Below the pieces are notes generated by a model. It was not told the origin of the DNA. It made no database searches and saw only the letters and a list, made by a program, of their open reading frames with translations. A DNA stretch of 64,000 bases, from contig DIOR01000019.1 of assembly GCA_002423965.1 (NCBI GenBank), forward strand, positions 41,103 to 105,102, written 5' to 3'. The DNA is from Firmicutes bacterium UBA5509 (GTDB lineage: Bacteria > Bacillota > Proteinivoracia > UBA4975). A program made the translations under genes and the position numbers. Numbering within the stretch: position 1 is the first letter of the stretch; each line of letters opens with the position of its first letter. Positions 1-64,000 of the stretch are shown in pieces.

Positions 1-1
1 C

Positions 2-364
2 CCTCTCAAACCAATTGGCGTGCCAGCTCACGAGCTGGCCATGATGATGACAATTGCCCTTCGCTTTATTCCCACCCTCTTGGAAGAAGCGGAAAAGATC
101 ATGAAGGCTCAGATGGCTAGGGGAGCAGACTTCGAAAGTGGCAACCTTATCCAACGTGCAAAATCCATGATTCCACTCTTAGTGCCTTTATTCATCAGTT
201 CCTTTCGCCGGGCAGACGACCTGGCCCTAGCAATGGAAGCCAGATGTTATCGGGGAGGCAAGGGAAGGACACGGATGAAGGTCCACAAAATCACCGGCAA
301 GGACTGGGTCACCCTAGTGGCATTTGCCGGAGTGGTGGCGGTATTGCTATGGCTGAAAATATAA
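2..364 (+). CDS. ecfT: ECF transporter transmembrane T component, C-terminal part (5' truncated by window edge)
   Basis: Frame open from base 2; [10 protein letters not shown]...[12 protein letters not shown] and [17 protein letters not shown] are EcfT motifs; usual position upstream of truA-rplM-rpsI. Confidence 0.9.
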
Positions 365-1128
365 TAAGCAAGGTCGCCTTGACCATTGAGTACGATGGCA
401 CTGCCTATGCCGGTTGGCAGTACCAAGAGAACGCCGATACTATCCAACGGCAACTTGAAGGGGCCTGCCAAAGCCTTTTTGGCGACACTGTCTCACTTCG
501 AGGGGCAAGTCGCACCGATGCTGGTGTCCATGCCCGGGGGCAAGTTGCAGCTTTCAATTTGCCACGGCCCTTTTCCCTAGATAAACTCCCCTCTGCCCTC
601 AATTGGCACCTGCCTGGGGATATTAAGGTGTCAAAGGCCTACCTGGTTCCCAGCGACTTTAATCCTGTTAGCTGGGCCACAGGCAAGATCTATAGTTACT
701 ATATCTTTCAGCGCCGACAAGCAACTGCTCTTGCCGGCAAATACTGCTGGCATATTTCCCGGGAATTAGACATTGCAGCTATGAACAAGGCCGCCAGCTA
801 CTGCATCGGCACCCAGGACTTTATGAGTTTTCAAGCAGCGGGTTCATCTGTTGTCGGTACAGTACGTACGCTGCGCCATTTATTCTGTCGGAAGCAAGGA
901 GATTGGCTGGTCATTACCTGCATTGGCGACGGGTTTTTATACAATATGGTCAGGATCCTGGCGGGAACCCTAGTAGATTTTGGCCTGGGAAAATATCCCC
1001 CAGAAAATATGCAGTCCATTGTTGCCGCTGGGGACCGGCAAGCCGCAGGTCCCACAGCCCCTGCAAATGGATTGTTTCTTCAGAGGGTTCTTTACCGCCC
1101 GTCCCTTGACAGATACCCCCAGCTGTAA
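349..1128 (+). CDS. truA: tRNA pseudouridine(38-40) synthase
   Basis: [22 protein letters not shown] (catalytic Asp), [16 protein letters not shown]; start moved from 244 to ATG 349 overlapping ecfT end. Confidence 0.95.
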
Positions 1129-1134
1129 TAGAAT
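1106..1134 (+). promoter_or_regulatory. sigma-A promoter for rplM-rpsI, embedded in truA 3' end
   Basis: TTGACA (1106-1111), 17-nt spacer, TAGAAT (1129-1134). Confidence 0.8.
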
Positions 1135-1146
1135 GGTTCAGGATAA

Positions 1147-1172
1147 TGTTAATCCGAGCCCCGGATATAACA
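1147..1172 (+). ncRNA. Probable L13 leader (ribosomal protein autoregulatory hairpin)
   Basis: Nested hairpin TGTTA-ATCCG-agccc-CGGAT-a-TAACA between promoter and rplM RBS; AGCCCCGGA core resembles Firmicute rplM leaders as I recall them. Confidence 0.45.
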
Positions 1173-1199
1173 GGATCTTTACAAGGAGGAAATAATTAC

Positions 1200-1637
1200 A
1201 TGCGTTCCACTTATATGGCCAAAACTGCTGAGATTGAGCGTAAGTGGCTACTTATTGATGCCCAGGGTAAAACTCTTGGACGTCTAGCTAGTGAAGTCGC
1301 TACTCTTTTGCGGGGGAAACACAAGCCCATCTATACTCCCAACGTAGATACAGGGGACCACGTAGTAATAGTTAACGCAGACAAGGTGGTTGTCACCGGC
1401 AACAAGGCCCAAGACAAAATGTACTATAGTTACTCGGGCTATCCCGGCGGCCTCAGGGCTGTCAACTTTGCCACCTTAATGGAGAAAAGGCCTGATCAAG
1501 CCGTTTACCTTGCTGTAAAGGGCATGCTCCCCCATAATAAGCTGGGTAGGGCCATGCTCAAAAAGCTCCGGGTCTACGCAGGTCCCGAGCACGAACAAAC
1601 TGCCCAACAGCCCGAAAAATGGGAACTCAGAGGTTAA
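1200..1637 (+). CDS. rplM: 50S ribosomal protein L13
   Basis: [41 protein letters not shown]; RBS AAGGAGG before ATG 1200. Confidence 0.98.
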
Positions 1638-1655
1638 GGAAAGGGGGAAGCAATA

Positions 1656-2051
1656 ATGGCTAAACTGCAGTACTACGGAACAGGCCGCAGAAAAGAAGCA
1701 ATTGCCAGAGTTCGCTTGGTTCCAGGCGATGGCAAGATTGTAATCAATAAGCGGGACATCGATCAATACTTTGGCGGTCTTGAGGTCCTTAAACTCATCG
1801 TTGCCCAGCCCTTAGTAGCCACACAGACCAATGGCAGATTTGATGTCCTGGTCAATGTCCATGGCGGCGGCATCAGCGGTCAAGCGGGTGCAATTCGCCA
1901 CGGCGTAGCTCGTGCCCTACTGAAAGTCGACGGCGAACTTCGCCCCATCCTGAAAAAAGCCGGCTACCTTACCCGGGATCCCAGGATGAAAGAGCGGAAA
2001 AAATACGGTCTCAAAGCCGCACGTCGGGCCCCACAATTCTCAAAACGTTAA
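1656..2051 (+). CDS. rpsI: 30S ribosomal protein S9
   Basis: [47 protein letters not shown]. Confidence 0.98.
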
Positions 2052-2057
2052 GACCAG

Positions 2058-2085
2058 AACACCTGCACTTTGCAGGTGTTTTTTT
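2058..2085 (+). terminator. Rho-independent terminator of rplM-rpsI
   Basis: AACACCTGCA-ctt-TGCAGGTGTT followed by T run. Confidence 0.9.
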
Positions 2086-2120
2086 GTTACAGCGTACCAT
2101 CCCCGGTGTCCTGCCTGGGG

Positions 2121-2129
2121 CATATACTA
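2121..2129 (+). promoter_or_regulatory. Candidate mother-cell sigma-E/sigma-K -10 element
   Basis: CATATACTA ~24 nt upstream of the yheC/D-like start; fits CATAcAnT / CATAnnnTA consensus. Confidence 0.5.
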
Positions 2130-2152
2130 ATAGGGCCGGGAGGTGGCAGTGA

Positions 2153-3241
2153 ATGGAAGGTGAATTTACTGTAGGAGTGCTGATTAGCCCAATCCGGATA
2201 AGGCGCTTGCGGGAAAATGATATCCCTAGGTCTTTATTGCTATTGCTGGCTGCCAGCAAAATTGCTGGAGTAAGATTATTATTCTTTGCCATAGAAGATG
2301 TCGACTTAAGCACCCGGACGGTACAAGGATGGTCTTTTCTTAATGACGCTTGGGTACGGCGTATTTCTCCATACCCTAAAGCAATCTATCTACGCAGTAG
2401 CTACTCTCGTCGCAACAACAGACTGCGGGAAAATTTCTTTCTGCAGTTGGAAAGGCAAGGAACTGTTTTCATCAATTATCCCCTGCGAATGGACAAATGG
2501 GAGATGTACAAATGCCTGGCATCCAATTCCGATCTGGAGAAATTTGTACCTCCCACCTGGCCCATTCGCAGTTCTGAGGAAATCAAATCTCTTCTTGAGC
2601 TACACCAGGTCCTATATATAAAGGCCTGCCTCGGCGGCCGCGGAAAATTGGTGATGCGAGTAGAAAAGTTGAACACAGGGGAGTATTACTTCACCAGGTA
2701 CGACAGGGGTTTAAAGTCCGGGAGATTGCATTGGAATGCCCTGGTGCAAGAAATAACAGGTTTTTTTAATCAAAGTAAAGTTATTGTCCAAAAGGAAATC
2801 TCCCTTATCCAAGTGGGAGGGTGCAATGTAGATTTTAGAGCGGAGTTATATCGGAATCGGGAAAAGTTGCCTAAAATATGTGGAATTCCAGTGCGAATTG
2901 GGCAGCCTGGTTCCCCGATTACTACTCATTCCCTCAGCATGTCCCTGGAGGATTTTTGTACCCAATATCCCCTTGTGAAATATGATGAATTTTTTAAAAG
3001 GGCAGAGGACTTTTTAACTAAAACCTACATGGCCCTAGAAAATTGTTTTGGTGAAAGTGGTGAAATGGGAATTGACTTTGGCCTGGATATAAGTGGAAGG
3101 CTGTGGTTTATTGAGGTAAACTCCCACTCTGCAAAGGTTTCCTTGTATAATAGCTATAGCGATGAGGTCTTAATTCAGTCCTATCAGGGGATGCTGGCCT
3201 ATGCCAGGGAACGAGTCAATATCTTGCTTCTTAAAACTTAA
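2153..3241 (+). CDS. YheC/YheD family endospore-coat-associated ATP-grasp protein
   Basis: DKWEMYKCL, LYIKACLGGRGK, VQKEISL, DFRA, EMGIDFGLDISGRLWFIEVNS. Confidence 0.85.
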   Translation: MEGEFTVGVLISPIRIRRLRENDIPRSLLLLLAASKIAGVRLLFFAIEDVDLSTRTVQGWSFLNDAWVRRISPYPKAIYLRSSYSRRNNRLRENFFLQLERQGTVFINYPLRMDKWEMYKCLASNSDLEKFVPPTWPIRSSEEIKSLLELHQVLYIKACLGGRGKLVMRVEKLNTGEYYFTRYDRGLKSGRLHWNALVQEITGFFNQSKVIVQKEISLIQVGGCNVDFRAELYRNREKLPKICGIPVRIGQPGSPITTHSLSMSLEDFCTQYPLVKYDEFFKRAEDFLTKTYMALENCFGESGEMGIDFGLDISGRLWFIEVNSHSAKVSLYNSYSDEVLIQSYQGMLAYARERVNILLLKT

Positions 3242-3329
3242 AGCATACTTTATACTCTTTGGGTATACCCATTAGTAAAAAACTGATAAAATAGACACAG
3301 AGTATTTCGCACCAACAATAAGGGAGTGT

Positions 3330-4067
3330 ATGCCCATGATTGAAATCATGGAACTAAGCAAGAACTTTAAGAAGATCCTTGCTGTTGACGCCATTAACTT
3401 TCATGTAGCCAAGGGAGAGATTGTCGGCTTGGTGGGAGAGAATGGCGCCGGTAAAACCACCACCCTGCGCATGCTGGCGACGATGTTAAAACCTAGTAGC
3501 GGCACCGCAACCGTTGCGGGGTATGATATCGTCAGCCAGTCAAGCCAAGTCCGCGGAGAAATCGGCATCCTCTTCGGTGGCGAGGTAGGCCTTTATGATC
3601 GGCTCACCGGCAGGGAGAACATAGGGTATTTTGCTGCCCTCAACGGCATGACCAGTGCCGAAACCGCTGCCAGTATAGACGAACTCATTGGGCTATTGGA
3701 TATGGAGGAATATATAGACCGCCGTGTTGGAAAATTCTCCCGGGGCATGAAACAAAAAGTCGCCATTGCCCGCTCCATTGTGCACCAGCCCTCTGTCATG
3801 TTCTTTGACGAACCCACTGCAGGCTTGGACGTTTCCGCTACCAGAATTGTTCAGGACTTTATCCTTCATTGTAAACAGGAAGAAAAGGCCATTATTTTTT
3901 CCAGCCATAGTATGTCTGAGGTGGAGAAGCTTTGTGACCGCCTAGTGATAATACACAAGGGTGAAATTATTGAAGATGGAACAGTGTCACAGTTAAAAGC
4001 TAAATTCGGCAATGACAATCTAGAAGATGTCTTTGTGCAGATGGTAGGTGATTCTAATGGGAACTAA
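3330..4067 (+). CDS. natA: ABC transporter ATP-binding protein, NatA-like (Na+ extrusion family)
   Basis: GENGAGKTT, FSRGMKQK signature, FFDEPT, SSH. Confidence 0.8.
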   Translation: MPMIEIMELSKNFKKILAVDAINFHVAKGEIVGLVGENGAGKTTTLRMLATMLKPSSGTATVAGYDIVSQSSQVRGEIGILFGGEVGLYDRLTGRENIGYFAALNGMTSAETAASIDELIGLLDMEEYIDRRVGKFSRGMKQKVAIARSIVHQPSVMFFDEPTAGLDVSATRIVQDFILHCKQEEKAIIFSSHSMSEVEKLCDRLVIIHKGEIIEDGTVSQLKAKFGNDNLEDVFVQMVGDSNGN

Positions 4068-5238
4068 AGTAATAAAGCTGGTATTCCTCAAGGAGCTTAA
4101 AGATATCTTTAGGGACAGAAAGACCATCCTTATGAGCCTTGTAATCCCCTTGGTAATTTTCCCGTTGCTCTTTTACTTTATGGGGAGCAGCATGGATCGG
4201 TCCGCTAAACAAGTGGAGGATAACTTAACTGTCACCATCGTCGATAGTGGCAACAGCTCCCTTAGTCAGTATTTTGGGGGAGTGGAGGAAGTGAAACTGG
4301 TTGAGTCCTCTGATATTAGAGCAGACATAAGAACAGGTAGGATCCTTGCCGCCATAGAGATTCCTGACACCTTTGACGAAGACATCCTAGCTGAAATACC
4401 AACTAACCTGGTCATCCACTACGATAACGCCAGCCAGTCTTCTCAGATGGCCTACACCGTCCTTAGCAGCATGATTGAGGGTTACTCGAAGACCGTTGTG
4501 GCCCAACGTTTACTTGCCAGGGACATCAGTGACGATATCCTTACTCCGGTGGTAATAGATTCCCGGACTACAGTAGCTGAAGAGGAAGGCTTTGGCAAAT
4601 TAATGCTTTCGATGCTCCTTCCCTTGATGCTAGTAATCTTCAGTATTTCAGGGCCCATGGGTGTAGCTGTCGACTTGGGTGCTGGCGAGAAAGAAAGAGG
4701 GACATTAGAACCCTTGCTGACCACCCAAACTGGGCGGCTCTCCCTGCTTTGGGGAAAGTTCTTTGCCATTACCGTCATGGGCTTGTTAAGCACCATCTCT
4801 TCACTTATAGGGCTCCTCATTTCCATGAGACAATCAGGGGGCTTGTTTCAAGGGTCTGCAGTGACTCTTGAACCCGTCACCATAGTGCTAATTGGTTTGG
4901 TGACCTTGCTGCTGACAATGTTCTTTGGCGCATTGGAACTGTCTATAAGCATTTACGCCCGTTCCTTCAAAGAAGCCCAGACATATATCTCTCCTTTGAT
5001 GTTGGTCTCCTTTATACCCACCTATGCAACCTACCTTATAGACGCAAAAAATATTGATACTTATTTTTTCCACATCCCCCTAGCCAACATCACTTGTCTT
5101 CTCAAGGAATTCTTGGCGGGAATTTATGATTTGTCTCACATTGCCATTACCTTTTCCTGGATCATCATCTACATTATCGCCGCGGTCCTCTTTGCCCGCT
5201 ACATGTTTAGCAAAGAAGAGGTTATCTTCCGGACATAA
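4057..5238 (+). CDS. natB: ABC-2 type permease, NatB-like
   Basis: KELKDIFRDRKT start, AGEKERGTLEPLL, SFKEAQTY, multiple TM segments; ATG 4057 after AGGTG. Confidence 0.8.
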   Translation: MGTKVIKLVFLKELKDIFRDRKTILMSLVIPLVIFPLLFYFMGSSMDRSAKQVEDNLTVTIVDSGNSSLSQYFGGVEEVKLVESSDIRADIRTGRILAAIEIPDTFDEDILAEIPTNLVIHYDNASQSSQMAYTVLSSMIEGYSKTVVAQRLLARDISDDILTPVVIDSRTTVAEEEGFGKLMLSMLLPLMLVIFSISGPMGVAVDLGAGEKERGTLEPLLTTQTGRLSLLWGKFFAITVMGLLSTISSLIGLLISMRQSGGLFQGSAVTLEPVTIVLIGLVTLLLTMFFGALELSISIYARSFKEAQTYISPLMLVSFIPTYATYLIDAKNIDTYFFHIPLANITCLLKEFLAGIYDLSHIAITFSWIIIYIIAAVLFARYMFSKEEVIFRT

Positions 5239-5248
5239 TAAGTTTTGT

Positions 5249-5273
5249 AAAGGCCGCCCAGGAGGCGGCCTTT
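5249..5273 (+). terminator. Terminator hairpin after natAB
   Basis: AAAGGCCGCC-cagga-GGCGGCCTTT. Confidence 0.75.
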
Positions 5274-5315
5274 GTAATAGGGCAGAGATTCCCGGAATCC
5301 CTGGCAAACACAGGA

Positions 5316-5324
5316 CATATACTA
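5316..5324 (+). promoter_or_regulatory. Candidate sigma-E/sigma-K -10 element upstream of cwlD
   Basis: CATATACTA, identical to the element at 2121. Confidence 0.5.
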
Positions 5325-5342
5325 GGTTAAGGGGGGCTGCCC

Positions 5343-6056
5343 ATGACTAATGAACGCTTACGGAAGACTATATATACCAAATTGGCTGCTGCCTTGGCTC
5401 TGGCCTTGATGTTGGCCATCGTTTCCGTTTTCGATCGTGGGTCCATGCCCATTACTGGGATGCCGGGGGGAACCTTGGCACCGGGGGTAGTAATTGACCC
5501 GGGCCATGGGGGATATGACGGCGGTGCCCAATGGGGGGACGTTCTTGAAAAAGACATCAACTTGGAGATTTCCTTACATCTTCGGGAAATACTCCTTGCG
5601 GGTGGGTACCGGGTAGCAATGACCCGGTATCGGGATTACAGTTTAGTTGAACAGGCCAGGACAAAGAAGCGGGAAGATATGATCAGGCGCCTGGCAATTA
5701 TAGAAAACAAAGCTCCCGACCTACTCATTGTAGTTCACTGCAATTCAATGGCCTCCACCCGCTGGTCAGGGGGGCAGATTTTCAGCCAACATGAATCGGA
5801 AAAAGGTCTGGAGCTTGCCAAGGCTATCCAGGACTATTTTCGGGAGTTCTCGGCAACAACTCGTTTTGCTAGTACTCTAGACCATTTCTTATTGCGGGAA
5901 AGCAATATAACCGGGTGCTTGGTGGAAGCCGGATTCATCTCAAATGCCAAGGACAGAGAACTCCTTCAACAATCAAATTATCAGCGAAAAATTGCATCAG
6001 CAGTTTGGCTGGGAATGGAGAAGTATCGTCATCAGCAAAGACAGATAGAGCCCTAA
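5343..6056 (+). CDS. cwlD: N-acetylmuramoyl-L-alanine amidase (Amidase_3), CwlD-like spore cortex amidase
   Basis: N-terminal TM, IDPGHGGYDGG, EKDINL, VHCNS, LVEAGFISN; position shortly after rpsI is the usual cwlD locus. Confidence 0.75.
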   Translation: MTNERLRKTIYTKLAAALALALMLAIVSVFDRGSMPITGMPGGTLAPGVVIDPGHGGYDGGAQWGDVLEKDINLEISLHLREILLAGGYRVAMTRYRDYSLVEQARTKKREDMIRRLAIIENKAPDLLIVVHCNSMASTRWSGGQIFSQHESEKGLELAKAIQDYFREFSATTRFASTLDHFLLRESNITGCLVEAGFISNAKDRELLQQSNYQRKIASAVWLGMEKYRHQQRQIEP

Positions 6057-6074
6057 GGCCCTATCTTTTTTTTT
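6043..6074 (+). terminator. Terminator after cwlD
   Basis: AGATAG..CTATCT imperfect stem followed by a long T run. Confidence 0.65.
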
Positions 6075-6141
6075 ACGCTTGTGCAGGAAATTTTGCACCT
6101 AATGGCCAATATATAAGGAGAAGGATTGGGAGGAGATTGAG

Positions 6142-7779
6142 ATGATGAACTTGGCTAGACTTGCTTCCGGTATGCCGGCTATTATCATACTTGACGACAA
6201 GGATATTGTCTGTCATGTCGGCAATAACCTGGAGGAGGTTATTGGGAAAAAAGAAATTATCTTAGGAAAGCCCCTGCCTGAAGAGCTCTTGGGTTGGCGT
6301 CAGGAGAACCCTTGGGAGACAGAATTAAATGGACGTAGCGTCAGTCTTGTCTCTGAAGCTTGGACAGACTATACCCTCTTGCTGATTAGCGATAGCCAGG
6401 GTGCCTATTCTGGTGCCGCCACCATTCTCAACTCTATTGACGAAGGTATTCATGTAGTCAACAAGGATGGTCAGACAGTCTTTTATAACCCCACCATGGC
6501 TAAGATGGAGGGGATGGACTACAATCAGGTAATTAACTCCGATGTCCTGGCCCTCTTCCCTTCCCTGACCCCAGAGACCAGCACTATTCTCCGAGCCCTG
6601 CGCACTAGGGAGCCGGTTTATGACCAAGTGCAGACCTATTATAATAACAAGGGCCAGCGCATCACTTCTTTAAACAGCACCATTCCTTTGTGGAACGGTA
6701 GGGACTTCATCGGCGTGCTGGAAGTGGCCAAGGATGTTACCCGCATGGAGGATTTGGCCCTGAAAGTAGTGGATTTGCAGCAGCGTCTGTACAAGCGCCA
6801 TAAGGGCATGGAGGAGCAGGCTAAACTGTATAATTTCAACGACATTGTCGGCAATAGCCCTGCCCTGCGCCTTCCCTTAGAAATTGCCCGCCGGGCCGCA
6901 AGAACAACTTCACCGGTGCTGATTTACGGCGAAACGGGCACCGGCAAGGAATTGGTTGCCCAAAGTATTCATCAGTTAAGTGATCGGGAAGACAAGCCAT
7001 TTATCGCTCAAAACTGTGCAGCTCTACCCGGCACATTACTAGAAGGGATACTTTTTGGCACAGTAAAGGGCAGCTTTACTGGTGCCATCGACCGCCCCGG
7101 CCTCATTGAACAAGCTGCTGGGGGCACTTTGCTTTTGGACGAAATAAACTCCATGGATATCGACCTTCAGGCCAAACTTCTGCGGGTATTACAGGAACAT
7201 CGGGTGCGCCGGGTGGGAGGTCTAAAGGAAATCACAGTCGATGTCCGCATCATTGCCACCACCAACACCCAACCAAAGGTGGCTGTAAGCCAGGGCAGCA
7301 TTCGCCAAGATTTGTATTATCGCTTGGCGGTGGTCAACATAAATTTGCCTCCGCTAAGCCAGCGCCGGGAGGATATTCCCTTGCTCTGCAGGCACTTTGT
7401 CGATAAGTACAACCGCAAATTTGAATTGGCTATTCAAGGGGTAGCTCCTGAAAGTATGGAAATCTTTTATGCCCATCTTTGGCCGGGAAATGTCAGGGAG
7501 CTGGAGCATGTCATTGAGGGGGCCATGAATATTATTGGGGAAGAAGAATACTACATCGACATCCGCCATTTGCCGCCAAACATGGTTCCCCAACCGCCCA
7601 TGGACCGCAACCTGACTGAACTAGATAACTGCACCCTTCCAGAAGCTGTTGACCTGGTAGAGCGTGGGATGATTAAGCGGGCCATGGGCCAAACAGCGGG
7701 GAATATTACCCGGGCCGCTAGGCTGCTGGGCATTACCCGCCAATCCCTGCAATACAAACTCAGTAAGATCAAAGATTAA
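6142..7779 (+). CDS. rocR: PAS-domain sigma-54-dependent enhancer-binding activator, RocR-like
   Basis: PAS (ILNSIDEGIHVVN), GETGTGKE, NCAA, GSFTGA, LLDEI, WPGNVRELEHVIE, C-terminal Fis HTH (GNITRAARLLGITRQSLQYK); near ornithine/arginine genes. Confidence 0.8.
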   Translation: MMNLARLASGMPAIIILDDKDIVCHVGNNLEEVIGKKEIILGKPLPEELLGWRQENPWETELNGRSVSLVSEAWTDYTLLLISDSQGAYSGAATILNSIDEGIHVVNKDGQTVFYNPTMAKMEGMDYNQVINSDVLALFPSLTPETSTILRALRTREPVYDQVQTYYNNKGQRITSLNSTIPLWNGRDFIGVLEVAKDVTRMEDLALKVVDLQQRLYKRHKGMEEQAKLYNFNDIVGNSPALRLPLEIARRAARTTSPVLIYGETGTGKELVAQSIHQLSDREDKPFIAQNCAALPGTLLEGILFGTVKGSFTGAIDRPGLIEQAAGGTLLLDEINSMDIDLQAKLLRVLQEHRVRRVGGLKEITVDVRIIATTNTQPKVAVSQGSIRQDLYYRLAVVNINLPPLSQRREDIPLLCRHFVDKYNRKFELAIQGVAPESMEIFYAHLWPGNVRELEHVIEGAMNIIGEEEYYIDIRHLPPNMVPQPPMDRNLTELDNCTLPEAVDLVERGMIKRAMGQTAGNITRAARLLGITRQSLQYKLSKIKD

Positions 7780-7781
7780 AA

Positions 7782-7801
7782 GGCAGTCCTCCGGGACTGC
7801 C
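7782..7801. terminator. Hairpin between convergent rocR and FAD oxidoreductase genes
   Basis: GGCAGTCC-tccg-GGACTGCC. Confidence 0.65.
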
Positions 7802-7853
7802 GTATTCTGGCATCACTATTGTCAACCTCGGAAATTCTTTTACTCCCTTTAGA

Positions 7854-8921
7854 TTACTGAATAATGTCAATGCTCATGAGACCTGAACCCATAGCCAGCC
7901 TTCGCAAGGGAGGCCAATACATGGCAGGGCTCTTAGCTCGTTTCCCTAAGATATTAAATTTCAAACTTTTAGATAGACATCGATATCGTCCAAAGGCCCC
8001 TTCATGGCCTTGCTCCAGAGCCTGGGAAAGGACAAGAGCACTGCGAAAGGCGTAGCTGATGCCCTCAGCTGAGCTGGGGCTTATCCAGCCCGCTGCTTCG
8101 CCAATGAGGACAACCTGATTCTCTCCCCCATATAGTGTGCCATGACCCATGGGTCGCAGTAGGGAGGTTCCCTGACGGCGTACACTGCAACCTAAATCAA
8201 AGCCATGGTTCCCGAGTTTTTTCAGCAACAGTTCAAATCGAGAAAGGACATTTGGGCCTGCAGGGATGGCTGCTCCAACCAACAGCTTGTCGTCCTTGGG
8301 AATCATCCAGGAATAAAAATCGGTGATTGCCGGATCAAATACCGCTGTATAATATGGCAAAGCCTTGCTAACTGCAAAGGATTGCTGCACTGCAACATAT
8401 AATCCAGCGGAGGGACTGTGACCTAGTTTTCGGCGCACCCCCGACTGAGCACCGTCAGCTCCCACTAATATTCGACCAGTAGCATTCTTCTCCTTTCCCT
8501 GCCAGAGGAAGCTAACCTCAACACCTTTCTCATCCCTACGAAAGTCTAAAAACTGTGCCCCCCACCTCCCCTCAACTCCTGGTGGAAGAAGAGAAATGAG
8601 CCAGCGGTCAAAGGACTCACGTTTGACGTTAATATAATTCCGAGGGTAAAAGCGCTCTTGCCCAGTTGCCAAGTCGATGGCTCGAACGGCAAAGAGTTGG
8701 GGGCTGGCCAAGACCGCCTTGGGCAATCCCAAACCGAAACGAGCCAACATTACTTGGGCATCAGGGGCCAGCAAGCCGCCACAACATTTTTCCAGGCTTC
8801 CAGGGGTAGCTACCAGATCCCGTTGGTCCAAGATCAAAACCTTCATCCTATCCCCTAGCAACCTGGCCAGGGTAGCTCCAGCTGGACCGCCGCCGACAAT
8901 AATTACATCATACATAATCAT
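7854..8921 (-). CDS. FAD-dependent oxidoreductase, CbrA/geranylgeranyl-reductase-like
   Basis: IIVGGGPAG, KCCGGLL, VGADGAQS, LIGEAAGWISPSSAEGISYA. Confidence 0.8.
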   Translation of the reverse strand: MIMYDVIIVGGGPAGATLARLLGDRMKVLILDQRDLVATPGSLEKCCGGLLAPDAQVMLARFGLGLPKAVLASPQLFAVRAIDLATGQERFYPRNYINVKRESFDRWLISLLPPGVEGRWGAQFLDFRRDEKGVEVSFLWQGKEKNATGRILVGADGAQSGVRRKLGHSPSAGLYVAVQQSFAVSKALPYYTAVFDPAITDFYSWMIPKDDKLLVGAAIPAGPNVLSRFELLLKKLGNHGFDLGCSVRRQGTSLLRPMGHGTLYGGENQVVLIGEAAGWISPSSAEGISYAFRSALVLSQALEQGHEGAFGRYRCLSKSLKFNILGKRAKSPAMYWPPLRRLAMGSGLMSIDIIQ

Positions 8922-9060
8922 ACCTCCGGTTACTTTCTCTCCACAAAGATATATTCGCTTTTCCCAGTCGAAACTCCTATTACAAACAAATTAAAGCCCT
9001 CACCCCTTTTTTTTACAGAGTATCGACGAATATATTATTAAAGAAGAAAGGAGGGAAGAA

Positions 9061-10068
9061 ATGAAAAAACAAATAGCTATATTTTTAGCCCTGACCATGG
9101 TTATTGCTATGCTCCCGATGGGGTTCGCTGCGGCAACAGAGGAGATTCCAGATGAGCCTGTTATAACAGAGCCTGAACCTGTGGTAGAACCAGATCCTGT
9201 GGTGGAGCCAGATCCTGTGGTGGAGCCAGATCCTGAGGTAGAACCAGATCCTGTGGTAGAGCCTGACCCTGAAGCGGATCCTGGACTCCTGCCCAGCTCC
9301 CCATTCTACTTTCTCAAACGCTTCGTAGAGAATATCCGGGTCTGGTTTACATTTAACGCCGAAAGGAAGACTGCTCTTCTTGGCGAATTAGTAAATACCC
9401 GTGCTCTCGAACTGGAAGCCCTGGAAGAGAAATTTTCCGAAACAGAACTAACCGAAGCTCAGCAGCAGATTCTCCAGAAGGCCAGTGAAGATTTGGAGAC
9501 AGCTGCAGAAGGTCTATTTAAAACCCTGCTAGGGGACGGCGAAAATCTTGAAGACATGGAGCTTACTGAGGAGGGTCTCACCCAGCTAGAAACAGCCTTG
9601 GTCAATCTAGGCTTAGCCTTGGACAACATAATCGAAGCCGAAGATCCTGAGGATCCCGAAGTTCCAGAAGACCCTGTGGATCCCCTAGATCCAGAAGATC
9701 CAGAGGACCCCGAGGATGATGACGATGATGAGTGTCCTGACAACTTAAGCAAATGGGAAAAGTATGAGTGGAGGATTCATCATCTAGAAGAAATCAGGGA
9801 TAGAAACCCTGAATCCTGTCACGATGGCTTAAACCGCGCCATCGAAAATGCCCGTCGGCAGCAGCGTCGCTGGGCGGAAAAGAATGGTTACCCTCTGCCA
9901 GAAGAAGATGAAGAAGACATTGCACCAATAGAAGATGTTGAAGATGCTGAAGTAGATGAAGAACTAGTTGAGAAAAAGAATAAGAAAAATGGCAAAGGCA
10001 ACAATGGCAACAAGAATAAAGACAAAAATAAGAACAAGAATAAAAACAAGCCAAACAAAGGCAATTAG
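9061..10068 (+). CDS. Secreted, highly acidic low-complexity protein with DUF5667-like domain
   Basis: Signal peptide MKKQIAIFLALTMVIAMLPMGFAA; LLPSSPFYFLKRFVENIRVWFTFN resembles DUF5667; EPDPVV and EDP repeats; K/N-rich tail; RBS AAGGAGG. Confidence 0.75.
   Translation: MKKQIAIFLALTMVIAMLPMGFAAATEEIPDEPVITEPEPVVEPDPVVEPDPVVEPDPEVEPDPVVEPDPEADPGLLPSSPFYFLKRFVENIRVWFTFNAERKTALLGELVNTRALELEALEEKFSETELTEAQQQILQKASEDLETAAEGLFKTLLGDGENLEDMELTEEGLTQLETALVNLGLALDNIIEAEDPEDPEVPEDPVDPLDPEDPEDPEDDDDDECPDNLSKWEKYEWRIHHLEEIRDRNPESCHDGLNRAIENARRQQRRWAEKNGYPLPEEDEEDIAPIEDVEDAEVDEELVEKKNKKNGKGNNGNKNKDKNKNKNKNKPNKGN
9169..9276 (+). repeat. Six 18-bp in-frame tandem repeats encoding EPDPVV-type units
   Basis: Consensus GA(A/G)CCAGATCCTGTGGT(A/G), period 18. 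Confidence 0.9.
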
Positions 10069-10122
10069 GTTTTCCGGTTCCTCCCTCCCTGTGGGTATTA
10101 TCCTCAGGGAGTTTTATTATAT

Positions 10123-10159
10123 GCAAAAAAACTGGCGCTTCGGGCGCCAGTTTTTTTGC
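10123..10159. terminator. Perfect inverted repeat / terminator upstream of ord
   Basis: GCAAAAAAACTGGCGC-ttcgg-GCGCCAGTTTTTTTGC. Confidence 0.85.
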
Positions 10160-10200
10160 GAAAGCTTAGTCCCTTGGAACACTTTACTCGATGGCTTCTA

Positions 10201-10216
10201 TGGTACGATTTTTGCA
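10201..10216 (+). promoter_or_regulatory. sigma-54 (-24/-12) promoter of the ornithine/arginine cluster
   Basis: TGGTAC-GATTT-TTGCA: GG-N10-GC spacing, one mismatch to TGGCAC-N5-TTGCA, directly before ord. Confidence 0.85.
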
Positions 10217-10240
10217 TTAGAATAAGGGGAAACCTAAAAT

Positions 10241-11296
10241 ATGAAAAAAGGCAAAGGAGTGTTGGTTGTGACTGTAAAGGTAATTCATTGGGGCCTTGGC
10301 GCCATGGGTGGCGGCATGGCAAAATTGCTGGACACCAAGACTGGAGTAGAGAGTATTGCTGCAATAGATGCAGACCCTAATAAAAAAGGCAAGACCTTGG
10401 CCCAGCTCCTGGATGTTAAAAGCCAGGCTATCATTAATGACGATGCTGCAGAGGTGTTAAAAACTGATGCCCATGTGGTTATCATTGCCACTGGCTCCTT
10501 TACCCGGGAAGTCTTTCCCCAAATTGAACAGGCAGTTAAGGCTAAGAAAAACGTCATCTGCATTGCTGAGGAGATGTCCTTCCCACGGCAGCAGGAGCCC
10601 GAACTGGGCGAAAAGATCCATAAGCTAGCCCTTGAGAACAATGTCACTGTCTTAGGCACTGGAATTAACCCCGGCTTCGTCCTAGACCTACTGATAGTGG
10701 CCATGACAGGGGTTTGCTACGACATTAAGGAAATCAAAGCTTCTCGTATCAATGACCTCTCTCCCTTTGGTCCCACTGTTATGAAGACCCAAGGAGTGGG
10801 AACTACTTTGGAAGCATTTAACGCCGGAGTTGAAGCCGGTACCATTGTGGGCCATGTGGGTTTCCCCGAATCTATGGCCATGATTTCTTCCGCCCTTGGC
10901 TGGGAATTGGATGAAATTCGCCAGACCAAAGAACCTATTATAGCCAAGAAATATAGAGAAACTCCCCATGTCAAGGTTGAGCCTGGCATGGTGGCCGGTT
11001 GTCGCCATATCGCCTATGGCATTAAAGACGGCAAGACTTTGATTACTTTGATTCATCCCCAGCAAGTTCGTCCGGAGAATGAGGGAGTGGAGACCGGCGA
11101 CTTTATCGAAATTATTGGTGAACCAGGCATCCACTTAGCTATTCAGCCGGAGATTCCTGGCGGCATTGGCACCATTGCCATTGCAGTTAACTCAATTCCC
11201 AATGTTATCAATGCCGAACCCGGCTTAGTTAACATGACTCAGCTCCCTGTTCCACCAGCACTGTTGGCAGACGTCCGTTCATTAATCAAAAAATAG
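10241..11296 (+). CDS. ord: 2,4-diaminopentanoate dehydrogenase
   Basis: WGLGAMG Rossmann motif, LGTGINPGFVLD, VGHVGFPES, GGIGTIA; alternative start GTG 10268 with GGAG RBS. Confidence 0.92.
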   Translation: MKKGKGVLVVTVKVIHWGLGAMGGGMAKLLDTKTGVESIAAIDADPNKKGKTLAQLLDVKSQAIINDDAAEVLKTDAHVVIIATGSFTREVFPQIEQAVKAKKNVICIAEEMSFPRQQEPELGEKIHKLALENNVTVLGTGINPGFVLDLLIVAMTGVCYDIKEIKASRINDLSPFGPTVMKTQGVGTTLEAFNAGVEAGTIVGHVGFPESMAMISSALGWELDEIRQTKEPIIAKKYRETPHVKVEPGMVAGCRHIAYGIKDGKTLITLIHPQQVRPENEGVETGDFIEIIGEPGIHLAIQPEIPGGIGTIAIAVNSIPNVINAEPGLVNMTQLPVPPALLADVRSLIKK

Positions 11297-11307
11297 GAGG
11301 GATTTAT

Positions 11308-11616
11308 GTGATTGACAAAGCGGTGCCAAAGGGCACTTGGGTTCAAATCCACCAACAAATTCTGTCTCCTGATCAACGAGCTCCTCAGGTACCCGCAGAT
11401 ACTGCCAAGGTTCCCCTGGTTATGGTTACCAAAGGATTTCTAGAAAAAGACGGCAGCAGGAATGAAAATGTTGCAGTAAAGACACTGTGTGGCCGCGTTG
11501 TTGAAGGTAAGTTAATCAATGTTCTACCTCGTTTCTCCCATGACTTTGGCAATGCTGTTCCCGAACTCTTGGCCATCGGGCCACGGGTCCGTGCTTTGCT
11601 AGAAGGAGGAGAGTAG
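11308..11616 (+). CDS. ortA: 2-amino-4-ketopentanoate thiolase alpha subunit
   Basis: WVQIHQQIL..DQRAPQVP.DT.KVPL.M..KGFL, T..GR..EG, HDFG. Confidence 0.92.
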   Translation: MIDKAVPKGTWVQIHQQILSPDQRAPQVPADTAKVPLVMVTKGFLEKDGSRNENVAVKTLCGRVVEGKLINVLPRFSHDFGNAVPELLAIGPRVRALLEGGE

Positions 11617-11618
11617 AA

Positions 11619-13022
11619 ATGAAAGATAATAGCTATCAGGCAGTAATGGCCCGCAGCAATGAGATAATGAAAAAAGCCATCGGCATGGATTACAGTCAAT
11701 TTGAACGTGGGCAGCTGGCCTTTGATTACCAAGCAATGATGACCGAAGCCGGATACAGTCTGGAAGAAGTCATCGCCGTCCAAAGGGAGACTGGAGTGGG
11801 AAACACCCCTCTTTATGAGCTGAAGAATATTACAAAGCTTGCCCGTATTAACGCTCCCAAGGGAAAAGGCGCCCGCATCTTCCTTAAGGACGAAGCTTCA
11901 AACCCCTCTGGCAGCTTTAAAGCCCGCCGGGCTGCCTTGGCGGTCTACCATGCAGCCAAGAACGGCTACAAAGGTGTCGTCGCCGCCACCAGCGGCAACT
12001 ATGGCGCTGCAGTGGCCTCCCAAGCTGCCATCCGCGGCCTCAAGAGCATAATTGTCCAGGAGGCCTTTGACAGCAAGGGAATCTACCAGCCCGAAATCGA
12101 AGAAAAGGGTCGGGCCTGCGAAGCCTATGGTTCCGAAGTGCTGCAACTCTCCGTTGGCCCCGAACTGTTTTACGTCTTCCTTCGGGTCCTTGAGGATACT
12201 GGATTCTTTAACGCATCTCTTTACACTCCCTACGCCATTGCCGGGGTAGAGACCCTGGGTTGGGAAATTGTCCAACAGCTTCAGGACCAATACTCTCTAA
12301 AACCCGACATGGTTGTAGTCACTAATGCCGGCGGTGGTAACCTTACCGGCACCGCCAGGGGCCTACGTAAAGCCGGTTCCGACGCATTGGTAGTGGGTGC
12401 CAGTGTTGACCTTAAGGGCCTCCACATGGCCAGCGACCAAGACTTTAACCGAAAATCATTTACCACCGGTCATACCGGTTTTGGCGTTCCCTTTACCACA
12501 TGGCCTGACAGGGCTGATGTTCCCAGAAACGCCGCCCGCCCCCTGCGCTATTTAGACAGATACGTCACCATTACCCAGGGTGAAGCTTTCTATGTCACCG
12601 AGCTGTTGGCTCAGCTTGAGGGTCTTGAGCGGGGTCCTGCCGGCAATGTCTCCTTAGCAGCTGCCGTGGCCCTGGCCCGGGAGTTGGATGAGGACCAGAT
12701 CCTGGTTGTCCAGGAAACGGAATACACTGGTGCAGGTAAACATGTCAACGCTCAACTAAGTTTTGCTCGCAAAAATGGCATTGAGATCTCCGTTGGCAAC
12801 CCAGCTGACAGTGTCCCCGGCCAGTCCATTATTTTGCCGGAACATCCCAGCCAGATTCAAGCAGTGGATATGGACATGGATGATTTACGCCGTTCCTACC
12901 TGAAACATGCCCTGGGGATTTTAAATGGCGCAAAACCACAGCCTGAAGATATCAGCTTCCTGGCAGAGGACTGTCGCGTCACCCCTGAATTTATCGAATC
13001 TTTTGCCCAAGGAGTGAAATAA
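11619..13022 (+). CDS. ortB: 2-amino-4-ketopentanoate thiolase beta subunit (PLP)
   Basis: KDEASNPSGSFKARRA, ATSGNYGAA, NAGGGNLTGTA, QETEYTGAGKH. Confidence 0.93.
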   Translation: MKDNSYQAVMARSNEIMKKAIGMDYSQFERGQLAFDYQAMMTEAGYSLEEVIAVQRETGVGNTPLYELKNITKLARINAPKGKGARIFLKDEASNPSGSFKARRAALAVYHAAKNGYKGVVAATSGNYGAAVASQAAIRGLKSIIVQEAFDSKGIYQPEIEEKGRACEAYGSEVLQLSVGPELFYVFLRVLEDTGFFNASLYTPYAIAGVETLGWEIVQQLQDQYSLKPDMVVVTNAGGGNLTGTARGLRKAGSDALVVGASVDLKGLHMASDQDFNRKSFTTGHTGFGVPFTTWPDRADVPRNAARPLRYLDRYVTITQGEAFYVTELLAQLEGLERGPAGNVSLAAAVALARELDEDQILVVQETEYTGAGKHVNAQLSFARKNGIEISVGNPADSVPGQSIILPEHPSQIQAVDMDMDDLRRSYLKHALGILNGAKPQPEDISFLAEDCRVTPEFIESFAQGVK

Positions 13023-13387
13023 TGGAAAGAAAAGATGACTTTAAAGACCGTCGCAAGCACCTGGACGGACTCAGCGATGAGCAGCTTAACAAACGCTTCT
13101 GGGACTTACTGGACCAGGTGGTAGACCCCTTGGCAGATTTGGCCATGACCCATACTTCACCGGCTATTGAACGCTCAGTCTTATTGAGAATGGGCTTTAG
13201 CAGCCTGGAGGCCAAGTCAATCGTGGAGAAATGCCAGCAGTTTGGCCTTCTGGGCAAAGGTGTCGGCAATGTCGTCCTCAAGGCTTCTGCTATTTCCGGG
13301 CGTCCCTATCGGGAAGCCGGTCTGGAATTGGCCCAAGGCAATCTTTGGTCCCAAGTCGAAGCAGAGTTGGCGGGAGGTGCAAAATAA
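13022..13387 (+). CDS. oraS: D-ornithine 4,5-aminomutase small subunit
   Basis: ERKDDF..RRKHL, RFW.L, THTSPAIERSVLLRMGFSSLEAK, GLLGKGVG. Confidence 0.93.
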   Translation: MERKDDFKDRRKHLDGLSDEQLNKRFWDLLDQVVDPLADLAMTHTSPAIERSVLLRMGFSSLEAKSIVEKCQQFGLLGKGVGNVVLKASAISGRPYREAGLELAQGNLWSQVEAELAGGAK

Positions 13388-15573
13388 TGGACGTAAATAA
13401 AAAGCTCAATATACCCGAACTGCTAAAGGATTTGGAAAGCTATCGCCCCCGCCGCAAAGGCTGGACCTGGAGGAAGTCCCTGCCCCGGGATACCCAGTTA
13501 GGGCCCTTTAAGTTCAAGCAAATTTCCAAGTCCCTAAAAAATTATGTGCCTCTGCCGGCGGCCAAGTATTTTGGCAATATCGACCCCCAACCGGAATGCA
13601 TTATCACCACCGAAATCGCCTCCGGGCGTTTTGAAGACGATATCCGCCGGATGCGCATGGCCGCCTGGCATGGCGCAGACCACATTATGGTCATTCGCAC
13701 CGCCGGTCAAAGCCATTATGACGGCTTGATTGAAGGTTCCCCAGAGGGAATCGGTGGCGTGCCCATCACCCGTAAACAGCTACGTGCCTCGCGCAAGGCC
13801 CTAGACATAATTGAAGACGAAGTTGGCCGTCCAATTAACTTCCACTCATACGTCAGCGGCGTTGCCGGCCCCGACATTGCCGTGCTCTTCGCTGAAGAAG
13901 GAGTGAACGGTGCTCATCAGGACCCCCAATACAACGTCCTTTATCGCAATGTCAACATGATCCGTTCCTTTGTGGATGCCGCAGAAGCCAAGAAACTGAT
14001 GGCCAGCGTCGACATGCTGCAAATTGACGGTGCCCATAATGCCAACGCCACTGCCCGGGAAGCATGGCTAGTAATGCCGGAACTCTTGGTTCAGCACGGC
14101 ATTAACTGTGCCTTCTCCCTAAAGGCCGGCATGAAAAAGGAATATATCAGCCTGTCTACCGTTCCCCCAACTGCTACGCCTGCGCCGGAGTTGTACTTGG
14201 ACCTCCCCTATGCCGTCGCTTTACGGGAACTGTTCCAGGGTTACAAGATGCGGGCCCAGATGAACTCTAAGTACATGGAGGCAGATCCTCGGGAAGCCAC
14301 CGTCAACCATACAATGAACCTGTTGATCTCCCGGTTGACCAGTGTGGATATCCAGAGCACCATTACCCCCGACGAAGGCCGCAACGTACCTTGGCACTAT
14401 AACAATATTGCTGCCACCAACACTGCCAAGCAGATGCTTATTGGCCTAGATGGCATCAAGGACTTAGTTGAAATTAAAAAAGACGGTCCCCTTCGGGACA
14501 AAGTCCGGGAGCTAAAGGAACGGGCAATCCTCTTCCTTGAAGAGATGGTAGAAGTCGGCGGCTATTTCAAGGCTGTAGAAGCAGGCTTTTTTGTAGACTC
14601 AGCTCAATACCCTGCTCGCAACTACGACGGCATCGTCCGTCATGCCGACGGAGGCATTGGTCCGGATTCAGTCTTCCTCCGGGATAAGGATTATTTCGCC
14701 CCTGTATGTCAGCACTACGGCAATAACAACCTGCCAGTAGGCACCAAAAAGGCCTGCGACCTCATCCAAGGCTGCACCCTCTGTCATCCAGAAAAAATCA
14801 TCTATATTGATGAACTGGATGAAGAGGACAATGCCGCTAAGCGCTTAGAGGTAATGGCAGACCATCGAGAAAAGGGCCTACTTCGCCCAGAAGTAGAATG
14901 GTATGCTGATGGTGTAATTAGCATGCAGCTCTTCTATCCCACCAGCGCCCGGGTGGCAGAATACGCCGCTTTGGCCATGGCGGAGAAGATGGGAATCACC
15001 GAGGCAGAGATTATTAACCGCCTACCCATGCATCCTTCTGAGGGAACCTTCCTGGAACTAAAGGGCAAAGTCGCCATTGACATTGATCCAGCCAAATTAG
15101 ACATTCCCGAAGAAGTACCCCTTCTCACCGAGGAAGAAATCCGCGCCGACATCAAGGCAAAGCCCATGACCATTGTTGGGGCAACTGTTGGCCAGGACGA
15201 ACACTCAGTGGGGATGAGAGAAATCATAGACATCAAGCACGGTGGCATCGAAGGCTTTGGCATTACCTGTCACTACCTAGGCACCTCTGTTTCTTTAGAA
15301 AAGGTAGTAGACGCCGCCATCGAAACCGCTGCTGACGCCATTCTCATCAGCACCATCATCACCCATGCTGATATTCACCGCATCAACATGCGCAAACTCC
15401 ACGACCTATGCAAGGAAAAGGGCATTCGGGACAAGATCATCTTGATTTCCGGAGGCACCCAGGTTACCAATGACATCGCCGTGGAAGAAGGCATGGATGC
15501 CGGCTTTGGCCGGGGAACTCACGGCCACGCCGTAGCCAGCTTCCTGGTGGATAAACGCCGCACCCTGAAATAA
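13387..15573 (+). CDS. oraE: D-ornithine 4,5-aminomutase large subunit (AdoCbl/PLP)
   Basis: EIASGRFEDDIRRMRMAAWHGADHIMVIRT, DEH cobalamin motif and IDIKHGGIE PLP lysine; start moved to ATG 13387 overlapping oraS stop. Confidence 0.95.
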   Translation: MDVNKKLNIPELLKDLESYRPRRKGWTWRKSLPRDTQLGPFKFKQISKSLKNYVPLPAAKYFGNIDPQPECIITTEIASGRFEDDIRRMRMAAWHGADHIMVIRTAGQSHYDGLIEGSPEGIGGVPITRKQLRASRKALDIIEDEVGRPINFHSYVSGVAGPDIAVLFAEEGVNGAHQDPQYNVLYRNVNMIRSFVDAAEAKKLMASVDMLQIDGAHNANATAREAWLVMPELLVQHGINCAFSLKAGMKKEYISLSTVPPTATPAPELYLDLPYAVALRELFQGYKMRAQMNSKYMEADPREATVNHTMNLLISRLTSVDIQSTITPDEGRNVPWHYNNIAATNTAKQMLIGLDGIKDLVEIKKDGPLRDKVRELKERAILFLEEMVEVGGYFKAVEAGFFVDSAQYPARNYDGIVRHADGGIGPDSVFLRDKDYFAPVCQHYGNNNLPVGTKKACDLIQGCTLCHPEKIIYIDELDEEDNAAKRLEVMADHREKGLLRPEVEWYADGVISMQLFYPTSARVAEYAALAMAEKMGITEAEIINRLPMHPSEGTFLELKGKVAIDIDPAKLDIPEEVPLLTEEEIRADIKAKPMTIVGATVGQDEHSVGMREIIDIKHGGIEGFGITCHYLGTSVSLEKVVDAAIETAADAILISTIITHADIHRINMRKLHDLCKEKGIRDKIILISGGTQVTNDIAVEEGMDAGFGRGTHGHAVASFLVDKRRTLK

Positions 15574-15584
15574 GAAGGTGTAGT

Positions 15585-16961
15585 ATGAAACTGGAGATAA
15601 TTGTGGCGGAAATAGGAAGCACAACTACGGTGGTCAGTGGCTTTTCCGATTTGGGCACCGCCCCGGTCCTGGTGGGCCAGGGACAGGGTCCTACCACAGT
15701 TGAAGCCGGAGATGTTCGCCGGGGGCTAACACTGGCCCTGGCGGACCTCCGGGCCAATTTAGGATGTGACCAATTGGAATGGCAGCATATTTACGCCTGT
15801 AGTAGTGCTGCCGGCGGCCTGAAGATGACCGTCCACGGTCTGGTCTACGACATGACCGCCCGGGCTGCCCGGGAAGCAGCTTTAGGTGCCGGGGCCGTCC
15901 TCCATCAAGTTACCGCTGGAGAGATTTCCCCCACCGATCTTGAAAAGACCCGCCAGATTTCCCCTAATATCATTTTGCTAGCTGGGGGAGTAGATTATGG
16001 CGAGCGCAAAATTATTCTGGACAACTCCCGTAAGCTAGCCACACTGGACCTGCCCATTCCCCTGATCTACGCCGGCAATGTGGCAATTCAGGAGGAAATA
16101 GCTGAAATCTTCACTGGCACCCGCTTTCTTCTGGAAATTGTGGAAAATGTCTATCCACACATTGATGAACTAAATATCGAGCCTACCCGAAAGGCAATTC
16201 AAAAGGCATTTGAGGAACATATTATCCACGCCCCGGGAATGGGTCAGATTCGGGAATTGGTAGATGGCCCCATTCAGCCGGTGCCTGGAGCTGTCCTCAA
16301 CGCCGCTATTACTCTCTATGGCAGGTTGGGGGATTTGCTGGTCTTTGATGTAGGAGGGGCCACCACGGATTTACATTCCGTTACCCCGGGTTCAGACGAA
16401 GTTAATGCTATCCTCATCAGCCCTGAGCCGCTAGCTAAGCGGACAGTGGAGGGAGATTTGGGAGTCTACATCAACGCTGCCAACCTTATGGGTTTGGCCG
16501 GCAGGGAAGATCTCGCTGCCACCCTGGGTAGGATAGACCTTGATGAGTTAATTGTCCCCATTCCAAAAACCGCTGCAGAAATCGCCTTTGCCGAAGCACT
16601 AGCGGCTAAAGCTGTCAGCACCGCCCTAGAGCGCCATGCCGGATCCATTCGCTATATGTATGGACCCGGGGGCAGGCTGAAAATTGCCCGGGGCAAAGAC
16701 CTTACTCAGGTGAAATATGTCATCGGCACAGGTGGTGCCCTTACACGGCTTCCCAAGGGCAAAGAACTTTTGGCGGTGGGCTTATTATCTCGGAATCCTG
16801 ACTTTCTCGGGCCATCCCGGGAGGTCAAGGTCCTCATTGACCGCCACTATATAATGGCAGCCGCTGGCGTATTGGCCAGCAGTCACCCCCAGGCCGCCAT
16901 TACCTTGATGTTAAAATCTTTGGACTTGGAGGGGTTTGATGTATCCCAAACTAATAATTGA
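15585..16961 (+). CDS. GlmL/MutL-like reactivating factor for ornithine aminomutase
   Basis: VAEIGSTTT, CSSAAGGLKM, LLAGGVDYG, DVGGATTD, KRTVEGDLG; conserved position between oraE and orr. Confidence 0.85.
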   Translation: MKLEIIVAEIGSTTTVVSGFSDLGTAPVLVGQGQGPTTVEAGDVRRGLTLALADLRANLGCDQLEWQHIYACSSAAGGLKMTVHGLVYDMTARAAREAALGAGAVLHQVTAGEISPTDLEKTRQISPNIILLAGGVDYGERKIILDNSRKLATLDLPIPLIYAGNVAIQEEIAEIFTGTRFLLEIVENVYPHIDELNIEPTRKAIQKAFEEHIIHAPGMGQIRELVDGPIQPVPGAVLNAAITLYGRLGDLLVFDVGGATTDLHSVTPGSDEVNAILISPEPLAKRTVEGDLGVYINAANLMGLAGREDLAATLGRIDLDELIVPIPKTAAEIAFAEALAAKAVSTALERHAGSIRYMYGPGGRLKIARGKDLTQVKYVIGTGGALTRLPKGKELLAVGLLSRNPDFLGPSREVKVLIDRHYIMAAAGVLASSHPQAAITLMLKSLDLEGFDVSQTNN

Positions 16962-18000
16962 CCTAAAGAAGCTCCAGGAAAACTCTCAGCTTCTGGCCAA
17001 TCTTTGCTTAGCAGAGAACATCCAGCCTGTCGCAGTAACAAAGGTCACCTGCGGTGACCCCAAGGTGGCTCAGGCCATGCTGGCTGGAGGCATCTCCATG
17101 CTGGCGGAGTCCCGGGTGGAGAATGCCCGTCGCCTACAGGCCGCAGGCATTGATGCTCCCCTTCTTTTGCTGCGATTACCCATGCTCAGCCAAGTTGAGG
17201 CAGTGGTGGAGCTTTTCCAATGCAGTCTCAACTCTGAGCTAAGTACAATCCGGGCCCTTAATGCTGCTGCCGCCAAAGTAGATGCTGTCCACGATATCAT
17301 CCTTATGGTGGATTTAGGTGACCTACGGGAAGGGATAATGCCTCATGAGTTGGAGGACATGGTTCTTGCCATTGCCGGACTAAAGAACATTCGCTTACTG
17401 GGCCTTGGCACTAACCTTACCTGCTACGGTGGTGTAATCCCCACCTTAGAAAACCTTGGTCAGCTACTGGAATATAACCGCCAAGCTGAGAAACTCTATT
17501 CCCAGCCCCTACCGGTGATTTCCGGGGGAAATTCCAGTAGCCTCCCCTTGCTTTTACAGGGACAGCTACCCCCAGTCACCCAGCTGCGCCTAGGTGAGAG
17601 CATAGTACTTGGTCGCGAAACCGTTGATCGCCAGCCTATTCCCGGCGCGCATCTGGATTGCTTTCAAATCCAGGCCGAGATTATTGAAATTAGGGAAAAG
17701 CCCTCAGTGCCCATCGGCAAAATCGGCCAGGACGCCTTTGGAGGCAGTCCTGTCTTTGAGGACCGGGGGACCCATTTACGGGCAATCCTAGCCCTTGGCC
17801 GTCAAGACGTTGTCGTCGATGGTCTCGAGACCCCTCAGGGAATAGATATACTGGGGGCCAGCAGCGACCACTTGCTGCTGGACGTGACAAACTATCCTAA
17901 ACCCTTGGCGGTGGGGGATATCCTGACCTTTACCCCTGGTTATGGCTCCCTCTTGGCTGCCATGACTTCCGCTTTTGTTAACAAAGAATACCGCCAGTAA
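16939..18000 (+). CDS. orr: Ornithine racemase (alanine racemase fold)
   Basis: VTKV PLP lysine, MVDLGDLREG, TNLTCYG, SGGNSSS, LRLGES, GASSDH. Confidence 0.9.
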   Translation: MYPKLIIDLKKLQENSQLLANLCLAENIQPVAVTKVTCGDPKVAQAMLAGGISMLAESRVENARRLQAAGIDAPLLLLRLPMLSQVEAVVELFQCSLNSELSTIRALNAAAAKVDAVHDIILMVDLGDLREGIMPHELEDMVLAIAGLKNIRLLGLGTNLTCYGGVIPTLENLGQLLEYNRQAEKLYSQPLPVISGGNSSSLPLLLQGQLPPVTQLRLGESIVLGRETVDRQPIPGAHLDCFQIQAEIIEIREKPSVPIGKIGQDAFGGSPVFEDRGTHLRAILALGRQDVVVDGLETPQGIDILGASSDHLLLDVTNYPKPLAVGDILTFTPGYGSLLAAMTSAFVNKEYRQ

Positions 18001-18015
18001 TCGGAGGCGATTGTT

Positions 18016-19383
18016 ATGAGCCCAATAGTATTTGCCGGCTTTGCTCCACATCCTCCTCTGCTAATTGAGGGTGTAGGAGATGAACACAAGCCGGAGGCGG
18101 CCCAAACAGATGAGGCATATCGGCAGCTGGCTGCCCGCCTGGTAGAAACCCAGCCAAACACAGTGATAGTCGTGACTCCCCACGGGCCGGTATTCTCAGA
18201 TGCCTATACCATACCGGGCTGGGACACTTTGCACGGGGACTTTACCCCTTTTGGCTCTGCAGTCTCCATGACCTGGGAGGCAAATACAGGTTACAGCCGC
18301 CAGGCAGAAACTCTAGCTGCAAAAAAGGGGTTGCCCTTGGTTGTGGTTAATTCTCGTCAGTTGGCCAGCCATCGCTACAGCACCGGCTTGGACCACGGAA
18401 CCATGGTTCCCCTGTGGTATTTACAGGCTGCTGGCTGGAAGGGGAAGGTAGTATGCATTCGCATCGGCGGCCTTCCTCCACGCCAATGCTATGAGATTGG
18501 TAAGGTTCTGGCTGAGACCTCTGGGGACGAAAAAATCGCCCTTATTGCCAGCGGCGACATGTCTCATTGTCTCAAGGAAAATGGTCCTTCACCTTACAAC
18601 CCCGTGGGGCTAGAATTTGATGAGACTGTTGTCGCCGCCTTAGAAAAAAGCGATTATCAGGCAGTGCTGGCTATTCCTCCAGAGTTTCGCCAGCGAGCGG
18701 CTGAATGCGGCTGGCGCCCCTTAGTCACTTTACTGGGGGCTTTAGATGGCAGAGAAAGCAAAAGCCAGGTTCTCAGCTATCAGGGACCCTTTGGGGTAGG
18801 ATACCTTGTTGCCATCTTTACACTGGAAGACGGAGAAAGGCAGGGGTTAACTTTTCCACTGAATACCCCGGAAGATGCCAGCATCTACACCCAGCTGGCC
18901 AGAAAGGCAATTCGCCAGTACCTGATAAAGGAAGAGACTATAGAGATAGAATCTCCCGAGCCTCCCTTGGACCGTCCCCAAGCCGCTTTTGTCAGCTTAA
19001 AATTGGACGATCAACTTCGGGGTTGCATCGGCACTATTGAGCCAAAGTATGAACATTTAGGGGCAGAGATCGTTGCCAATGCCATCGCCGCAGCCACCAC
19101 CGATCCCCGCTTTGACAGGGTCACCATTTCCGATCTGGAGCAGTTATCCATCAGTGTAGACCTTTTGTCGGAGCCTGTACCAGCAACTTACTCACAGCTG
19201 GATCCCTCTAAGCTAGGCTTAATTGCCCAGTGGCGAGGGCGCAGGGGCTTGCTACTGCCTGATTTATCTGGAGTCGATACCCCGGAAGAGCAGCTGGAAA
19301 TAGCCCTGCGCAAGGGGGGCATTCCCAAGGAAAAGGCTAGGGAGGCCAAGCTATACACCTTTACAGTTGAAAGGCATTACTAA
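18016..19383 (+). CDS. amrA: AmmeMemoRadiSam system protein: N-terminal LigB/MEMO-like domain fused to C-terminal AMMECR1 domain
   Basis: PHPP, TPHG, LDHG, SGDMSH, ECG in N-half; AFVSL...LRGCIGT, AATTDPRF, VDLLS, GLLLPDL in C-half. Confidence 0.88.
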   Translation: MSPIVFAGFAPHPPLLIEGVGDEHKPEAAQTDEAYRQLAARLVETQPNTVIVVTPHGPVFSDAYTIPGWDTLHGDFTPFGSAVSMTWEANTGYSRQAETLAAKKGLPLVVVNSRQLASHRYSTGLDHGTMVPLWYLQAAGWKGKVVCIRIGGLPPRQCYEIGKVLAETSGDEKIALIASGDMSHCLKENGPSPYNPVGLEFDETVVAALEKSDYQAVLAIPPEFRQRAAECGWRPLVTLLGALDGRESKSQVLSYQGPFGVGYLVAIFTLEDGERQGLTFPLNTPEDASIYTQLARKAIRQYLIKEETIEIESPEPPLDRPQAAFVSLKLDDQLRGCIGTIEPKYEHLGAEIVANAIAAATTDPRFDRVTISDLEQLSISVDLLSEPVPATYSQLDPSKLGLIAQWRGRRGLLLPDLSGVDTPEEQLEIALRKGGIPKEKAREAKLYTFTVERHY

Positions 19384-19384
19384 G

Positions 19385-20377
19385 ATGCAAGAAGCCCTGT
19401 ACTGGGAAAAGGTAGGAGGGCAAGTTCATTGCCTTCTTTGCCCCCATGACTGCACAATCCCTGCCCAGGGGAGCGGCCGTTGCCAAGTGCGCAAAAATAT
19501 TGGCGGTGTCCTATACACCCTGAACTACGGGGAAGTCAGCGGTCTGGCCCTAGATCCCATTGAAAAAAAGCCCCTCTACCACTTTTACCCCGGCAGCCTG
19601 ATCCTCTCGGTGGGCTCCAGAGGGTGTAATCTTAACTGCGGCTTTTGCCAAAACTGGCCCAGTGTCCAGGGAGAATATCCTATGGAGACACTGAATCCGT
19701 CAGAACTGGTGGACTTGGCAGAGGCAACAAAGAAACGAGGAAACATTGGCATAGCCTTTACCTATACCGAACCCCTGGTCTGGTATGAGTATGTCCTGGC
19801 AGGAGCAAAAGAGGCCCGCAGGCGGGGACTGAAGACCGTCCTGGTTACTAACGGCTTCGTCAGCCTCCAGCCATGGCTGGAACTCCTTGACACCATAGAC
19901 GCAGTTAATATCGACCTTAAGGCCTTTAACACCGATTTTTACCGGGATAATTGTAAGGGCAGTCTGGAGCCAGTCCAGGAGGCCATTGCCGCTGCAGTTG
20001 GCAAATGCCATGTGGAGGTCACCACTCTCCTAATCCCAGGAGAGAACTCCGGGAAAGAGGAAATTGACCGACTCAGCACATTTCTGGCCGGACTCAATCC
20101 CCAGATTCCCCTGCACCTGTCCCGCTACCATCCAGCCCGACAGTGGCAGCAGCCTGCCACCCCACCGGAACTGATACGGGACTTGGCAGAAATAGCCCGG
20201 CAAGAGCTTGAGTTCGTCTATACCGGAAACCTGCCAGGCTCATACTCTGCCGGAACTTATTGCCCTCAGTGTGGACAGCTTCTAATTCAACGGGGCACTT
20301 CCCCCGGAGTGTTGTTATCCGGGAATAGCTGTCCCCGCTGTAAATACAGACTAAGTATCCCAGCATGCAAGGAGTGA
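19385..20377 (+). CDS. amrS: AmmeMemoRadiSam system radical SAM enzyme
   Basis: N-terminal CLLCPHDC...GRC, LDPIEKKPLYHFYPG, CNLNCGFCQN, FTYTEP, C-terminal CPQC/CPRC. Confidence 0.92.
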   Translation: MQEALYWEKVGGQVHCLLCPHDCTIPAQGSGRCQVRKNIGGVLYTLNYGEVSGLALDPIEKKPLYHFYPGSLILSVGSRGCNLNCGFCQNWPSVQGEYPMETLNPSELVDLAEATKKRGNIGIAFTYTEPLVWYEYVLAGAKEARRRGLKTVLVTNGFVSLQPWLELLDTIDAVNIDLKAFNTDFYRDNCKGSLEPVQEAIAAAVGKCHVEVTTLLIPGENSGKEEIDRLSTFLAGLNPQIPLHLSRYHPARQWQQPATPPELIRDLAEIARQELEFVYTGNLPGSYSAGTYCPQCGQLLIQRGTSPGVLLSGNSCPRCKYRLSIPACKE

Positions 20378-20381
20378 ATCT

Positions 20382-21311
20382 ATGAACAAGCGAGTTGTAG
20401 TGGCCTTAGGTGGAAACGCCATCCTCCAGCCCAAACAGGCTGGAACAGCTGAAGTGCAGTTTAAAAACGTTATCAACACCTGTATTCAGTTGGCGGACCT
20501 CATTAAGGTGGGTTACCAGTTGGTCATTACCCACGGCAATGGGCCCCAGGTGGGCAATATTCTATTGCAAAATGAAGAGGCCAAGGACAAGATTCCGCCA
20601 ATGCCCTTAGATGTATGCGGTTCTCAGACCCAGGGGTTCATTGGCTATATGATCCAGCAGTCCATGCAAAACCTGCTTCCCCAGCGCCATGTGGGTACAA
20701 TTCTCACCCAGGTCTTAGTAGATTCTGGCGACAGCGCCTTTCAAAATCCCACAAAGCCCATCGGCCCCTTTTATACACAGCAGCAGGCTAAGGAACTCAT
20801 AGCCCAAAAGGGATATACTATGGTTGAAGACAGCGGCCGCGGATGGCGCAGGGTGGTTCCCTCCCCCAATCCAATTAGCATTGTGGAAAAAGATCTCATT
20901 CAGGCCCTCCTGGACAAGGATGCAATTGTTATCGCCGCAGGCGGCGGTGGCATCCCAGTGGTTAAGGACAGCCAGGGTCAGCTCAGCGGCATTGAGGCCG
21001 TGATTGACAAGGACCTGGCAGGAGCGCGCTTGGCTGGGGACGTGGGTGCAGACATCCTCTTAATTCTCACCGATGTAGAGGCCGTAGCCACCAATTGGGG
21101 CAAACCGGATCAAAAATTCCTCCACCATCTGAGCCTGGAAGAAGCCAAAGAATATGCTGCTCAGGGTCAATTCAAAGCCGGCAGCATGGGGCCAAAGGTG
21201 GAGGCAGCTCTGCGCTTTGTTGAGCAAGGGGGAGAGAAGGCAATTATAGTCTCCCTGAACAAGGCAGCAGCTGCTTTACAAGGGACAGCAGGTACAATAA
21301 TTTTAAAATAA
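20382..21311 (+). CDS. arcC: Carbamate kinase
   Basis: VVALGGNA, THGNGPQVG, PTKPIGPF, WRRVVPSP, VIDKD, GSMGPKV. Confidence 0.96.
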   Translation: MNKRVVVALGGNAILQPKQAGTAEVQFKNVINTCIQLADLIKVGYQLVITHGNGPQVGNILLQNEEAKDKIPPMPLDVCGSQTQGFIGYMIQQSMQNLLPQRHVGTILTQVLVDSGDSAFQNPTKPIGPFYTQQQAKELIAQKGYTMVEDSGRGWRRVVPSPNPISIVEKDLIQALLDKDAIVIAAGGGGIPVVKDSQGQLSGIEAVIDKDLAGARLAGDVGADILLILTDVEAVATNWGKPDQKFLHHLSLEEAKEYAAQGQFKAGSMGPKVEAALRFVEQGGEKAIIVSLNKAAAALQGTAGTIILK

Positions 21312-21341
21312 ATTTTTCCTTAAGGAAGGGAGTAGATCGAT

Positions 21342-22328
21342 TTGGCAGTTAATCTCAAAGGCAGGCATTTTCTCACTCTGTTGGACTTTAGTCCCGAAGA
21401 AATCAAGTACCTCTTGGACTTGGCCGCTGAGCTGAAAAGCCTAAAGTATGCTGGCGTCCGTCCCCGTAACTTGGAAGGCAAGAACATTGCCCTCATCTTT
21501 GAAAAGACCTCCACCCGCACCCGCTGCGCCTTTATGGTCGCGGCAGCTGATGAAGGCGCCCACGCCGACTATCTGGGCAAGGACGACATCCAGCTAGGGA
21601 AAAAGGAATCTGTGGCCGATACCGCACGGGTTCTCGGTCGCATGTTTGACGGCATCGAGTTTAGGGGCTTTGCCCATGAAACCGTCGAGACCCTGGCCAA
21701 GTATTCCGGCGTCCCTGTCTGGAACGGCCTCACCGATCAGTACCATCCCACTCAAATCTTGGCAGACTTCCTCACCATCATTGAACAAAAGGGCTACCTC
21801 CGGGGTATTAAATTTGCCTATGTAGGTGATGGTCGCAATAACATGGCCAACTCCCTGATGATCGGTGCCGCAAAGATGGGCTTAGACATGAGGGTTGTCA
21901 GTCCCAAGGACTTATTCCCTGAAGAGAGCCTTGTTAAAAAGGTTAAGGAAATTGCCGCTGAAAACGGCGCCAAAATTACCATTACCGATTCCGCCAAAGA
22001 CGGAGTTGCTGGAGCCGATGTAATATACTCCGACGTCTGGGTCAGCATGGGGGAAGAAGATCTCTTTGCCCAGCGCATCGCCCAACTCAAGCCCTACCAA
22101 ATTAACATGGACATGATTAAGATGGCTGCTCCTGACGTTACTTTCCTCCACTGTCTGCCTGCATTCCACGACCGCAACACCATCATCGGCGAGCAGATTT
22201 TCCAAGAGTTTGGACTTTCCGAAATGGAAGTAACCGACGAAGTCTTTGAAAGCAAGCATTCCAAGGCCTTTGACCAGGCAGAAAACCGCCTACACACCAT
22301 CAAGGCCGTCATGGTGGCCACCTTATAA
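21342..22328 (+). CDS. arcB: Ornithine carbamoyltransferase (likely catabolic by context)
   Basis: [38 protein letters not shown]; TTG start. Confidence 0.93.
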
Positions 22329-22445
22329 ATCGGAAGCAAGAAGCCCGATCTCCGGGCGTGGGTTCTGACAAGGTTTTAAATCAATGGGCTACTTACCGGC
22401 ACTGCCGATAAGAAATAAATTTAAACTAGGTTAGGAGGATTTATC

Positions 22446-23756
22446 GTGTCAATCAAAGTTATTATTATGGGAGCTGCAGGTCGTGACTTTCACAACTTCA
22501 ACGTCTACTTCCGTGACAATGAAGCATACGACGTAGTAGCTTTTACCGCCACCCAAATCCCCGATATTGAGGGAAGGATGTATCCCCCGGAACTCGCTGG
22601 GAAATTGTATCCCAACGGCATTCCCATCCATGCAGAAGAAGAACTCACTGACTTAATCAAGAAACACGATGTCCAGCAAGTAATCTTCGCTTACAGTGAT
22701 GTGCCCTATCCCGTCCTTATGAATAAGGCCGCCGCAGTGCAGGCCGCGGGAGCGGACTTCCGTTTTATGGGCCCCAACACCACGATGCTTAAATCTAGCA
22801 AGCCGGTTATCGCTGTTACCGCAATCCGCACTGGCGTTGGCAAAAGCCAGACGACTCGTAAAGTTTGTGACATCCTCAAGGCTATGGGAAAAAAAGTTGT
22901 TGCCATTCGCCATCCCATGCCCTACGGAGATTTAGCAAAACAAGCTTGCCAGCGCTTTGCTACCTATGCCGACCTGGATAAGCATAAATGCACCATTGAA
23001 GAGCGTGAAGAGTACGAACCCCATATTGACCGCGGCATCATAGTCTATGCCGGTGTCGACTATGGCCAAATCCTTGCAGAAGCAGAAAAAGAAGCCGACA
23101 TCATCGTCTGGGACGGCGGAAACAACGACTTCTCCTTCTACCACGCTGACCTCTACATCACCCTGGTTGACCCCCATCGCCCCGGTCACGAAGTTGGTTA
23201 TCATCCCGGCGAAGTCAACCTACGTATGGCTGACGTAGTTATCATCAACAAGATGGAAACTGCTTCCGCCGACGGCATCAACATTGTCCGCAAGAACATC
23301 GCCAAATGCGCTCCCGATGCAATAGTCATCGAAGGCGCATCCCCAATCAGCGTCAAAGACGGCCACAAGATCAAAGGCAAGAAGGTCTTGGTCATTGAAG
23401 ACGGCCCCACCCTTACCCACGGCGAAATGACTTATGGTGCCGGCACCGTCGCCGCTCGCAAATTTGGCGCAGCTGAACTTATTGACCCCCGTCCTTGGGC
23501 AGTTGGAAGCATCAAGGATACCTTTGATAAGTATACTCACCTAACCAATATTCTCCCCGCCATGGGTTACGGCGACAAGCAAATTCGTGAACTGGAAAAG
23601 ACCATCGACGCTATTGACTGCGACTTAGTTATCGCGGCTACTCCTATTGACCTTACTCGTATTCTCAAGATCAAGCGGCCCGCAGTGCGCGTTGGTTATG
23701 AACTCCAGGAAATCGGCACCCCCACCCTTGACGATGTCCTGGCCAAATTTAAGTAA
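22446..23756 (+). CDS. arcE: Arginine synthetase-like P-loop protein (cyclic 2,3-DPG synthetase/GTPase-annotated family)
   Basis: MGAAGRDFHNFN, FTATQIPDIEGR, RTGVGKSQT, HPMPYGDL, TIEEREEYEP, WDGGNND, EDGPTLTHG match the ArcE family as I recall it; adjacent to arcB and arcC. Confidence 0.8.
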   Translation: MSIKVIIMGAAGRDFHNFNVYFRDNEAYDVVAFTATQIPDIEGRMYPPELAGKLYPNGIPIHAEEELTDLIKKHDVQQVIFAYSDVPYPVLMNKAAAVQAAGADFRFMGPNTTMLKSSKPVIAVTAIRTGVGKSQTTRKVCDILKAMGKKVVAIRHPMPYGDLAKQACQRFATYADLDKHKCTIEEREEYEPHIDRGIIVYAGVDYGQILAEAEKEADIIVWDGGNNDFSFYHADLYITLVDPHRPGHEVGYHPGEVNLRMADVVIINKMETASADGINIVRKNIAKCAPDAIVIEGASPISVKDGHKIKGKKVLVIEDGPTLTHGEMTYGAGTVAARKFGAAELIDPRPWAVGSIKDTFDKYTHLTNILPAMGYGDKQIRELEKTIDAIDCDLVIAATPIDLTRILKIKRPAVRVGYELQEIGTPTLDDVLAKFK

Positions 23757-23761
23757 AACCG

Positions 23762-23790
23762 AAAGGGAGCCCACGGGCTCCCTTCCCTTT
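23762..23790 (+). terminator. Terminator closing the arginine/ornithine cluster
   Basis: AGGGAGCC-cacg-GGCTCCCT followed by a pyrimidine tract. Confidence 0.7.
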
Positions 23791-23875
23791 CTTCCCGGCA
23801 ATGCCGAGAAATGGCTGGAGGTATTGCAGGGATTTTTATCTTCTGCGGCGAAAAAATATACTGAGGTGAATTATT

Positions 23876-24100
23876 ATGAAGCTCCTGATAAACTGCAAGG
23901 ACGATTTTGAGGCTCAGCTAATCGAAGGTTTGTTGTCCACTGCAGGCATTGCTGTGCAAAGGAAGTATCGGGGAGTAGGCCAAATTCTCAAAATTTACGG
24001 GGGCTTAGGCCGGGATGTGGATATTTACGTTCCAGGCGACCGCCTTGAAGAGGCGCGTCAGCTTCTGGAACATCGTGAAGAAGAATGGGAAGAACCATAA
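23876..24100 (+). CDS. Small DUF2007-like (PII-fold) protein
   Basis: EAQLIEGLL..AGI, V.IYVP..RLEEARQLL; RBS GAGGTG. Confidence 0.75.
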   Translation: MKLLINCKDDFEAQLIEGLLSTAGIAVQRKYRGVGQILKIYGGLGRDVDIYVPGDRLEEARQLLEHREEEWEEP

Positions 24101-24149
24101 CAAGATTCGACAAACTATTACCTGGGCAATACTTTTTTGACAATCTACT

Positions 24150-25562
24150 TTGGATTTATTAAATAGGCAGGGGGGAATAATTCTGGAACAGTTGCTGAAA
24201 CATGGCCTAGATGCAGCTTTTGCCGCAGGTGCAGATTATGTTGAATTAACTGGAGTTGATGTGGAAGAACAGAAGTGGAACATAGAAAACGCTCGCCCTT
24301 CCTGCAGGAGAAACAGGGAGGCAGGAATTTCCCTACGCCTGATTGCAGCTGGCCGTTGGGGGTTTGCTGCTGGACCTGCCACCAACAAGCCTGCCGTCAG
24401 CCAGTTGGTCAAGGCAGCCTTAGAGGGTGCAAATGTTCAGCCTTCCAATCGCCATCCTGTTGAACTTAGCACGGCATTTCCCGCTACTGGCAGTTGGGCG
24501 GGTGCTTGTGCCCAGGACCCCTTTACTATATCTAACGCTGAGCTGTTAGAAATGCTAGAAGAAACAGATCAGGCTATGACTGTGGAAGGCATTGAGCAAC
24601 GTCGGGCATGGCTTCACTTTCGCAGGGAACATCGCCATTATCTTAATAGCGAAGGCAGCTCAAATCAGCAAGCCTTTACTCTATCCGGCGGGGGCATTAC
24701 TGCCCAAGCTTTTGGGGAGGGAGAAGTCCAGCAGCGGAGTTGGCCATCTCCCCAAGGAAGTTATGCCGGGAAGGGCTATGAATATATTAAAGAACTGGAC
24801 CTTCCGGGACATAGTCAACAAATTGCTCAGGAAGCCTTTGCTTTGACGAAGGCCCCTGCCTGTCCCCAGGAGGTCATGGATGTCATTCTCCTTGGACCCA
24901 TGCTGGCCACTCAAATTCACTATACCCTTGGGGTTAGGCTACAACTAGGCATGCTGGATTCCTTGGATCTCCAGCTGACCTCCCAGCTGAGGCTGGGCTC
25001 GCCGGCCCTGTCCCTGGGTGCTGACGCCTCTCTTCCCGGTGGCGCCGGCAGTTTCGGGTTTGATGCAGAGGGTGTCAAAGCTCAGTCTTTCCCCCTTATA
25101 GAAAGGGGCCGCGTTGTCAACTATCTCTCTGGCAGGGAAACGGCGGCAGAAACCGGGCGTTTCAGTGGCGGGTGCATGCGTTCTCCCAGCCTTTACTCTC
25201 CTCCCGTCCCCTGGATGACCAATGTAATCATGGGGACCGAGACTTGCAGCCTGGGGGAATTGGCTGGAGATATTAAGCGGGGAATACTCATGGATACCCC
25301 CCGATCCTATACAGTCAATCCCCAACTCAGTGGCTTTGCTGCTCAATCTGAAATCGGCTGGATGATTGAAGACGGAGTAATAACTCATATGGTGAAAAAC
25401 CCCTTTTACAGAGGCAATTCAAAGGCCTTTTGGAGCGGCTGCGACGCTGCCGCTGCTATCTCTCATCAAAAGTACTATGGGATAATGGACAAGGGGATTG
25501 CCGTTGGCCATTCCGTGGTGCCTGTGCGGATCCGTAGCGTGAGAGTAGGTGATAGGCGGTGA
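24150..25562 (+). CDS. tldD: TldD family protein with degenerate metal-binding motif
   Basis: GISLRL...GRWGFA, GSFGFDAEGVKAQ, LIERG, MTN, GILM; expected HExxGH reads HYTLGV; start codon uncertain. Confidence 0.75.
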   Translation: MDLLNRQGGIILEQLLKHGLDAAFAAGADYVELTGVDVEEQKWNIENARPSCRRNREAGISLRLIAAGRWGFAAGPATNKPAVSQLVKAALEGANVQPSNRHPVELSTAFPATGSWAGACAQDPFTISNAELLEMLEETDQAMTVEGIEQRRAWLHFRREHRHYLNSEGSSNQQAFTLSGGGITAQAFGEGEVQQRSWPSPQGSYAGKGYEYIKELDLPGHSQQIAQEAFALTKAPACPQEVMDVILLGPMLATQIHYTLGVRLQLGMLDSLDLQLTSQLRLGSPALSLGADASLPGGAGSFGFDAEGVKAQSFPLIERGRVVNYLSGRETAAETGRFSGGCMRSPSLYSPPVPWMTNVIMGTETCSLGELAGDIKRGILMDTPRSYTVNPQLSGFAAQSEIGWMIEDGVITHMVKNPFYRGNSKAFWSGCDAAAAISHQKYYGIMDKGIAVGHSVVPVRIRSVRVGDRR

Positions 25563-26878
25563 CAGAGAAAAACAAGCTTCTGACTATCCTGGAAAAAGTT
25601 TTGCCCAAGGATATTCCGGCAGAAATAGCTGTTGTCACCCAGAGCCAGGAAGCTTCTTGGCTTCGCCACAACTCCATGGTTCAAGGGAGCAAGGTTGACA
25701 ATGTCTTAGTCCAGGTGCGAGTAGAGGAGAATGGCCGAGTGGGAGAAGGGACAACCAATGTCTTCAACCTACCCTCCCTGCGTCAAGCAGTAAGCCAGGC
25801 TCGAAAAGGGGCTTTTTGCCCTGGGCCTTTAGTGTTAAGTGGCAGTAAGGGCTACCGCGAGTTGTCCTTGGCATCTGCTACCCTGGAACAAAGTCCACAG
25901 GATCGGGCGAGCCTGCTGACCAAGATAACGGACCTGGCAGGTAGGGCAAGCCTATTGGTTGACGGCAGCCTTACTGCTAATGTTGCGGAAATAGCTGTAG
26001 TCAACTCCCTTGGTGTCTCAGCATATACTAAGGCTGCCTCTGCTGAATTTGAGATCACTGTATCCAGCTCTACAGGCCCTGGCCGAGGCTATGGTTATTT
26101 TTGTCACCCTAACGCAGAAAAGCTGGATGTCATTAGCCCCTTTCTTATTGCCGCCGCCAAATGCCAGAGCTCTGACAAACAGCAGCCACTGCCGGCCGGA
26201 GAATACACCGTTATTTTAGAGCCTGCTGCTGTGGCAGGATTGATGGAAGTAGCCGCAAAAATCTTCTTTGATGGGCAAGCCTTTATCCAACAGCAGACAC
26301 CGATTAGCCAATTAGGGGAAAAGCTCTTTTCTGAACAGCTGACTATATGGGACGATAGCCTGGATCCCAGGGGGCTTCAGTTGCCTTTTGACTTTGAGGG
26401 GACGCCAAAACAGAGGCTTAGCCTGGTCAATCGTGGTATTGTCCAAGGAGTCTGCCTGGATAACGAAAGTGCGGCGAAACTAAATGCCGTCTCCACAGGC
26501 CATTCGTTGCCAGGGGTGGGCACTCCCCGCCCCGGTCACCTAGTGCTGGAGGCAGGAAATGCTATGCTGGATGACATGATTGCCAGTACTAAACGAGGAA
26601 TCCTGGTCTCTCGCTTCCATGGCATCTCCATTCTTGATCCTCGGGAAGCTGTAATTACCGGCACCACCGCTGGAGGTACCCTGCTGGTGGAAAACGGCAA
26701 GCTCACCGCTGCCCTCCCTGACCTGCGTTTTGTGCAAAACCTTGTCGGGGCTCTGGACAGCATAGAAATGACTGGAGATGAGACGAGGCTATTGGGGGGA
26801 CTCTGGGGAAGCTTTTTGGTGCCGGCTCTTAAGCTCAATAATTTCACATTTCTTACCGGCAATACAGGGCAGATTTAA
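25559..26878 (+). CDS. pmbA: TldE/PmbA family protein
   Basis: YTVILEPAAV, PFDFEGTPKQ, STGH, GILVSRFH, TGTT.GGT.LVENG. Confidence 0.8.
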   Translation: MTEKNKLLTILEKVLPKDIPAEIAVVTQSQEASWLRHNSMVQGSKVDNVLVQVRVEENGRVGEGTTNVFNLPSLRQAVSQARKGAFCPGPLVLSGSKGYRELSLASATLEQSPQDRASLLTKITDLAGRASLLVDGSLTANVAEIAVVNSLGVSAYTKAASAEFEITVSSSTGPGRGYGYFCHPNAEKLDVISPFLIAAAKCQSSDKQQPLPAGEYTVILEPAAVAGLMEVAAKIFFDGQAFIQQQTPISQLGEKLFSEQLTIWDDSLDPRGLQLPFDFEGTPKQRLSLVNRGIVQGVCLDNESAAKLNAVSTGHSLPGVGTPRPGHLVLEAGNAMLDDMIASTKRGILVSRFHGISILDPREAVITGTTAGGTLLVENGKLTAALPDLRFVQNLVGALDSIEMTGDETRLLGGLWGSFLVPALKLNNFTFLTGNTGQI

Positions 26879-26889
26879 GGAGGGTGAGT

Positions 26890-27708
26890 ATGCTAGATAA
26901 ACTGAAAGAACTGTGGCAACCATCACCGGTAGTTATAGTCGATATTGCAATTGTCCTCTACTTACTGTATCGTTTGTACATCCTTATCCGAGGCACCCGG
27001 GCTGTTCAGCTTCTAAAGGGTCTGGTGATTTTAGTCTTTGTCAACCTCCTCAGTCAGTTTATCGGTCTCACCGTCACCAATTGGCTGGTAGAACAAATAC
27101 TGACTGTGGGGATTGTAGCCTTGCCGATTATATTTTATCCCGAACTGCGCAGGGCCCTTGAGCATCTTGGTAGAGGAAGCTTCTTTACAAAGCCAACCTT
27201 TCTTTCTGGAGATGAACGTATTCAAGCAGCAGATGAATTGATTATGGCATTAGTGCAGTTAGCTGATCGCAGGATTGGGGCCTTGGTGATCTGGGAGCAG
27301 GAGACCGGCCTTAAGGATTGGTCGGAAACTGGAGTAAATATTGATGCCGTCCTTACTTCCGAACTGATTCTCAATATATTTGAGCCCAACACGCCACTTC
27401 ACGATGGAGCTGTGATCCTAAGAGGGGATCGGGTGCGGGCTGCCAGCTGTTACCTTCCCCTTTCCGATAGTCCCGAGCTTAAGGTTGGTCTGGGCACTAG
27501 GCACAGGGCAGGAGTGGGTATCACCGAGCAGTCAGACGCCATAGCAATCATTGTATCTGAGGAGACTGGGGCCATTTCCCTTGCTCATGAGGGCAAACTC
27601 ACCAGGTATTTAGATGAGAAATCACTGCGGGACTGGATGGAAAATAATCTCCATCGCCGTCCGCCAGACAACCTCTTCCGGCGGATGCAGTTTAATGGGA
27701 AGGATTGA
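26890..27708 (+). CDS. cdaA: Diadenylate cyclase CdaA
   Basis: Three N-terminal TMs, PELRRALEHLG, PNTPLHDGA, GTRHRA, VSEETG. Confidence 0.95.
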   Translation: MLDKLKELWQPSPVVIVDIAIVLYLLYRLYILIRGTRAVQLLKGLVILVFVNLLSQFIGLTVTNWLVEQILTVGIVALPIIFYPELRRALEHLGRGSFFTKPTFLSGDERIQAADELIMALVQLADRRIGALVIWEQETGLKDWSETGVNIDAVLTSELILNIFEPNTPLHDGAVILRGDRVRAASCYLPLSDSPELKVGLGTRHRAGVGITEQSDAIAIIVSEETGAISLAHEGKLTRYLDEKSLRDWMENNLHRRPPDNLFRRMQFNGKD

Positions 27709-27713
27709 AGTCA

Positions 27714-29051
27714 ATGGCAAGACTATTTGGCACCGACGGAATCCGGGGCAAGGCAAACGATGAGCTGACACCGGAATTGGCCTTTAAAATTGGCCGGGCG
27801 GCAGCCTCCTACCTGGGGGGAGACAAGGGAGGGACATTTCTCATTGGCCGTGACCCCCGCCTGTCTGGTGCTATGTTGGAGGGGGCTTTGGCCAGCGGCA
27901 TCGCCTCAGTGGGCCTTGACGTTGCCTTGACGGGGATTGTCACTACCCCCGGCCTGTCTTGGCTCACCAAAGAGATGGGGGCCACTGCAGGGGCGATGAT
28001 TTCCGCTTCTCACAATCCCATGGAGGACAACGGCATTAAATTCTTTAACTCTCAGGGCTTTAAATTAGAAGATGCCCAGGAAATAGCTATAGAAGAACTA
28101 TACTTCCACGGAACTGATAATTTGCCACGACCCACAGGGGAGAAGGTGGGACGAATTTTACGAGAAGAAGAGCTTATACAAAAGTATTGTGATTATCTCC
28201 TTTCCACTGTCGATCTTTCCTTAGGGGGATTAAAAGTCGTAGTGGACTGTGCCAACGGCGCCGCTTCCGGCATCGCCCCCAGGGTCTTCGCTGCTGCCGG
28301 TGCCCAGGTGGAGATAATCCACGCCGCCCCTGATGGCATCAACATCAACCGCAGCTGCGGTTCAACTCATCCCGAAATCTTGGCTGCAGTTGTAAAATCC
28401 AAAAAGGCAGATATCGGACTTGCCCTAGATGGTGACGCCGACCGCCTTATTGCCGTAGATGCCCAAGGTAAAATAGTCGACGGTGACAAGATTATGTTAA
28501 TCTGTGCCAAGTCCTTGAAAGATCAGGGCAAACTTGCCAAGGACACTTTAGTGGTCACTATCATGAGCAATTTAGGTTTACTCCTTGCGGCTAAAGGTCT
28601 TGGGGTTAAGACCATTGCCACTAAGGTTGGGGACCGCTATGTTCTTGAAGAAATGCTGCGGGGAGGATACATCCTTGGCGGCGAACAATCGGGGCATATT
28701 ATCTTCCGACAATACGCCACTACTGGCGACGGCCTCCTCAGTGCCCTGCAGCTGATGCAGATTATGGTCCAAAGTGGCAAAAGCCTTGAGGAACTAGCTA
28801 AAGTCATGGAATCCCTGCCACAAGTTCTCATCAATGTCCCCGTTGCCAGCAAAAAGGGTTGGCAGGATAACAAGGAGATTGCCGCCAAAATCGCCTGGGC
28901 AGAAGCGGAGCTCCAGGGACAGGGGAGGGTGCTGGTGCGTCCCTCAGGGACAGAACCCCTTATCCGGGTAATGCTGGAAGGCCCCCGGGAGTCCCAGGTT
29001 CAGGCTCTGGCCCAGGAAATTGCCGATGTAATTAAGGCTCAGCAAGGATAA
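27714..29051 (+). CDS. glmM: Phosphoglucosamine mutase
   Basis: LFGTDGIRG, MISASHNP, DGDADR, GGEQSGH, RPSGTEP. Confidence 0.96.
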   Translation: MARLFGTDGIRGKANDELTPELAFKIGRAAASYLGGDKGGTFLIGRDPRLSGAMLEGALASGIASVGLDVALTGIVTTPGLSWLTKEMGATAGAMISASHNPMEDNGIKFFNSQGFKLEDAQEIAIEELYFHGTDNLPRPTGEKVGRILREEELIQKYCDYLLSTVDLSLGGLKVVVDCANGAASGIAPRVFAAAGAQVEIIHAAPDGININRSCGSTHPEILAAVVKSKKADIGLALDGDADRLIAVDAQGKIVDGDKIMLICAKSLKDQGKLAKDTLVVTIMSNLGLLLAAKGLGVKTIATKVGDRYVLEEMLRGGYILGGEQSGHIIFRQYATTGDGLLSALQLMQIMVQSGKSLEELAKVMESLPQVLINVPVASKKGWQDNKEIAAKIAWAEAELQGQGRVLVRPSGTEPLIRVMLEGPRESQVQALAQEIADVIKAQQG

Positions 29052-29074
29052 ACCCATAGATGTACAAATAGAAG

Positions 29075-29105
29075 CGGGGCTATCGCCTAATAAGCGATAG
29101 CCCCG
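29075..29105. terminator. Hairpin between convergent glmM and ABC permease
   Basis: CGGGGCTATCGC-ctaataa-GCGATAGCCCCG. Confidence 0.75.
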
Positions 29106-29132
29106 TCTCCTATTGAAGTAATGAGGGGGATT

Positions 29133-29951
29133 TTATTGCTGCCAGCGAATAAAGAGCTTCTCTAGCAGCACAACGGCCAAGTACATTATGGCGGCAGCCA
29201 CTCCTAGGATGATAACGCTGGTCATCACCAAGTTAAGGCGGAAGACCTGGCCCCCGTAGACCGCCAAGTAACCTAAGCCCGCCTTTGATACCAGGAATTC
29301 CCCTACTATTACCCCTACCCAAGACAGGCCAACATTGATTTTTAGTGCAGATATTATAGTGGGCACACTTCCTGGAAGCACTGCCTTTTGCAATATCTGA
29401 CCTTTGCTGGCCCCAAAGGTCTTCAGCAACTTTACACGATCTGGGTCCACCTGGCTAAAGCCTGCATACACACCTAAAATAGTTACCACCACCGACACCA
29501 GTAGGGCCATGACAATTATGGCGGAAACACCACTGCCCATCCAGACGATGATGATTGGCCCCAGGGCTACTTTGGGTAGACTGTTAAGGACCACCAAGTA
29601 AGGATCAAGCACCCGAGCCAGTGGCTCCGACCACCAGAGGATGATGGCGAATATCGTCCCTAGAATAGTGCCCAGGGTAAAGCCCACAATGGTTTCCCAG
29701 ACCGTGACCCCAATGTGGAGAAAGAGGTCCCCGCTATTATACAGGTTAACAATGGTCTTGAGGATTCCCGAAGGCTGGCTGGTAATAAAGGGGTTGATCC
29801 AGCCTACTATCGCTGCCAACTCCCAAATCCCCAGCAGGGTCACCAGCAGTAAAACCTGACTGAGGAAAATATTTATCTTGCGGCGACGGACTTTCCGGAG
29901 ATATGCCGCCTGCTCGGGAGAGAGAGAGATTGCCTGTTCCCTATTGGACAT
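29133..29951 (-). CDS. ABC transporter permease (NitT/TauT/SsuC-like)
   Basis: NSLPKVALGP, KTFGASKGQI EAA-like loop, VIVGEFLV. Confidence 0.88.
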   Translation of the reverse strand: MSNREQAISLSPEQAAYLRKVRRRKINIFLSQVLLLVTLLGIWELAAIVGWINPFITSQPSGILKTIVNLYNSGDLFLHIGVTVWETIVGFTLGTILGTIFAIILWWSEPLARVLDPYLVVLNSLPKVALGPIIIVWMGSGVSAIIVMALLVSVVVTILGVYAGFSQVDPDRVKLLKTFGASKGQILQKAVLPGSVPTIISALKINVGLSWVGVIVGEFLVSKAGLGYLAVYGGQVFRLNLVMTSVIILGVAAAIMYLAVVLLEKLFIRWQQ

Positions 29952-30714
29952 GGATATCCAGCTCCTTCCATATCCGATTAAAATAATCCCTAAATTCCGG
30001 AGCTTCCCGGCATTTAATCGGCGTGTGCTCCTGGCAGGTGAGGACTATTTTGTGAATGCTCTTAATGGTCCCAGGTCTTCTGGTAAGCACAACCACATGG
30101 TCTGCCATACTAATGGCTTCCGAGATGTCGTGGGTGACCAATATGGCCGTCTTCCCTTCTCGGCTGATGATCTTTTTAACCTCATCGGAGACCACCAGCC
30201 TGGTCTGGTAGTCCAGGGCGGAAAAGGCTTCATCCAAAAGGAGGATTTCCGGCTTGATGGCAAGGGTGCGGATGAGAGCTGCCCGTTGACGCATGCCCCC
30301 GGACAGTTGGCGGGGAAATGCGTTTCTAAATTCCCATAGTCCGTATCTCTCCAAGAGTTGCCGCACTGACTCCCGGGTTTCCGCCGTAAGTTTGTTTTGC
30401 ACCTCCAGGCCCAGGATTACATTCTTCCAAATGCTGCGCCATTCAAAGAGCTGATCCGTTTGAGGCATATACCCTACTGAAGCACTTACCCCCTCAACGG
30501 GCCGGCCATTGATAGCTACCTCTCCTTGAGTTGGCTCAAGCAGTCCGGCAACGACATTGAGCAAGGTAGATTTTCCGCAGCCACTGGGCCCTACAATGCT
30601 GATAAACTGCCCCTGAAACACATCTAAGGAAATGTTTTCCAGGGCAGTTGTCTCCCCTTCGGGACTGTGGTATTTAACGACAATATCCTTGACTTGGACT
30701 AATGGTCGCGCCAC
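29941..30714 (-). CDS. ABC transporter ATP-binding protein (NitT/TauT family)
   Basis: GPSGCGKST, LSGGMRQR, LLDEAF, VTHD. Confidence 0.9.
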   Translation of the reverse strand: MARPLVQVKDIVVKYHSPEGETTALENISLDVFQGQFISIVGPSGCGKSTLLNVVAGLLEPTQGEVAINGRPVEGVSASVGYMPQTDQLFEWRSIWKNVILGLEVQNKLTAETRESVRQLLERYGLWEFRNAFPRQLSGGMRQRAALIRTLAIKPEILLLDEAFSALDYQTRLVVSDEVKKIISREGKTAILVTHDISEAISMADHVVVLTRRPGTIKSIHKIVLTCQEHTPIKCREAPEFRDYFNRIWKELDIHVQ

Positions 30715-30734
30715 GGGTCAGCCCCCTTTCAACA

Positions 30735-31754
30735 TTACTCGCCCTTTGTCATGGCCTTTTCGGCAAAGTCATTAGTGACCAGCTTAGCAAAAGGTGCCCG
30801 GGTATCCAGTTCCCCTGCCATAACCATTACATCTTGCAGGAGCTCAAAGGCATCTTGCTTGAAGATGGGGTCTGTCCTCCAGGCGTCAATTTCCTTGTAG
30901 CGAGCTGCCACCAGTGTTAGGGTTTCTAGGTCAGAGTCTGGAAAGGAAGGCTGAATGACTTCTGCTATTTCTTGTGGAGTATGCTGGGCAACCCAAAGCT
31001 GACCTTTGTAAATGGCATCTGTAAAGGCCTGGATGATTTCAGGATTCTTCTCAATGTAACTCTTAGCCGCCGAGAAAGCAGTGTAGGGGATTTCACCGCT
31101 GTCCGCTCCCACCGAGGTTACTATATATCCTTCCCCAGCAAGCTCCACAGTGGTAGCTACCGGCTCAAAGAGGGTGACAAAATCCCCTTCTCCACCGGTA
31201 AAAGCACCCCCCATTAGGGCAAACTGAATATGAGTTAGGACCTCCACATCTTTACCGGGAGTAAGCCCTTGATGTTTTAGGACATATTCAAGGGTCATCA
31301 GGGGCATGCCTCCGGGCCTGCCGCCAATAATCGATTTGCCCCGTACATCTTCCCAGGTAAAGTCTGGCATGGGTTGGCGGGCGACTAAAAAAGATCCGTC
31401 CCGCTGGGTGAGTTGAGCGAAGTTTATGGCGTAATCAGCCTGCCCTTGATTGTACACATAGATAGAGGCCTCCGGCCCCATAAAGCCAATATCTGCCTGG
31501 CCTGAAAGGAGGGCAGTCATAACATGGTCTGCTCCCTGGCCTGTGGTGAAATCTAAGTCGATTCCCTCCTCGGCAAATAAACCCAAGTTGACGGCAACAT
31601 ACAGGGGTGAATAGAATACTGAATGGGTTACCTCATTTAGGCGCACTTTGGTGAGCTCACCGCTATTCTTTTTACACCCCGGCAACATCGCCAATGCCAG
31701 CACTAACACAACTGCCAACACCAAAAGGGCATACCTTTTTTTCTTTCTTGCCAT
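30735..31754 (-). CDS. ABC substrate-binding lipoprotein (NMT1/SsuA-like)
   Basis: Lipobox-like LPGC, EVTHSVFYSP, GGRPGGMP, LFEP. Confidence 0.85.
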   Translation of the reverse strand: MARKKKRYALLVLAVVLVLALAMLPGCKKNSGELTKVRLNEVTHSVFYSPLYVAVNLGLFAEEGIDLDFTTGQGADHVMTALLSGQADIGFMGPEASIYVYNQGQADYAINFAQLTQRDGSFLVARQPMPDFTWEDVRGKSIIGGRPGGMPLMTLEYVLKHQGLTPGKDVEVLTHIQFALMGGAFTGGEGDFVTLFEPVATTVELAGEGYIVTSVGADSGEIPYTAFSAAKSYIEKNPEIIQAFTDAIYKGQLWVAQHTPQEIAEVIQPSFPDSDLETLTLVAARYKEIDAWRTDPIFKQDAFELLQDVMVMAGELDTRAPFAKLVTNDFAEKAMTKGE

Positions 31755-31989
31755 ACTATTGCCTCCCCGAAGTTTCTAGTTCATTACTATAGTATTGAGC
31801 AGTGCAACAAATGTGTGCAAAGGTAATGGGTAAAGCACCCACAGTGCAAGCAAAAAAGCAGCCCCTTGGCTGTTTATAATAAAACTTATTATCCTTTCCG
31901 TACGCATCCTGTGAGTTAACCAAGACCAGATATTCGTGCCTAACCTCCAGGGTATTGATAAAAACCCTACAGAAAAAGGGGTGAGTGAG

Positions 31990-32145
31990 ATGGATGGCAA
32001 ATGTACATGCAAGTGGGTTAAATGTCCCCGCCATGGCAAATGTAAGGAATGTATCCAGCACCATAAGCTAAACACCACAATCCCTCCCTGGTGCCAACAT
32101 CCCAACCGTAAAAAGCCAAAAAAAACAGAGCCCAAAGTTCAGTGA
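31990..32145 (+). CDS. Small Cys/His-rich protein (51 aa)
   Basis: MDGKCTCKWVKCPRHGKCKECIQHH...WC; purine-rich RBS before ATG 31990. Confidence 0.6.
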   Translation: MDGKCTCKWVKCPRHGKCKECIQHHKLNTTIPPWCQHPNRKKPKKTEPKVQ

Positions 32146-32228
32146 TACCCATCAGGATACCAAGAGTCAATTGTTTCAATTAAATCTACAGCCAGACATG
32201 GGTTGGAGAAGGTTTTTCTATACCAGTT

Positions 32229-34160
32229 GTGGAATTTCATATTAAAGAACAGATTGGGAGTGGCTTGCTATTGATTAAACCAAAGGGAATGCAATTCTAC
32301 GATAAACAAGGGCGGAGGGTCCAGCTTCGCGGCGTCAACCTAGGGGGCAACTCCAAGTACCCCTTCATCCCCAATATGCCCAGTCATATAGAAGAAGATT
32401 TCTTTCAGCATCGGGATGTCTCCTTTTGCGGCCGGCCCTTTCCCTTGGAGGAGGCAGACGGTCATTATGCCCGCCTGCGAAACTGGGGATTTAACTGCCT
32501 GCGCTTCCTCATTACCTGGGAAGCCATTGAACATGCAGGCCCAGGCATCTACGATGAAGAGTACCTAGACTATTTGTACCAGGTAGTAGCCAAGGCGGGG
32601 GAGTATGGCTTTTATGTCATCATTGACCCCCACCAGGATGTGTGGAGCAGATTTACCGGTGGCGACGGTGCCCCCGGCTGGACCCTGGAAGCCGTTGGTC
32701 TAGATATGAAAGGGTTTAAGGCCACAGGCGCTGCAATCGTCCACAACACTCATGGCGACCCCTTTCCCAGGATGGTCTGGCTCACCAATAGTGCTAAACT
32801 TGCGGCGGCGACGATGTTTACTCTTTTCTTTGCCGGCAATACCTTTGCCCCCGAGACAAAGATTGAGGGTGTTCCTGTCCAAGACTATCTTCAATCCCAT
32901 TACTTTATGGCCATCCTTCAGGTTGTCCAGAAGCTAAAGGGCCTGCCCCATGTCCTAGGTTATGAAAGCTTTAATGAGCCCTCTCCCGGCTGGATCGGCT
33001 GGCAGGATCTCACCCAGCACCAGGCGTTAGCTAAGATGGGAGACACACCTACCCCGTGGCAGTCCATGCAGTTGGGGGAAGGAATCCCCCAAGAGGTAGA
33101 AACATGGAAGATTGGCCTCAGGGGAATCCGCAAGACAGGCAAGGGTAAAATAGATCCCAAGGGCCAAAGGGCCTGGCTGCCAGGCCGTACTTGTATTTGG
33201 CGTGCTCACGGGGTCTGGGATTACGACAGCTCGGGGACTGGGTATATAAACAACCCTGGATATTTTACTGGGGTTAACGGCCAGCCCCTGGATTTCGCCC
33301 GGGATTTCATGACCCCCTTCCTTAAAGAGTTTGTCCGTCAGATTCGCAGCGTCGATTCCAATGCCACTATCTTCATCGAGTATGCTGATAGGCCTGTTCT
33401 TTGGACTAAGGAAGAGGCAAAAAATATTGTCTACGCTCCCCATTGGTATGAGCCGGTGGCCCTGATGCTAAAACGCTACCTGCCTTGGGTTACATATGAC
33501 CAGGAAGGGAAGAAGATTGTCCTTGGCCGGGGCAAAGTGCGGAAACAGATGGTGAAGGAGCTGGCCAGATTTAAGGAACAGTCCAGGCTGATGCTAGGCG
33601 AAATGCCTGTCCTCATTGGGGAGACCGGGATTGCCTATGACATGCACAGGGGAAAAGCATTTAAAACCGGAGATTTCACTGCCCAAAACAAGGCAATGGC
33701 TCGTCTTATTGAGGCATTGGAAAAGAATTTCTTAAACTTTACCTTATGGAATTATACGGCAGACAATACCAATGAGCGGGGGGACGGCTGGAATGGTGAA
33801 GATCTGTCCATCTTCAGTCTTAGCCAACAGCAAGATCCCCAGGACATTAATTCTGGCGGTCGGGCCCTGGAGGCCCTTGTCCGGCCATGGCCTAGGAGAG
33901 TTGCCGGTGAGCCTATTAGGATGAAATATAACCTTAAAACCCGAAAGTACAGCTTCCGCTTCCGCCAGGAACCCGGGCTTGACCAGGCTACAGAGATCTT
34001 TATCCCGGCATATTCCTATCCTCATGGTTTCGAACTCTGGGTATCTGACGGCAGTTTTTCCATCGACACCGCCGCTACACTAGTGCATTGGCAACCAAAT
34101 CCTAGTAAGGACGTGCACACCATCCGGATTTCTCCCCGTCAACCAAAAGCCCAGACCTAA
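32229..34160 (+). CDS. Glycoside hydrolase family 5, endoglycoceramidase/EGCrP (sterylglucosidase)-like
   Basis: LRGVNLGG, TWEAIEHAGPG.YD..YL, DPHQDVWSR..GGDGAP, FNEP acid/base, IGETG nucleophile, LWNY, C-terminal beta domain; start may be TTG 32265/32271. Confidence 0.88.
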   Translation: MEFHIKEQIGSGLLLIKPKGMQFYDKQGRRVQLRGVNLGGNSKYPFIPNMPSHIEEDFFQHRDVSFCGRPFPLEEADGHYARLRNWGFNCLRFLITWEAIEHAGPGIYDEEYLDYLYQVVAKAGEYGFYVIIDPHQDVWSRFTGGDGAPGWTLEAVGLDMKGFKATGAAIVHNTHGDPFPRMVWLTNSAKLAAATMFTLFFAGNTFAPETKIEGVPVQDYLQSHYFMAILQVVQKLKGLPHVLGYESFNEPSPGWIGWQDLTQHQALAKMGDTPTPWQSMQLGEGIPQEVETWKIGLRGIRKTGKGKIDPKGQRAWLPGRTCIWRAHGVWDYDSSGTGYINNPGYFTGVNGQPLDFARDFMTPFLKEFVRQIRSVDSNATIFIEYADRPVLWTKEEAKNIVYAPHWYEPVALMLKRYLPWVTYDQEGKKIVLGRGKVRKQMVKELARFKEQSRLMLGEMPVLIGETGIAYDMHRGKAFKTGDFTAQNKAMARLIEALEKNFLNFTLWNYTADNTNERGDGWNGEDLSIFSLSQQQDPQDINSGGRALEALVRPWPRRVAGEPIRMKYNLKTRKYSFRFRQEPGLDQATEIFIPAYSYPHGFELWVSDGSFSIDTAATLVHWQPNPSKDVHTIRISPRQPKAQT

Positions 34161-34195
34161 GTCGTAAGTATATTGCTACCCACAGTGGGGGCAAA

Positions 34196-34228
34196 AAAGA
34201 GGTGACCCAGCGTATGGGTCACCTCTTT
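34196..34228. terminator. Bidirectional terminator between GH5 and hflC
   Basis: AAAGAGGTGACCCA-gcgta-TGGGTCACCTCTTT. Confidence 0.85.
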
Positions 34229-34239
34229 GCAACATCGGG

Positions 34240-34351
34240 TGCGACATCGGGGACGGTCCTTTCTGTCGCAAAATGGGGATGCAACATCCGGGACGGTCCT
34301 TTCTGTCGCAAAATGGGGATGCGACACCAGGGTCCGTCCCCAGTGTCGCAA
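34240..34351. repeat. REP-like palindromic units: two 40-bp direct copies plus a shorter inverted copy
   Basis: TGC(G/A)ACATC(G/C)GGGACGGTCCTTTCTGTCGCAAAATGGGGA twice (34240, 34280), then TGCGACACCAGGGTCCGTCCCCAGTGTCGCA (GGGACGG core reversed). Confidence 0.85.
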
Positions 34352-34356
34352 GAGTT

Positions 34357-35289
34357 CTACCTACTGCCAAAGAGATACTTGGCAAATTCTGAATCGGCAT
34401 CAATTACCAAGGTGGTATTATCTTTAAGAGTGGTTCGGTATGTCTGGAGGCTACGGAAAAACTCGTAGAATTCGGGATCCTGGCCATAGGACTGGGCATA
34501 GATCTTTAAAGCTTCTGCTTCTCCTTCTCCACGAATTCGTTCGGATTCGGCATAGGCCTGGGCCTCGATAATCGTGGCCTCCCGGTCGGCCTGGGAGCGG
34601 ATCTTCTGGGCCTCTTCCTGGCCCTCAGAGCGGTACTGCATGGCCATTCGTTCCCGTTCTGTCCGCATACGGTTAAAGATATTGGCATTGTTCTCCTGGG
34701 GCAAGTCGGTGCACTTAATCCGCACATCGATAATCTCAATGCCATAATCCTTGACATCGATATTGGACTGGCTGACGATTTCGCTCAGCATGTCTTGAAC
34801 GTAGTCCTTATCGGAAATCAGGACTTCGGCATTGATCTTCCCGATCTGTTGGTTCAGATGTGAATAGATAATATCCTCCAAGCGCACATAGGCGCTGGCC
34901 TCAGTGCGCATGGTCACCCGGAACAAAGCGGGGTTGATGATTTTCCATTGGGCATAATTATCCAGGATGACCTTCTTCTTGTCCTTGGTGGTCACTTCCC
35001 TAGCATCGACATCATAGGTAATTAGGCGGCTGTTGTAATAATCCACTTTGTCCAGGAAGGGCACCTTAAAGAAAAGGCCGTTACCTTCGACAATTGTCAA
35101 GTCTTTAAAGCGGGAATTCCCAGGGTCATCGATAAGATTGGCATCACTGACGACAATCTTATGGATCTCACCAAAGCGGGTGACAATGGCATGTTCTGTC
35201 ATTGAAACTTGAAAGGTAAACATATTGAAAAAGATGTAGACTCCAAGGACTACTGCAGCAATTATTACCCATCTCTTATTCCGTTTCAA
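34357..35289 (-). CDS. hflC: SPFH/band-7 protease modulator HflC
   Basis: AIVTRFG, TTKDKKKVILDNYAQWKI, DVRIK, MRTERER, YAQSYGQDPEFYEFFRSL. Confidence 0.93.
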   Translation of the reverse strand: MKRNKRWVIIAAVVLGVYIFFNMFTFQVSMTEHAIVTRFGEIHKIVVSDANLIDDPGNSRFKDLTIVEGNGLFFKVPFLDKVDYYNSRLITYDVDAREVTTKDKKKVILDNYAQWKIINPALFRVTMRTEASAYVRLEDIIYSHLNQQIGKINAEVLISDKDYVQDMLSEIVSQSNIDVKDYGIEIIDVRIKCTDLPQENNANIFNRMRTERERMAMQYRSEGQEEAQKIRSQADREATIIEAQAYAESERIRGEGEAEALKIYAQSYGQDPEFYEFFRSLQTYRTTLKDNTTLVIDADSEFAKYLFGSR

Positions 35290-36254
35290 TTGATGTCACC
35301 TCCCTGAAGGGGCAGCCATTTGACGGTGCTGCCATCTTCGTTGACAATGTAAACTTGAATACCCGGCAGGATATCTTCCATCATCTCCAGGTACAGGCGG
35401 GTGCGGGTAACTCCCTTGCCTTGCCGGTATTCAACAAGGATGCTATTAAACATTGCCACATCCCCTTGGGCCTCAGCTATGCGTTGCTCCTTAAAGGCCG
35501 CGGCCTTGTTAATAGCTTCGGCGGCATTGCCTCTGGCCTTGGGAATAATTTCGTTAGCATAAGTTTCCGACTGATTGATGTAGGACGACCTATCTTCCCT
35601 GGCGCTAGCAACATCTTTAAAGGCGTCATTTACTTCCGATGGAGGAAAGACGTCCTGTAATTGGACGGCGGTAACTGAAATTCCCAAGTTGTACCCGTCG
35701 AGAATTGCCTGCAGATCATCCTTAATCTCCTGCTGGATGCTGAGCTTATTCTCAGTAAGGGCTGCGTCCATGGGGTGGTTGGCTACCACCCTGCGAATAG
35801 TTGCTTCCGCTGCGACCCGCAGAGCGTCTTCGCCTAGGGTTACCTCAAACAAGAACTTCTCGATGTCTACAATCCGGTATTGGACAATTGTTTCCACATT
35901 GATGAGGTTTTCATCACCGGTAAGCATAAGGGCTTCAGCAGGCACATCCCTATACTGGGCATCTGCACCTTCCTTCACTGTGCGGAAGCCAAATTCTAGG
36001 CGCTTGACCTCCGATACCTTGACCTTTTCTACACTGTCAATCAAGGGGAGCTTCCATTTCAGGCCGGAAGTAGTGACGGTTTCCACATGCTTGCCAAAGC
36101 GAAGCACCACTGCCTCTTCCCCAGAATCCACAGTGTAAAAACCACTGGTTAAGAGCAAGACTACCACCACCAACACCACAAGGGGCGGGATAAACTTTGC
36201 CCATTTCGGGGTCGGAAGCTTTTCTTTGATATCATAGACGTTGTTCAAAGGCAA
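35286..36254 (-). CDS. hflK: SPFH/band-7 protease modulator HflK
   Basis: AVVLRFG, MLTGDENL, VQLQDVFPP, AF.DV.SARED, TRTRLYLE. Confidence 0.93.
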   Translation of the reverse strand: MPLNNVYDIKEKLPTPKWAKFIPPLVVLVVVVLLLTSGFYTVDSGEEAVVLRFGKHVETVTTSGLKWKLPLIDSVEKVKVSEVKRLEFGFRTVKEGADAQYRDVPAEALMLTGDENLINVETIVQYRIVDIEKFLFEVTLGEDALRVAAEATIRRVVANHPMDAALTENKLSIQQEIKDDLQAILDGYNLGISVTAVQLQDVFPPSEVNDAFKDVASAREDRSSYINQSETYANEIIPKARGNAAEAINKAAAFKEQRIAEAQGDVAMFNSILVEYRQGKGVTRTRLYLEMMEDILPGIQVYIVNEDGSTVKWLPLQGGDIN

Positions 36255-36321
36255 TACACCTCTCCCATAGTTATATACACATTATATACTGAATACATGG
36301 CGGTGAACAGAAGAGCAATAT

Positions 36322-36343
36322 AAAACAGCCCCAGGGGGCTGTT
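36322..36343. terminator. Short hairpin after transglycosylase gene
   Basis: AACAGCCCC-a-GGGGGCTGTT. Confidence 0.5.
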
Positions 36344-37082
36344 AATTCTGTCCTTGGTAGACTTCCGCGGCGGCTTCTTCGGAAGTTATATAGCCGTATT
36401 CCACCATTCGGTTTAAGACATAGCGCTGCCTGGTAATTGCCCTATCCCAGTCTTTGACAGGGGCATAGTAGTTGGGGGCCTGGACAAGACCTGCCAACAG
36501 GGCGGATTCGCCGATTGTTAAATCATCCACGCTTTTATCAAAGTAAGCCGCAGCTGCCTTCGATACCCCCCAGTTGCCAGCGCCAAAGTTCACCTGGTTA
36601 ATGTACATCTCCAGTATTTCATCCTTATCGTATTTTCGTTCCAACTGGAGAGCGATGCTCATTTCTGCAAGCTTGCGCACCATCTTTTGATCCAGATTGA
36701 GAAATAAGTTCCTGGCCAGCTGTTGAGTAATGGAACTGCCCCCCTGGGCGATGTCCCTGGTTCGTACATTGACCAGCACAGCCCTGCCCAACCCAAAAAG
36801 ATCAATGCCCCCGTGATTATAAAAGCGGTGATCCTCAATAGCCACAAAGGCTTTGACCAAGTGAGGGGGCATCTCGTCAATACTCAAATAATCAATACGG
36901 TACTGGTTTAGATTAGCCACCAGCTTGCCGTCCACATAGCTGATTTTCTCCACATCCCCCTCCATAAAGGGGGTTGGTTTATCCCAGTCAATAGTCCAAA
37001 TCCCCAAGCCCCAGCTAAAGGCCCAAAGGAATAGGACCGCGGCCAATAGTAAGCCTAGAAGCCAGCGCAGACGCTTTTTCAT
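36342..37082 (-). CDS. Monofunctional peptidoglycan transglycosylase (GT51 domain, no transpeptidase)
   Basis: N-terminal TM, AIEDHRFYNHGGID, QGGSSITQQLARN, KDEILEMYIN, RQRYVLNRM; start ATG 37082. Confidence 0.88.
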   Translation of the reverse strand: MKKRLRWLLGLLLAAVLFLWAFSWGLGIWTIDWDKPTPFMEGDVEKISYVDGKLVANLNQYRIDYLSIDEMPPHLVKAFVAIEDHRFYNHGGIDLFGLGRAVLVNVRTRDIAQGGSSITQQLARNLFLNLDQKMVRKLAEMSIALQLERKYDKDEILEMYINQVNFGAGNWGVSKAAAAYFDKSVDDLTIGESALLAGLVQAPNYYAPVKDWDRAITRQRYVLNRMVEYGYITSEEAAAEVYQGQN

Positions 37083-37310
37083 GCCATCGCTCCTTCCCAC
37101 AGGATTAATTATATCCTCCAGGACAGAAGAAAGCCATTACTTAAGCCGTTCCAAGGATTTCATTCTTGGGAAGCCGAATAGATTTTCCATTGTGACTCAG
37201 TAAGTCCTTCATATACTCCTTATATTGCGAGCTGCTTCAACAGTGGGGTTTACTAAACACCTCCTATTTATACTATATCAATAATAACAAATCAATAAAC
37301 AGTAAGTATT

Positions 37311-37341
37311 AAAAATTAGACACCGTTTCCGGTGTCTAATT
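37311..37341 (-). terminator. Terminator of opp operon
   Basis: AATTAGACACC-gtttcc-GGTGTCTAATT with T run on minus strand. Confidence 0.8.
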
Positions 37342-37342
37342 A

Positions 37343-38317
37343 CTAATGGTAATTGTGGCAGGCTACTAAGTGGCCATTGCCGAGATCCTGCATTTCAGGA
37401 ATAACTTCTTTACACACGCCGATTGCCCGATTACAACGGGTGTGGAAACAGCAGCCAGGAGGAGGATTTATTGGGCTGGGCACATCCCCTTCCAATAGAA
37501 TCCGCTTCCGTTTCCGTTCCAGGGTCGGGTCGGCAATGGGGACAGCGGAAAGCAGAGCCTTTGTATAGGGATGCACCGGGTGGGCATAGAGCTCAGAACT
37601 CAGGTTGATCTCGACAATCTTGCCCAGGTACATTACCGCAACCCGATGGGAAATATACTTGACCATTGAAAGGTCATGGGCAATGAAGAGAAAGGTTAAA
37701 TGCAATTCATCCTGGAGTTGTTCCAGGGTGTTGACAATCTGAGCTTGAATGGAGACGTCTACGGCAGATATGGGTTCATCGCAGACGATAAACTTAGGCT
37801 CAACAGCCAGCGCCCTAGCAATCCCCACCCTTTGCCGTTGGCCACCGCTAAATTCATGGGGGTAGCGGTTGACATGGTCGGGGTTTAAACCGACTAAATC
37901 CAGCAAGTACTGGATTCGCTCCCGGCGTTCTTTTTTCCCTTTTGCCAGGTGGTGGATGTCTAAGGGTTCGCCAACTATATCACCCACGGTCATCCGGGGG
38001 TTAAGGGAGGCGTAAGGGTCCTGAAAAATCATCTGCATCTGGCGCCGGGAACTGGCCTTGTCAGCTTTGCTGGCAGTAGAGACGTCCGCTCCCTCAAATA
38101 GGATCTTGCCGGCAGTGGGCTTGTACAAGCCGATTACTGTCCGGCCCACGGTGGTCTTACCACAGCCGCTTTCACCTACCAGGCCCAGGGTCTTTCCTGG
38201 GTCCATAGTAAAAGAAATGTCGTCAACGGCTCTCACCATTTCTGCCTGTGAGAAAAAGCCGCCACCCAGGGGGAAATACTTTTTCAAATTAGTTACTTCT
38301 ATGATTGGGTTGTTCAT
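37343..38317 (-). CDS. oppF: Oligopeptide ABC ATP-binding protein
   Basis: GESGCGKTT, YPHEFSGGQRQR, CDEP, HPVHPYT, C-terminal Cys cluster; ATG overlaps oppD stop. Confidence 0.92.
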   Translation of the reverse strand: MNNPIIEVTNLKKYFPLGGGFFSQAEMVRAVDDISFTMDPGKTLGLVGESGCGKTTVGRTVIGLYKPTAGKILFEGADVSTASKADKASSRRQMQMIFQDPYASLNPRMTVGDIVGEPLDIHHLAKGKKERRERIQYLLDLVGLNPDHVNRYPHEFSGGQRQRVGIARALAVEPKFIVCDEPISAVDVSIQAQIVNTLEQLQDELHLTFLFIAHDLSMVKYISHRVAVMYLGKIVEINLSSELYAHPVHPYTKALLSAVPIADPTLERKRKRILLEGDVPSPINPPPGCCFHTRCNRAIGVCKEVIPEMQDLGNGHLVACHNYH

Positions 38318-39324
38318 TATCCCACCTCCTGAGGCCGACTGGTCGGCGGAGCCATTGGATGTTGCAACCAGCAATTTACTGTGTGGGAAGCTTTCCCATT
38401 AAAAGCCGGGGGCCTATCCTGGGCACAAATCGCCATGGCATGTTCGCACCGAGGCAGGAAAGGACAGCGATCTAATTCTAACAATAAATCAGGGGGTTGC
38501 CCCCAGATAGGCTTTAATTTATCCTCCGGCCCCATGTTCAACCGGGGAAGAGAGCGCAGCAGACCCCAAGTATAGGGGTGCAGTGGGTCACATAGGACCT
38601 CATCCACCGTCCCTTGTTCTACCAGGTTGCCGGCATACATAACCATTACTCGATCCGCCAGGCCCGCCACCACGCCTAAATCGTGGGTGATGAGGATTAT
38701 GGCGGTGTTTAGTTCTTGGCGAATATTCTTCAGCACTTCAATTATCTGAGCCTGAATGGTCACGTCAAGGGCGGTGGTGGGTTCGTCTGCAATTAGGAGC
38801 TTGGGATCGCAGGCTAGGGACATAGCAATCAGAACCCGTTGACGCATGCCTCCGCTGAGTTCATGGGGATAGGATTTCAGCCGGGTTTGTGGTTCGGGAA
38901 TTCCTACCATGGATAGAAGTTCAATAGCCCTGGCATCTGCTTGGGACTGGTTCATCTTTTTGTGCAGCCTCAGAATTTCAGTAATTTGAGTGCGCACGTT
39001 AAGGACTGGATTGAGGGAAGTCATCGAATCCTGGAAGATGACACTGATGTCGTTGCCCCTAATCTTTTGCATCTGCGTCTCGGTCTTGGCGAGGATTTCC
39101 TCGCCGTTAAACAAGATAGAGCCTCCCGTAATCTTTCCGGGGGGGGAGGGAATTAGGCGCATGATAGATTGAGCGGTAACGCTTTTGCCGCAGCCGGATT
39201 CTCCAACGATGGCCAAGACTTCACCGGCATTAAGGTCAAAGCTTACCTGGCGTACAGCTCTGACTACGCCGGCATAGGTCCTAAATTCCACTTCTAAATC
39301 TCTGACGTTTAATAGAGTATTCAT
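38317..39324 (-). CDS. oppD: Oligopeptide ABC ATP-binding protein
   Basis: GESGCGKS, YPHELSGGMRQR, ADEPTTALDVTIQAQI. Confidence 0.92.
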   Translation of the reverse strand: MNTLLNVRDLEVEFRTYAGVVRAVRQVSFDLNAGEVLAIVGESGCGKSVTAQSIMRLIPSPPGKITGGSILFNGEEILAKTETQMQKIRGNDISVIFQDSMTSLNPVLNVRTQITEILRLHKKMNQSQADARAIELLSMVGIPEPQTRLKSYPHELSGGMRQRVLIAMSLACDPKLLIADEPTTALDVTIQAQIIEVLKNIRQELNTAIILITHDLGVVAGLADRVMVMYAGNLVEQGTVDEVLCDPLHPYTWGLLRSLPRLNMGPEDKLKPIWGQPPDLLLELDRCPFLPRCEHAMAICAQDRPPAFNGKASHTVNCWLQHPMAPPTSRPQEVG

Positions 39325-39332
39325 TCTCTCAC

Positions 39333-40262
39333 CTACTTCCGCATCTTGGGATCTAAGGCGTCGCGCAAGCCATCGCCGATGAAGTTAAAGGCCAGTAGTG
39401 TGATGCAGATAGCTACAGCGGGGAACACCAATACATGAGGATAGGATCTTAGCGTTGTCAGGGCATCGGAGGCAAGCATGCCCCAGCTTGCCATAGGAGC
39501 GGATACACCGAGGCCAATAAAACTTAAAAAGGACTCAGTGAAAATCGCTTCCGGAATAGAAATCGTTGCTGTGACGATGATGGAACCCATTACGTTGGGA
39601 ATAAGGTGCTGAAGCAATATCTTTCTCTTCTTGGCGCCGATTGTTGTTGCAGCCAGGATAAATTCCTGCTCCTTAAGACTTAAGATTTGGGCTCGGACAA
39701 TACGGGCCATTGGCAACCAATAGACTATACCCAAGGCGATAAAGATGCTGGACAGGTTTACCCCTTTGCTGCCTTCTGGGTCTAGGATCACTATGAGCAT
39801 AATCACCCATAGGAGAAAGGGAATGCTGTACATAATGTCCACGAAGCGCATCATGAGATTATCTATCTTGCCGCCGGCCAAACCGCTTATGCCTCCAAAT
39901 AGTACCCCAATTACACAGGTGGTGATTGCTGCGACAAAACCCACCGCTAAAGAGATGCGGGCACCATACATAGTTCTCACCAATATATCCCTGCCAAGAT
40001 TATCTGTGCCAAAGGGGTGCTCCCGGCAGGGCCGAAGATGAATATTGTCAAAGTCCTGATCAGAGTAGGAATAGGGAGAAAGGAAAGGACCGACAATTGC
40101 AGTCAGTGTAAGCAGGGCGATGAAAATCAGGCTGGTGATTGCCAGTGGGTTTTTCTTAAGGCGTCGCCAGGCATCTTGCCAGTAGGTAATGCTGGGTCTC
40201 GCCTCATCCGCCTGAACTCTGTTCTTATCAAGGGGTTTAAACAGCTCGGGGGATATTGCCAT
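39333..40262 (-). CDS. oppC: Oligopeptide ABC permease
   Basis: YWQDAWRRL, HPFGTDNLGRD, EQEFILAA EAA motif, ESFLSFIGLG. Confidence 0.92.
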   Translation of the reverse strand: MAISPELFKPLDKNRVQADEARPSITYWQDAWRRLKKNPLAITSLIFIALLTLTAIVGPFLSPYSYSDQDFDNIHLRPCREHPFGTDNLGRDILVRTMYGARISLAVGFVAAITTCVIGVLFGGISGLAGGKIDNLMMRFVDIMYSIPFLLWVIMLIVILDPEGSKGVNLSSIFIALGIVYWLPMARIVRAQILSLKEQEFILAATTIGAKKRKILLQHLIPNVMGSIIVTATISIPEAIFTESFLSFIGLGVSAPMASWGMLASDALTTLRSYPHVLVFPAVAICITLLAFNFIGDGLRDALDPKMRK

Positions 40263-40266
40263 TGTC

Positions 40267-41196
40267 CTACTCCTTTCTTGCCGATAATTTAATTCTCGGG
40301 TCAAACTGGGAATATGCGATGTCCACTAGCATATTCAAGCCAATTAAAATCATGCTATAAAATACTGTCGTCCCAAGAATTACAGTGTAGTCGCGGTTAT
40401 AGATGCTTGTGACAAAGTGCTTGCCCAGTCCGGGGACTGCAAAGATATTTTCCACTACAAAGGTCCCTGTAATAATTCCTGCCAGCAGCGGTCCTGAATA
40501 AGTTAGGACTGGGATAATGGCATTCTTTATCGCATGAACCCAGACAATTCTCCGCCGGGGCAATCCTTTGGCTTTAGCAGTCTTCATATAATCTTGGCTC
40601 AAGACATCCAGCATGCTGGATCGGGTCAAGCGAGCAATATATGCTGTAGGAAGAGCCCCCAGAGAAATAGCCGGCATGATAATATGCAATGGAGTCCCCC
40701 AGGTTGCTGGCGGCAGCAACCCCAGTTTATAGGACAGTACTAACATCAGCAATGTGCCCAAGATGAAACTGGGGATCGCCACTCCAAGGGTGCTAAAGGA
40801 CATGACCAGGTAGTCCAAGATTTTCCCCTGGTTCAAGGCCGCTACTATTCCCACGCTGACACCCACTAATAAAGCAAAGGCAAAGGCTACCAAACCTAGT
40901 TGCAGGGACACTGGAAAGCGAGCGGCAATAATGCCATTGACAGTTTGCCCCCGATATTTAAAGGAGGGGCCTAAATCTCCTTTGAGTAAATTAAGCATGT
41001 AGTCTTTGTACTGGACCAGGAGTGGATCATCTAATTTATATCTTTTTTCAATATTTTCTTTGATTGCTGGCGGCAGGACTTTATCCCTTTGAAATGGCCC
41101 CCCTGGAATTGCGTGCATGAAAAAAAAGGTTACCGTAATTACCACCCAGATGGCCAGAATTGCCGACAACAGACGTCGAACAACAAACTCAAGCAT
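40267..41196 (-). CDS. oppB: Oligopeptide ABC permease
   Basis: PGGPF, GDLGPSF, DYMKTAKAKGL, VENIFAVPGLG, RDYTVI. Confidence 0.92.
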   Translation of the reverse strand: MLEFVVRRLLSAILAIWVVITVTFFFMHAIPGGPFQRDKVLPPAIKENIEKRYKLDDPLLVQYKDYMLNLLKGDLGPSFKYRGQTVNGIIAARFPVSLQLGLVAFAFALLVGVSVGIVAALNQGKILDYLVMSFSTLGVAIPSFILGTLLMLVLSYKLGLLPPATWGTPLHIIMPAISLGALPTAYIARLTRSSMLDVLSQDYMKTAKAKGLPRRRIVWVHAIKNAIIPVLTYSGPLLAGIITGTFVVENIFAVPGLGKHFVTSIYNRDYTVILGTTVFYSMILIGLNMLVDIAYSQFDPRIKLSARKE

Positions 41197-41224
41197 TAGC
41201 AGCAACTCCTTAATCTAAAAGATG

Positions 41225-41257
41225 GGAGGTATACCAAAGCATCTTTGGTATACCTCC
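41225..41257. terminator. Perfect 15-bp intercistronic hairpin between oppA and oppB
   Basis: GGAGGTATACCAAAG-cat-CTTTGGTATACCTCC. Confidence 0.75.
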
Positions 41258-41271
41258 ACTGCTTTGAGGCA

Positions 41272-42864
41272 TTATTCTGCGATATAGGCTGTCTTAAAGT
41301 CCACGCCACCAATAATGATGGAGCTGTAGCCCTTCAGGTTCTCAGAAACCATGGCAGGCAGGGTGTAGTAGTAGATAGGCATAATCGGCATTTCTTCCAT
41401 GAAGATATCTTCCATCCGATGTAGCTTTTCATTGCGGGAATTCATATCACTTTCTTGGAGACACTCGGCTACCAACTTGTCATATTCAGCGTTAGTATAG
41501 CCGCTGTTGTTGTTGCCGTTGCCGGTAGTCCACATATCTAGGAAGGTATTTGGGTCGTTGTAGTCACCGATCCAGCCGGCTCGGGCTACGGTAAATGCCC
41601 CTTCATCCCTGGATTGCAGGTAGGTGCCCCACTCCTCGTTGGTAAGGGTCACATTGGTAATGCCCAAGTTCTGCTTCCACATTTCCTGGATAGCTTCGGC
41701 AATTAGCTTGTGATCTTCTGAAGTGTTATAGAGGATCGAAAAGGCGGGGAAACCCTCACCGTTGGGATAACCTGCAGCAGCTAATAAATCCTTCGCAGTT
41801 TCTAAGTTCTCTTCAAAATAGTCGCGGCCTTTTTCCCTGAAGTCGTTGCCATTTGGCTCGGGAATTCCGGGAGGCACAAAGGCAAACGCGGGAAGTTGTC
41901 CCCCTTGGGTGACTTTATCGACGATTTTCTGGCGGTCAATTGCCATGGTCAGGGCCTTCCGCACCCGGATATCGTCAAAGGGAGCCTTTTCCATGTTAAA
42001 GATGTAGTAATAGGTGCCCAAGTACGGGAAAATATGCAGCTCCGGCATAGCCTTTAGCCTGGGGATTTCCTGTCCGGGAACGGTGTTGGTCATATGAAGA
42101 TCGCCGTTTTCAAACATGGTCAGCTCGGTGCTGGCGTTTTCCACCATGGAAAAGACTAGGCGGTCGGCCTTGACAGCCCCGGCGTCCCAGTAATGCTCGT
42201 TGGGGACAAACTCAATCTGGTTGTTTTCCCATTTCTCCATCTTAAAGGGACCATTGGCAACAGTAGTTTCTACTTTCAGATGCCAGCCCTCTGGGTCGGC
42301 TTCGACAAATTGCTTGTAAACAGGGTAGTAGGTTTTAAAGGAAACCAGGGAGAGGAAATAAGGTGTGGGCCCAACCAATTTGACCTTAAGGGTCAGGTCA
42401 TCCACAGCTTCGATGCCGACATCGGCAAGATTTCCTTTTCCGCTGTTATATGCTTCTGCTCCCTCTATAGGATAGAGCATGTAAGCATAGTCGGCTGCAA
42501 GTTCGGGGTCCAGAGAACGTTTCCAGGACCAGGCAAGATCATGGGCGGTAAGAGGTTCGCCGTTTGCCCATTTGGATTCCCGGAGATGGAATGTATATTC
42601 TGTCTTATCTTCGCTGATGTCCCAGGTCTTCGCTAATGCAGCCTGGGGCTGGCCTAAGGCATCCATCCTTGTCAGTCCTTCATAAATTTGAAGCATAATT
42701 GATGCTTCGGGAATTCCGGTAGATAGATGCACGTCCATGGTCTCAGGTTCAGTGCCCACATTATACTGGATAACCATCTCGCCATTGTCAGTACCGGTAG
42801 TACATCCCGCCAAACTGGCAGCAAGGAGTAGGACCACAAAAAACATCGCTAAGTTCTTCCTCAA
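41272..42864 (-). CDS. oppA: Oligopeptide ABC substrate-binding lipoprotein
   Basis: Lipobox LAGC, YEGL, YTFHLRESKWANG, NGPFK, RVRKAL, RAGWIGDY. Confidence 0.93.
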   Translation of the reverse strand: MRKNLAMFFVVLLLAASLAGCTTGTDNGEMVIQYNVGTEPETMDVHLSTGIPEASIMLQIYEGLTRMDALGQPQAALAKTWDISEDKTEYTFHLRESKWANGEPLTAHDLAWSWKRSLDPELAADYAYMLYPIEGAEAYNSGKGNLADVGIEAVDDLTLKVKLVGPTPYFLSLVSFKTYYPVYKQFVEADPEGWHLKVETTVANGPFKMEKWENNQIEFVPNEHYWDAGAVKADRLVFSMVENASTELTMFENGDLHMTNTVPGQEIPRLKAMPELHIFPYLGTYYYIFNMEKAPFDDIRVRKALTMAIDRQKIVDKVTQGGQLPAFAFVPPGIPEPNGNDFREKGRDYFEENLETAKDLLAAAGYPNGEGFPAFSILYNTSEDHKLIAEAIQEMWKQNLGITNVTLTNEEWGTYLQSRDEGAFTVARAGWIGDYNDPNTFLDMWTTGNGNNNSGYTNAEYDKLVAECLQESDMNSRNEKLHRMEDIFMEEMPIMPIYYYTLPAMVSENLKGYSSIIIGGVDFKTAYIAE

Positions 42865-43063
42865 GAATATACCCCCTTATATATTTAATTTGCATCCGAT
42901 ATACGGTTTCTGGGTAATCCTTCACCTCCTGAAGTGTGTGTCGAAGTACTTTGACGTGTCAAAGCGTTTATGCGCTGACGATTGTACTATTCTATACGAA
43001 AGTGGAAAATCCTGCATATAGGGTCAAAAAAACTAAGGTTCATTCTATTTTCCCAAGGTAAAC

Positions 43064-43091
43064 AAAAACTCCCGAGTTACCGGGAGTTTTT
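43064..43091. terminator. Terminator after MBL hydrolase gene
   Basis: AAAAACTCCCG-agttac-CGGGAGTTTTT. Confidence 0.8.
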
Positions 43092-43114
43092 TGTAAATAT
43101 GTCTTGGTGTGGTC

Positions 43115-44020
43115 CTATAATTCCACCATGAAACTTTCCAAGGCTAGCTTGAGTTCTTCGTAATCAACATTATTGAGCAGTGAGGAAATACTGGTCAAAT
43201 AGTCCATATCCAGGGACTGCCATAACTGCCGCTGAAAAGAAGCGTAGTCAAAACCCTGGCCAATAGTATTTGCAATGGCATCCTCATACAGCAGCAAGGT
43301 GTAGAGCTTGCGCAGGTGGTCCCTATCCTCATCTGCTTCTGGGCTTTGTTCTTCAACCATCTCCTGGCTCTGGCGGAGATAATCAAGATTATCCTCAATA
43401 TCTTCTAGCGTCACAATCCCAGAATGGGAGGACACAATTACCTGACCGCGCTGCTCACCTATAAACTCTAAGGATTCGATATACTTTTCCAGGTCATGCC
43501 AGCCGATAGACGGCAAGGGTTTTTCCACCATATCCCCCACATAGAGCACAGAATCCTGGTGGTCAACGCAGATGGCGGAGTCGTCAGTATGGCCCGGGGT
43601 ATAGACAAACTCCACCCCATCATCTGCAAAAAGAATACTGCTGTCAAAAGTAAGGTGGGGTCTAACAAGGGTTACATCCCCATTTTGGTAACTGGCGTAG
43701 CGCTGCAATTCCAGGGGCCCTCGCTGCATTACATTCCGAGCGCAAAAGACATGGGCTACTACTAGGGGGTTGCTAAAGGCACTTACCCCCCAAATATGGT
43801 CCCAGTCAGAATGGGACAGGAATATTACCAAGGGCTTATCCAGTCCCTGGGTTCTTAGGTGCTCTTTTATCGGGTCCATGGACCTGGGCCCCAGATGTGT
43901 GTCGCATAGGTAGAGCCGGTTACTGCCCTCAATTAAGTACACGCTGTACTCTCCCAATAGAGATTCAGGCTCCTCAAAGGTAAATAGCGTTCCCCTGCTG
44001 CCAATCTTCTCGATCTTCAT
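43115..44020 (-). CDS. Metallo-beta-lactamase-fold hydrolase
   Basis: SHSDWDH, TPGHT.DS, VGD, SSH. Confidence 0.82.
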   Translation of the reverse strand: MKIEKIGSRGTLFTFEEPESLLGEYSVYLIEGSNRLYLCDTHLGPRSMDPIKEHLRTQGLDKPLVIFLSHSDWDHIWGVSAFSNPLVVAHVFCARNVMQRGPLELQRYASYQNGDVTLVRPHLTFDSSILFADDGVEFVYTPGHTDDSAICVDHQDSVLYVGDMVEKPLPSIGWHDLEKYIESLEFIGEQRGQVIVSSHSGIVTLEDIEDNLDYLRQSQEMVEEQSPEADEDRDHLRKLYTLLLYEDAIANTIGQGFDYASFQRQLWQSLDMDYLTSISSLLNNVDYEELKLALESFMVEL

Positions 44021-44068
44021 AGCCTCACTCCTTCAGTTAACTGAATACATTTCCCCTAAAGATGGGGA

Positions 44069-45298
44069 TTAGTCATTTTTATAAAATAAGACGATGCGGT
44101 TGGTATTAGTGCCACAGTCGTTGTTTCGGATTCCCCATATATTTGCGGTCTTAGTAAATTGTTGGACATTCAGCAAGACCCCTGCACACTGAAACCCTGC
44201 CTTCGTTCCCAGGGGAATTGTATGTTCATCTAGGCAGATTTTGCCCTTTCGCACTTCTCCCACTTCAAAGGCTACCCAACCACCGGGTGTAATTATCCTG
44301 TATAGCTCCACTAATACATCCTGGATGACTTGGCTCCATTCATCAAGAGAACGTGCCATGGTTATTTTTTTGCCAGGTGCCTCAGGGGATATGCCATTAA
44401 ACCAGCAACGCAGCCAGTTGTCATTAGCATACTGGACCACATCCAAAAAGGGGGGAGACGTTACCACCAGTTTAACAGACTCCGAGGAAATTTCCGGTGT
44501 CCACCGGGCATCATCTTCTAGAAATACGGCAGATTCTCCTGCCCTGGCTAGGCTGGCAATCTCATCAGCAGTCAGGGTCCGCACAAGGGAAGCGGATTTC
44601 CGCATTATCCGAGGTGTAATCTCCTTGTACTCCGGCACTTGATTTTTTTGTATATTTATCTGGATCTGCCTCTCCGGCAAAACCGCTTGATTGGGTGGAA
44701 GGGTATACACCGAAAAAAAACCACTGGAATGCCCGCTGAGGCGATTGGTGGCTACCATCCTAATCCATTGGTCCAGATGATCCTCCTTGCCCTGGGCCTC
44801 CCGTTCCAACAGGTACCTGCGCAGGGCGACAATCTCCCCTTCGGTGCGCCGGTGGTAGAACATGGACAAATCTATTTCCCCCCGGCCACCCTCTTCCAAG
44901 GGAATGGCGGCTAGCCGCTCCGCCAGGCTGTCTTTTGTGGGGACGAAAAACCTGGGACGGGCCAGCAAGGCACTTAAGGGATTGACATCATTAGCTGCCA
45001 CCCGTCTGCCCAGCAAGCCGGCCTCGATGACAGTGGTGCCTCTGCCGGAAAAGGGATCGTAGACTAAATCCCCTGGCTCTGTCAGGGCCTCTATAAAGAA
45101 CCGGGGCAGCTGAGGTTTAAAGCAGGCACGGTAGGAAATCTCATGAAGGGATGAGGCCTGCCGCTGCTTGGAGGTCCAAAACTCGTTGCTGAACTGGGGA
45201 ACCTGCCTGCCTTCGATGGCCACACAGTCCACCTTAGTCTTAACCCCAGCCCTATGCTGGTAGTCCTGAACATATCTAGCAAAGGTAGCCACGTCCAC
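44069..45298 (-). CDS. Amino-type (N4-C/N6-A) DNA methyltransferase, apparently orphan
   Basis: Motif I YDPFSGRGTT, motif IV TSPPF; no adjacent endonuclease. Confidence 0.78.
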   Translation of the reverse strand: MDVATFARYVQDYQHRAGVKTKVDCVAIEGRQVPQFSNEFWTSKQRQASSLHEISYRACFKPQLPRFFIEALTEPGDLVYDPFSGRGTTVIEAGLLGRRVAANDVNPLSALLARPRFFVPTKDSLAERLAAIPLEEGGRGEIDLSMFYHRRTEGEIVALRRYLLEREAQGKEDHLDQWIRMVATNRLSGHSSGFFSVYTLPPNQAVLPERQIQINIQKNQVPEYKEITPRIMRKSASLVRTLTADEIASLARAGESAVFLEDDARWTPEISSESVKLVVTSPPFLDVVQYANDNWLRCWFNGISPEAPGKKITMARSLDEWSQVIQDVLVELYRIITPGGWVAFEVGEVRKGKICLDEHTIPLGTKAGFQCAGVLLNVQQFTKTANIWGIRNNDCGTNTNRIVLFYKND

Positions 45299-45415
45299 TA
45301 GTCATCCCCCCCTGTATTTTGAAAATATCATATCATGAAACAAGGGCCAAACCCACTTCGCAGCCCAGGGTTTTCTTTCTATGCTTTAGTCCATTCCCAA
45401 AGGGATGCTGGCAAT

Positions 45416-45424
45416 CATACACTA
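45416..45424 (+). promoter_or_regulatory. Candidate sigma-E/sigma-K -10 element for the glycan operon
   Basis: CATACACTA ~40 nt before the rfbF start. Confidence 0.55.
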
Positions 45425-45462
45425 AATTGACTAATTTCCAGGCAAGGGAAGGAGGCTTTTAT

Positions 45463-46218
45463 ATGCAGGCAGTAATCCTCTGTGGCGGTAAGGGGATGAG
45501 AATGAGTAATGCACCTGACTTAACACCGAAGCCCCTGGTGAAGGTGGGGGGCATGCCCTTATTGATGCACATTATTAAACTGTTCCAGACATATGCCATC
45601 CAGGATTTTATTCTCTGCTTAGGGGATAAAAGTGAAGCTATCAAAGAATACTTTTTTAACCTGGATTGGAAAGCCCACGATTTTAAGCTCACCGAGAAGG
45701 GGGTCCAATATTATCATCCACCGGAAAACTGGAATATTATTTTCGCCGATACCGGCAAGGACACCCAGACCGGGGGCCGGATTAAAAGAATAGAAAAATA
45801 TCTCACAGGAGATGACTTTCTGCTCACATACAGTGATGGCCTTGCAAATATATCATTGCCGAAACTACTGACCCAGCATAAGAAAATGAAAAGACTAGCC
45901 ACTGTAACCGGTGTAAAACGCCCTTCGGCCTATGGAATTATGGAAGAGAATCACGGCCTGGTTGCCAGCTTCCGGGAAAAGCCCCAGTTAGACGGGTGGG
46001 TCAATGGCGGCTTCTTTGTCCTAAAAAAGCAGGTCTTGAAATACCTCCAGGGGGACCAGTGTATTTGGGAGGAACAGCCCCTGCGGCAACTTGCAGCAGA
46101 AGGGCAGCTGGCCCTTTACAGGCATCAGGGGTTTTGGCAGTCCTTGGATTCACCTAAAGAAGTCCAGATTGTAAACGAAATGTGGGCAAGGGATGACAGA
46201 CCTTGGGTGGTATGGTAA
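45463..46218 (+). CDS. rfbF: Glucose-1-phosphate cytidylyltransferase (RfbF/YfnH-like)
   Basis: VILCGGKG, PKPLV, TQTGGRIK, TYSDG, VNGGFFV, FWQSLD; start moved to ATG 45463 after GGAGG. Confidence 0.85.
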   Translation: MQAVILCGGKGMRMSNAPDLTPKPLVKVGGMPLLMHIIKLFQTYAIQDFILCLGDKSEAIKEYFFNLDWKAHDFKLTEKGVQYYHPPENWNIIFADTGKDTQTGGRIKRIEKYLTGDDFLLTYSDGLANISLPKLLTQHKKMKRLATVTGVKRPSAYGIMEENHGLVASFREKPQLDGWVNGGFFVLKKQVLKYLQGDQCIWEEQPLRQLAAEGQLALYRHQGFWQSLDSPKEVQIVNEMWARDDRPWVVW

Positions 46219-47183
46219 TGCCCTCGGATTTCAAAGGCATAAAGGTTCTCATTACGGGGGCCAGTGGCTTCATAGGCGCCCACCTTGCAGAAAGGCTGGT
46301 TATTGCCGGAGCCCATGTGACGGTTATGGTTCGGGAAAATTCCGACCTCTGGCGGCTGGAGGGCATTAAAGAATGGATTTCCCTGAGCCTGGGAGATTTG
46401 CGGGTGCAGCAAGAGGTGGAGAACTGTGTCAAAACTATCCGCCCCGAGTATGTCTTCCATCTGGGGGCCTATGGGGTAGATTCCAGGCAAGGAGATGAAG
46501 TCCAGGCCGTCAACACAAATGTCTTAGGATTGGTTTTCTTGGTCAATGCCCTTTTGGAGACGGGATGCACAAAACTCATCAATATTGGCTCCTGCATGGA
46601 ATATGGCAATAAGGATGAGATGGTAAAAGAAGATGATTACCTTGCGCCCTTTAATATATACGGCAGCACTAAAGCCGCCGGGACCATTATCGCCCATCAG
46701 CTGGCCGCCCGGGGAGGGCTACCCCTGGTAACATTAAGGGCTTTCGGAATATTTGGGGAGGGGGAAGGTAGCCATAAGTTTTTCCCCAATATAATTATCT
46801 CTATTCTCCAGGGCAAAGAAGTTAGATTGACAGGTTGCGAACAATTCCGGGATTATTGCTATGTGGACAATTTAGTGGATGCCTTTCTCCTTGCTGCCGG
46901 GGATCAGCATTGCCAAAACGAGATCTTTAATGTGGGCAGTGGCACAATCCGCACCCTAAGGGAATATGTCGAGATGATCTACCAGCGTATGGACAGTCAG
47001 CTCAAGCCAAAATACGGGGCAATACCTTACAGGCCTGTGGAGTATTGGCGACCCTGGCCGGATACAGGGAAGATTCATTCTGTACTCCATTGGGAGCCCA
47101 GAATAAGCTTAGAAGATGGGTTAGATAGGACCATTAACTGGTACAGATGCAACCTAGATAAATACATGGGAACAGGCAGGTGA
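46218..47183 (+). CDS. NAD-dependent nucleotide-sugar epimerase/reductase
   Basis: TGASGFIG, GSCMEYG, YGSTK, RDYCYV. Confidence 0.85.
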   Translation: MPSDFKGIKVLITGASGFIGAHLAERLVIAGAHVTVMVRENSDLWRLEGIKEWISLSLGDLRVQQEVENCVKTIRPEYVFHLGAYGVDSRQGDEVQAVNTNVLGLVFLVNALLETGCTKLINIGSCMEYGNKDEMVKEDDYLAPFNIYGSTKAAGTIIAHQLAARGGLPLVTLRAFGIFGEGEGSHKFFPNIIISILQGKEVRLTGCEQFRDYCYVDNLVDAFLLAAGDQHCQNEIFNVGSGTIRTLREYVEMIYQRMDSQLKPKYGAIPYRPVEYWRPWPDTGKIHSVLHWEPRISLEDGLDRTINWYRCNLDKYMGTGR

Positions 47184-47231
47184 CATCAACTGAATACAAT
47201 TAATAAGGTCATCCTAGAAGATATCGAGACC

Positions 47232-48263
47232 TTGAGTAAAAATAGTAAATTAGAGGAACTAGGGGGAACCACCTGGCTAATTAGCGGCGGAGGGGGATTT
47301 ATCGGCAGCTACTTCCTGGATCTCCTAAGGGTATGTAATGAAAGGGTTTTTAGCCGGCCCTGCCGGGTTCTATGTATAGATAATTTTCTCACCGGCGTTC
47401 CCGATAGGGTCAGGCACTTACTGGATAATAAGCATTTTCACTTTATCAACGGGGATATTACCAAGCCCCTGGAAATCATCGGCGATGTCCACTACATCAT
47501 CCATGCAGCAGGCATTGCCTCTCCCCCCATCTATCGTCAGTATCCCCTGGAAACCATTGAAGTCAATGTAACGGGTCTAAAAAACCTCCTGGAGCTGGCA
47601 ATTACCAAGAAGCCCAAGAGTTTTATGTACTTTTCCAGCAGCGAAATATATGGAGACCCCAGTCCAGAGAATATCCCCACTGCTGAAGATTACAATGGCA
47701 ATGTGTCCTGCACCGGTCCCCGGGCTTGTTATGATGAATCCAAGAGATTGGGGGAGACCTTGGCTGTCAACTATTTCCGCCAATACGATTTGCCTGTAAA
47801 GGTTGTCCGCCCCTTTAATATCTATGGCCCTGGCCTGCACCTGGGAGATAGGCGAGTGCTGCCGGACTTTTTCCGGGGGGCGATTATGGAGAAAAAAATC
47901 CGGGTCTTAAGTGATGGGTCTCCTACCCGGAGCTTTTGTTATATCCGGGACGGCATTGCCGGCTTTTTGTCTGTGCTCCTCTCCGACTTTCAAGGGGAAG
48001 CCTTTAACATTGGCAGTGACCAAGAGACCAGCATCATAGAATTGGCCCACTTAGTTGCCGATATTACAGGAGATGTGGAAGTTGAGTTTCAGCAAAGCCC
48101 GGATGCGGAGTACCTTACTGACAACCCCCGCCGTCGCTGCCCCGACTTGACCAAGGCAAAAGCTCTGTTGGAATACCGGCCCCAAGTCAGTCTGGAAGCG
48201 GGGCTGAGGCGGATGTTGGCCTGGTACACTGATGTTTATGTAAATAAGGGGGTGAAAGTATGA
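47232..48263 (+). CDS. NAD-dependent epimerase/dehydratase, UDP-glucuronate decarboxylase-like
   Basis: SGGGGFIG, HAAGIASP, SSSEIYG, CYDESKR, RPFNIYGP, RRRCPD. Confidence 0.82.
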   Translation: MSKNSKLEELGGTTWLISGGGGFIGSYFLDLLRVCNERVFSRPCRVLCIDNFLTGVPDRVRHLLDNKHFHFINGDITKPLEIIGDVHYIIHAAGIASPPIYRQYPLETIEVNVTGLKNLLELAITKKPKSFMYFSSSEIYGDPSPENIPTAEDYNGNVSCTGPRACYDESKRLGETLAVNYFRQYDLPVKVVRPFNIYGPGLHLGDRRVLPDFFRGAIMEKKIRVLSDGSPTRSFCYIRDGIAGFLSVLLSDFQGEAFNIGSDQETSIIELAHLVADITGDVEVEFQQSPDAEYLTDNPRRRCPDLTKAKALLEYRPQVSLEAGLRRMLAWYTDVYVNKGVKV

Positions 48264-49609
48264 GGATAGCAATTATCGGCACGGGCTACGTGGGTTTGGT
48301 GACAGGGGCCTGCCTGGCTTATATGGGGCATCAGGTGGTTTGTGTAGATAGAGAAGCCAGCATTGTCACTAATATCAACAATATGGAACCCCCAATTTAT
48401 GAACCGGGCTTGGAGGAAATCCTCCAGCAGGTTGTCTCCTCCGGTTTCTTAAGGGCTACCACCGCTATTGGGGCAGCGGTCCAGGGGGCGGAAGTGACCA
48501 TAATTGCCGTAGGCACTCCCCTAGGAGAGGCCGGAATAGACTTGGGGCAGGTAGAGAATGCTGCCAGGGAAATTGGCACTGCCTTAAAAGAAAAGACTGA
48601 GTACCATGTAGTTAGTGTAAAGAGCACAGTAGTGCCCACCACCACAGATACAGTAGTCAAAGGCATACTAGAGCAGTTCTCTGGAAAGTCCCTAGGGGAA
48701 TTTGGCTTGACCATGAATCCGGAGTTCCTTCGAGAAGGAAATGCCATCCCAGACTTTATGTATCCTGATCGCATTGTTATCGGCGCCAATGATGCTAAGA
48801 GCCTAGAGGTCATGAAAAGGGTATATGCAGGCTTTGAGGGGCCAATAGTGGCGACAAATTTAAGGACCGCCGAGATGATAAAATACACCGCCAATGCCCT
48901 CTTGGCTACCTTAATATCTTATGCCAATGAGATTGCCGGTTTTTGCGAGGCCACGGGAGAGGTGGATGTCAAAGATGTCTTTGCTGCCGTGGCTTTGGAT
49001 CAGCGCTTTACTCCCAGGGTGGGCAATAGCATAGTCTATCCCGAGATGCTCAACTACCTCCAGGCAGGATGTGGCTATGGAGGCAGCTGTTTCCCCAAGG
49101 ACCTTCAGGCCCTTCAGGCTTTTGCCAAGGGGAAGGGTTGTTCCCCCCGGCTGGTATCTGCCGCTATTGAAACTAATGAAGAACAAGCAGAGCGGATACT
49201 ACACAGATTGGAAGGGGCAATGGGATCCCTTAAGGGCAAAAAAATAGCCGTCTTAGGTCTGGCCTTTAAGCCGGGGACCGACGATGTTCGTGAATCTCCT
49301 GCCCTCAGGATAATAAAGGGACTGCTGGCCAGGGGGGCAGAGGTTTCTGCCACCGACCCCATCGCCATTGAAAAGATGAAGCAGACCCTTGGTGAGCAGG
49401 GTGTATCCTTTCCCGAAAATTATGAGGCTGCCCTCCAGGGGGCAGAAGGGGTGCTGCTGGTTACTCCCTGGCGGCAGTATGTAGAAATCCCAGGGGAAAA
49501 GTATGTGCAGCTAATGGCATACCCCTTGGTGGTAGACTGCCGCCGGGTTCTGGATAAGGGCCACCTGGAAAGGGTGGGGGCAGACTATATCGGCGTCGGT
49601 TTAGCCTAA
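48260..49609 (+). CDS. ugd: UDP-glucose/GDP-mannose dehydrogenase family
   Basis: IGTGYVG, VGTP, KSTV, NPEFLREG, GYGGSCFPKD, LAFKPGTDDVRESP. Confidence 0.9.
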   Translation: MRIAIIGTGYVGLVTGACLAYMGHQVVCVDREASIVTNINNMEPPIYEPGLEEILQQVVSSGFLRATTAIGAAVQGAEVTIIAVGTPLGEAGIDLGQVENAAREIGTALKEKTEYHVVSVKSTVVPTTTDTVVKGILEQFSGKSLGEFGLTMNPEFLREGNAIPDFMYPDRIVIGANDAKSLEVMKRVYAGFEGPIVATNLRTAEMIKYTANALLATLISYANEIAGFCEATGEVDVKDVFAAVALDQRFTPRVGNSIVYPEMLNYLQAGCGYGGSCFPKDLQALQAFAKGKGCSPRLVSAAIETNEEQAERILHRLEGAMGSLKGKKIAVLGLAFKPGTDDVRESPALRIIKGLLARGAEVSATDPIAIEKMKQTLGEQGVSFPENYEAALQGAEGVLLVTPWRQYVEIPGEKYVQLMAYPLVVDCRRVLDKGHLERVGADYIGVGLA

Positions 49610-49610
49610 A

Positions 49611-50027
49611 ATGAGTTGGATAAATACAGGCCCCAGCTGGGAACTCATCCTGCTCTCGCCCTTTGTAGATTCCCGGGGGTCCTTAAAAAAAGTCCTCCTG
49701 CAGAGTCGGCTGGACTCAGACATCTGTGAGGCCTACCTTCTCTTTACTAATCCAGGAGCCATCCGGGGAAATCATTACCACCGGACTACACTGGAGTATT
49801 TCTTCGTGGTCCAAGGAACTGGGGCAATTGCCCTTCAAGGCCCCGGGGAGGAAGCTCCTAGGGTCATGGAAGTGTCGGCAGAAGATAATCTGCTTTTAAA
49901 AGTCCCTCCCGGAACCGCTCATGCCTTTAAAAATTAAGGGGAGGGGCAGTTAATCATCCTCGCTCTGTCCACCCAAGAGTACAGTAAAGAGGACCCGGAT
50001 ACATTTCCCCTGATTCTTCTCTGCTAA
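49611..50027 (+). pseudogene. Cupin-fold sugar epimerase/isomerase (WxcM/FdtA-like) interrupted by in-frame TAA at 49935-49937
   Basis: DSRG, RGNHYH, PPGTAHAFKN then TAA; same frame continues GEGQLIILALSTQEYSKEDPDTFPLILLC to TAA 50025-50027 just before the next RBS. Confidence 0.75.
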
Positions 50028-50038
50028 AGAAAGGGAGT

Positions 50039-51910
50039 GTGGCTGTGAAACATTTCTACTGCTCTTCATTTAGCAAGGGCTATGCATACAAGGGCTTGCT
50101 TCTCTATGAATCCCTTCTCAAATGGGATAAAGACTTTCACTTCTTTTTCATTTGCTTGCACCCGGAGGTAAAGGAACTCTATAAAAAAATGAACTTAAAA
50201 CACGCAACCCTTATATCCCTGTCTGACCTTGAAGGGCAGGACCCGGAGTTGCTTACGGTAAAGGGCAGCCGCAATGAAAAGGAATATGCCTGGACGGTAA
50301 AAGCCTCAGTAATGCTACACCTATTTAATAATTTCCCCCAGATAGACCACATCGTCTGGCTGGATGGGGATACCTTCTTTTATTCTGACCCCCAACCCAT
50401 CTTTGAGGAATGGGGAAGCCAGTCCATAGTCCTTACCGAGGAAAAATGGAGTGAAGCCAATAAAAAGCGTCGCTATACAAGGGGGATATTTAATACAGGC
50501 TTTATGGGCTTCAAAAGAGATAACCATGCCCTCAACTGTCTCAGTTGGTTCCGGCAAAAACTAATTCAGTGGTGCTATGACCGTCTGGAAGACGGCCTCT
50601 GGAGCGATCAACTCTATGTAAATGACTGGCCCACCAGGTTTCAGGCGGGAATTATTAAAAACCTGGGGGTAAATGTAGGGCCCTGTATTATCCAGGATTG
50701 CTCCCTGACAAAGAAGGGTGAGGATTTCTATGTAAACGGAGAAAAGCTGATCTTTTATCACTCCTACGGATTCAGGTATTTTGACGGCAATGAGTTTGAT
50801 CTCTGCAGCTATATCATGACCTTTAAGGACAATGTAATTCAGTGGATATACCAACCCTATATTGATGCCTGTCGGCAGATAGTGGCCCGGATTCGGCAAG
50901 TAAAAAAAGACTTCTATCCCCAAACAAGACCCCGCCATCAATTTATCCGCAACTATTATAACTTGGCGGCTAATACCGGTGGCTTAGGCCCGGGACCCCA
51001 TATCTGCACCCTCTTTACAAAGGACTACCTAATCCAAGGGCTGGCCCTATATAACTCCCTTAGACAGACTACCCCTGACTTTCATCTCTGGGTCCTTTGC
51101 GTAGATGATGAGGCCTATACCCTTTTGGCAAAAATGCATCTGCCCAAAGTAACCTTAATCAGCCTTGAGAATGTAAAAACGGAAAGATTGGCAGCCCTTG
51201 CTTTGCAAAGGAAAATCAATGAATTTTGCTGGACCCTGAAAGCTAGTTTCGTCATGTACTTACTAAAAAACAATGTCAACCTGGACTCAATACTATACCT
51301 TGATGCCGATCTGTATTTTTTCCGGGATGTCAAAAGCATCCACCGGGAATGGGGAGATAAATCCATATTCTTGACAAAGCTTTGGCTGGGTCCAAAATGG
51401 GCCAAAAAAGTCGGCACATTTTCCGCCGGCCTCATCGGCTTTAAGCGGGACCGGGGCGGGATGAGATGCCTAGCCTCCTGGCGCCGGAAATGCCTGAAAT
51501 GGTGCTCCCAGCGACCAGACCGGGGGCGCTGGGCAGATCAAAAATATCTGGACCGCTGGCCCAGCATCACTGACAGCATCACAATCTCCTCCAACAAAGG
51601 GATTAACACCGGCCCCTGGAATATTCGCAAAGGCACCGTTGTCCAAGAAACAAACCAAGCCTTGACCTTTGAAGACCAACCATTGATCTGCTATCATTTC
51701 AGCGGCTTTGAGCTCATAAGCCAAAACGAAGTTGAGTTATGTAATCGGAAGAGATTGCCGGAACATGCCGAGAAAATATATTCAACTTATCTCCGGGCAA
51801 TTTTCAAAGCAATCCGCCAGGTGAAGGCAGTCGATGCCAGCTTCATGGCAAAGGCGCTACAAGATAAGGACCCGCTGCAGCTAAGAAATTACCGGCGGCT
51901 TCAGGAGTAG
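50039..51910 (+). CDS. Tandem two-domain glycosyltransferase (each half YfnD-like)
   Basis: Halves share EY/FxWTxKAS, DxD (WLDGD, YLDAD), GFKRD, WxDQxY, YH.SG-type motifs. Confidence 0.8.
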   Translation: MAVKHFYCSSFSKGYAYKGLLLYESLLKWDKDFHFFFICLHPEVKELYKKMNLKHATLISLSDLEGQDPELLTVKGSRNEKEYAWTVKASVMLHLFNNFPQIDHIVWLDGDTFFYSDPQPIFEEWGSQSIVLTEEKWSEANKKRRYTRGIFNTGFMGFKRDNHALNCLSWFRQKLIQWCYDRLEDGLWSDQLYVNDWPTRFQAGIIKNLGVNVGPCIIQDCSLTKKGEDFYVNGEKLIFYHSYGFRYFDGNEFDLCSYIMTFKDNVIQWIYQPYIDACRQIVARIRQVKKDFYPQTRPRHQFIRNYYNLAANTGGLGPGPHICTLFTKDYLIQGLALYNSLRQTTPDFHLWVLCVDDEAYTLLAKMHLPKVTLISLENVKTERLAALALQRKINEFCWTLKASFVMYLLKNNVNLDSILYLDADLYFFRDVKSIHREWGDKSIFLTKLWLGPKWAKKVGTFSAGLIGFKRDRGGMRCLASWRRKCLKWCSQRPDRGRWADQKYLDRWPSITDSITISSNKGINTGPWNIRKGTVVQETNQALTFEDQPLICYHFSGFELISQNEVELCNRKRLPEHAEKIYSTYLRAIFKAIRQVKAVDASFMAKALQDKDPLQLRNYRRLQE

Positions 51911-51915
51911 AGGCC

Positions 51916-52668
51916 GTGAAGAGAAAAAAGAGCAAGACCAAACTGGATAAAATCAATGCCCTGCTTACCGACCCATACATCTCCCGCCATGTCCCTGAGA
52001 CCATGGAGTATGAGGAGAAAAACCTCTGGAGGATGCTGCGGAAGCATTCCACTGTGTATGTAAAACCTGTCAAGGGGCATATGGGCCTTGGCATCTTCCG
52101 GGTAAAAAAGTTCTCCGAAGCCAGGTATGAAATAAGTTCCGCCAACTATATCCAACAGGTAAGAGGGACCCAATTAGTGCCGCAAGTTACCGCCCTTGTG
52201 GGAGATAAAGATTACTTCCTGCAGCAGGGAATAGACCTGGCCACTTACAAAAACTGCCCCTTTGACATTCGCATTGTGATGCAAAGGCCATACAAGGTGT
52301 GGCGGCTGACCTTGTCTTCCGCCAAGGTGGCCAACAGGGAAGGCGCCGTCGTCACCAATGTGGCCCAGGGGGCAACGGACTACCCCCTAGATGAAATCCT
52401 CAAGAAGTATGATCAGCGTCGCAATCCCCTATCTACCTTCAGGGAGCTGGTGGATCTCAGTCATCAAATTGCCAGTGTATTGGGTTCTGCATTTTCCATG
52501 AAGATAGTGGGATTGGATCTGGCCCTGGACAAGAAAGGTAGGATATGGTTCTTAGAAGGCAACAACCAGCCTCAATGCGCCCGCTGTAAATTAGTCAACG
52601 ATAAAATGTCCAAGGAGAAATATGAGGAAGCCCGCCGCTGGCTTACAGAAGAAAAGACCCACCAATGA
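51916..52668 (+). CDS. YheC/YheD family ATP-grasp protein
   Basis: VYVKPVKGHMGLGI, LQQGIDL, PFDIRIVMQR, VTNVAQG, GLDLALDKKGRIWFLEGN. Confidence 0.85.
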   Translation: MKRKKSKTKLDKINALLTDPYISRHVPETMEYEEKNLWRMLRKHSTVYVKPVKGHMGLGIFRVKKFSEARYEISSANYIQQVRGTQLVPQVTALVGDKDYFLQQGIDLATYKNCPFDIRIVMQRPYKVWRLTLSSAKVANREGAVVTNVAQGATDYPLDEILKKYDQRRNPLSTFRELVDLSHQIASVLGSAFSMKIVGLDLALDKKGRIWFLEGNNQPQCARCKLVNDKMSKEKYEEARRWLTEEKTHQ

Positions 52669-52680
52669 CAGGTGGGTCTT
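52654..52680. terminator. Hairpin between convergent genes
   Basis: AAGACCCACC-aatgaca-GGTGGGTCTT. Confidence 0.7.
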
Positions 52681-52714
52681 AGTCCTGAATGACGTGGTGA
52701 AGTGAGCCAGACTT

Positions 52715-55700
52715 CTAGTATGGCGGGTTCAGATGTTTAAAGTTCCTGGTCTTCGAAGTGAGGGTTAACAAGGTGAATGAGGCAATTGCCAACAGAGTTG
52801 TTTGTAAAGCAAATACACTGGCCTCAACATAGGCCTTGTCAATAATTAAGTCTTGCAACACTGGCAACGACAGGACAGATATCAGGGCGGTAAAAGTTAC
52901 GATTGCCGCCAATATTTTTGTCGCCCATTTGGCGTGGAATATCGTAAGAATACTTAACAGCAGACACCCCGCAAACAGGAATGTGTTTTCAGGCATGATA
53001 TAGGTATACAGATACACATCTTCAAAAGCCACCAAAGAAATAAATCCCAGCAAGCATACAATGCTTATCCACTTCAGCTTGTTGCGTGGCACAAAGCGGC
53101 GCCACACTTTGTACTTTGTGAATTGCTTTGCAAACCAATTCTTGGGGCCGACTTCTTTCTGGGCCTCTGTATCTTTCAGCTCAACGGCTAGTTCTTTAGA
53201 TATGGTTTCTAATATTTTTAACTCCATGTGACCTGCATTGCCATAGGTGCGGATGTCCTTGAGCCGTTGCTTGGCTAAATCCAGCCAATGTTGTTCCCCG
53301 GGTAAACCTATGGAAAAGGCCGCCTTGAGGAAATTGCTGATCAGGCACGGCATATTTATACCTCCGCCAGAATCAATAATTGGTTGCAAGATAGTCAGGG
53401 CCTCCGAAAACAATCCTTGTTTTAGACAGTCAGTGGCTAAATTTGATGCCGCTATTTCCTCCATGCTATCCAGACCCAAGGCGTCCCTGAATTTACCTTG
53501 AGCAGATTGGGGCTTACCCATCCAGCTGAGGCAATAACCTTGCATTGCCAGGGCATAAGCTTTCTGCTCTGTTTCACTATAACATTCATACAGTCTTTCA
53601 TATGCCTGTAAGGCTGATTGCCACTCCCCCCTATCAGATAATATGTTGCCATACCAGAAAATAACGTTGATATTATCGGGGAAAAGGCTGTAGGCCTTAG
53701 AGATGGTTGCTATGGCCTCATCTCCTTGTCTTGAACGATGAAGGGAAGCAGCCAAGTAGGTATAGATATAATCCTCGGCATTCTCCATGACCACATCAGT
53801 ATTAAGCCAAGTGCTGGCCTCATGGTAGCGGCAATCTTCATAGAGCCAAATTGCCAGTCCAATATAGGCATCTCTTTTTTGCTTAGGGGTCAGGCGTGGG
53901 TCATTGATATGGATTTGCAAGTCCTCAAGCTTATCCAGGTTATATAGAGTCCGCATCAAGCCTGCCAGGGCCTTTTCGGTCCCATCCCTTCTGAAGGATT
54001 GGGCCCATTTTTTTTCTGCCTCCGAAAGATGGGCATGGCGTTCAAAGTGTATGGCCACCTCATTGAGGGATTTAAGATCATCAGAATTAGCCGCCAGATA
54101 GGATTCCAGCAAGACAGCGGCTTCATTTACTTGGCCTACTGCCTCTAAGTAACGGGCATGTACTAATTTGCTATGCAGATACCCTGCCGGCAGCAGTGGA
54201 AGAAAGGAATCGAACTCCTGGACGATGCCCGCATCATCCAAAAAGGAAATCAAGCTATTCCAGTAATATGGATCATCTTTGAATTTCCCGGATATTTGGC
54301 GCAGCATAGTTTTCGCCTCTGCCAGTCTATCGGTTTGGCGGTAAAGGTCTGCCAGGGAGAAGTACACGCCAGGAGGGGGATCAGCGGATTTGAGCAACTC
54401 AGTATAGCTTGTTTCTGCTTCTGTCCACCGTTTCTCACACCTCTGAATCTCCGCCAGGCGATAGCGGGGAAAGACACCGTCAGATTCCAGCCCCAAAGCC
54501 TGATGGTAAAGGACTTTTGCCTGCTCCATTTCCCCTTCCACCTCCCAAAGGGAGCCAAGATAACACAGGAGGTCTTCCGAGGGCCCTAGCTTGAACAAGA
54601 TGCCTTCAATTACCTGCTTGCCCTTTGCAGTGTTCCCTTTCTTGCATAGATCCAGCAATTGATCCAGGGGCCATTGGTATGTGGGGTCAAGCTCAATGGC
54701 TTTCTCCAGGTGGACAAAGGCCTTTTCCTCCTGCCCTGCCCGCTCAAGGATATGTGCGCACTGGGCATGCAAATATGGCGAGTTCGGTTGTTTGCCCAGA
54801 GCAGTTTCGATAGTTTCCTCTGCCTCTTCCGGGCGTCCGGTTTCCAACAAACAGGAAGATATCAATGCCGATACCTTGAGGTCATCCTGTTTTTCCATGG
54901 ATTTCACCAGGTATGTTAGTGCTTCGCTGTAGCGCTCACGCTCAAAAAGAATCCGGCCCAAGCTCCCCAGCAATTCCGGATGCTCTTCGGTCACCGTCAA
55001 CCCGTGTTTTAACCAGTTAATCACTCCCCGAAAATTCCCCAGCATTTCATTAATCCTGGAAAAATACTCGTAGGGCCACGGCCGCTGAGGTTCCAAAGAG
55101 ATAACTTTTCGGAAGCAATCCGCCGCCTCGTCATACTGCAGTTGCTCTAAGTAACAGAGCCCTAGATGTTCCAGTGTCCAACAGTCTTCGGAATCCATGG
55201 CCAGAGCCTTCTTAAAACACTCTTCGGCCTGGGCATATTGCCCCTGTCGGAGGTGGTTTTCGCCAAGATTTGCATATAGCCAATCTCTCCCCGGCTGAAG
55301 TTCCAAGGCCCAATTGAAATATTCTTCCGCCAAAGAAAACTCACCTTGGTTCATCAGGACTTGCCCCAGGATGGCCAGACTTTCCACAGACTCCGGATAA
55401 ACGCGGACGGCCTTTCGGGCAATAGCTAGAGCCTTCTCCAGGTCTTCATCATGAAACAAAGCCAGTCTTGCTTGCAGCAATGTGCCGTACCAACCCAACT
55501 CCCTATCCCTTAAAGTTTTCATGCGGTCAGAAGCTTCGCTTAACAAGCCCCGTCCCAACAGGGAGTTGATGACCCTGAGGCGGAAGAATTCCAGATACTG
55601 AGGCGCATCCCAAAGTTGTTCAACAGCCAGGCGAAAATCTGCTTCCTCCACCTGCGGGGGCCTGCAATCTATAAGAAATTGCGAGTAATATATTTTCCCT

Positions 55701-57148
55701 TGCTGGCAGGCCACCATCTGAGCCACGATTTCCTCAGCCCCACTGTAGTCATTAGCAGCATATAAGTGTATGGAATGTGCCAACAGTCGCAGCCGGGGCT
55801 CATCCCAGGCTTGCAAAACAGAGAGCCTGTACTTTTCCTCGGCTGAGACAAAGGCAACGGCCTCATAAAAGGAATTTGCGAACATCTCATCATATTGGAG
55901 GTAAGGCAGGGGCAAAGGAAATGGGCTGCCTGGATCTTGCAGGAAGAAGGCTTGCAAGGCATCATCAAAACCATTAATTACTGTTACATGGGCACCCGCT
56001 GCACCGCGCAAAGACATCAGGAGAGGGATGCGGTTACGCAAAGCTGTCTTAACCTGCTCCTGATTCGCCCTGAAGGACACAAAGCTATAACCCTGTGCGT
56101 TCAGCCAAGTGTACAAGTTGTGCATGGGGGTCCCCTCAGCGTCCATCATTCCTTGTCCTATTTCCCACTGATCAACTGAGATTCCATAGTAATCCAGGAT
56201 TATCGACACTGCACAAGGTACGCAGTGATTATGCCGCTGAATCTGCGGATTCAATGTCAGGGACACTCTATCCCAGGGCACATCGATGTTCCAGGTACTG
56301 AGATTTGGCACGAAGCTTTTTTCTCCGGGAGCTAAACTCTTGGAAAAGGTTTCTTTAGCCCCGCTCCAATCCTCTCTACGGTATGCGTTTATCCCTTGTA
56401 ACCAATTCAGGGCAGGAATAAATTCTGCTTCAGGACTAAGCTCCATGATCTTGGCTATAGAATCTTCAAAGGCATCATTTTCACCCAGCAACCACTGGAT
56501 AGTGGCGAAGTAATAAAGGATTTGAGGAGACTGAGGGGATTGTTGCAGGCCGGCAGATAGCCACTGTGCAGCTCCCACCCAATCCTGTTCTAGGGTTTTT
56601 AGGGAAGCCATCATCGGGTAAGTGTTTTCCCGCCCTGGATCCGCCAAGATCGCCTTCTGAAAGCAGGCTGCGCTTTCAGGGATTCGCTCCTGCAGAAGCA
56701 GGTAATACCCCTCCTCATTCAGCACTTCATCCGGTCCCAGTGTTTCTTTCGCCCGCTGGAGACACCGTTCTGCTGAAGTAAAGAGGCGCATTTGAGAAAA
56801 GAGCACGCTTTTTTGGCGCAATACTTTCCCCCGTTCCTGGTCATCTGCAACCAATTGAGCTGCACGCTCTAACAGGCTTTTCGCATCAACCAGCCTCTTG
56901 GCGGACTGGTAGGCATTGGCTAAGCCACAGAGCATCTCTACATTATCTGGGTATTTATACGTCCCCCACCGCCATAAAGACCTCTCCAGGCGGGTGTTTC
57001 CCGCCTGCCAGGCAATTTTCGCCAGTAAGGCTGCCTGCATGGGATCTTGCTTCAGCAAGGATTTTACCTCTTTTAATGCCAGGAAGCAGCAGGCATATCT
57101 CTTGTCTTCAAAATTTCGTTTCAGAGCTGCGAAATCATAGGGTTGCAT
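52715..57148 (-). CDS. 1477-aa TPR-repeat protein with internal C39-like cysteine peptidase domain and C-terminal TM helices
   Basis: QRHNHCVPC (Cys309), AHVTVINGFD (His387), QDP (Asp405); many TPR-like repeats on both sides; ~4 hydrophobic segments at the C-terminus. Confidence 0.85.
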   Translation of the reverse strand: MQPYDFAALKRNFEDKRYACCFLALKEVKSLLKQDPMQAALLAKIAWQAGNTRLERSLWRWGTYKYPDNVEMLCGLANAYQSAKRLVDAKSLLERAAQLVADDQERGKVLRQKSVLFSQMRLFTSAERCLQRAKETLGPDEVLNEEGYYLLLQERIPESAACFQKAILADPGRENTYPMMASLKTLEQDWVGAAQWLSAGLQQSPQSPQILYYFATIQWLLGENDAFEDSIAKIMELSPEAEFIPALNWLQGINAYRREDWSGAKETFSKSLAPGEKSFVPNLSTWNIDVPWDRVSLTLNPQIQRHNHCVPCAVSIILDYYGISVDQWEIGQGMMDAEGTPMHNLYTWLNAQGYSFVSFRANQEQVKTALRNRIPLLMSLRGAAGAHVTVINGFDDALQAFFLQDPGSPFPLPLPYLQYDEMFANSFYEAVAFVSAEEKYRLSVLQAWDEPRLRLLAHSIHLYAANDYSGAEEIVAQMVACQQGKIYYSQFLIDCRPPQVEEADFRLAVEQLWDAPQYLEFFRLRVINSLLGRGLLSEASDRMKTLRDRELGWYGTLLQARLALFHDEDLEKALAIARKAVRVYPESVESLAILGQVLMNQGEFSLAEEYFNWALELQPGRDWLYANLGENHLRQGQYAQAEECFKKALAMDSEDCWTLEHLGLCYLEQLQYDEAADCFRKVISLEPQRPWPYEYFSRINEMLGNFRGVINWLKHGLTVTEEHPELLGSLGRILFERERYSEALTYLVKSMEKQDDLKVSALISSCLLETGRPEEAEETIETALGKQPNSPYLHAQCAHILERAGQEEKAFVHLEKAIELDPTYQWPLDQLLDLCKKGNTAKGKQVIEGILFKLGPSEDLLCYLGSLWEVEGEMEQAKVLYHQALGLESDGVFPRYRLAEIQRCEKRWTEAETSYTELLKSADPPPGVYFSLADLYRQTDRLAEAKTMLRQISGKFKDDPYYWNSLISFLDDAGIVQEFDSFLPLLPAGYLHSKLVHARYLEAVGQVNEAAVLLESYLAANSDDLKSLNEVAIHFERHAHLSEAEKKWAQSFRRDGTEKALAGLMRTLYNLDKLEDLQIHINDPRLTPKQKRDAYIGLAIWLYEDCRYHEASTWLNTDVVMENAEDYIYTYLAASLHRSRQGDEAIATISKAYSLFPDNINVIFWYGNILSDRGEWQSALQAYERLYECYSETEQKAYALAMQGYCLSWMGKPQSAQGKFRDALGLDSMEEIAASNLATDCLKQGLFSEALTILQPIIDSGGGINMPCLISNFLKAAFSIGLPGEQHWLDLAKQRLKDIRTYGNAGHMELKILETISKELAVELKDTEAQKEVGPKNWFAKQFTKYKVWRRFVPRNKLKWISIVCLLGFISLVAFEDVYLYTYIMPENTFLFAGCLLLSILTIFHAKWATKILAAIVTFTALISVLSLPVLQDLIIDKAYVEASVFALQTTLLAIASFTLLTLTSKTRNFKHLNPPY

Positions 57149-57429
57149 AGTATCCCACCTAACATTCAGCTATAAAATACTATTCTGCGTAAGAACCCTA
57201 TTTCCTTCCACATATGACAAGTCCCTCCCCTAAAACAAGCGAAAAAAACCACGGAGCATTACGCCGTGGAATAGCTAGTACGTCTAATTTAATTTCTCAC
57301 TAAGGATAGCTTTCACAGCCAAATTAATTTTCTACACCCCAAGCAACAATCAATTAAAGCTAAATAAATTGAAATAGGGGGCCTTCTGAGGGTTATCCCT
57401 CATAAGGCCCTTTATACAATCAAAATAAC

Positions 57430-58083
57430 TTATTTGTGGATTTCCCAGACAAAGGTGGCAGAGTCGTTGAGATCAATATCGTCTGGTACAAAGTCGATTG
57501 ATTTTGCTGCCAGTATGGGTGGCGCTTCATTGAGGACGAAATTTGTTTTAGAAACGACACTAATCTCACCCCAGCTATAATTTATAGACATTAGGTCTCC
57601 CAAAGTCACACCGGAGGCCTCACATAATATTTGAGCTTTACTCCGGGCATTGTCGGCGGCAGATTTCAGCAGCTCGTCCTTTATCTCATTGGGATCCTTT
57701 ATCGTGAAATCCACAGATAAATGAGGTTCAGCCAGACACTGGGCAATAGCAGATAAAGCACTGGCCAAGCGTTTGGTATCAAAATCAAACTCCAGCTTCA
57801 AGCGGTGATTGACCACGTAACCCCTAAAAACATTCTTGTAATTGCCATACTTATCCTTGACATTATCGTATTTTGTTCCAACGTTAAAACTAGTGGTCTT
57901 GATGGAGCTTTTTTCGAACCCCACGCCAACCAAGCTTTCATCTAGCTGGGCAATCTTATCTGTGGCAATATCTATTGCCTTTTCGTATTGTTTATCTATT
58001 GCTTCCAGCCCCATCGTAAGCACTACATAATCCGGCTTAGCAGATATCTTCCCTTTTCCGGTAACAGTAATAGCTTTGTTCAC
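57430..58083 (-). CDS. SIMPL (DUF541) domain protein
   Basis: ITVTGKGKISAKPD, IKTTSFNV, A..NARSKA..L..ASGV.LG; no signal peptide. Confidence 0.82.
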   Translation of the reverse strand: MNKAITVTGKGKISAKPDYVVLTMGLEAIDKQYEKAIDIATDKIAQLDESLVGVGFEKSSIKTTSFNVGTKYDNVKDKYGNYKNVFRGYVVNHRLKLEFDFDTKRLASALSAIAQCLAEPHLSVDFTIKDPNEIKDELLKSAADNARSKAQILCEASGVTLGDLMSINYSWGEISVVSKTNFVLNEAPPILAAKSIDFVPDDIDLNDSATFVWEIHK

Positions 58084-58171
58084 AATATCCTCCTGTCTTG
58101 TCTTTCCTAAGAACGACTGTTCATAACTTAGATTAATTGTACTATGTCTTCCCCAGATTGTACCAAATTCC

Positions 58172-58813
58172 TTAGCGGTTTACCAGGATTAGTAGGATGC
58201 AGGTAATGACGACGAATAGTGAGGTTATTAATACACCAAAATTAAAGAAGGCTTTCTTATCATTTGTCTCCCGTTCAGGGGCCAAGTTGCTCTTCCGGAG
58301 GACAGTAACCACCGGCTTATATAGCAACATGGTTAGGGCAGAGTTAAGAGTACTCTTTAACAGGTTAAAGGGCAAGAAAATGGTCGGCAGCATTTTTACT
58401 ACTTCCTCTCGGGCTATTCCCATGTACACCGGGGTTACAATGTAATTCCAAAGCAGCATCGAAGCTGTCATTGCCAGGCTACCTAGGATAAGGCCGATTA
58501 CTGCCCCTGTTAGGGTGCGCTTGCGCTTATAGACAAAGGCGGCTATGCAGGCAAAGGCACAGGTAGATATTACATTCATTAGAAGACCGATAACACCTGT
58601 ATCACTGACAGTTACCATCTCTACCAAGGACACAACCAAAGAAACGAGGAAGGCAGATAACGGACCAAAGATAAAGCCGCCAATGGTGATAATTACATCC
58701 TTGGGATCTAATTTTAAAAATAAAAATACGGGGATTCGCCCAAAGACCATTACCACGTAGGCAATAGCACTTAGCATTGCCAGGGTGACATATTTTTTAG
58801 TATTAGTTCGCAT
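58172..58813 (-). CDS. ribU: ECF transporter S component, riboflavin-specific by riboswitch context
   Basis: LAMLSAIAY, LKLDP.D, GFIFGP, PFNLLK; FMN riboswitch directly upstream; start ATG 58813 after GGGAGGGG. Confidence 0.78.
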   Translation of the reverse strand: MRTNTKKYVTLAMLSAIAYVVMVFGRIPVFLFLKLDPKDVIITIGGFIFGPLSAFLVSLVVSLVEMVTVSDTGVIGLLMNVISTCAFACIAAFVYKRKRTLTGAVIGLILGSLAMTASMLLWNYIVTPVYMGIAREEVVKMLPTIFLPFNLLKSTLNSALTMLLYKPVVTVLRKSNLAPERETNDKKAFFNFGVLITSLFVVITCILLILVNR

Positions 58814-58837
58814 AAAAACCCCTCCCAAAATTAATAA

Positions 58838-58864
58838 CACCTGAAAGACAGTGCCTTTCAGGTG
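58838..58864 (-). terminator. Riboswitch expression-platform terminator
   Basis: Minus strand CACCTGAAAG-gcactgt-CTTTCAGGTG followed by TTATTAATTTT. Confidence 0.7.
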
Positions 58865-58886
58865 AATATCAAGCGGAACCAACCTT

Positions 58887-58996
58887 GCCTTCTTTCATCC
58901 AGACTATACTGTCGGTTTTTGGAATTTCACCAAATCAGCACTTGCGCGCTCGCGGACTATACCGCCGGTCGGGAATTTCACCCTGCCCTGAAGACA
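58887..58996 (-). ncRNA. FMN riboswitch (RFN element)
   Basis: Minus strand GTCTTCAGGGCAGGGTGAAATTCCCGACCGGCGGTATAGTCCGCGAG...GATTTGGTGAAATTCCAAAAACCGACAGTATAGTCTGGATGAAAGAAGGC. Confidence 0.95.
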
Positions 58997-59018
58997 CCAG
59001 TATTTAGTTGTCAGTGAT

Positions 59019-59046
59019 ATTATAGCACTGCTACCCAAAAAAACAA
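59019..59046 (-). promoter_or_regulatory. Extended -10 sigma-A promoter for FMN riboswitch-ribU
   Basis: Minus strand TTGTTT...TGcTATAAT ~20 nt upstream of the aptamer. Confidence 0.65.
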
Positions 59047-59330
59047 TAGGGAGAGATTAAGGTATATTTACCGGGAAATATGTTGGTTAGCCCCGAAAAA
59101 AGTATTCCTGTCATTGGAATTTTGTAGAATAAGGGTTGGACAGGGAAAAAAGGCATCGTTATAGAAGATTAGTGGTGAAATGCATGCCTCATAAGCCAGC
59201 ATAATTACCAATAAATTTTGGTCAATCGGAGATTTTTACTCATTCGGTTAATCAATCTTCGGTTTCAGTAATATATAGCTCCTATCCAGGCTTCTCCTAG
59301 AACACGGAAATAGAAAGAAAGGGTGGTAAC

Positions 59331-61268
59331 ATGCTGATATTAAACCAGGAGCAAAAGAAAATAGTTGAAGATACTGAAGGGGTTAAGCTGGTAGTATCCG
59401 GACCCGGCACTGGCAAGACAACAACTGTTACCCACTTTCTTGCCAATCTTTTGGCCACAGGCAAAAAACCTGACGAAATCCTGGCTGTTACATTTACCGT
59501 AAAAGCTGCCCGAGAAATGAAAGAACGGGTTCGAGTCTTGACTAGCGTATGGCCTGATGTCTCTACCATTCATAGTTTCGCTCGGAGTGTGCTATGCATC
59601 TTTCCCCCCAAGGGGTTCACTGCAGACTTTTCAATAATTGATGAGAAGTTCCAATGGAGGTTAATCGAACGACTGCTTGCCAAAGCAAAACTAAGTATGC
59701 ACCCCCAGGAGGTCAAAGAACTTTTAACTCTGGCTCGCAATACCCGGGACAATAGAATTCTCGAGAAAAGAAAACTTAGCGGTCTATACAATGAGTATAT
59801 GCAGGAACTAAGGTCCAATAACTCTATGGATTTTGATGCCCTCCAGACTTGGGCTGCATGGACCTTTGAGAACAATCCTGATGCCTTAGAATTATACAGG
59901 GATAAGTACTACTACATACTCATAGATGAATTCCAGGATACATCCCAAATTCAGTATGCATTATTGCGACCATTGGTCGCCAACAACCTCCTCTGTGTCG
60001 GAGACTTTGACCAGAGCATTTATGGCTTCCGGGGTGCAGATGTCAACCTGATTCTAAACTTAAAAAATGATTACCCTGACCTCACTACTCATTTTTTGAA
60101 GGAGAATTATCGCTCCACAAAGACAATAGTTAAGGCAGCTAATGCGCTTATTGTTAATAATAAAAAGCGCCAACAAAAACCTCATTTCACCAACAGGCCG
60201 GAAGGGAAGGGGATAATCTGCAAACCCTGTGCCGACCCAAGTACTGAGGCTGAGTATATTGCAAGAGAGATTCAAGATTCAGTCCAGGATGGGGATGCCA
60301 GGTGGGCAAGTTTTGCCGTTCTTTACCGAAACAATATCTTAAGTGTTCCGATTGCTAAGGCGTTATCAAAAAGGAAAATTCCCTTCCAGATCATAGGGGA
60401 TAAAGATTTCTTTGATCTTCCCGAAATAAAAAACATCCTTTGTTTTTTTAGGCTGCTTGCCCAGCCTGATGACCAAGAATCTAAAGGGGATGCAATTTCG
60501 GTGTTAAACAATTTGGGAGTAAGAGCTTCCCGGGCTGAACTTCCTTCCCTTCTTAAACATCTGGATTTTCAAGGAGATTTGGTAGGCATCTATAACGCCA
60601 TTTTAGAGCAAACCGGCATGATGAAGGAATTAGAACGGAATACTAGCCAGTCTGGACTTAATGCTCTTGAGAACGTAAAAGAACTAGAAAATATTTTGAT
60701 TGATATGGAAAACAAAAACCTAGAAGCTTTTCTTTATGATATTGAGGAAACCCGCTCCAGCGATAAAAAAGATGCTGTCAATTTGCTTACCATTCACAAA
60801 GCAAAGGGGCTGGAGTTTGAGACAGTGTTTATTTGCGCCCTGGATGACGATACACTTCCAAACTATAAAAGCCAAAACAGAGAGGCTATTGAAGAAGAAA
60901 GACGTTTATTGTATGTGGCCTTAACAAGGGCAAAAAATCGTCTTTACTTAACCTATCCCAGAAAAAAGACAGTAAAGAAGGCAAAGATTCGATTGTCCCC
61001 TTCCCGGTTTATGCGGGAACTGGAACTCGAGGTGAAGTCTAATCCTTCTGTAACGGTTACGGGAAATATAAGCGCGGCATTCCGAGGCCGCCCTGATTAC
61101 CGAGCGGAGGCAGAGGCCAGTCGCAAAGAAAACCCACAGGGACCGTGGGTGGATAGCACTGGCAACCGCTGGGGTATATGCAAGCGTTGTTCGGAGTTTA
61201 CCCGTTACTGGCGGAGTTTGGACGGAGACACAAATATGTGTGAATGTAATGATTGCCGGGATAAATAG
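59331..61268 (+). CDS. UvrD/Rep/PcrA-like SF1 helicase with Cys-rich C-terminal extension
   Basis: SGPGTGKT, IDEFQD, GDFDQSIYGFRGA, NYRS, TIHKAKGLEF, EERRLLYVALTRAK; tail WGICKRC...CECNDC. Confidence 0.9.
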   Translation: MLILNQEQKKIVEDTEGVKLVVSGPGTGKTTTVTHFLANLLATGKKPDEILAVTFTVKAAREMKERVRVLTSVWPDVSTIHSFARSVLCIFPPKGFTADFSIIDEKFQWRLIERLLAKAKLSMHPQEVKELLTLARNTRDNRILEKRKLSGLYNEYMQELRSNNSMDFDALQTWAAWTFENNPDALELYRDKYYYILIDEFQDTSQIQYALLRPLVANNLLCVGDFDQSIYGFRGADVNLILNLKNDYPDLTTHFLKENYRSTKTIVKAANALIVNNKKRQQKPHFTNRPEGKGIICKPCADPSTEAEYIAREIQDSVQDGDARWASFAVLYRNNILSVPIAKALSKRKIPFQIIGDKDFFDLPEIKNILCFFRLLAQPDDQESKGDAISVLNNLGVRASRAELPSLLKHLDFQGDLVGIYNAILEQTGMMKELERNTSQSGLNALENVKELENILIDMENKNLEAFLYDIEETRSSDKKDAVNLLTIHKAKGLEFETVFICALDDDTLPNYKSQNREAIEEERRLLYVALTRAKNRLYLTYPRKKTVKKAKIRLSPSRFMRELELEVKSNPSVTVTGNISAAFRGRPDYRAEAEASRKENPQGPWVDSTGNRWGICKRCSEFTRYWRSLDGDTNMCECNDCRDK

Positions 61269-61476
61269 CTTCTTCCCAAGATACGTATTTCCAGTAACAT
61301 GGAAAAGAAAGGAGAAGGATGTCGATTTGTCGAAGTAATTGTAATGTCATAGCCTTATGGTAATATGTAATTTACATGCTCTTGAATCATGGACCCGGTT
61401 TACCAACATCCCCATCTAATACCCTGATTCCATATTTAATCTAGGCATTTTTATACGTACTTAAAGGGGTGGTTGG

Positions 61477-63837
61477 ATGCGCAATTCCTTCACCGGACGG
61501 GAAGACCACCTGATCCGCTATCTATATGACTGTATTGAACGGGCTGAAAGAATCCGGTTTATTGTTGCTTTCCTGATGGAATCAGGTGCCAAACTACTGG
61601 GTTCACAATTAGCAGATGCTGCCAACAGGGGTATACCTATTCAAATCTTAACAGGTAGGTACATGTCCATAACAGAACCGTCGGCCATTTACCATCTTTA
61701 TAATGTTCTGGGAAGTGACGTGGAAGTACGTTTCTTCAGCGACAATGTCCGCTCCTTCCATCCCAAGGCCTATCTCTTTGATTATAAAGATGACAGCGAA
61801 ATAATTATTGGCTCATCAAATATCTCTTATAGCGCCCTGACCTCTGGGGTGGAGTGGAACTACCGCCTCCGCAGGAGCTTGTCCCCGTTAGACTATGATA
61901 TGTTCGCCAACACCTTCGATGAACTGTTTAGTGGCCATTCTGTTCCGGCAACGGATGAAGAGCTCAAGAAATACTCCTTCTCATGGCGCAAGCCGAGATT
62001 GGGGGTCCTGAAGTCCACCCAAGAGCAGCCCCATATCCCAGAACCAACAGGAGCACAGATTGAAGCGCTCTACCAGCTAAGAAAAGCTCGGGAAGAGGGC
62101 ATCAATAAGGGCCTGGTAGTAGCTGCCACCGGCGTGGGCAAGACCTATCTCAGTGCATTCGACTCCCAAGAATATAAAAAGATCTTGTATGTCGCCCATC
62201 GGGAGGAAATCCTGCGCCAAGCCGCAGCTACTTTCGCCACTGTGCGCCCAAAAGCAAAAATAGGATTCTATTTCGGTCAGCAAAAGGACAATAATGCAGA
62301 CATTCTATTCGCGACAGTGCAGACTCTGGCCCGGGAGCCCCACCTGCATAATTTCTCTCCAGACTCCTTTGCTTACGTTATAGTGGACGAGTTCCACCAT
62401 GCGGCAGCAGACAGCTACGTCAAGGTAATTAACTATTTTAAACCGCAATTTCTATTGGGACTAACGGCTACCCCCTTCCGCACAGATAACAAAGACATTT
62501 TCGCCCTCTGCGGGGATAATGTCATTTACGAGATATACCTGAAGGATGCAATCCACAGAGATCTATTGGTTCCCTTCAGGTATTTCGGTATATACGATGC
62601 CGAAACAGATTACAGTCAAATCGAAACCCGCAATGGCCAGTATGTGGTGGAGCAATTGGAGAAGGAACTGTCCCGTAAGGAAAGGGCAGATCTGGTTCTG
62701 GAAAAATACCGCTCGATGGCCGGGCGAAGGACTCTAGGCTTCTGTGTCAGTATTGACCACGCCGAGTACATGGCGCAGCACTTTGCAACTAACGGTATCA
62801 AGGCGGTAGCGGTGCATAGCGGCGTTACCACTGAGTTTTCCCAGGACAGAAAACTGGCCGTGCCCGCCCTGAAGCAAGGAGAGCTGGAAGTAATATTTGC
62901 AGTGGACATCTTCAATGAAGGGGTGGACATCCCGTCCCTGGACACAGTCATGTTCCTGCGACCCACGGAGTCATTTATTGTCTTTCTGCAGCAGTTGGGC
63001 AGGGGGCTTAGGAAGTATCCAGATAAGGAATACCTGACAGTCTTAGATTTTATCGGGAACTATAAGCGCGCCCATTATATCCCCGCCCTTCTAGCAGGGG
63101 AAAACCCTCTGCGGGAAACTTCGGCGACATATAAGCCCTATAACAAGGATTACCCGGATGGCTGCTATGTCCAATTTGATTTCCGACTTCTGGACCTGTT
63201 CCGGGAGATGGCCAAGTCTGACCCTCTGCCCAAGAGGATGAGGGATGAGTACCAAAGGATTAAGGAAGATTTGGGCCGGCGCCCCACCCGGATAGACATG
63301 TACTACCGCTCAGATATTCCTATCAGAGAGTATCTAACAGAAGGATGGCTATCTTGGCTGGACAAGATGGATGAGCTAACACAGGAGGAACTTTCCTGGC
63401 TAGGCACCCCTGTAGAGGAATTTCTCATTGATATCGAGAAGACCAGCATGAGCAAGGCTTATAAGATGCCCACCATCGGCTCTTTGCTAAATAATGATGG
63501 AATCAGCAAGGGAGTTAGTTTGGAAACCATCGGACAGAATTTCATGGATTTCTATGTCAACACGCCCTCGCATCAGAAGGACCTTAGAGACAAGAGCAAC
63601 AGGAACTGGCGCAGTTGGGATGTCGGCAAATTTACCAGCCTAGCCAGGAAAAACCCGGTACACTTCTTGTCCAAGAGCCGCAAGTTCTTTCACTATGATG
63701 AGATTAACAGAGTCTTTTACCTGGACGATGGCCTGGACCAATTCTTAACCCCTGCCCTGGCGCAACATGTAAGGGACATTTTGGACTATAAAACCACTCA
63801 TTATTTTAGGAGGAGATTCTGGGAGGAGGACGACTGA
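61477..63837 (+). CDS. PLD-nuclease / SF2 (ResIII-type) helicase fusion
   Basis: FHPKAY...IIGSSN PLD motif; ATGVGKT, DEFHH, GLTATP, FNEGVDIP, QQLGRGLR; unassigned C-terminal ~200 aa. Confidence 0.88.
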   Translation: MRNSFTGREDHLIRYLYDCIERAERIRFIVAFLMESGAKLLGSQLADAANRGIPIQILTGRYMSITEPSAIYHLYNVLGSDVEVRFFSDNVRSFHPKAYLFDYKDDSEIIIGSSNISYSALTSGVEWNYRLRRSLSPLDYDMFANTFDELFSGHSVPATDEELKKYSFSWRKPRLGVLKSTQEQPHIPEPTGAQIEALYQLRKAREEGINKGLVVAATGVGKTYLSAFDSQEYKKILYVAHREEILRQAAATFATVRPKAKIGFYFGQQKDNNADILFATVQTLAREPHLHNFSPDSFAYVIVDEFHHAAADSYVKVINYFKPQFLLGLTATPFRTDNKDIFALCGDNVIYEIYLKDAIHRDLLVPFRYFGIYDAETDYSQIETRNGQYVVEQLEKELSRKERADLVLEKYRSMAGRRTLGFCVSIDHAEYMAQHFATNGIKAVAVHSGVTTEFSQDRKLAVPALKQGELEVIFAVDIFNEGVDIPSLDTVMFLRPTESFIVFLQQLGRGLRKYPDKEYLTVLDFIGNYKRAHYIPALLAGENPLRETSATYKPYNKDYPDGCYVQFDFRLLDLFREMAKSDPLPKRMRDEYQRIKEDLGRRPTRIDMYYRSDIPIREYLTEGWLSWLDKMDELTQEELSWLGTPVEEFLIDIEKTSMSKAYKMPTIGSLLNNDGISKGVSLETIGQNFMDFYVNTPSHQKDLRDKSNRNWRSWDVGKFTSLARKNPVHFLSKSRKFFHYDEINRVFYLDDGLDQFLTPALAQHVRDILDYKTTHYFRRRFWEEDD

Positions 63838-64000
63838 TGAAGGATGAGGAATGCATTTTCTGCAAGGAACCGGAAACAGAGTTGCTTTGCGAGAATGAAC
63901 TGGCCAGGGCTTTCATTGACAAATTCCCTGTTAATGAGGGCCATGTGCTCATCACTCCCAAAAGGCATGCCGTAACATATTTTGATGCCACTAAAGAAGA
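63837..64000 (+). CDS. HIT family protein (3' truncated; not in ORF track)
   Basis: ATG overlaps upstream TGA; MKDEECIFC...ENELARAFIDKFPVNEGHVLITPKRHAVTYFDAT is a typical HIT N-terminus; the HxHxH motif would lie beyond the window. Confidence 0.8.
   Translation, partial: MKDEECIFCKEPETELLCENELARAFIDKFPVNEGHVLITPKRHAVTYFDATKE

Follow-up and report, generated by a model that had tools for sequence, protein, structure and literature searches.

On the 64,000-nt stretch of DNA that we analysed (the window), from an uncultured anaerobic Bacillota bacterium, we found a gene cluster that probably represents a catabolic operon under sigma-54/OrdR control, in which arginine breakdown by way of arginine synthetase is linked to the oxidative degradation of ornithine. 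Twelve intact open reading frames (ORFs), all on the + strand and bounded by a sigma-54 promoter and a terminator hairpin, followed each other in the order ord, ortA, ortB, oraS, oraE, a GlmL-like oraF, orr, a Memo/AMMECR1 fusion, its radical-SAM partner, arcC, arcB and arcE (Table 1). Distances between them, taken from the best start codons, were 11, 2, -1, -1, 11, -23, 15, 1, 4, 30 and 117 nt, with four overlapping or abutting junctions; oraS overlapped both ortB and oraE by 1 nt, and orr overlapped oraF by 23 nt.

Families were assigned by comparing NCBIfam and Pfam bit scores with the curated cut-offs. Full-length matches were obtained at the positions of all cluster ORFs except ORF12 (arcE), which matched no model of either collection. 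The score of orr stayed below the cut-off of 480 of an 'exception' model, although it aligned over the full length, and orr occupied the same position in 49 of 80 OraE loci. The product of oraF is presumed, by analogy, to be a reactivase or chaperone of the mutase. A preliminary description of this DNA had given the same twelve genes in the same order on one strand, gaps of at most 30 nt up to arcB and of ~117 nt before arcE, a single sigma-54 promoter in front and a terminator at 23762, all of which was borne out by our matches and recomputed distances. Its gene positions were right, but the starts of oraE, orr and amrS had to be corrected to 13387, 16939 and 19385, and according to a start-codon comparison ord, correctly recognised, probably begins at GTG 10268 and not at ATG 10241. 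The gene it called 'amrA' was present at its place but is actually a fused gene that encodes both the B component (Memo/LigB) and the A component (AMMECR1). No arcA was found within the cluster or its vicinity, and the cluster encoded no membrane protein and no transporter for arginine or ornithine.

Table 1. Features of the cluster and its surroundings (positions in the window; bit scores against model cut-offs)
Feature	Position	Strand	Basis
Sigma-54 enhancer-binding protein with PAS sensor, OrdR-type activator	6142..7779	+	Sigma54_activat, AAA_lid_14, HTH_8 and PAS_4 domains
Conserved inverted repeat GCAAAAAAACTGGCGC...GCGCCAGTTTTTTTGC	10123..10159	.	read from sequence
Sigma-54 (-24/-12) promoter TGGTACGATTTTTGCA	10201..10216	+	only TGGYAYN5TTGCW match in window
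ord, 2,4-diaminopentanoate dehydrogenase	10241..11296 (start probably GTG 10268)	+	NF040740, 497 bits vs 400
ortA, 2-amino-4-oxopentanoate thiolase alpha subunit	11308..11616	+	NF040739, 117.5 bits vs 70; PF22010
ortB, 2-amino-4-oxopentanoate thiolase beta subunit, PLP-dependent	11619..13022	+	NF040741, 817.5 bits vs 550
oraS, D-ornithine 4,5-aminomutase small subunit	13022..13387	+	PF16552 OAM_alpha, 161 bits
oraE, D-ornithine 4,5-aminomutase large subunit, AdoCbl- and PLP-dependent	13387..15573	+	NF040743, 1340 bits vs 800; B12-binding and OAM_dimer domains
oraF / Or-4, GlmL-like	15585..16961	+	NF040744, 640 bits vs 600; PF13941 MutL
orr, ornithine racemase, PLP-dependent	16939..18000	+	NF040742, 432.8 bits, aligned 1-351/351
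amrBA, fused Memo/LigB-like (AmmeMemoRadiSam B) and AMMECR1 (A)	18016..19383	+	PF02900, PF01875, PF01871; TIGR04336, 32.2 bits vs 26, and TIGR04335, 129.5 vs 99 (both above cut-off)
amrS, AmmeMemoRadiSam radical SAM enzyme	19385..20377	+	TIGR04337, 280.8 bits vs 220
arcC, carbamate kinase	20382..21311	+	TIGR00746, 434.9 bits vs 358, aligned 1-309/309
arcB, ornithine carbamoyltransferase (OTC)	21342..22328	+	NF003286, 531.7 bits vs 515; TIGR00658, 434.6 vs 281
arcB-arcE spacer element: GC hairpin (22343-22357) and palindrome CCGGCACTGCCGATAAG	22338..22412	+	one copy of lineage-specific 71-nt intergenic repeat
arcE (ORF12), predicted arginine synthetase family, deviant P-loop, soluble	22446..23756	+	homolog names, neighbourhood, fold
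Terminator-like hairpin closing the cluster	23763..23784	+	followed by second copy of CCGGCAnTGCCG motif (23795-23811)

The sigma-54 motif alone is weak evidence, because 0.33 matches per window are expected by chance. The promoter was conserved in two 93% relatives (L092 and L093), 21 of 58 related loci had a -24/-12 element ahead of ord, and TGGTACGATTTTTGCA is near-identical to the mapped ord promoter of Clostridioides difficile, TTGGCACGATTTATGCTTT (PMC7438776). The activator, for which C. difficile OrdR/CD0441 provides a precedent (PMC7438776), had its best NCBIfam match to PrdR, below the cut-off. Two inserted, unrelated genes separated it from ord; in 28 of 80 OraE loci a homolog (42-52% identity) was encoded immediately ahead of ord. 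This gene lies outside the coordinates of the preliminary description. Judged from its sequence, the inverted repeat ahead of the promoter serves the upstream gene as a bidirectional terminator; a further role as the upstream binding site of the activator is speculative. It was kept in L092 and L093 while the flanking sequence had diverged.

Internal promoters or terminators, which the preliminary description had named as elements that might split the cluster, were predicted no more often than by chance (18 sigma-70-like promoters against 12.6 +/- 3.5 expected, 17 terminator-like sites against 18.9 +/- 4.7). Neither kind of site was found on the + strand of the arcB-arcE spacer, and a strong AGGAGG ribosome-binding site preceded arcE. 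The repeat element in this 117-nt spacer had no T-tract and no recognisable promoter, gave nothing in an Rfam search and folded with a z-score of -0.98; it was present 2.9 times in tandem at the same site in L093. Its GC hairpin could attenuate or process the mRNA.

To our knowledge no bacterial ArcE has been characterised so far. We predict that ORF12 belongs to this family, which catalyses Arg + ADP + Pi <-> Cit + NH3 + ATP, on the basis of family names, listed genera, neighbourhood and fold. The database names of its homologs read 'predicted GTPase / cyclic 2,3-diphosphoglycerate synthase', and it was 73% identical to a protein of Thermosediminibacter oceani, a genus listed among arcE holders (Michimori 2024). 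The homologs were adjoined by arcB in 17 of 80 loci and by arcC in 17 of 80. The AF2 model (pLDDT 92) matched best the PDB folds of cyclic-2,3-diphosphoglycerate (cDPG) synthetase and then Aquifex aeolicus LpxK, as likewise reported for TK2200p. The preliminary description was right to call the gene 'arcE', taken as the name of the arginine synthetase gene (Michimori 2024). A transporter function was rejected: no TM segment was found in this soluble P-loop protein.

We consider it very improbable that ORF12 is another P-loop enzyme (a cDPG-synthase-like enzyme, kinase or GTPase) whose place by arcB is unrelated to arginine. Such an assignment is favoured by the missing model matches and by the database names, which include 'GTPase', 'cDPG synthase' and 'cobalamin synthesis protein P47K'; moreover, family membership was deduced from the published description of TK2200 homologs. 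However, similarity to a real cDPG synthetase was marginal (E = 2e-7 over ~115 residues; 15-16% identity in the fold alignment), and names, genera (Thermosediminibacter, Caldisericum, Syntrophomonas and others), arcB/arcC neighbourhood and LpxK-like fold fit the published description. Members of the family share 64-74% identity across Bacillota, Thermoplasmata and Asgard archaea, with ~150 columns invariant in 22 sequences, and this exceptional conservation suggests a single function.

In the proposed pathway ArcE would convert arginine, ADP and Pi to citrulline, NH3 and ATP, ArcB would phosphorolyse citrulline to ornithine and carbamoyl phosphate, and ArcC would gain a second ATP from the latter. 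L-Ornithine would then be racemised by Orr and converted to 2,4-diaminopentanoate through an amino-group shift by OraSE, with OraF keeping the mutase active; Ord would oxidise the product to 2-amino-4-oxopentanoate, from which OrtAB and CoA would form acetyl-CoA and alanine. The ArcE reaction lies close to equilibrium and that of OTC favours citrulline, so this ornithine sink within the operon would supply a thermodynamic pull. In the classical pathway the pull comes from the irreversible arginine deiminase and the Arg/Orn antiporter. The ArcE pathway yields 2 ATP per arginine with a deltaG0' of -6.8 kJ/mol (PMC11032458), and Clostridium sticklandii is known to degrade arginine via ornithine and the oxidative pathway (PMC3091704). 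For this species the coupling of arginine deimination to ornithine oxidation is textbook knowledge, and what is new is its ArcE-based, physically fused version. Our literature search found no paper tying arcE to ornithine aminomutase, in agreement with the preliminary description, which knew of no report of the arrangement. The route from arginine via citrulline and ornithine to acetyl-CoA and alanine, also proposed there, is supported as the simplest reading and strengthened by its recurrence elsewhere.

The search for co-localised arcE and ornithine genes that had been suggested showed that the ornithine cluster with OTC and arcE, with or without arcC, occurs in four or more divergent, uncultured lineages. 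The arrangement varied: ord...orr-arcC-OTC-arcE in L005/L097, L103 and L119, orr-amrBA-amrS-OTC-arcE in L001 (Symbiobacterium), orr-arcE-OTC in L110/L150 (70% GC) and arcB-arcC-ord... in L152/L156. OraE was only 67-72% identical between these clades. In the window, as in L001, L103 and L119, the co-directional block ended with arcE; in L110 it ended with OTC, which followed arcE. The OTC of L103 shared only 40-42% identity with the OTCs of its close relatives L005 and L119, whereas OraE was 82-84% identical, and the OTC function was therefore replaced in place. The differing gene orders and this xenolog swap argue for functional coupling. The recurring combination gives a first clear hint at the role that arginine synthetase, a recently discovered enzyme, has in bacteria.

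A real but minor possibility is that a conserved backbone slot (truA-rplM...cwlD / amrBA-amrS-arcE / ...cdaA-glmM) received first the ornithine cluster and later arcC-arcB, leaving two or three abutting units in which arcE, and perhaps the amr genes, retain their resident function and own expression. Relatives without ornithine genes carry amrBA-amrS-arcE in the same cwlD...cdaA slot, namely Koleobacter (amrBA-amrS-arcE...cdaA-ybbR-glmM-glmS), Natranaerobius (cwlD, arcE, arginase-memo-ammecr1-rSAM, cdaA-ybbR-glmM) and Anoxybacter (amrBA...amrS-arcE), and Syntrophomonas palmitatica has truA-rplM-rpsI...cwlD-amrBA-amrS. The adjacency thus stems in part from inherited synteny, and the two AmmeMemoRadiSam genes are probably backbone residents drawn into the transcription unit. 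In the 83% sister lineage (L085) arcCB is absent and arcE lies behind a divergently transcribed M20 peptidase gene, so that it must have its own promoter there; in the window the largest gap of the cluster, with its variable repeat, falls exactly before arcE. No promoter was detectable at this place in the window, however, and with gaps of only 15, 1 and 4 nt amrBA and amrS are tied to orr on one side and to arcC on the other; separate promotion would need internal promoters within coding sequence. Outside this backbone, in Symbiobacterium and L110/L150, arcE and OTC also directly follow orr in another order, and the in-place replacement of OTC indicates selection on the combination. Present-day co-function is also compatible with a mosaic origin.

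It appears improbable that ArcE works in the synthetic direction. In that case the operon would break down imported ornithine or citrulline, and some of the ornithine and carbamoyl phosphate would be channelled into arginine by ArcB and ArcE, which would stand in for argininosuccinate synthetase and lyase; such a substitution has been proposed for Syntrophomonas and others. The reaction can run both ways, and with abundant citrulline it supports the synthesis of arginine in vivo (PMC11032458); Bacillota lacking ArgGH have been named as possible anabolic users of ArcE (Michimori 2024), and in Dethiobacter and others OTC and arcE are paired without a carbamate kinase gene. Furthermore, a 76% identical ArcE homolog ends an argC-argJ-argB-argD-OTC operon (L087/L088). 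In the window, however, carbamate kinase is encoded immediately upstream, a signature of the catabolic route used by Michimori 2024 itself. The window OTC grouped with those of arcC loci (L005/L097, L119, L152, L156) or next to OrdR/ord (L154) at 53-59% identity, but reached only 44-48% with the biosynthetic OTC of L087 and a second OTC class (L001, L103, L110/L150). L103 has a second-class OTC and yet arcC. It would be hard to explain why a biosynthetic step should be governed by a catabolic sigma-54/OrdR promoter, beside enzymes destroying its precursor. Because of the backbone-slot, arcCB-less sister and biosynthetic-operon cases, we only infer co-transcription through arcE and a catabolic direction of ArcE for the joint arginine and ornithine operon favoured here.

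This operon resembles known systems in parts. The OrdR/sigma-54 operon of C. difficile and relatives (ord-ortAB-oraSEF-orr-nhaC; published as ord-ortBA-oraSEF-orr-nhaC, without arc genes; PMC6615313, PMC7438776) and the C. sticklandii cluster (Fonknechten 2009) have the same seven catabolic genes in the same order, and the former shares a PAS/AAA+/HTH activator and an almost identical promoter. In the window, however, amrBA-amrS-arcC-arcB-arcE takes the place of the 3' transporter gene nhaC, and the activator gene is not adjacent to ord. The arginine synthetase pathway of Thermococcus kodakarensis (ArcE TK2200, ArcB TK0871, ArcC TK2158; Michimori 2024) uses the same three enzyme families with the same predicted gain of two ATP per arginine, but there the genes are dispersed and serve proline biosynthesis from ornithine and carbamoyl-phosphate supply (PMC11032458, PMC13260591), whereas in this bacterium they are contiguous behind a complete ornithine-oxidising pathway. 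Classical arginine deiminase operons, arcABC(D), likewise combine adjacent OTC and carbamate kinase genes for ATP-yielding arginine/citrulline breakdown to ornithine. In contrast, the window cluster lacks arginine deiminase and the antiporter, its first step is predicted to be energy-conserving and reversible, and ornithine would be consumed and not exported. The operons of L087/L088 also end in OTC-arcE, but their upstream genes are biosynthetic, carbamate kinase is missing and OTC is only 48% identical to that of the window; their ArcE presumably runs towards arginine.

Twelve intact ORFs on the + strand made up the cluster at 10201-23790, and their families were matched over near-full length in profile searches (see table). 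The position of orr after oraF was kept in 49/80 oraE loci. The AmmeMemoRadiSam set at the cluster was complete, with the A and B components on one protein and a dedicated radical SAM enzyme encoded by the next gene. We recomputed the gaps from start codons that had support from ribosome-binding sites and from the public annotation of identical contigs; in gene order they were 11, 2, -1, -1, 11, -23, 15, 1, 4, 30 and 117 nt, and the spacing claimed in the preliminary description proved exact. For ord the probable start codon is GTG 10268, which has an AAAGGAG ribosome-binding site 8 nt ahead of it; the stretch beginning at ATG 10241 showed no conservation as a coding region in L092 and L093, both 93% relatives.

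Profile matches of the cluster products and coordinates of associated features (L numbers denote related loci)
Feature	Coordinates	Strand	Match or remark
Ord, 2,4-diaminopentanoate dehydrogenase		+	NF040740 equivalog, 497 bits vs cut-off 400
OrtA, 2-amino-4-oxopentanoate thiolase		+	NF040739, 117.5 bits vs 70
OrtB, 2-amino-4-oxopentanoate thiolase		+	NF040741, 817.5 bits vs 550
OraS, D-ornithine 4,5-aminomutase		+	PF16552, 161 bits
OraE, D-ornithine 4,5-aminomutase		+	NF040743, 1340 bits vs 800; B12-binding domain PF02310
Or-4/OraF, GlmL-related accessory protein		+	NF040744, 640 bits vs 600
Orr, probable ornithine racemase		+	NF040742 'exception' model, 432.8 bits, under the curated cut-off of 480, yet aligned 1-351/351
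amrBA product, fused LigB/Memo + AMMECR1		+	TIGR04336, 32.2 bits vs 26; TIGR04335, 129.5 bits vs 99
amrS product, AmmeMemoRadiSam radical SAM enzyme		+	TIGR04337, 280.8 bits vs 220
ArcC, carbamate kinase		+	TIGR00746, 434.9 bits vs 358
ArcB, ornithine carbamoyltransferase		+	NF003286, 531.7 bits vs 515
ORF12, 436 aa	22446-23756	+	no Pfam or NCBIfam match
AmmeMemoRadiSam genes	window 18016-20377; L091 7018-9427; L175 7001-10620; L090 4513-7874; L001 5802-8116; L085 5746-8095		
M20/M28 peptidase gene beside arcE	L085 8135-9778; L174 2814-4469; L089 13907-15553; L091 1076-4562		
ECF-type riboflavin transporter S component	58172-58882	-	FMN riboswitch directly upstream

The product of ORF12 was soluble and carried an invariant TGxGKSQT loop. 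More than 8000 homologs were found under names such as 'predicted GTPase', 'cyclic 2,3-diphosphoglycerate synthase' and 'cobalamin synthesis protein P47K', and sequence similarity to real cDPG synthetase was marginal (E = 2e-7). TK2200/ArcE, the arginine synthetase of Thermococcus kodakarensis, has been described as a hypothetical protein with homologs annotated as putative GTPases and with low similarity to cDPG synthase; its AlphaFold model resembles A. aeolicus LpxK, its homologs adjoin arcB/arcC, and the named arcE holders include Thermosediminibacter, Caldisericum, Syntrophomonas, Pseudothermotoga and others (PMC11032458). ORF12 was 73% identical to a Thermosediminibacter oceani protein, arcB adjoined arcE in 17 of the 80 genomic loci and arcC likewise in 17/80, and the AlphaFold2 model of ORF12 (pLDDT 92) had cDPG synthetase as its best PDB fold, followed by A. 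aeolicus LpxK. Judged by this description of TK2200 (names, genera, neighbourhood and fold), ORF12 almost certainly belongs to the TK2200 family. The ORF12 family was unusually conserved, its members sharing 64-74% identity across Bacillota, Thermoplasmata and Asgard archaea; a search with the archaeal family member L059 returned Thermoplasmata proteins only. The name ArcE is also used in streptococci for a membrane arginine/ornithine exchanger, an identity that was ruled out for ORF12 by its solubility, its P-loop and the lack of a hydrophobic segment.

A relaxed -24/-12 pattern matched the window only once, at the element TGGTACGATTTTTGCA (10201-10216); with 0.33 matches per window expected by chance, the motif by itself is weak evidence for a promoter. 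The element is almost equal to TTGGCACGATTTATGCTTT, the SigL promoter mapped by experiment for the ord operon of C. difficile (PMC7438776), it was also conserved in both 93% relatives, and -24/-12 elements were found at most 350 nt upstream of ord in 21/58 related loci. These three observations make the sigma-54 promoter that had been proposed in front of the cluster credible. A sigma-54 activator of PAS-AAA+-HTH type is encoded at 6142-7779, and since its homologs (42-52% identity) stood directly upstream of ord in 28/80 OraE loci, it is by gene position the equivalent of OrdR, displaced from ord by two inserted genes. These, noted at 9061-10068, are a gene encoding a DUF5667 protein whose C-terminal tail is long and rich in Lys/Asn, and an oppositely oriented FAD-binding (PRK11445-like) gene; they separate the activator from its target promoter, and elsewhere the activator mostly abuts ord. 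Two terminator hairpins were found upstream of the promoter, the second of which (10123-10159) was kept among close relatives, and the terminator claimed at the cluster end was recovered as a terminator-like hairpin at 23763-23784. Consensus scans for sigma-70-like promoters and terminators within the cluster gave no excess over shuffled sequence. A division of the cluster by such internal sites, named beforehand as an observation that would count against a single unit, was rejected on these scans, the junctions being site-free except for a weak 9/12 match at arcC-arcB.

For the 117-nt spacer between arcB and arcE, consensus scans showed neither a + strand promoter nor a T-tract terminator, and in an alignment of the spacers of five lineages only the ribosome-binding site was conserved, with no conserved arcE promoter. 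A riboswitch or known RNA was also considered and rejected: the spacer had no Rfam match at gathering threshold, the sole match in the window being an FMN riboswitch elsewhere, and it folded no better than shuffles (z = -0.98). Instead, it held at 22338-22412 a GC hairpin with the palindrome CCGGCACTGCCG, the single degenerate copy in the window of a repeat that lies between arcB and arcE of L093 (18950-19152) as a 71-nt unit with an 8-bp GC hairpin and the same palindrome, present 2.9 times in tandem. The region 23763-23811 after arcE contained a related copy, with a related motif 3' of the terminator. By its sequence the spacer element looks like a lineage-specific intergenic repeat, which, like REP elements, could influence mRNA stability or read-through. 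A second hairpin array (50-nt x 3.2) was seen in L093 at 503-662.

A classical arginine deiminase (ADI) operon (arcABCD) includes arcA and the antiporter gene arcD, whereas neither was present in 10201-23790 or its flanks. Elsewhere in the 64-kb window, the ORFs of 150 aa or more that had a Pfam/NCBIfam scan or a name taken from gene calls on matching contigs included no arcA, arginase, argGH or arcD. The published OrdR operon, ord-ortBA-oraSEF-orr-nhaC, ends with the 3' transporter gene nhaC (PMC6615313, PMC7438776), whereas the cluster has no transporter gene: the 12 products showed no transporter domain and no transmembrane-like segment (maximum 19-residue Kyte-Doolittle mean 1.73). The sole nearby uptake system was an Opp/Dpp-type peptide ABC transporter at 37343-42864, 14 kb away.

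With these enzymes arginine could be fermented as follows. ArcE would convert arginine, ADP and Pi to citrulline, NH3 and ATP, ArcB would form ornithine and carbamoyl-P from citrulline and Pi, and ArcC would use carbamoyl-P and ADP to yield ATP, CO2 and NH3. Orr would then racemize L-ornithine to D-ornithine, OraSE with OraF would rearrange this to 2,4-diaminopentanoate, Ord would oxidize it to 2-amino-4-oxopentanoate with release of NH3 and NAD(P)H, and OrtAB would cleave the latter to acetyl-CoA and alanine. The equilibrium of ornithine carbamoyltransferase (OTC) favours citrulline. With a near-equilibrium ArcE in place of the irreversible ADI the thermodynamic push would be lost, and the ornithine sink in the same operon would restore a pull, which would explain both the repeated union of these genes and the absence of an Arg/Orn antiporter. 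For ArcE a two-ATP yield and a deltaG0' of -6.8 kJ/mol have been reported (PMC11032458). For C. sticklandii the chemistry of ornithine breakdown is established (PMC3091704, citing Fonknechten 2009), and the sequence from arginine via ornithine into the oxidative pathway is textbook knowledge (PMC3091704).

Co-localisation of arcE with oraE, for which the preliminary description had suggested a genome search, recurred in at least four clades (by pairwise identity; OraE 67-72% identical between clades) across two scans, one of 80 arcE loci from species-representative genomes and one of 80 oraE loci from metagenomes. In the Bacillota MAG locus L005 the order was ord-ortA-ortB-oraS-oraE-oraF-orr-arcC-arcB-arcE, and in the Symbiobacterium MAG locus L001 it was ...ortB-oraS-oraE-oraF-orr-amrBA-amrS-OTC-arcE. 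Six of the 80 oraE loci had arcE downstream of orr, namely L093 of the window's own lineage, L097, L103 and L119 with orr-arcC-OTC-arcE, and L110 and L150 (70% GC) with orr-arcE-OTC and without arcC. Further arrangements were arcB-arcC fused upstream of ord (L152, L156) and arcB adjoining ordR (L154). Both in the window and in L001, L103 and L119 the run of co-directional genes ended with arcE, while in L110 the OTC gene followed it. The OTC of L103 (15719-16651) was only 40-42% identical to those of L005 (8879-9862) and L119 (16099-17085), whereas OraE (82-84%) and ArcE (82-86%) were close; judging from these identities, the OTC of L103 was therefore swapped in place by a xenolog within the conserved orr-arcC-OTC-arcE block. 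A shared functional set despite differing orders, OTC classes and GC contents is the signature of selection for co-expression.

The chromosomal slot of the cluster tempers the idea of one operon built for a single purpose. Its backbone in the window was truA-rplM...cwlD-ordR...(cluster)...tldD-cdaA-glmM, and the slot was found without ornithine genes in Natranaerobius thermophilus (cwlD, arcE, then arginase-memo-ammecr1-rSAM-cdaA-ybbR-glmM), Koleobacter (amrBA-amrS-arcE...cdaA-ybbR-glmM-glmS) and Anoxybacter fermentans (amrBA...amrS-arcE). In Syntrophomonas palmitatica, likewise without ornithine genes, it read cwlD-amrBA-amrS with argCJB nearby. In the 83% sister lineage (L085/L086) ...orr-amrBA-amrS was followed by a divergent M20 peptidase gene and then arcE, with arcCB absent. 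This gene order suggests that amr and arcE have long occupied the slot and that the ornithine genes and arcCB joined them there. In the Bacillota MAG loci L087/L088, moreover, an argC-argJ-argB-argD-OTC-arcE operon (4559-11314) encoded an ArcE 76% identical to that of the window, and arcE held the expected place of argG/argH. This operon gives genomic support for a putative biosynthetic arginine synthetase in bacteria, and it agrees with an earlier proposal that in some Bacillota ArcE serves to make arginine (PMC11032458). The direction of the ArcE reaction varies with context, and in the window this context is, as far as gene content indicates, catabolic, because carbamate kinase is encoded directly upstream, the OTC is of a class that accompanies arcC in most other loci, and the promoter is one of a regulon for amino acid fermentation. 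An M20/M28 peptidase gene (product ~550 aa) recurred beside arcE in Thermosediminibacter-like and related lineages, accompanied in T. oceani by a divergent sigma-54 activator gene (product 48% identical to that of the window); this peptidase may act as an arginine supplier.

AmmeMemoRadiSam genes were found beside arcE in several Bacillota orders even without ornithine genes, with amrBA-amrS directly beside arcE in Koleobacter and Anoxybacter and beside arginase and arcE in Natranaerobius (after the arginase gene). In the window lineage, its 83% sister and the Symbiobacterium MAG they formed part of the ornithine/arc operon, and they adjoined arcE in only 2/80 non-Bacillota arcE loci. The adjacency may come from synteny inherited with the cwlD...cdaA slot, or it may indicate a functional tie to arginine metabolism. 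We consider it unlikely that these genes are functionally tied to ArcE or arginine catabolism rather than being passengers; in such a role they might, for example, mature, repair or modify ArcE itself or an intermediate of the pathway. Were that so, a widespread uncharacterised trio, of which components A and B have the human homologs AMMECR1 and MEMO1, would gain its first functional context.

The arcE-ornithine cluster is real and recurrent. Arginine synthetase was described in 2024 from one archaeon, and its role in other organisms was stated by the authors not to have been evaluated (PMC11032458); in T. kodakarensis the genes of its pathway are dispersed (PMC13260591). Our literature search found no link between arcE and ornithine aminomutase, and Fonknechten 2009 may already draw arcB/arcC neighbours. 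The operon recurred in several anaerobes, all uncultured, whose sources were digesters, sediments and fermentations. Its main interest is a testable catabolic role for bacterial ArcE as the entry of a self-contained arginine fermentation, and the uncharacterised AmmeMemoRadiSam pair within the operon is of secondary interest. Before ornithine oxidation the route would yield a predicted two ATP, and acetyl-CoA would provide a third, as compared to one plus one for the arginine deiminase route, and a near-equilibrium first step might be viable where the ornithine product is destroyed by enzymes from the same putative transcript. Thousands of proteins named 'GTPase' or 'cyclic 2,3-diphosphoglycerate synthase' and encoded beside arcB/arcC or ornithine genes need renaming.

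Outside the cluster, the FMN riboswitch (58883-58999, - strand, 113.6 bits vs 66.2) lay directly upstream of the riboflavin transporter gene. The regions 2153-3241, 50039-52668 and 52715-57148 carried two YheC/D-type ATP-grasp genes, one of them beside a GT8-like glycosyltransferase gene, and a gene for a TPR-repeat protein of 1477 aa that has a peptidase C39-like domain. At 59331-63837 a UvrD-like helicase gene adjoined a PLD-nuclease/ResIII-helicase fusion gene, and this pair might be a defence or repair module.

Follow-up and report, generated by a model that had tools for sequence, protein, structure and literature searches.

A predicted arginine synthetase gene, arcE, closing an ornithine-degradation operon in Firmicutes bacterium UBA5509

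Gene content and layout of the locus

The locus lies in a 64,000-nucleotide stretch of contig DIOR01000019.1 (the window), from a genome of 2.12 Mb in 29 contigs that is 98.9% complete. It is an operon of about 13.5 kb and of putative sigma-54 type, in the order ord-ortAB-oraSE-or4-orr-AmmeMemoRadiSam-arcC-arcB-arcE, and all features given below are on the forward strand. The first gene, ord (10241..11296), encodes 2,4-diaminopentanoate dehydrogenase (NF040740, 497 bits, cut-off 400; PF19328) and is followed by ortA (11308..11616; NF040739, 117.5 bits, cut-off 70), for a subunit of 2-amino-4-oxopentanoate thiolase, and ortB (11619..13022; NF040741, 817 bits, cut-off 550), for the PLP subunit of the thiolase. 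The D-ornithine 4,5-aminomutase comprises an oraS-like small subunit of 121 residues (13022..13387) and the large B12 subunit OraE (13387..15573; NF040743, 1340 bits, cut-off 800), whose start was set at Met53 of the longest ORF, from where the NF040743 match begins. The oraS-like ORF stands in the canonical position and is kept in relatives; no NCBIfam model matched it, so that its name is based on position only. Next come the GlmL-related ornithine degradation protein Or-4 (15585..16961; NF040744, 640 bits, cut-off 600) and an orr-like ornithine racemase (16936..18000; PF01168), which with 433 bits falls slightly below the NF040742 cut-off of 480. All seven genes are thus contiguous and in canonical order as in the ornithine cluster of Clostridium sticklandii (NF040739-NF040744), five of them (Ord, OrtA, OrtB, OraE and Or-4) scoring above the equivalog cut-offs.

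The operon differs from the C. sticklandii cluster by the addition of an AmmeMemoRadiSam pair and of arcC-arcB-arcE. The pair consists of a fused Memo/LigB-like and AMMECR1 protein (AmmeMemoRadiSam A/B; 18016..19383; TIGR04335, 129.5 bits; TIGR04336, 32 bits; PF01871; PF02900), the position of which is kept in relatives, and the AmmeMemoRadiSam radical SAM enzyme (19367..20377; TIGR04337, 281 bits, cut-off 220). The last three genes, which are intact, contiguous and in the same direction, encode a carbamate kinase of 309 residues (arcC, 20382..21311; TIGR00746, 435 bits, cut-off 358), a (catabolic) ornithine carbamoyltransferase (OTC) of 328 residues (arcB, 21342..22328; NF003286, 532 bits, cut-off 515; PF00185, PF02729) and a protein of 436 residues (arcE, 22446..23756), which starts with GTG, 7 nt after an AGGAGG ribosome-binding site. 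The arrangement is exactly that of the sequence-only reading, which had placed a 436-residue P-loop protein after the two arc genes and had found no arginine deiminase gene (arcA) in the window. The latter absence extends to the whole genome, window included, with 0 matches for PF02274 and NF002381, and to 5/5 genomes of the genus searched with the same two models.

A putative sigma-54-type -24/-12 promoter (TGGTAC-N5-TTGCA, 10201..10216) can be read 25 nt before ord, which suggests that the operon may be under sigma-54 control. Upstream lies a gene for a PAS, sigma-54 AAA+ and HTH_8 enhancer-binding protein of PrdR/RocR-like architecture (6142..7779; Pfam Sigma54_activat, 210 bits, with PAS_4 and HTH_8); its best NCBIfam match is PrdR (373 bits, under the model cut-off), and it is a candidate activator of the arcE operon. 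A 9-bp GC-rich hairpin directly 3' of the arcE stop (23763..23784) may mark the operon end, though it is weak evidence since the promoter and terminator scan overall did not rise above shuffled expectation and a contig from an RNA library reads through the site. Rfam gave nothing in the cluster, its sole match being an FMN riboswitch far away. Contigs at least 99% identical from two metatranscriptome runs (fermentation and mud samples), which are assembled and may contain DNA, span the whole cluster including arcE. The cluster layout is kept in two genomes of the same genus and in one of another family, with variants in others.

Identity of the 436-residue protein

The product of the last gene (P0003) is very probably a bacterial orthologue of the arginine synthetase ArcE of Thermococcus kodakarensis (TK2200), a two-domain P-loop protein that would open a catabolic arginine synthetase pathway. 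The TK2200 system has been described by Michimori, Yokooji and Atomi (PNAS 2024, PMC11032458) and in a later study (Front Microbiol 2026, PMC13260591). The ArcE of a Thermococci MAG (P0410, 448 residues) served as proxy for TK2200; it was found with the 22 gene-specific nucleotides of TK2200 primers published in PMC13260591 (Supplementary Tables 2 and 3), which matched one Thermococci contig. The identity of the proxy to TK2200 is known at the primer-covered ends only: the 3' end of its gene has exact 22-nt identity to the primer, its C-terminus (KNCEKLKK) agrees with the primer-encoded residues at 8/8 positions, and its N-terminus (MAEKKRKRVVI) agrees with MAEKKKKRVLI at 9/11. The 33-nt 5' primer has no match on the contig within three mismatches, which makes the proxy closely related to TK2200 but from a strain other than KOD1.

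P0003 and this proxy share 66% identity (287/432 residues, 0 gaps, 617 bits), and P0003 falls in a Bacillota clade whose sister in the tree is the Thermococci ArcE (SH-aLRT 98). P0003 is 73% identical to a protein of Thermosediminibacter oceani and 45-46% identical to proteins of Hyperthermus and Pyrodictium, all three of which were named as arcE-carrying genera by Michimori et al. 2024 (PMC11032458). All 79 columns that are invariant among 23 bacterial and archaeal members of the family are kept in P0003, including the motifs GAxGRDxH, TGxGKS, RHPMxY, TxEExEE, WDGGNND, RP, EDxPTxTHG and GY, which express conservation and cannot be linked to a specificity; the Walker-A-like P-loop reads TGVGKS (residues 129-134). 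The sequence-only assignment to the ArcE family by its motifs is therefore upheld.

The AF2 model of P0003 (pLDDT 92.3, pTM 0.91) gave as top Foldseek matches the cyclic 2,3-diphosphoglycerate synthetase (cDPGS) 8ORU (E 8e-17) and LpxK 4EHY (E 4e-8), the latter being the structural analogue also used for TK2200p in the TK2200 paper. The predicted structure agrees with what was reported for TK2200p, a P-loop NTPase fold whose ATP-Mg pocket is LpxK-like, and has the same nearest structures, LpxK and cDPGS.

Domain scans are unusable for deciding membership in the family, because neither Pfam nor NCBIfam 20.0 holds an ArcE model: no model was above threshold for P0003, whose weak matches to CbiA and CobW P-loop domains were all below gathering scores, nor did either collection offer a family model for the Thermococci ArcE. 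Close homologues carry the names 'predicted GTPase', 'cyclic 2,3-diphosphoglycerate synthase' and 'cobalamin synthesis protein P47K', which bears out the suspicion of the sequence-only reading that such proteins are mis-annotated. Among 20 homologue representatives at 50% identity, the names given are those of Thermoproteota, DPANN and bacterial MAGs only, and a search seeded with a Thermoproteota protein had only crenarchaeal proteins among the matches listed. The sequence-only reading had also presented the protein as a bacterial instance of ArcE, which holds for its membership of the family. Homologues of arcE were already described as widespread in bacteria including Bacillota, in some genomes close to arcB or arcC, by Michimori et al. 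2024 (PMC11032458), so that a bacterial ArcE beside arcB and arcC is not new. A literature search returned no characterised bacterial ArcE, and the activity of P0003 is deduced from its homology.

Arginine metabolism of the genome and competing explanations

The genome, which derives from fermentation, mud and landfill samples, has an incomplete set of arginine biosynthesis genes. The only match to argG is an MnmA-like protein at 21.6 bits, and argC, argJ and the carbamoyl-phosphate synthetase (CPS) gene carB were not found. An argH-like lyase is present (381 bits) and was considered as part of an ArgG/ArgH route; this was dropped, since a GntR regulator, an isochorismatase-like hydrolase and a YfcC-type antiporter are its neighbours and the contig tail carries no argG. 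The genome also has a pyr operon (pyrBCKDFE), yet no CPS.

Since the operon is otherwise ornithine-degrading and the genome is without argG, argC, argJ and CPS, ArcE most likely works in the catabolic direction in vivo, converting arginine, ADP and Pi to citrulline, ATP and NH3. By homology, ArcE would catalyze the reversible reaction L-arginine + ADP + Pi <-> L-citrulline + ATP + NH3, ArcB would cleave citrulline phosphorolytically to ornithine and carbamoyl phosphate, and ArcC would use the latter with ADP to give ATP, CO2 and NH3. Ornithine would then be degraded oxidatively by the same operon, being racemised by Orr, converted by OraSE to 2,4-diaminopentanoate, oxidised by Ord and cleaved by OrtAB to alanine and acetyl-CoA; a third ATP is possible via acetate kinase, the gene of which (ackA) is found elsewhere in the genome. 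With the ornithine cluster extended by the AmmeMemoRadiSam pair and arcC-arcB-arcE, one unit would run from arginine to alanine and acetyl-CoA. ArcE may have a second role in supplying carbamoyl phosphate to the pyrBCKDFE pathway.

The opposite direction, in which ArcE would make arginine from citrulline, ATP and NH3 in place of ArgG and ArgH, has been suggested by Michimori et al. for some bacteria without argininosuccinate synthetase (PMC11032458). The reaction is described as reversible and near equilibrium, argG is absent here and an OTC gene adjoins arcE. However, the missing argC, argJ and carB leave no way of making ornithine or carbamoyl phosphate, arcE stands last in an operon otherwise for ornithine degradation and carbamate kinase, and making arginine from the very substrate being burnt would be futile. 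We consider a biosynthetic role improbable here and have rejected it.

A further possibility is that P0003 belongs to the ArcE family and acts on another guanidino/ureido pair (agmatine/carbamoylputrescine or homoarginine), or in another ATP-coupled amidotransfer. In favour of this, relatives retain ArcA besides ArcE. Against this stand the gapless alignment to the Thermococci ArcE and the sister grouping in the tree; the adjoining OTC, moreover, scores 532 bits with the ornithine model as against 280 bits with the putrescine carbamoyltransferase model (cut-off 500), arcE also lies beside carbamate kinase, and no ADI is present to feed the OTC. Another substrate than arginine is therefore about as improbable as a biosynthetic role.

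The database names, cDPGS or a generic GTPase or CobW-type metallochaperone, are hardly credible for P0003 and were rejected: homologues are so named, the best solved fold is the two-domain P-loop cDPGS of Methanothermus fervidus (8ORU/8ORK) and CobW/CbiA matches exist, but every one of these Pfam matches is under its gathering score, and cDPGS is a distant relation with another substrate and another biology, at 15% identity and a TM of about 0.45 in the structural alignment and at 17-75 bits over all sequence comparisons (solved cDPGS against P0003, 17-33 bits, with 8ORU at 17.3 bits and E 0.015 in phmmer; against the ArcE family profile, 59-75 bits in partial alignment only). RHPMxY, TxEExEE, WDGGNND and EDxPTxTHG have no counterpart in the aligned segments of cDPGS, where the position of WDGGNND reads ILEGSGA. 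Cyclic 2,3-diphosphoglycerate is a thermoprotectant of hyperthermophilic methanogens, a setting unlike the fermentation, mud and landfill samples of this genome.

Relation to known arginine pathways and significance

The catabolic ArcE pathway proposed here resembles that of T. kodakarensis in that arcB and arcC are present while arcA and CPS are absent in both, and in the length of ArcE (436 residues against 448 in the Thermococci proxy). Its host, however, is not a hyperthermophilic archaeon but a bacterium of fermentation, mud and landfill habitats, and the gene order differs, as arcE (TK2200), arcB (TK0871) and arcC (TK2158) are scattered in T. kodakarensis whereas here they close an operon. 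Ornithine goes to proline synthesis there and is predicted to go to alanine and acetyl-CoA here. In line with the T. kodakarensis case, the presence of de novo pyrimidine genes here means that carbamoyl phosphate may likewise derive from arginine.

With the arginine deiminase (ADI) pathway encoded by arcABC(D), the system shares the net reaction from arginine to ornithine, NH3 and CO2, the same ArcB and ArcC, and clustered genes. The hydrolytic, irreversible and ATP-less ArcA, however, is replaced in all 5 genomes of the genus by the unrelated P-loop protein ArcE, the predicted yield being 2 rather than 1 ATP per arginine. Michimori et al. 2024 stated that arcE complements arcA (PMC11032458). 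This is tempered by our counts: five genomes of sister genera have both ArcA and ArcE, so ArcE is not simply a substitute for ADI in this lineage, and one relative (G015) has the two side by side (arcC-arcB-arcA-arcE). In a sample of 151 genomes of the phylum, 38 carry an arcE homologue, and ArcE and ADI occur together in 3, against 4.3 expected by chance, and thus did not exclude each other in the sample.

ArcE would raise the yield of the deimination and carbamate-kinase steps from 1 to 2 ATP per arginine, and its activity has so far been tested in one hyperthermophilic archaeon only. For a first test of ArcE outside the archaea the locus offers a clean bacterial candidate, given the intact operon, the absence of ADI, argG, argC, argJ and CPS, and the near-identical metatranscriptome contigs. 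As no ArcE family model exists, about a quarter of the sampled genomes of the phylum carry a gene called 'GTPase' or 'cDPGS', and arginine catabolism will be overlooked when the metabolism of these amino-acid fermenters is reconstructed.

A wider proposal, which we regard as possible rather than probable, is that in this genus without CPS and ADI, ArcE-ArcB serves in two ways, opening an arginine fermentation that yields 3 ATP (ArcE, ArcC and AckA) and acting as sole supplier of carbamoyl phosphate to pyrBCKDFE, while sister genera with arcA beside arcE would have a two-gear system, using ADI at high energy charge and ArcE when ADP accumulates. If this is true, arginine would be fuel and, at the same time, an obligatory precursor of pyrimidines, which would be the bacterial counterpart of the T. 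kodakarensis result of 2026.

Identity of the protein encoded beside arcC and arcB

A check of the window confirmed three open reading frames in one shared direction on the plus strand, at unchanged coordinates: carbamate kinase arcC (20382-21311; TIGR00746, 435 bits against a cut-off of 358), ornithine carbamoyltransferase arcB (21342-22328; NF003286, 532 bits against 515), and arcE (22446-23756), which has a GTG start with AGGAGG 7 nt upstream and encodes P0003, a predicted 436-aa protein with a TGVGKS P-loop. The absence of arcA noted for the window extends to the whole genome (2.12 Mb, 29 contigs, 98.9% complete, the window lying on contig C27), in which PF02274 and NF002381 searches identified no arginine deiminase (ADI). 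Near-identical copies of 20382-23756 are found in public metagenomes from fermentation, pit-mud-like "mud", landfill, wastewater, and manure, and in two metatranscriptomes.

P0003 matched no Pfam or NCBIfam model, giving sub-threshold CbiA/CobW matches only. Its homologs, up to 95% identical and including proteins of Thermosediminibacter, Natranaerobius, Koleobacter, and Dethiobacter at about 71-73%, are called "predicted GTPase", "cyclic 2,3-diphosphoglycerate synthase" or "cobalamin synthesis protein P47K", and the suspicion of mis-annotation was thus justified. The reference enzyme is TK2200 of T. kodakarensis, the arginine synthetase ArcE (Arg + ADP + Pi <-> Cit + ATP + NH3; Michimori et al. 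2024, PMC11032458). As a stand-in we used P0410, found by scanning the genome collection with the gene-specific 22 nt of primers ExTK2200_R and dTK2200inR (PMC13260591 Suppl. Tables 2 and 3). The single match falls on a 4.4-kb contig from an uncultured archaeon of the Thermococci, where the primer match identifies a 448-aa reading frame (L021:2399-3745, minus strand), whose N-terminus is MAEKKRKRVVI against the primer-encoded MAEKKKKRVLI and whose C-terminus, KNCEKLKK, is identical to the primer-encoded end.

P0003 is 66% identical to P0410 (287/432, zero gaps, 617 bits) and 45-48% identical to proteins of Ignisphaera and of Hyperthermus and Pyrodictium, the latter two being named arcE carriers (PMC11032458). 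Maximum-likelihood analysis of 41 family members places the Thermococci ArcE as sister to P0003's own Bacillota clade (SH-aLRT 98) and sets the crenarchaeal proteins in a clade apart. The closeness of the Thermococci and Bacillota proteins, sister clades at 66% identity against about 45% between P0003 and crenarchaeal ArcE, suggests transfer of arcE between Bacillota and Thermococcales. All 79 columns invariant over 23 bacterial and archaeal members, among them the motifs GAxGRDxH, TGxGKS, RHPMxY, TxEExEE, WDGGNND, EDxPTxTHG, and GY, are retained in P0003.

The confident AlphaFold2 model of P0003 (pLDDT 92.3, pTM 0.91) finds its best solved folds in the cyclic 2,3-diphosphoglycerate synthetase (cDPGS) 8ORU (E 8e-17, 15% identity, TM 0.46) and in LpxK 4EHY, the analogue given for TK2200p by the discoverers of ArcE. 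We rejected assignment as a cDPGS, as solved cDPGS structures reach only 17-33 bits against the P0003 sequence and 59-75 bits over partial length against the ArcE family profile, with other residues at the ArcE motifs. Clustering with true cDPGS, which would have spoken against the original proposal, is not seen; alignment and tree place P0003 with Thermococci ArcE. The locus does not conform to the classical arcABC pathway, nor P0003 to cDPGS. In every testable aspect of sequence, fold, phylogeny, and context P0003 belongs to the ArcE family, and its activity is predicted accordingly from these.

The ornithine operon and the direction of the reaction

The whole oxidative ornithine degradation set precedes arcC in the same orientation, with little space between genes: ord (10241-11296; NF040740, 497 bits), ortA (11308-11616), ortB (11619-13022; 817 bits), an oraS-like frame (13022-13387), oraE (13387-15573; 1340 bits), the GlmL-like Or-4 (15585-16961), and an Orr-like racemase slightly under its cut-off (16936-18000). 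Between orr and arcC stands an AmmeMemoRadiSam pair (18016-20377, plus strand), a fused Memo/LigB-like and AMMECR1 protein with a radical SAM partner. Four relatives keep the pair in this position, and a fifth contig, which is truncated, shows the radical SAM gene there; these span three families of the order, and the conserved position could give a functional lead for that system. The order from ord through arcE is repeated in two further genomes of the genus and, outside the family, in one more genome of the order.

Ahead of ord, a sequence close to the sigma-54 consensus (TGGTAC-N5-TTGCA, 10201-10216) is a predicted promoter, and the gene at 6142-7779 codes for a PAS/sigma-54 enhancer-binding protein. 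A GC-rich hairpin (23763-23784), a weak terminator candidate, follows the arcE stop, and directly 3' is a TldD/PmbA-like pair (24150-26878) with weak matches to the curated models, into which an RNA-library contig continues from arcE. Contigs of two metatranscriptome runs (food fermentation and mud), which may include DNA, span the cluster from end to end, arcE included, at no less than 99% identity. The window also holds an FMN riboswitch (RF00050, 58883-58999, minus strand, 113.6 bits).

A biosynthetic role of ArcE is unlikely here because the genome lacks a pathway to either ornithine or carbamoyl phosphate. Genome searches found neither argC nor argJ; the sole match for argininosuccinate synthetase is an MnmA-like protein (21.6 bits) and that for carbamoyl-phosphate synthetase (CPS) a biotin carboxylase. 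An argH-like lyase (TIGR00838, 381 bits) is present without argG in the region C16:59455-64172 (minus strand), where its operon neighbours are a GntR regulator, an isochorismatase-like hydrolase, and a YfcC-type "basic amino acid antiporter"; given this unrelated context, we gave it no weight as evidence of arginine biosynthesis. Most likely, ArcE would pass arginine on to ArcB and ArcC with a yield of two ATP, and the ornithine released by ArcB would go to alanine and acetyl-CoA; a third substrate-level ATP is possible, since acetate kinase is encoded. Elsewhere in the genome, an OraE paralogue (C24:102215-104051, minus strand, 27-33% identity) is likely a lysine 5,6-aminomutase, which suggests that the organism ferments lysine too.

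An uninterrupted pyrB-pyrC-pyrK-pyrD-pyrF-pyrE operon (C6:46138-51235, minus strand) lacks carAB. Since the genome also lacks CPS, carbamoyl phosphate would have to come either from ArcB fed by ArcE or from ArcC in reverse. By analogy with CPS-less T. kodakarensis, where carbamoyl phosphate for pyrimidines was shown to come from arginine via ArcE and ArcB (2026, PMC13260591), the former route may operate here.

Distribution of ArcE and arginine deiminase

ArcE occurs in 9 of the 16 genomes of the small class concerned and in every genome of the order, bar one 86%-complete genome of the same genus. ADI is absent from all five genomes of the genus and present in the other 11 of the class, five of which are sister genomes that also carry ArcE. 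One of these five, which belongs to a different family of the order, carries a genuine arcA (L020:3672-4868, minus strand; NF002381, 424 bits) between arcB and arcE, in the order arcC-arcB-arcA-arcE. With sister genomes holding both, the proposed arcE in place of arcA is best understood as the loss of arcA in this genus, its ancestor having carried the two genes. In two more of the five, both same-family genomes, a 547-aa M20 ArgE/DapE-type deacylase on the opposite strand (L017:14828-16471 and L018:14586-16232, minus) stands beside arcE for arcB, in one of them for arcB and arcC; a RocB-like hydrolase of citrulline or N-acyl-ornithine is one possible identity.

Of 151 genomes sampled evenly from the phylum, 38 (31/126 genera) carry ArcE orthologues at 59% identity or more and 17 carry ADI. 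The two co-occur in three genomes, where chance alone would give 4.3 (Fisher p = 0.56); ArcE carriers thus commonly lack ADI, and mutual exclusion is not detectable in this sample.

The discoverers of ArcE already reported homologs widespread in bacteria (Clostridium and Thermosediminibacter among those named), arcB or arcC near some of them, and ArcA and ArcE complementary for the most part (PMC11032458), so the present arcE adds one more case. Modestly new are its joining to an ornithine fermentation operon, a loss of arcA specific to this genus where relatives keep it beside arcE, the case of a bacterium with pyrimidine genes but no CPS, and the closeness of Thermococci and Bacillota ArcE. 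The gene is useful as an annotation correction and is a well-contextualised candidate for the first characterisation of a bacterial ArcE.

Follow-up and report, generated by a model that had tools for sequence, protein, structure and literature searches.

A predicted C39-like cysteine hydrolase set within a giant TPR protein belongs to a widespread, unstudied bacterial family

The window, a 64,000-nucleotide stretch of DNA from Firmicutes bacterium UBA5509, encodes a 1477-aa protein from a bacterial family that is widespread, unstudied, and already present in RefSeq. With a probability of roughly 0.55, we propose that this protein is an active, cytoplasm-facing C39-like cysteine hydrolase built into a tetratricopeptide repeat (TPR) solenoid, that a protein client docks on the repeats, and that it acts as a constitutive processing or regulatory protease. 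The argument draws on the C39-like fold, the strict conservation of the predicted active site, the recurrence of the architecture in several phyla, and a gene that stands alone with no conserved partner.

A gene that stands alone

The open reading frame, which begins with ATG (Table 1), is a genuine gene. Contigs from two metatranscriptome runs span it at about the depth of its neighbors, and DNA carry-over is possible in such assembled contigs. The ribosome-binding site is invariant in two aligned homologous loci, and the GC-rich upstream hairpin is retained with altered stem bases in two loci of the alignment (L001 and L004); this hairpin would either end transcription coming from upstream or serve as a leader element. 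Because a terminator-like hairpin lies 3' of the stop codon and two hairpins lie upstream, the gene is supported as monocistronic and stands alone, in agreement with the original prediction.

Table 1. Features of the giant gene and its flanks, with positions in the window
Feature	Position	Strand	Evidence
Whole open reading frame	52715..57148	-	1477 aa plus stop codon; covered by contigs of two metatranscriptome runs
N-terminal helical TPR-like region, aa 1-290	56279..57148	-	Weak Pfam ARM_TT21/TPR matches; AF2 helical hairpins
C39-like papain-fold cysteine peptidase domain, aa 291-450 (Pfam core 304-406)	55799..56278	-	PF13529; AF2; Foldseek; PDB-sequence profile
Q304 codon, predicted oxyanion-hole Gln	56237..56239	-	146/149 domain matches; 99% of 106 full-length members
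C309 codon, predicted nucleophile, motif N-H-C-V-P	56222..56224	-	146/149 domain matches; 100% of 106 full-length members
H387 codon, predicted catalytic His	55988..55990	-	146/149 domain matches; 100% of 106 full-length members
D405 codon, predicted third triad member, D-P motif	55934..55936	-	140/149 domain matches; 100% of 106 full-length members
Linker and long TPR array, aa 451-1330	53159..55798	-	Many Pfam TPR families; AF2 hairpin array
Four predicted TM helices, aa ~1359-1378, 1390-1407, 1410-1432, 1444-1465	52751..53083	-	Kyte-Doolittle scan; basic flanks
Ribosome-binding site AGGTGGG	57154..57160	-	5 nt 5' of ATG; read directly from the sequence
GC-rich hairpin and T-run, CCACGG-N8-CCGTGG-T7	57242..57269	-	~95 nt upstream of the start
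Terminator-like hairpin	52654..52680	.	After the giant-gene stop codon, before the convergent YheC/D ATP-grasp gene

An intact C39-like domain

The protease domain matches Pfam PF13529 (Peptidase_C39_2; E 5.5e-9, 37.2 bits against a cutoff of 24) and, closer to threshold, PF03412 (Peptidase_C39; 24.4 bits against 22). Modeled alone with AF2, it reaches a pLDDT of 96.4 and a pTM of 0.91, and Foldseek aligns this model to 3erv (TMq 0.72), PCAT1 (0.71, rmsd 2.4), ComA (0.69), and LahT (0.69), the C39 matches together spanning TMq 0.67-0.72 at probability 1.00. Against the C39 domains of the ABC transporters (ComA, PCAT1, LahT150), the rmsd is 2.4-3.1 and the sequence identity 14-20%, and the family profile recovers PeiR, 3erv, and ComA from PDB sequences at about 1e-8. 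In profile, in its Gln/Cys/His/Asp set, and in its papain-like alpha/beta fold, the domain agrees with the C39 and C39-like peptidases of clan CA. The intact domain foreseen in the original prediction is therefore present, with C309, H387, and D405 exactly as it numbered them; the oxyanion-hole Gln falls at Q304, whereas conservation is lacking at Q302.

Across the 106 full-length members, these four residues form the most conserved columns of the entire protein, the remaining strongly conserved columns being TPR-type Ala, Gly, and Pro only, and no conserved GG site appears outside the domain in the same alignment. Inactive C39-like domains do exist, and the HlyB entries 3zua and 7sgr are among the Foldseek matches, so that the protein might be imagined as a TPR adaptor carrying a degenerate module like that of HlyB. 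The presence of all four catalytic residues and their 99-100% conservation disfavor such a dead scaffold, which we regard as highly improbable.

Fold and residues also bear on the chemistry. The family profile finds its best PDB sequence match in the pseudomurein endoisopeptidase PeiR (8e-9), and the lower Foldseek matches include the phytochelatin-synthase-like Alr0975 and deubiquitinase-type folds. Convergent with the giant gene, both in the window and in a relative from a metagenome-assembled genome (L006), lies a YheC/D gene belonging to an ATP-grasp class that makes amide bonds. On this reading the Cys/His/Asp site would make or break isopeptide, gamma-glutamyl, thioester, or acyl bonds, or have a substrate other than protein, while the TPRs serve as a scaffold; a C39-like archaeal protein is reported to have glycosidase activity (PMC13642728). 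We consider this unlikely, however: genuine double-glycine peptidases match structurally as well or better, C39 peptidases have the same oxyanion Gln and D-P motif, and the ATP-grasp neighbor is absent at the loci of more distant relatives.

The peptidase domains of ComA, PCAT1, and LahT, which process leader peptides, are among the nearest solved folds. They share with the giant protein the papain-like fold (TM about 0.7), the Gln/Cys/His/Asp arrangement, and a cytoplasmic location, predicted in our case. A stand-alone double-glycine leader peptidase, maturing a bacteriocin, RiPP, or signaling peptide encoded elsewhere in the genome, could be read from this likeness, but the context makes it decidedly doubtful. 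Unlike those proteins, the 1477-aa protein has no ABC-transporter domain detectable with Pfam and no adjacent GG-leader peptide, and its catalytic domain sits between two long TPR arrays. The 280-bp gap upstream holds no plausible small-peptide ORF, and no biosynthetic genes were seen in the seven loci examined (the window and six relatives). Some 1300 aa of TPRs would also go unexplained. The earlier statement that neither an ABC transporter domain nor a neighboring bacteriocin is present was thus correct, and a peptidase-containing ABC transporter (PCAT/AMS) was rejected for want of ABC domains and a nearby precursor ORF.

Repeat arrays and a clade-specific membrane anchor

From N- to C-terminus, the protein comprises a helical TPR-like region, Peptidase_C39_2, ~880 aa of TPRs, and four hydrophobic helices. 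For the N-terminal region, Pfam returns weak ARM_TT21/TPR-type matches at aa 66-126 and 175-270, AF2 builds helical hairpins with low pLDDT at aa 1-140 and 55-82 at aa 141-260, and family members align at TPR-type Ala/Gly positions. Of the ~290 aa of N-terminal TPRs originally described, the helical hairpins therefore stand, but their TPR character is weak and the first 140 residues are of low confidence. The claim of ~900 aa of further TPRs fared better: many Pfam TPR families match between aa ~556 and 1255, and AF2 predicts an unbroken helical-hairpin array (pLDDT 70-90) at aa ~500-1190. Around the protease, the 1200-aa AF2 model, built from four sequences, is unreliable (pLDDT <50 at aa 269-488).

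The hydrophilic N-terminus indicates a protein without a signal peptide, and the Kyte-Doolittle segments reproduce the four C-terminal helices that had been proposed. Because basic residues precede TM1, lie between TM2 and TM3, and follow TM4, the sequence fits an N-in/C-in topology in which the protease would face the cytoplasm. Such C-terminal helices recur in close relatives (P0002-P0004 and P0022), while Symbiobacterium-type members carry one or two and Bacillaceae-type members none. The four-helix anchor is specific to the clade of the UBA5509 protein and is missing from most of the family, which speaks against the view that membrane anchoring is part of the shared design.

A large family in ordinary surroundings

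An exhaustive search with the domain recovered 631 relatives at E<=1e-3. The best 150 of these are mostly 1200-1750 aa long, with the domain at aa ~260-470, and among them this arrangement is found in more than 100 sequence clusters at 50% identity, in Bacillota, Proteobacteria, and Myxococcota. Among sampled members, PF13529 was found in 33/33 and TPR_19 in 31/33. Members occur in Bacillaceae and, by name, in Symbiobacterium, Sutcliffiella, Planococcus, Ectobacillus, Peribacillus, Priestia, Anaerobacillus, Neobacillus, Microbulbifer, Sandaracinaceae, and Desulfobacteraceae. RefSeq annotation is generic only ("tetratricopeptide repeat protein"), and a full-text literature search found no paper on the TPR-C39-TPR giant architecture. 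The system thus appears undescribed, as first suggested, but it is not the isolated oddity that this implied.

At the seven loci, the neighbors are ordinary housekeeping genes, among them ArgRS/IleRS, MscL, aldehyde dehydrogenase, and RibU preceded by an FMN riboswitch; they differ from locus to locus, and no partner gene is shared. The small ORFs upstream of the giant genes show no homology to one another. This setting bears on the idea of an anti-phage or abortive-infection sensor, in which a phage product detected by the TPR arrays would unleash the C39 protease to cleave host or phage proteins. By analogy, the layout of repeat array and protease resembles the TPR-caspase (CHAT) immune proteases; Pfam reports a weak match to PF20308 (TPR-S); and the region 2-4 kb upstream of the gene contains a type IV restriction-like PLD-helicase and a UvrD/GajB-like helicase, with a type II methyltransferase ~8 kb downstream, so that a defense context is still conceivable for this one locus. 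The restriction-like genes are, however, set apart from the giant gene by a SIMPL gene and a riboflavin-transporter unit, both of which carry signals of their own. No conserved effector accompanies the six relatives, and PADLOC-DB v2 returned only the generic TPR models PDC-M16B and PDC-M71B (E 2e-6 or weaker), over TPR stretches. The phage search found no copy, and the sole full-architecture match in the plasmid collection is a 5.5-Mb "plasmid" record that looks like a mislabelled chromosome, which would leave no true plasmid copy. One cluster at >=90% identity and a uniform 1392 aa contains at least seven NCBI-accessioned sequence variants, all labelled Priestia koreensis, a pattern that suggests a gene kept throughout a species more than a patchily distributed defense gene. 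For the ligand-gated defense sensor originally envisaged, neither the PADLOC nor the homolog-neighborhood check produced positive evidence, and we judge it quite unlikely.

Comparison with known systems

PF13529 is the best Pfam family of the giant protein's domain, and its best PDB matches, 3erv (a putative C39-like peptidase of Bacillus anthracis) and PeiR (8z4h, named for activity on the pseudomurein cell wall), are proteins of ~230 aa. The giant protein differs from both in lacking a signal peptide, in its predicted cytoplasmic orientation, and in its ~1300 aa of repeats. A combination of C39-like domain and TPR is shared with the PA2778-family cysteine peptidases (NCBIfam NF033920), but size and domain order differ, and membership was rejected at 83.8 bits against a cutoff of 150, the best stretch being confined to the TPR part of the 255-position model.

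In TPR-CHAT/TPR-caspase proteins and eukaryotic separase, a long helical-repeat array is joined to a cysteine protease, and the array docks a substrate or regulator. The giant protein appears to share this design by analogy, but those proteases are caspase-like (clan CD) whereas its own is papain-like C39 (clan CA), and the genes of the immune TPR-CHAT proteins are accompanied by partners, CRISPR effectors for example, of which the giant gene has none. In the absence of a CHAT or caspase match, assignment to the TPR-CHAT/caspase-type sensor proteases was rejected. The notion of proteolysis guided at a membrane by a TPR scaffold is likewise shared with membrane-anchored cytoplasmic TPR adaptors such as LapB/YciM and with the TPR-protease BepA, but the LapB and BepA models match the TPRs only, far below cutoffs; LapB has no protease domain, and BepA is a periplasmic M48 metalloprotease.

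Proposed function and significance

We propose that a papain-fold, clan CA cysteine hydrolase has been built into a very long TPR solenoid, whose two arrays would dock a regulatory partner, or one or a few client proteins, and deliver them to the catalytic cleft. Cleavage would then be limited and site-specific and would probably follow small residues, as with other C39 peptidases, if the peptide-bond specificity of the fold is assumed to apply. Client docking and limited cleavage would together suit a constitutive cellular processing or regulatory protease rather than a mobile defense module. In the clade of the UBA5509 protein, the four C-terminal helices may tether the enzyme to the cytoplasmic face of the membrane and localize its activity, and in most relatives a soluble protein would fill the same role. 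More tentatively, family members could form a hitherto unrecognized class of giant cytoplasmic TPR-gated switch proteases, membrane-sited in this clade, in which a partner or ligand bound to the solenoid would control a C39 site that cleaves specific cellular or invader proteins; they would then be a bacterial counterpart of separase-like or sensor proteases.

To our knowledge, C39 peptidases are known almost only as processors of leader peptides in ABC exporters, as small wall-acting enzymes, and, recently, as toxins. Such C39 toxins cut GyrB and ParE (bioRxiv 10.64898/2026.05.07.723447). Here, a C39 catalytic module is embedded within a ~1400-aa TPR solenoid, with a strictly conserved active site and a generic annotation throughout the family. 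The value of the finding is at the family level, the UBA5509 copy being an ordinary member with an extra membrane anchor, and cultivable members include Priestia, Neobacillus, and Peribacillus. Identification of the protease's client would establish a new pathway of intracellular proteolysis in bacteria common in soil and fermentations.

The C39-like domain and its active site

By HMM, catalytic residues, and fold, the giant protein clearly belongs to the C39-like superfamily. In Pfam, Peptidase_C39_2 (PF13529) matches aa 304-406 (E 5.5e-9; 37.2 bits against a cutoff of 24); Peptidase_C39 (PF03412) scores 24.4 bits against a cutoff of 22, and a dozen TPR families match across aa ~556-1255. C309, H387, and D405 occupy exactly the positions given in the original prediction. 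The oxyanion-hole glutamine is Q304, five residues ahead of C309; Q302 is not conserved. The predicted anatomy of a Gln/Cys/His/Asp set, a C39 domain, and TPRs is real, except that the N-terminal ~290 aa, also assigned to TPRs, are helical and weakly TPR-like by Pfam and AF2.

A model of aa 290-450, for which 37 family members were aligned (A3), reached a mean pLDDT of 96.4 and a pTM of 0.91. Foldseek matched it to several PDB entries, each at probability 1.00: a C39-like peptidase of B. anthracis (3erv; TMq 0.72), the peptidase domains of PCAT1 (0.71; rmsd 2.4 Å) and ComA (0.69), the LahT-type double-glycine protease 6mpz (0.69), the papain-like toxin 9l5u, and the isopeptidase PeiR. From sequence alone, the family profile recovered PeiR (8e-9), 3erv (7.5e-8), and ComA (8e-8) in the PDB; the profile was required, as a single-sequence PDB search with the domain returned no match. 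The fold matches and the complete catalytic set therefore identify the domain as a genuine C39-like clan-CA fold. Another AF2 model, of aa 1-1200 and based on four aligned sequences, gave an acceptable TPR array, with pLDDT below 50 in the protease and the N-terminus.

As predicted, the protein has no signal peptide, since its N-terminus is hydrophilic. A hydropathy scan identified four hydrophobic segments at aa ~1359-1465. Three parts around them are basic, namely the stretch preceding TM1 (KYKVWRRFVPRNKLKW), the TM2-TM3 loop, and the C-terminal tail; the remaining two loops are acidic. This charge pattern fits an N-in/C-in topology, with the TPR-protease body in the cytoplasm.

A family of giant TPR-C39-TPR proteins

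An exhaustive HMMER search of 1.84 billion cluster representatives with aa 290-470 as query returned 631 matches at E<=1e-3, 53 of them at E<=1e-10. The best 150 of the 631 mostly share the giant protein's architecture: they are 1200-1750 aa long and have the domain at aa ~260-470. The family came to light solely through this search and not through word-indexed ones, in which the whole protein recovered four full-length relatives (65-82% identity, all metagenomic) amid TPR noise, the domain alone three fragments, and the family profile two fragments. A scan of GTDB species genomes yielded one MAG, with patterns that were drawn from close relatives and overly specific.

Named members include Symbiobacterium terraclitae, Sutcliffiella tianshenii, Planococcus shenhongbingii, Ectobacillus panaciterrae, Peribacillus alkalitolerans, Anaerobacillus alkaliphilus, Neobacillus cucumis, Microbulbifer aggregans, and MAGs of Sandaracinaceae and Desulfobacteraceae. 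Priestia koreensis contributes at least seven NCBI-accessioned variants within one 90%-identity cluster, and Bacillus sp. N5-665 holds a 1400-aa copy. Their sole annotations are "tetratricopeptide repeat protein", "CDC27 family protein", and "C39 family peptidase".

All 33 sampled members contain PF13529 and 31 contain TPR_19; no second catalytic domain recurs among them. Across 106 full-length members aligned with MAFFT, C309, H387, and D405 are invariant (100%) and Q304 is nearly so (99%); beyond these four, strong conservation is confined to TPR-typical Ala/Gly/Pro positions. This pattern speaks against an inert scaffold, a reading that we disfavor.

The C-terminal TM helices occur in the clade of the window's protein (relatives P0002-P0004 and P0022). 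Members of a Symbiobacterium-like clade have one or two, and Bacillaceae- and Planococcus-type members have none. Because the helices vary by clade, the membrane anchor is a clade feature that lies outside the family design.

Six further relatives (P0073, P0077, P0101, P0113, P0119, and P0164) bear the same C39-like domain in a second architecture: in these proteins of ~925 aa, a hydrophobic segment lies at the N-terminus, the domain follows at aa ~380-540, and five or six TM helices come after it. Separately, the last ~250 residues of a 1473-aa relative (P0025) are rich in Arg, Pro, Ala, and Trp and differ from its homologues; to judge by composition, they read like frameshifted high-GC sequence of the source assembly.

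Genomic context and transcription

Features of the window are listed in the table below. The giant gene has a strong ribosome-binding site, AGGTGGG, 5 nt 5' of its ATG. The terminator-like hairpin after its stop codon and two hairpins between it and the upstream SIMPL gene make it its own transcription unit, so the description of a gene that stands alone is borne out. Sporulation-type promoter motifs were sought upstream by eye, and none was convincing. The GC-rich hairpin with a T-run recurs, with changed stem bases, in the homologous loci L001 and L004; in L001 and L006 (the MAG relative) it comes after a 102-aa ORF that is missing from the window. The hairpin may act as a leader element, or may have terminated an upstream gene that has since been lost or has decayed.

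Features of the window discussed in the text
Feature	Position	Strand	Remarks
OrtB, ornithine fermentation	within the set 6142-7779, 11619-13022, 13231-15573	+	817 bits
D-ornithine 4,5-aminomutase OraE	within the set 6142-7779, 11619-13022, 13231-15573	+	1340 bits
PrdR-like sigma-54 regulator	within the same three-ORF set	+	
MBL-fold hydrolase	43115-44020	-	adjoins the type II methyltransferase-like gene
Type II DNA methyltransferase-like protein	44069-45298	-	PADLOC MTase_II, E 1e-141
Metatranscriptome coverage	49000-60000		runs X4 and X8 (food fermentation, mud); giant gene nearly end-to-end
Terminator-like hairpin	52654-52680		after the stop codon of the giant gene
Giant gene	52715-57148	-	1477 codons, ATG start
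GC-rich hairpin and T-run	57242-57269	-	~95 nt upstream of the giant gene start
ECF-type S component	58172-58882	-	PF12822 and PF07155
FMN riboswitch RF00050	58883-58999	-	113.6 bits; directly upstream of the S component
UvrD-type helicase	59331-61268	+	strong PADLOC matches to GajB and DRT-helicase models
PLD-nuclease and ResIII/Helicase_C protein	61477-63837	+	type IV methyl-directed restriction models, E 1e-101

Contigs of two metatranscriptome runs span almost the entire giant gene at depths resembling those of its neighbors, which suggests transcription in situ, although the evidence consists of assembled contigs, in which DNA carry-over is possible. The host, an uncultured Bacillota bacterium, turns up repeatedly in fermentation, landfill, compost, and sludge metagenomes. 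The ornithine fermentation genes in the window mark it as an amino-acid-fermenting anaerobe.

Upstream of the giant gene lie a SIMPL/DUF541 protein and the ECF-type S component, which is a RibU-like riboflavin transporter given the FMN riboswitch that precedes it. Downstream and convergent is a nucleotide-sugar and glycosyltransferase cluster with a YheC/D ATP-grasp as its last gene. Both flanks are retained in the MAG relative (65% identity). Elsewhere, the Bacillus sp. N5-665 copy sits between ArgRS and IleRS, the Symbiobacterium copy adjoins gerPA-like genes and MscL, P0022 adjoins FAD oxidoreductases and a GntR regulator, and the Ectobacillus, Planococcus, and Peribacillus copies adjoin other housekeeping genes. 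No partner gene is conserved among the loci compared. Small upstream ORFs in six loci were considered as a common partner and proved mutually unrelated, and no plausible small GG-leader ORF lies near the giant gene. A link to sporulation, prompted by the gerPA-like neighbor in Symbiobacterium and by sporulation-associated families, SpoVS among them, near the Ectobacillus and Peribacillus copies, was not adopted: members are also found in Microbulbifer, Desulfobacteraceae, and Sandaracinaceae, and Planococcus is not known to form spores.

The defense question

The original prediction likened the architecture to ligand-gated proteases of bacterial immunity or signaling. That the giant protein is an anti-phage defense protease is possible but unsupported, and we consider it unlikely. 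Restriction-like genes are close at hand: 2-4 kb upstream are a PLD-helicase and a UvrD/GajB-like helicase, which together may form a small defense locus, and a type II methyltransferase lies ~8 kb downstream, for which no restriction partner was identified. Independently regulated housekeeping genes split them from the giant gene, and none of them was seen beside the six relatives whose loci were compared, which share no partner gene. In PADLOC, the giant protein itself matches generic TPR models only. A phage search returned no matches and a PHROG search no meaningful match, and the one plasmid-collection entry with the full architecture, a 5.5-Mb record, is evidently chromosomal. This record (NZ_CP093325.1 of Bacillus sp. 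N5-665, "plasmid p1" in PLSDB) carries tRNA-synthetase genes and only 25 annotated features; it is almost certainly a misfiled chromosome.

Possible function and relation to known systems

The C39-like active site of the giant protein is intact and strongly conserved; it lies between helical-repeat arrays, evidently in the cytoplasm, and the gene is encoded alone. TPR arrays are protein-protein docking modules, and those of the giant protein would bring a client or regulator to the protease, which would then make a specific cut. The characteristic cut of C39 enzymes is after Gly-Gly, and folded proteins of the cytosol, such as GyrB, can be cut in this way (bioRxiv 10.64898/2026.05.07.723447). 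In the window's clade, the four C-terminal helices would keep this activity at the membrane. Two other chemistries or substrates are possible but less likely. One is isopeptidase or other acyl chemistry, in favor of which count the match of the family profile to PeiR and a C39-like glycosidase reported in PMC13642728. The other is a leader peptidase whose peptide substrate would be encoded at another locus of the genome.

The protein is not a PCAT, a PA2778-family member (83.8 bits against 150), or a TPR-CHAT, and full-text searches of the literature returned no paper on the giant TPR-C39-TPR architecture. Both domain types are known; their layout is widespread and, as far as these searches show, undescribed. 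The window's copy is real and not anomalous, and the analysis gave no evidence of a system around it: it is an ordinary member of this family with an added membrane anchor.
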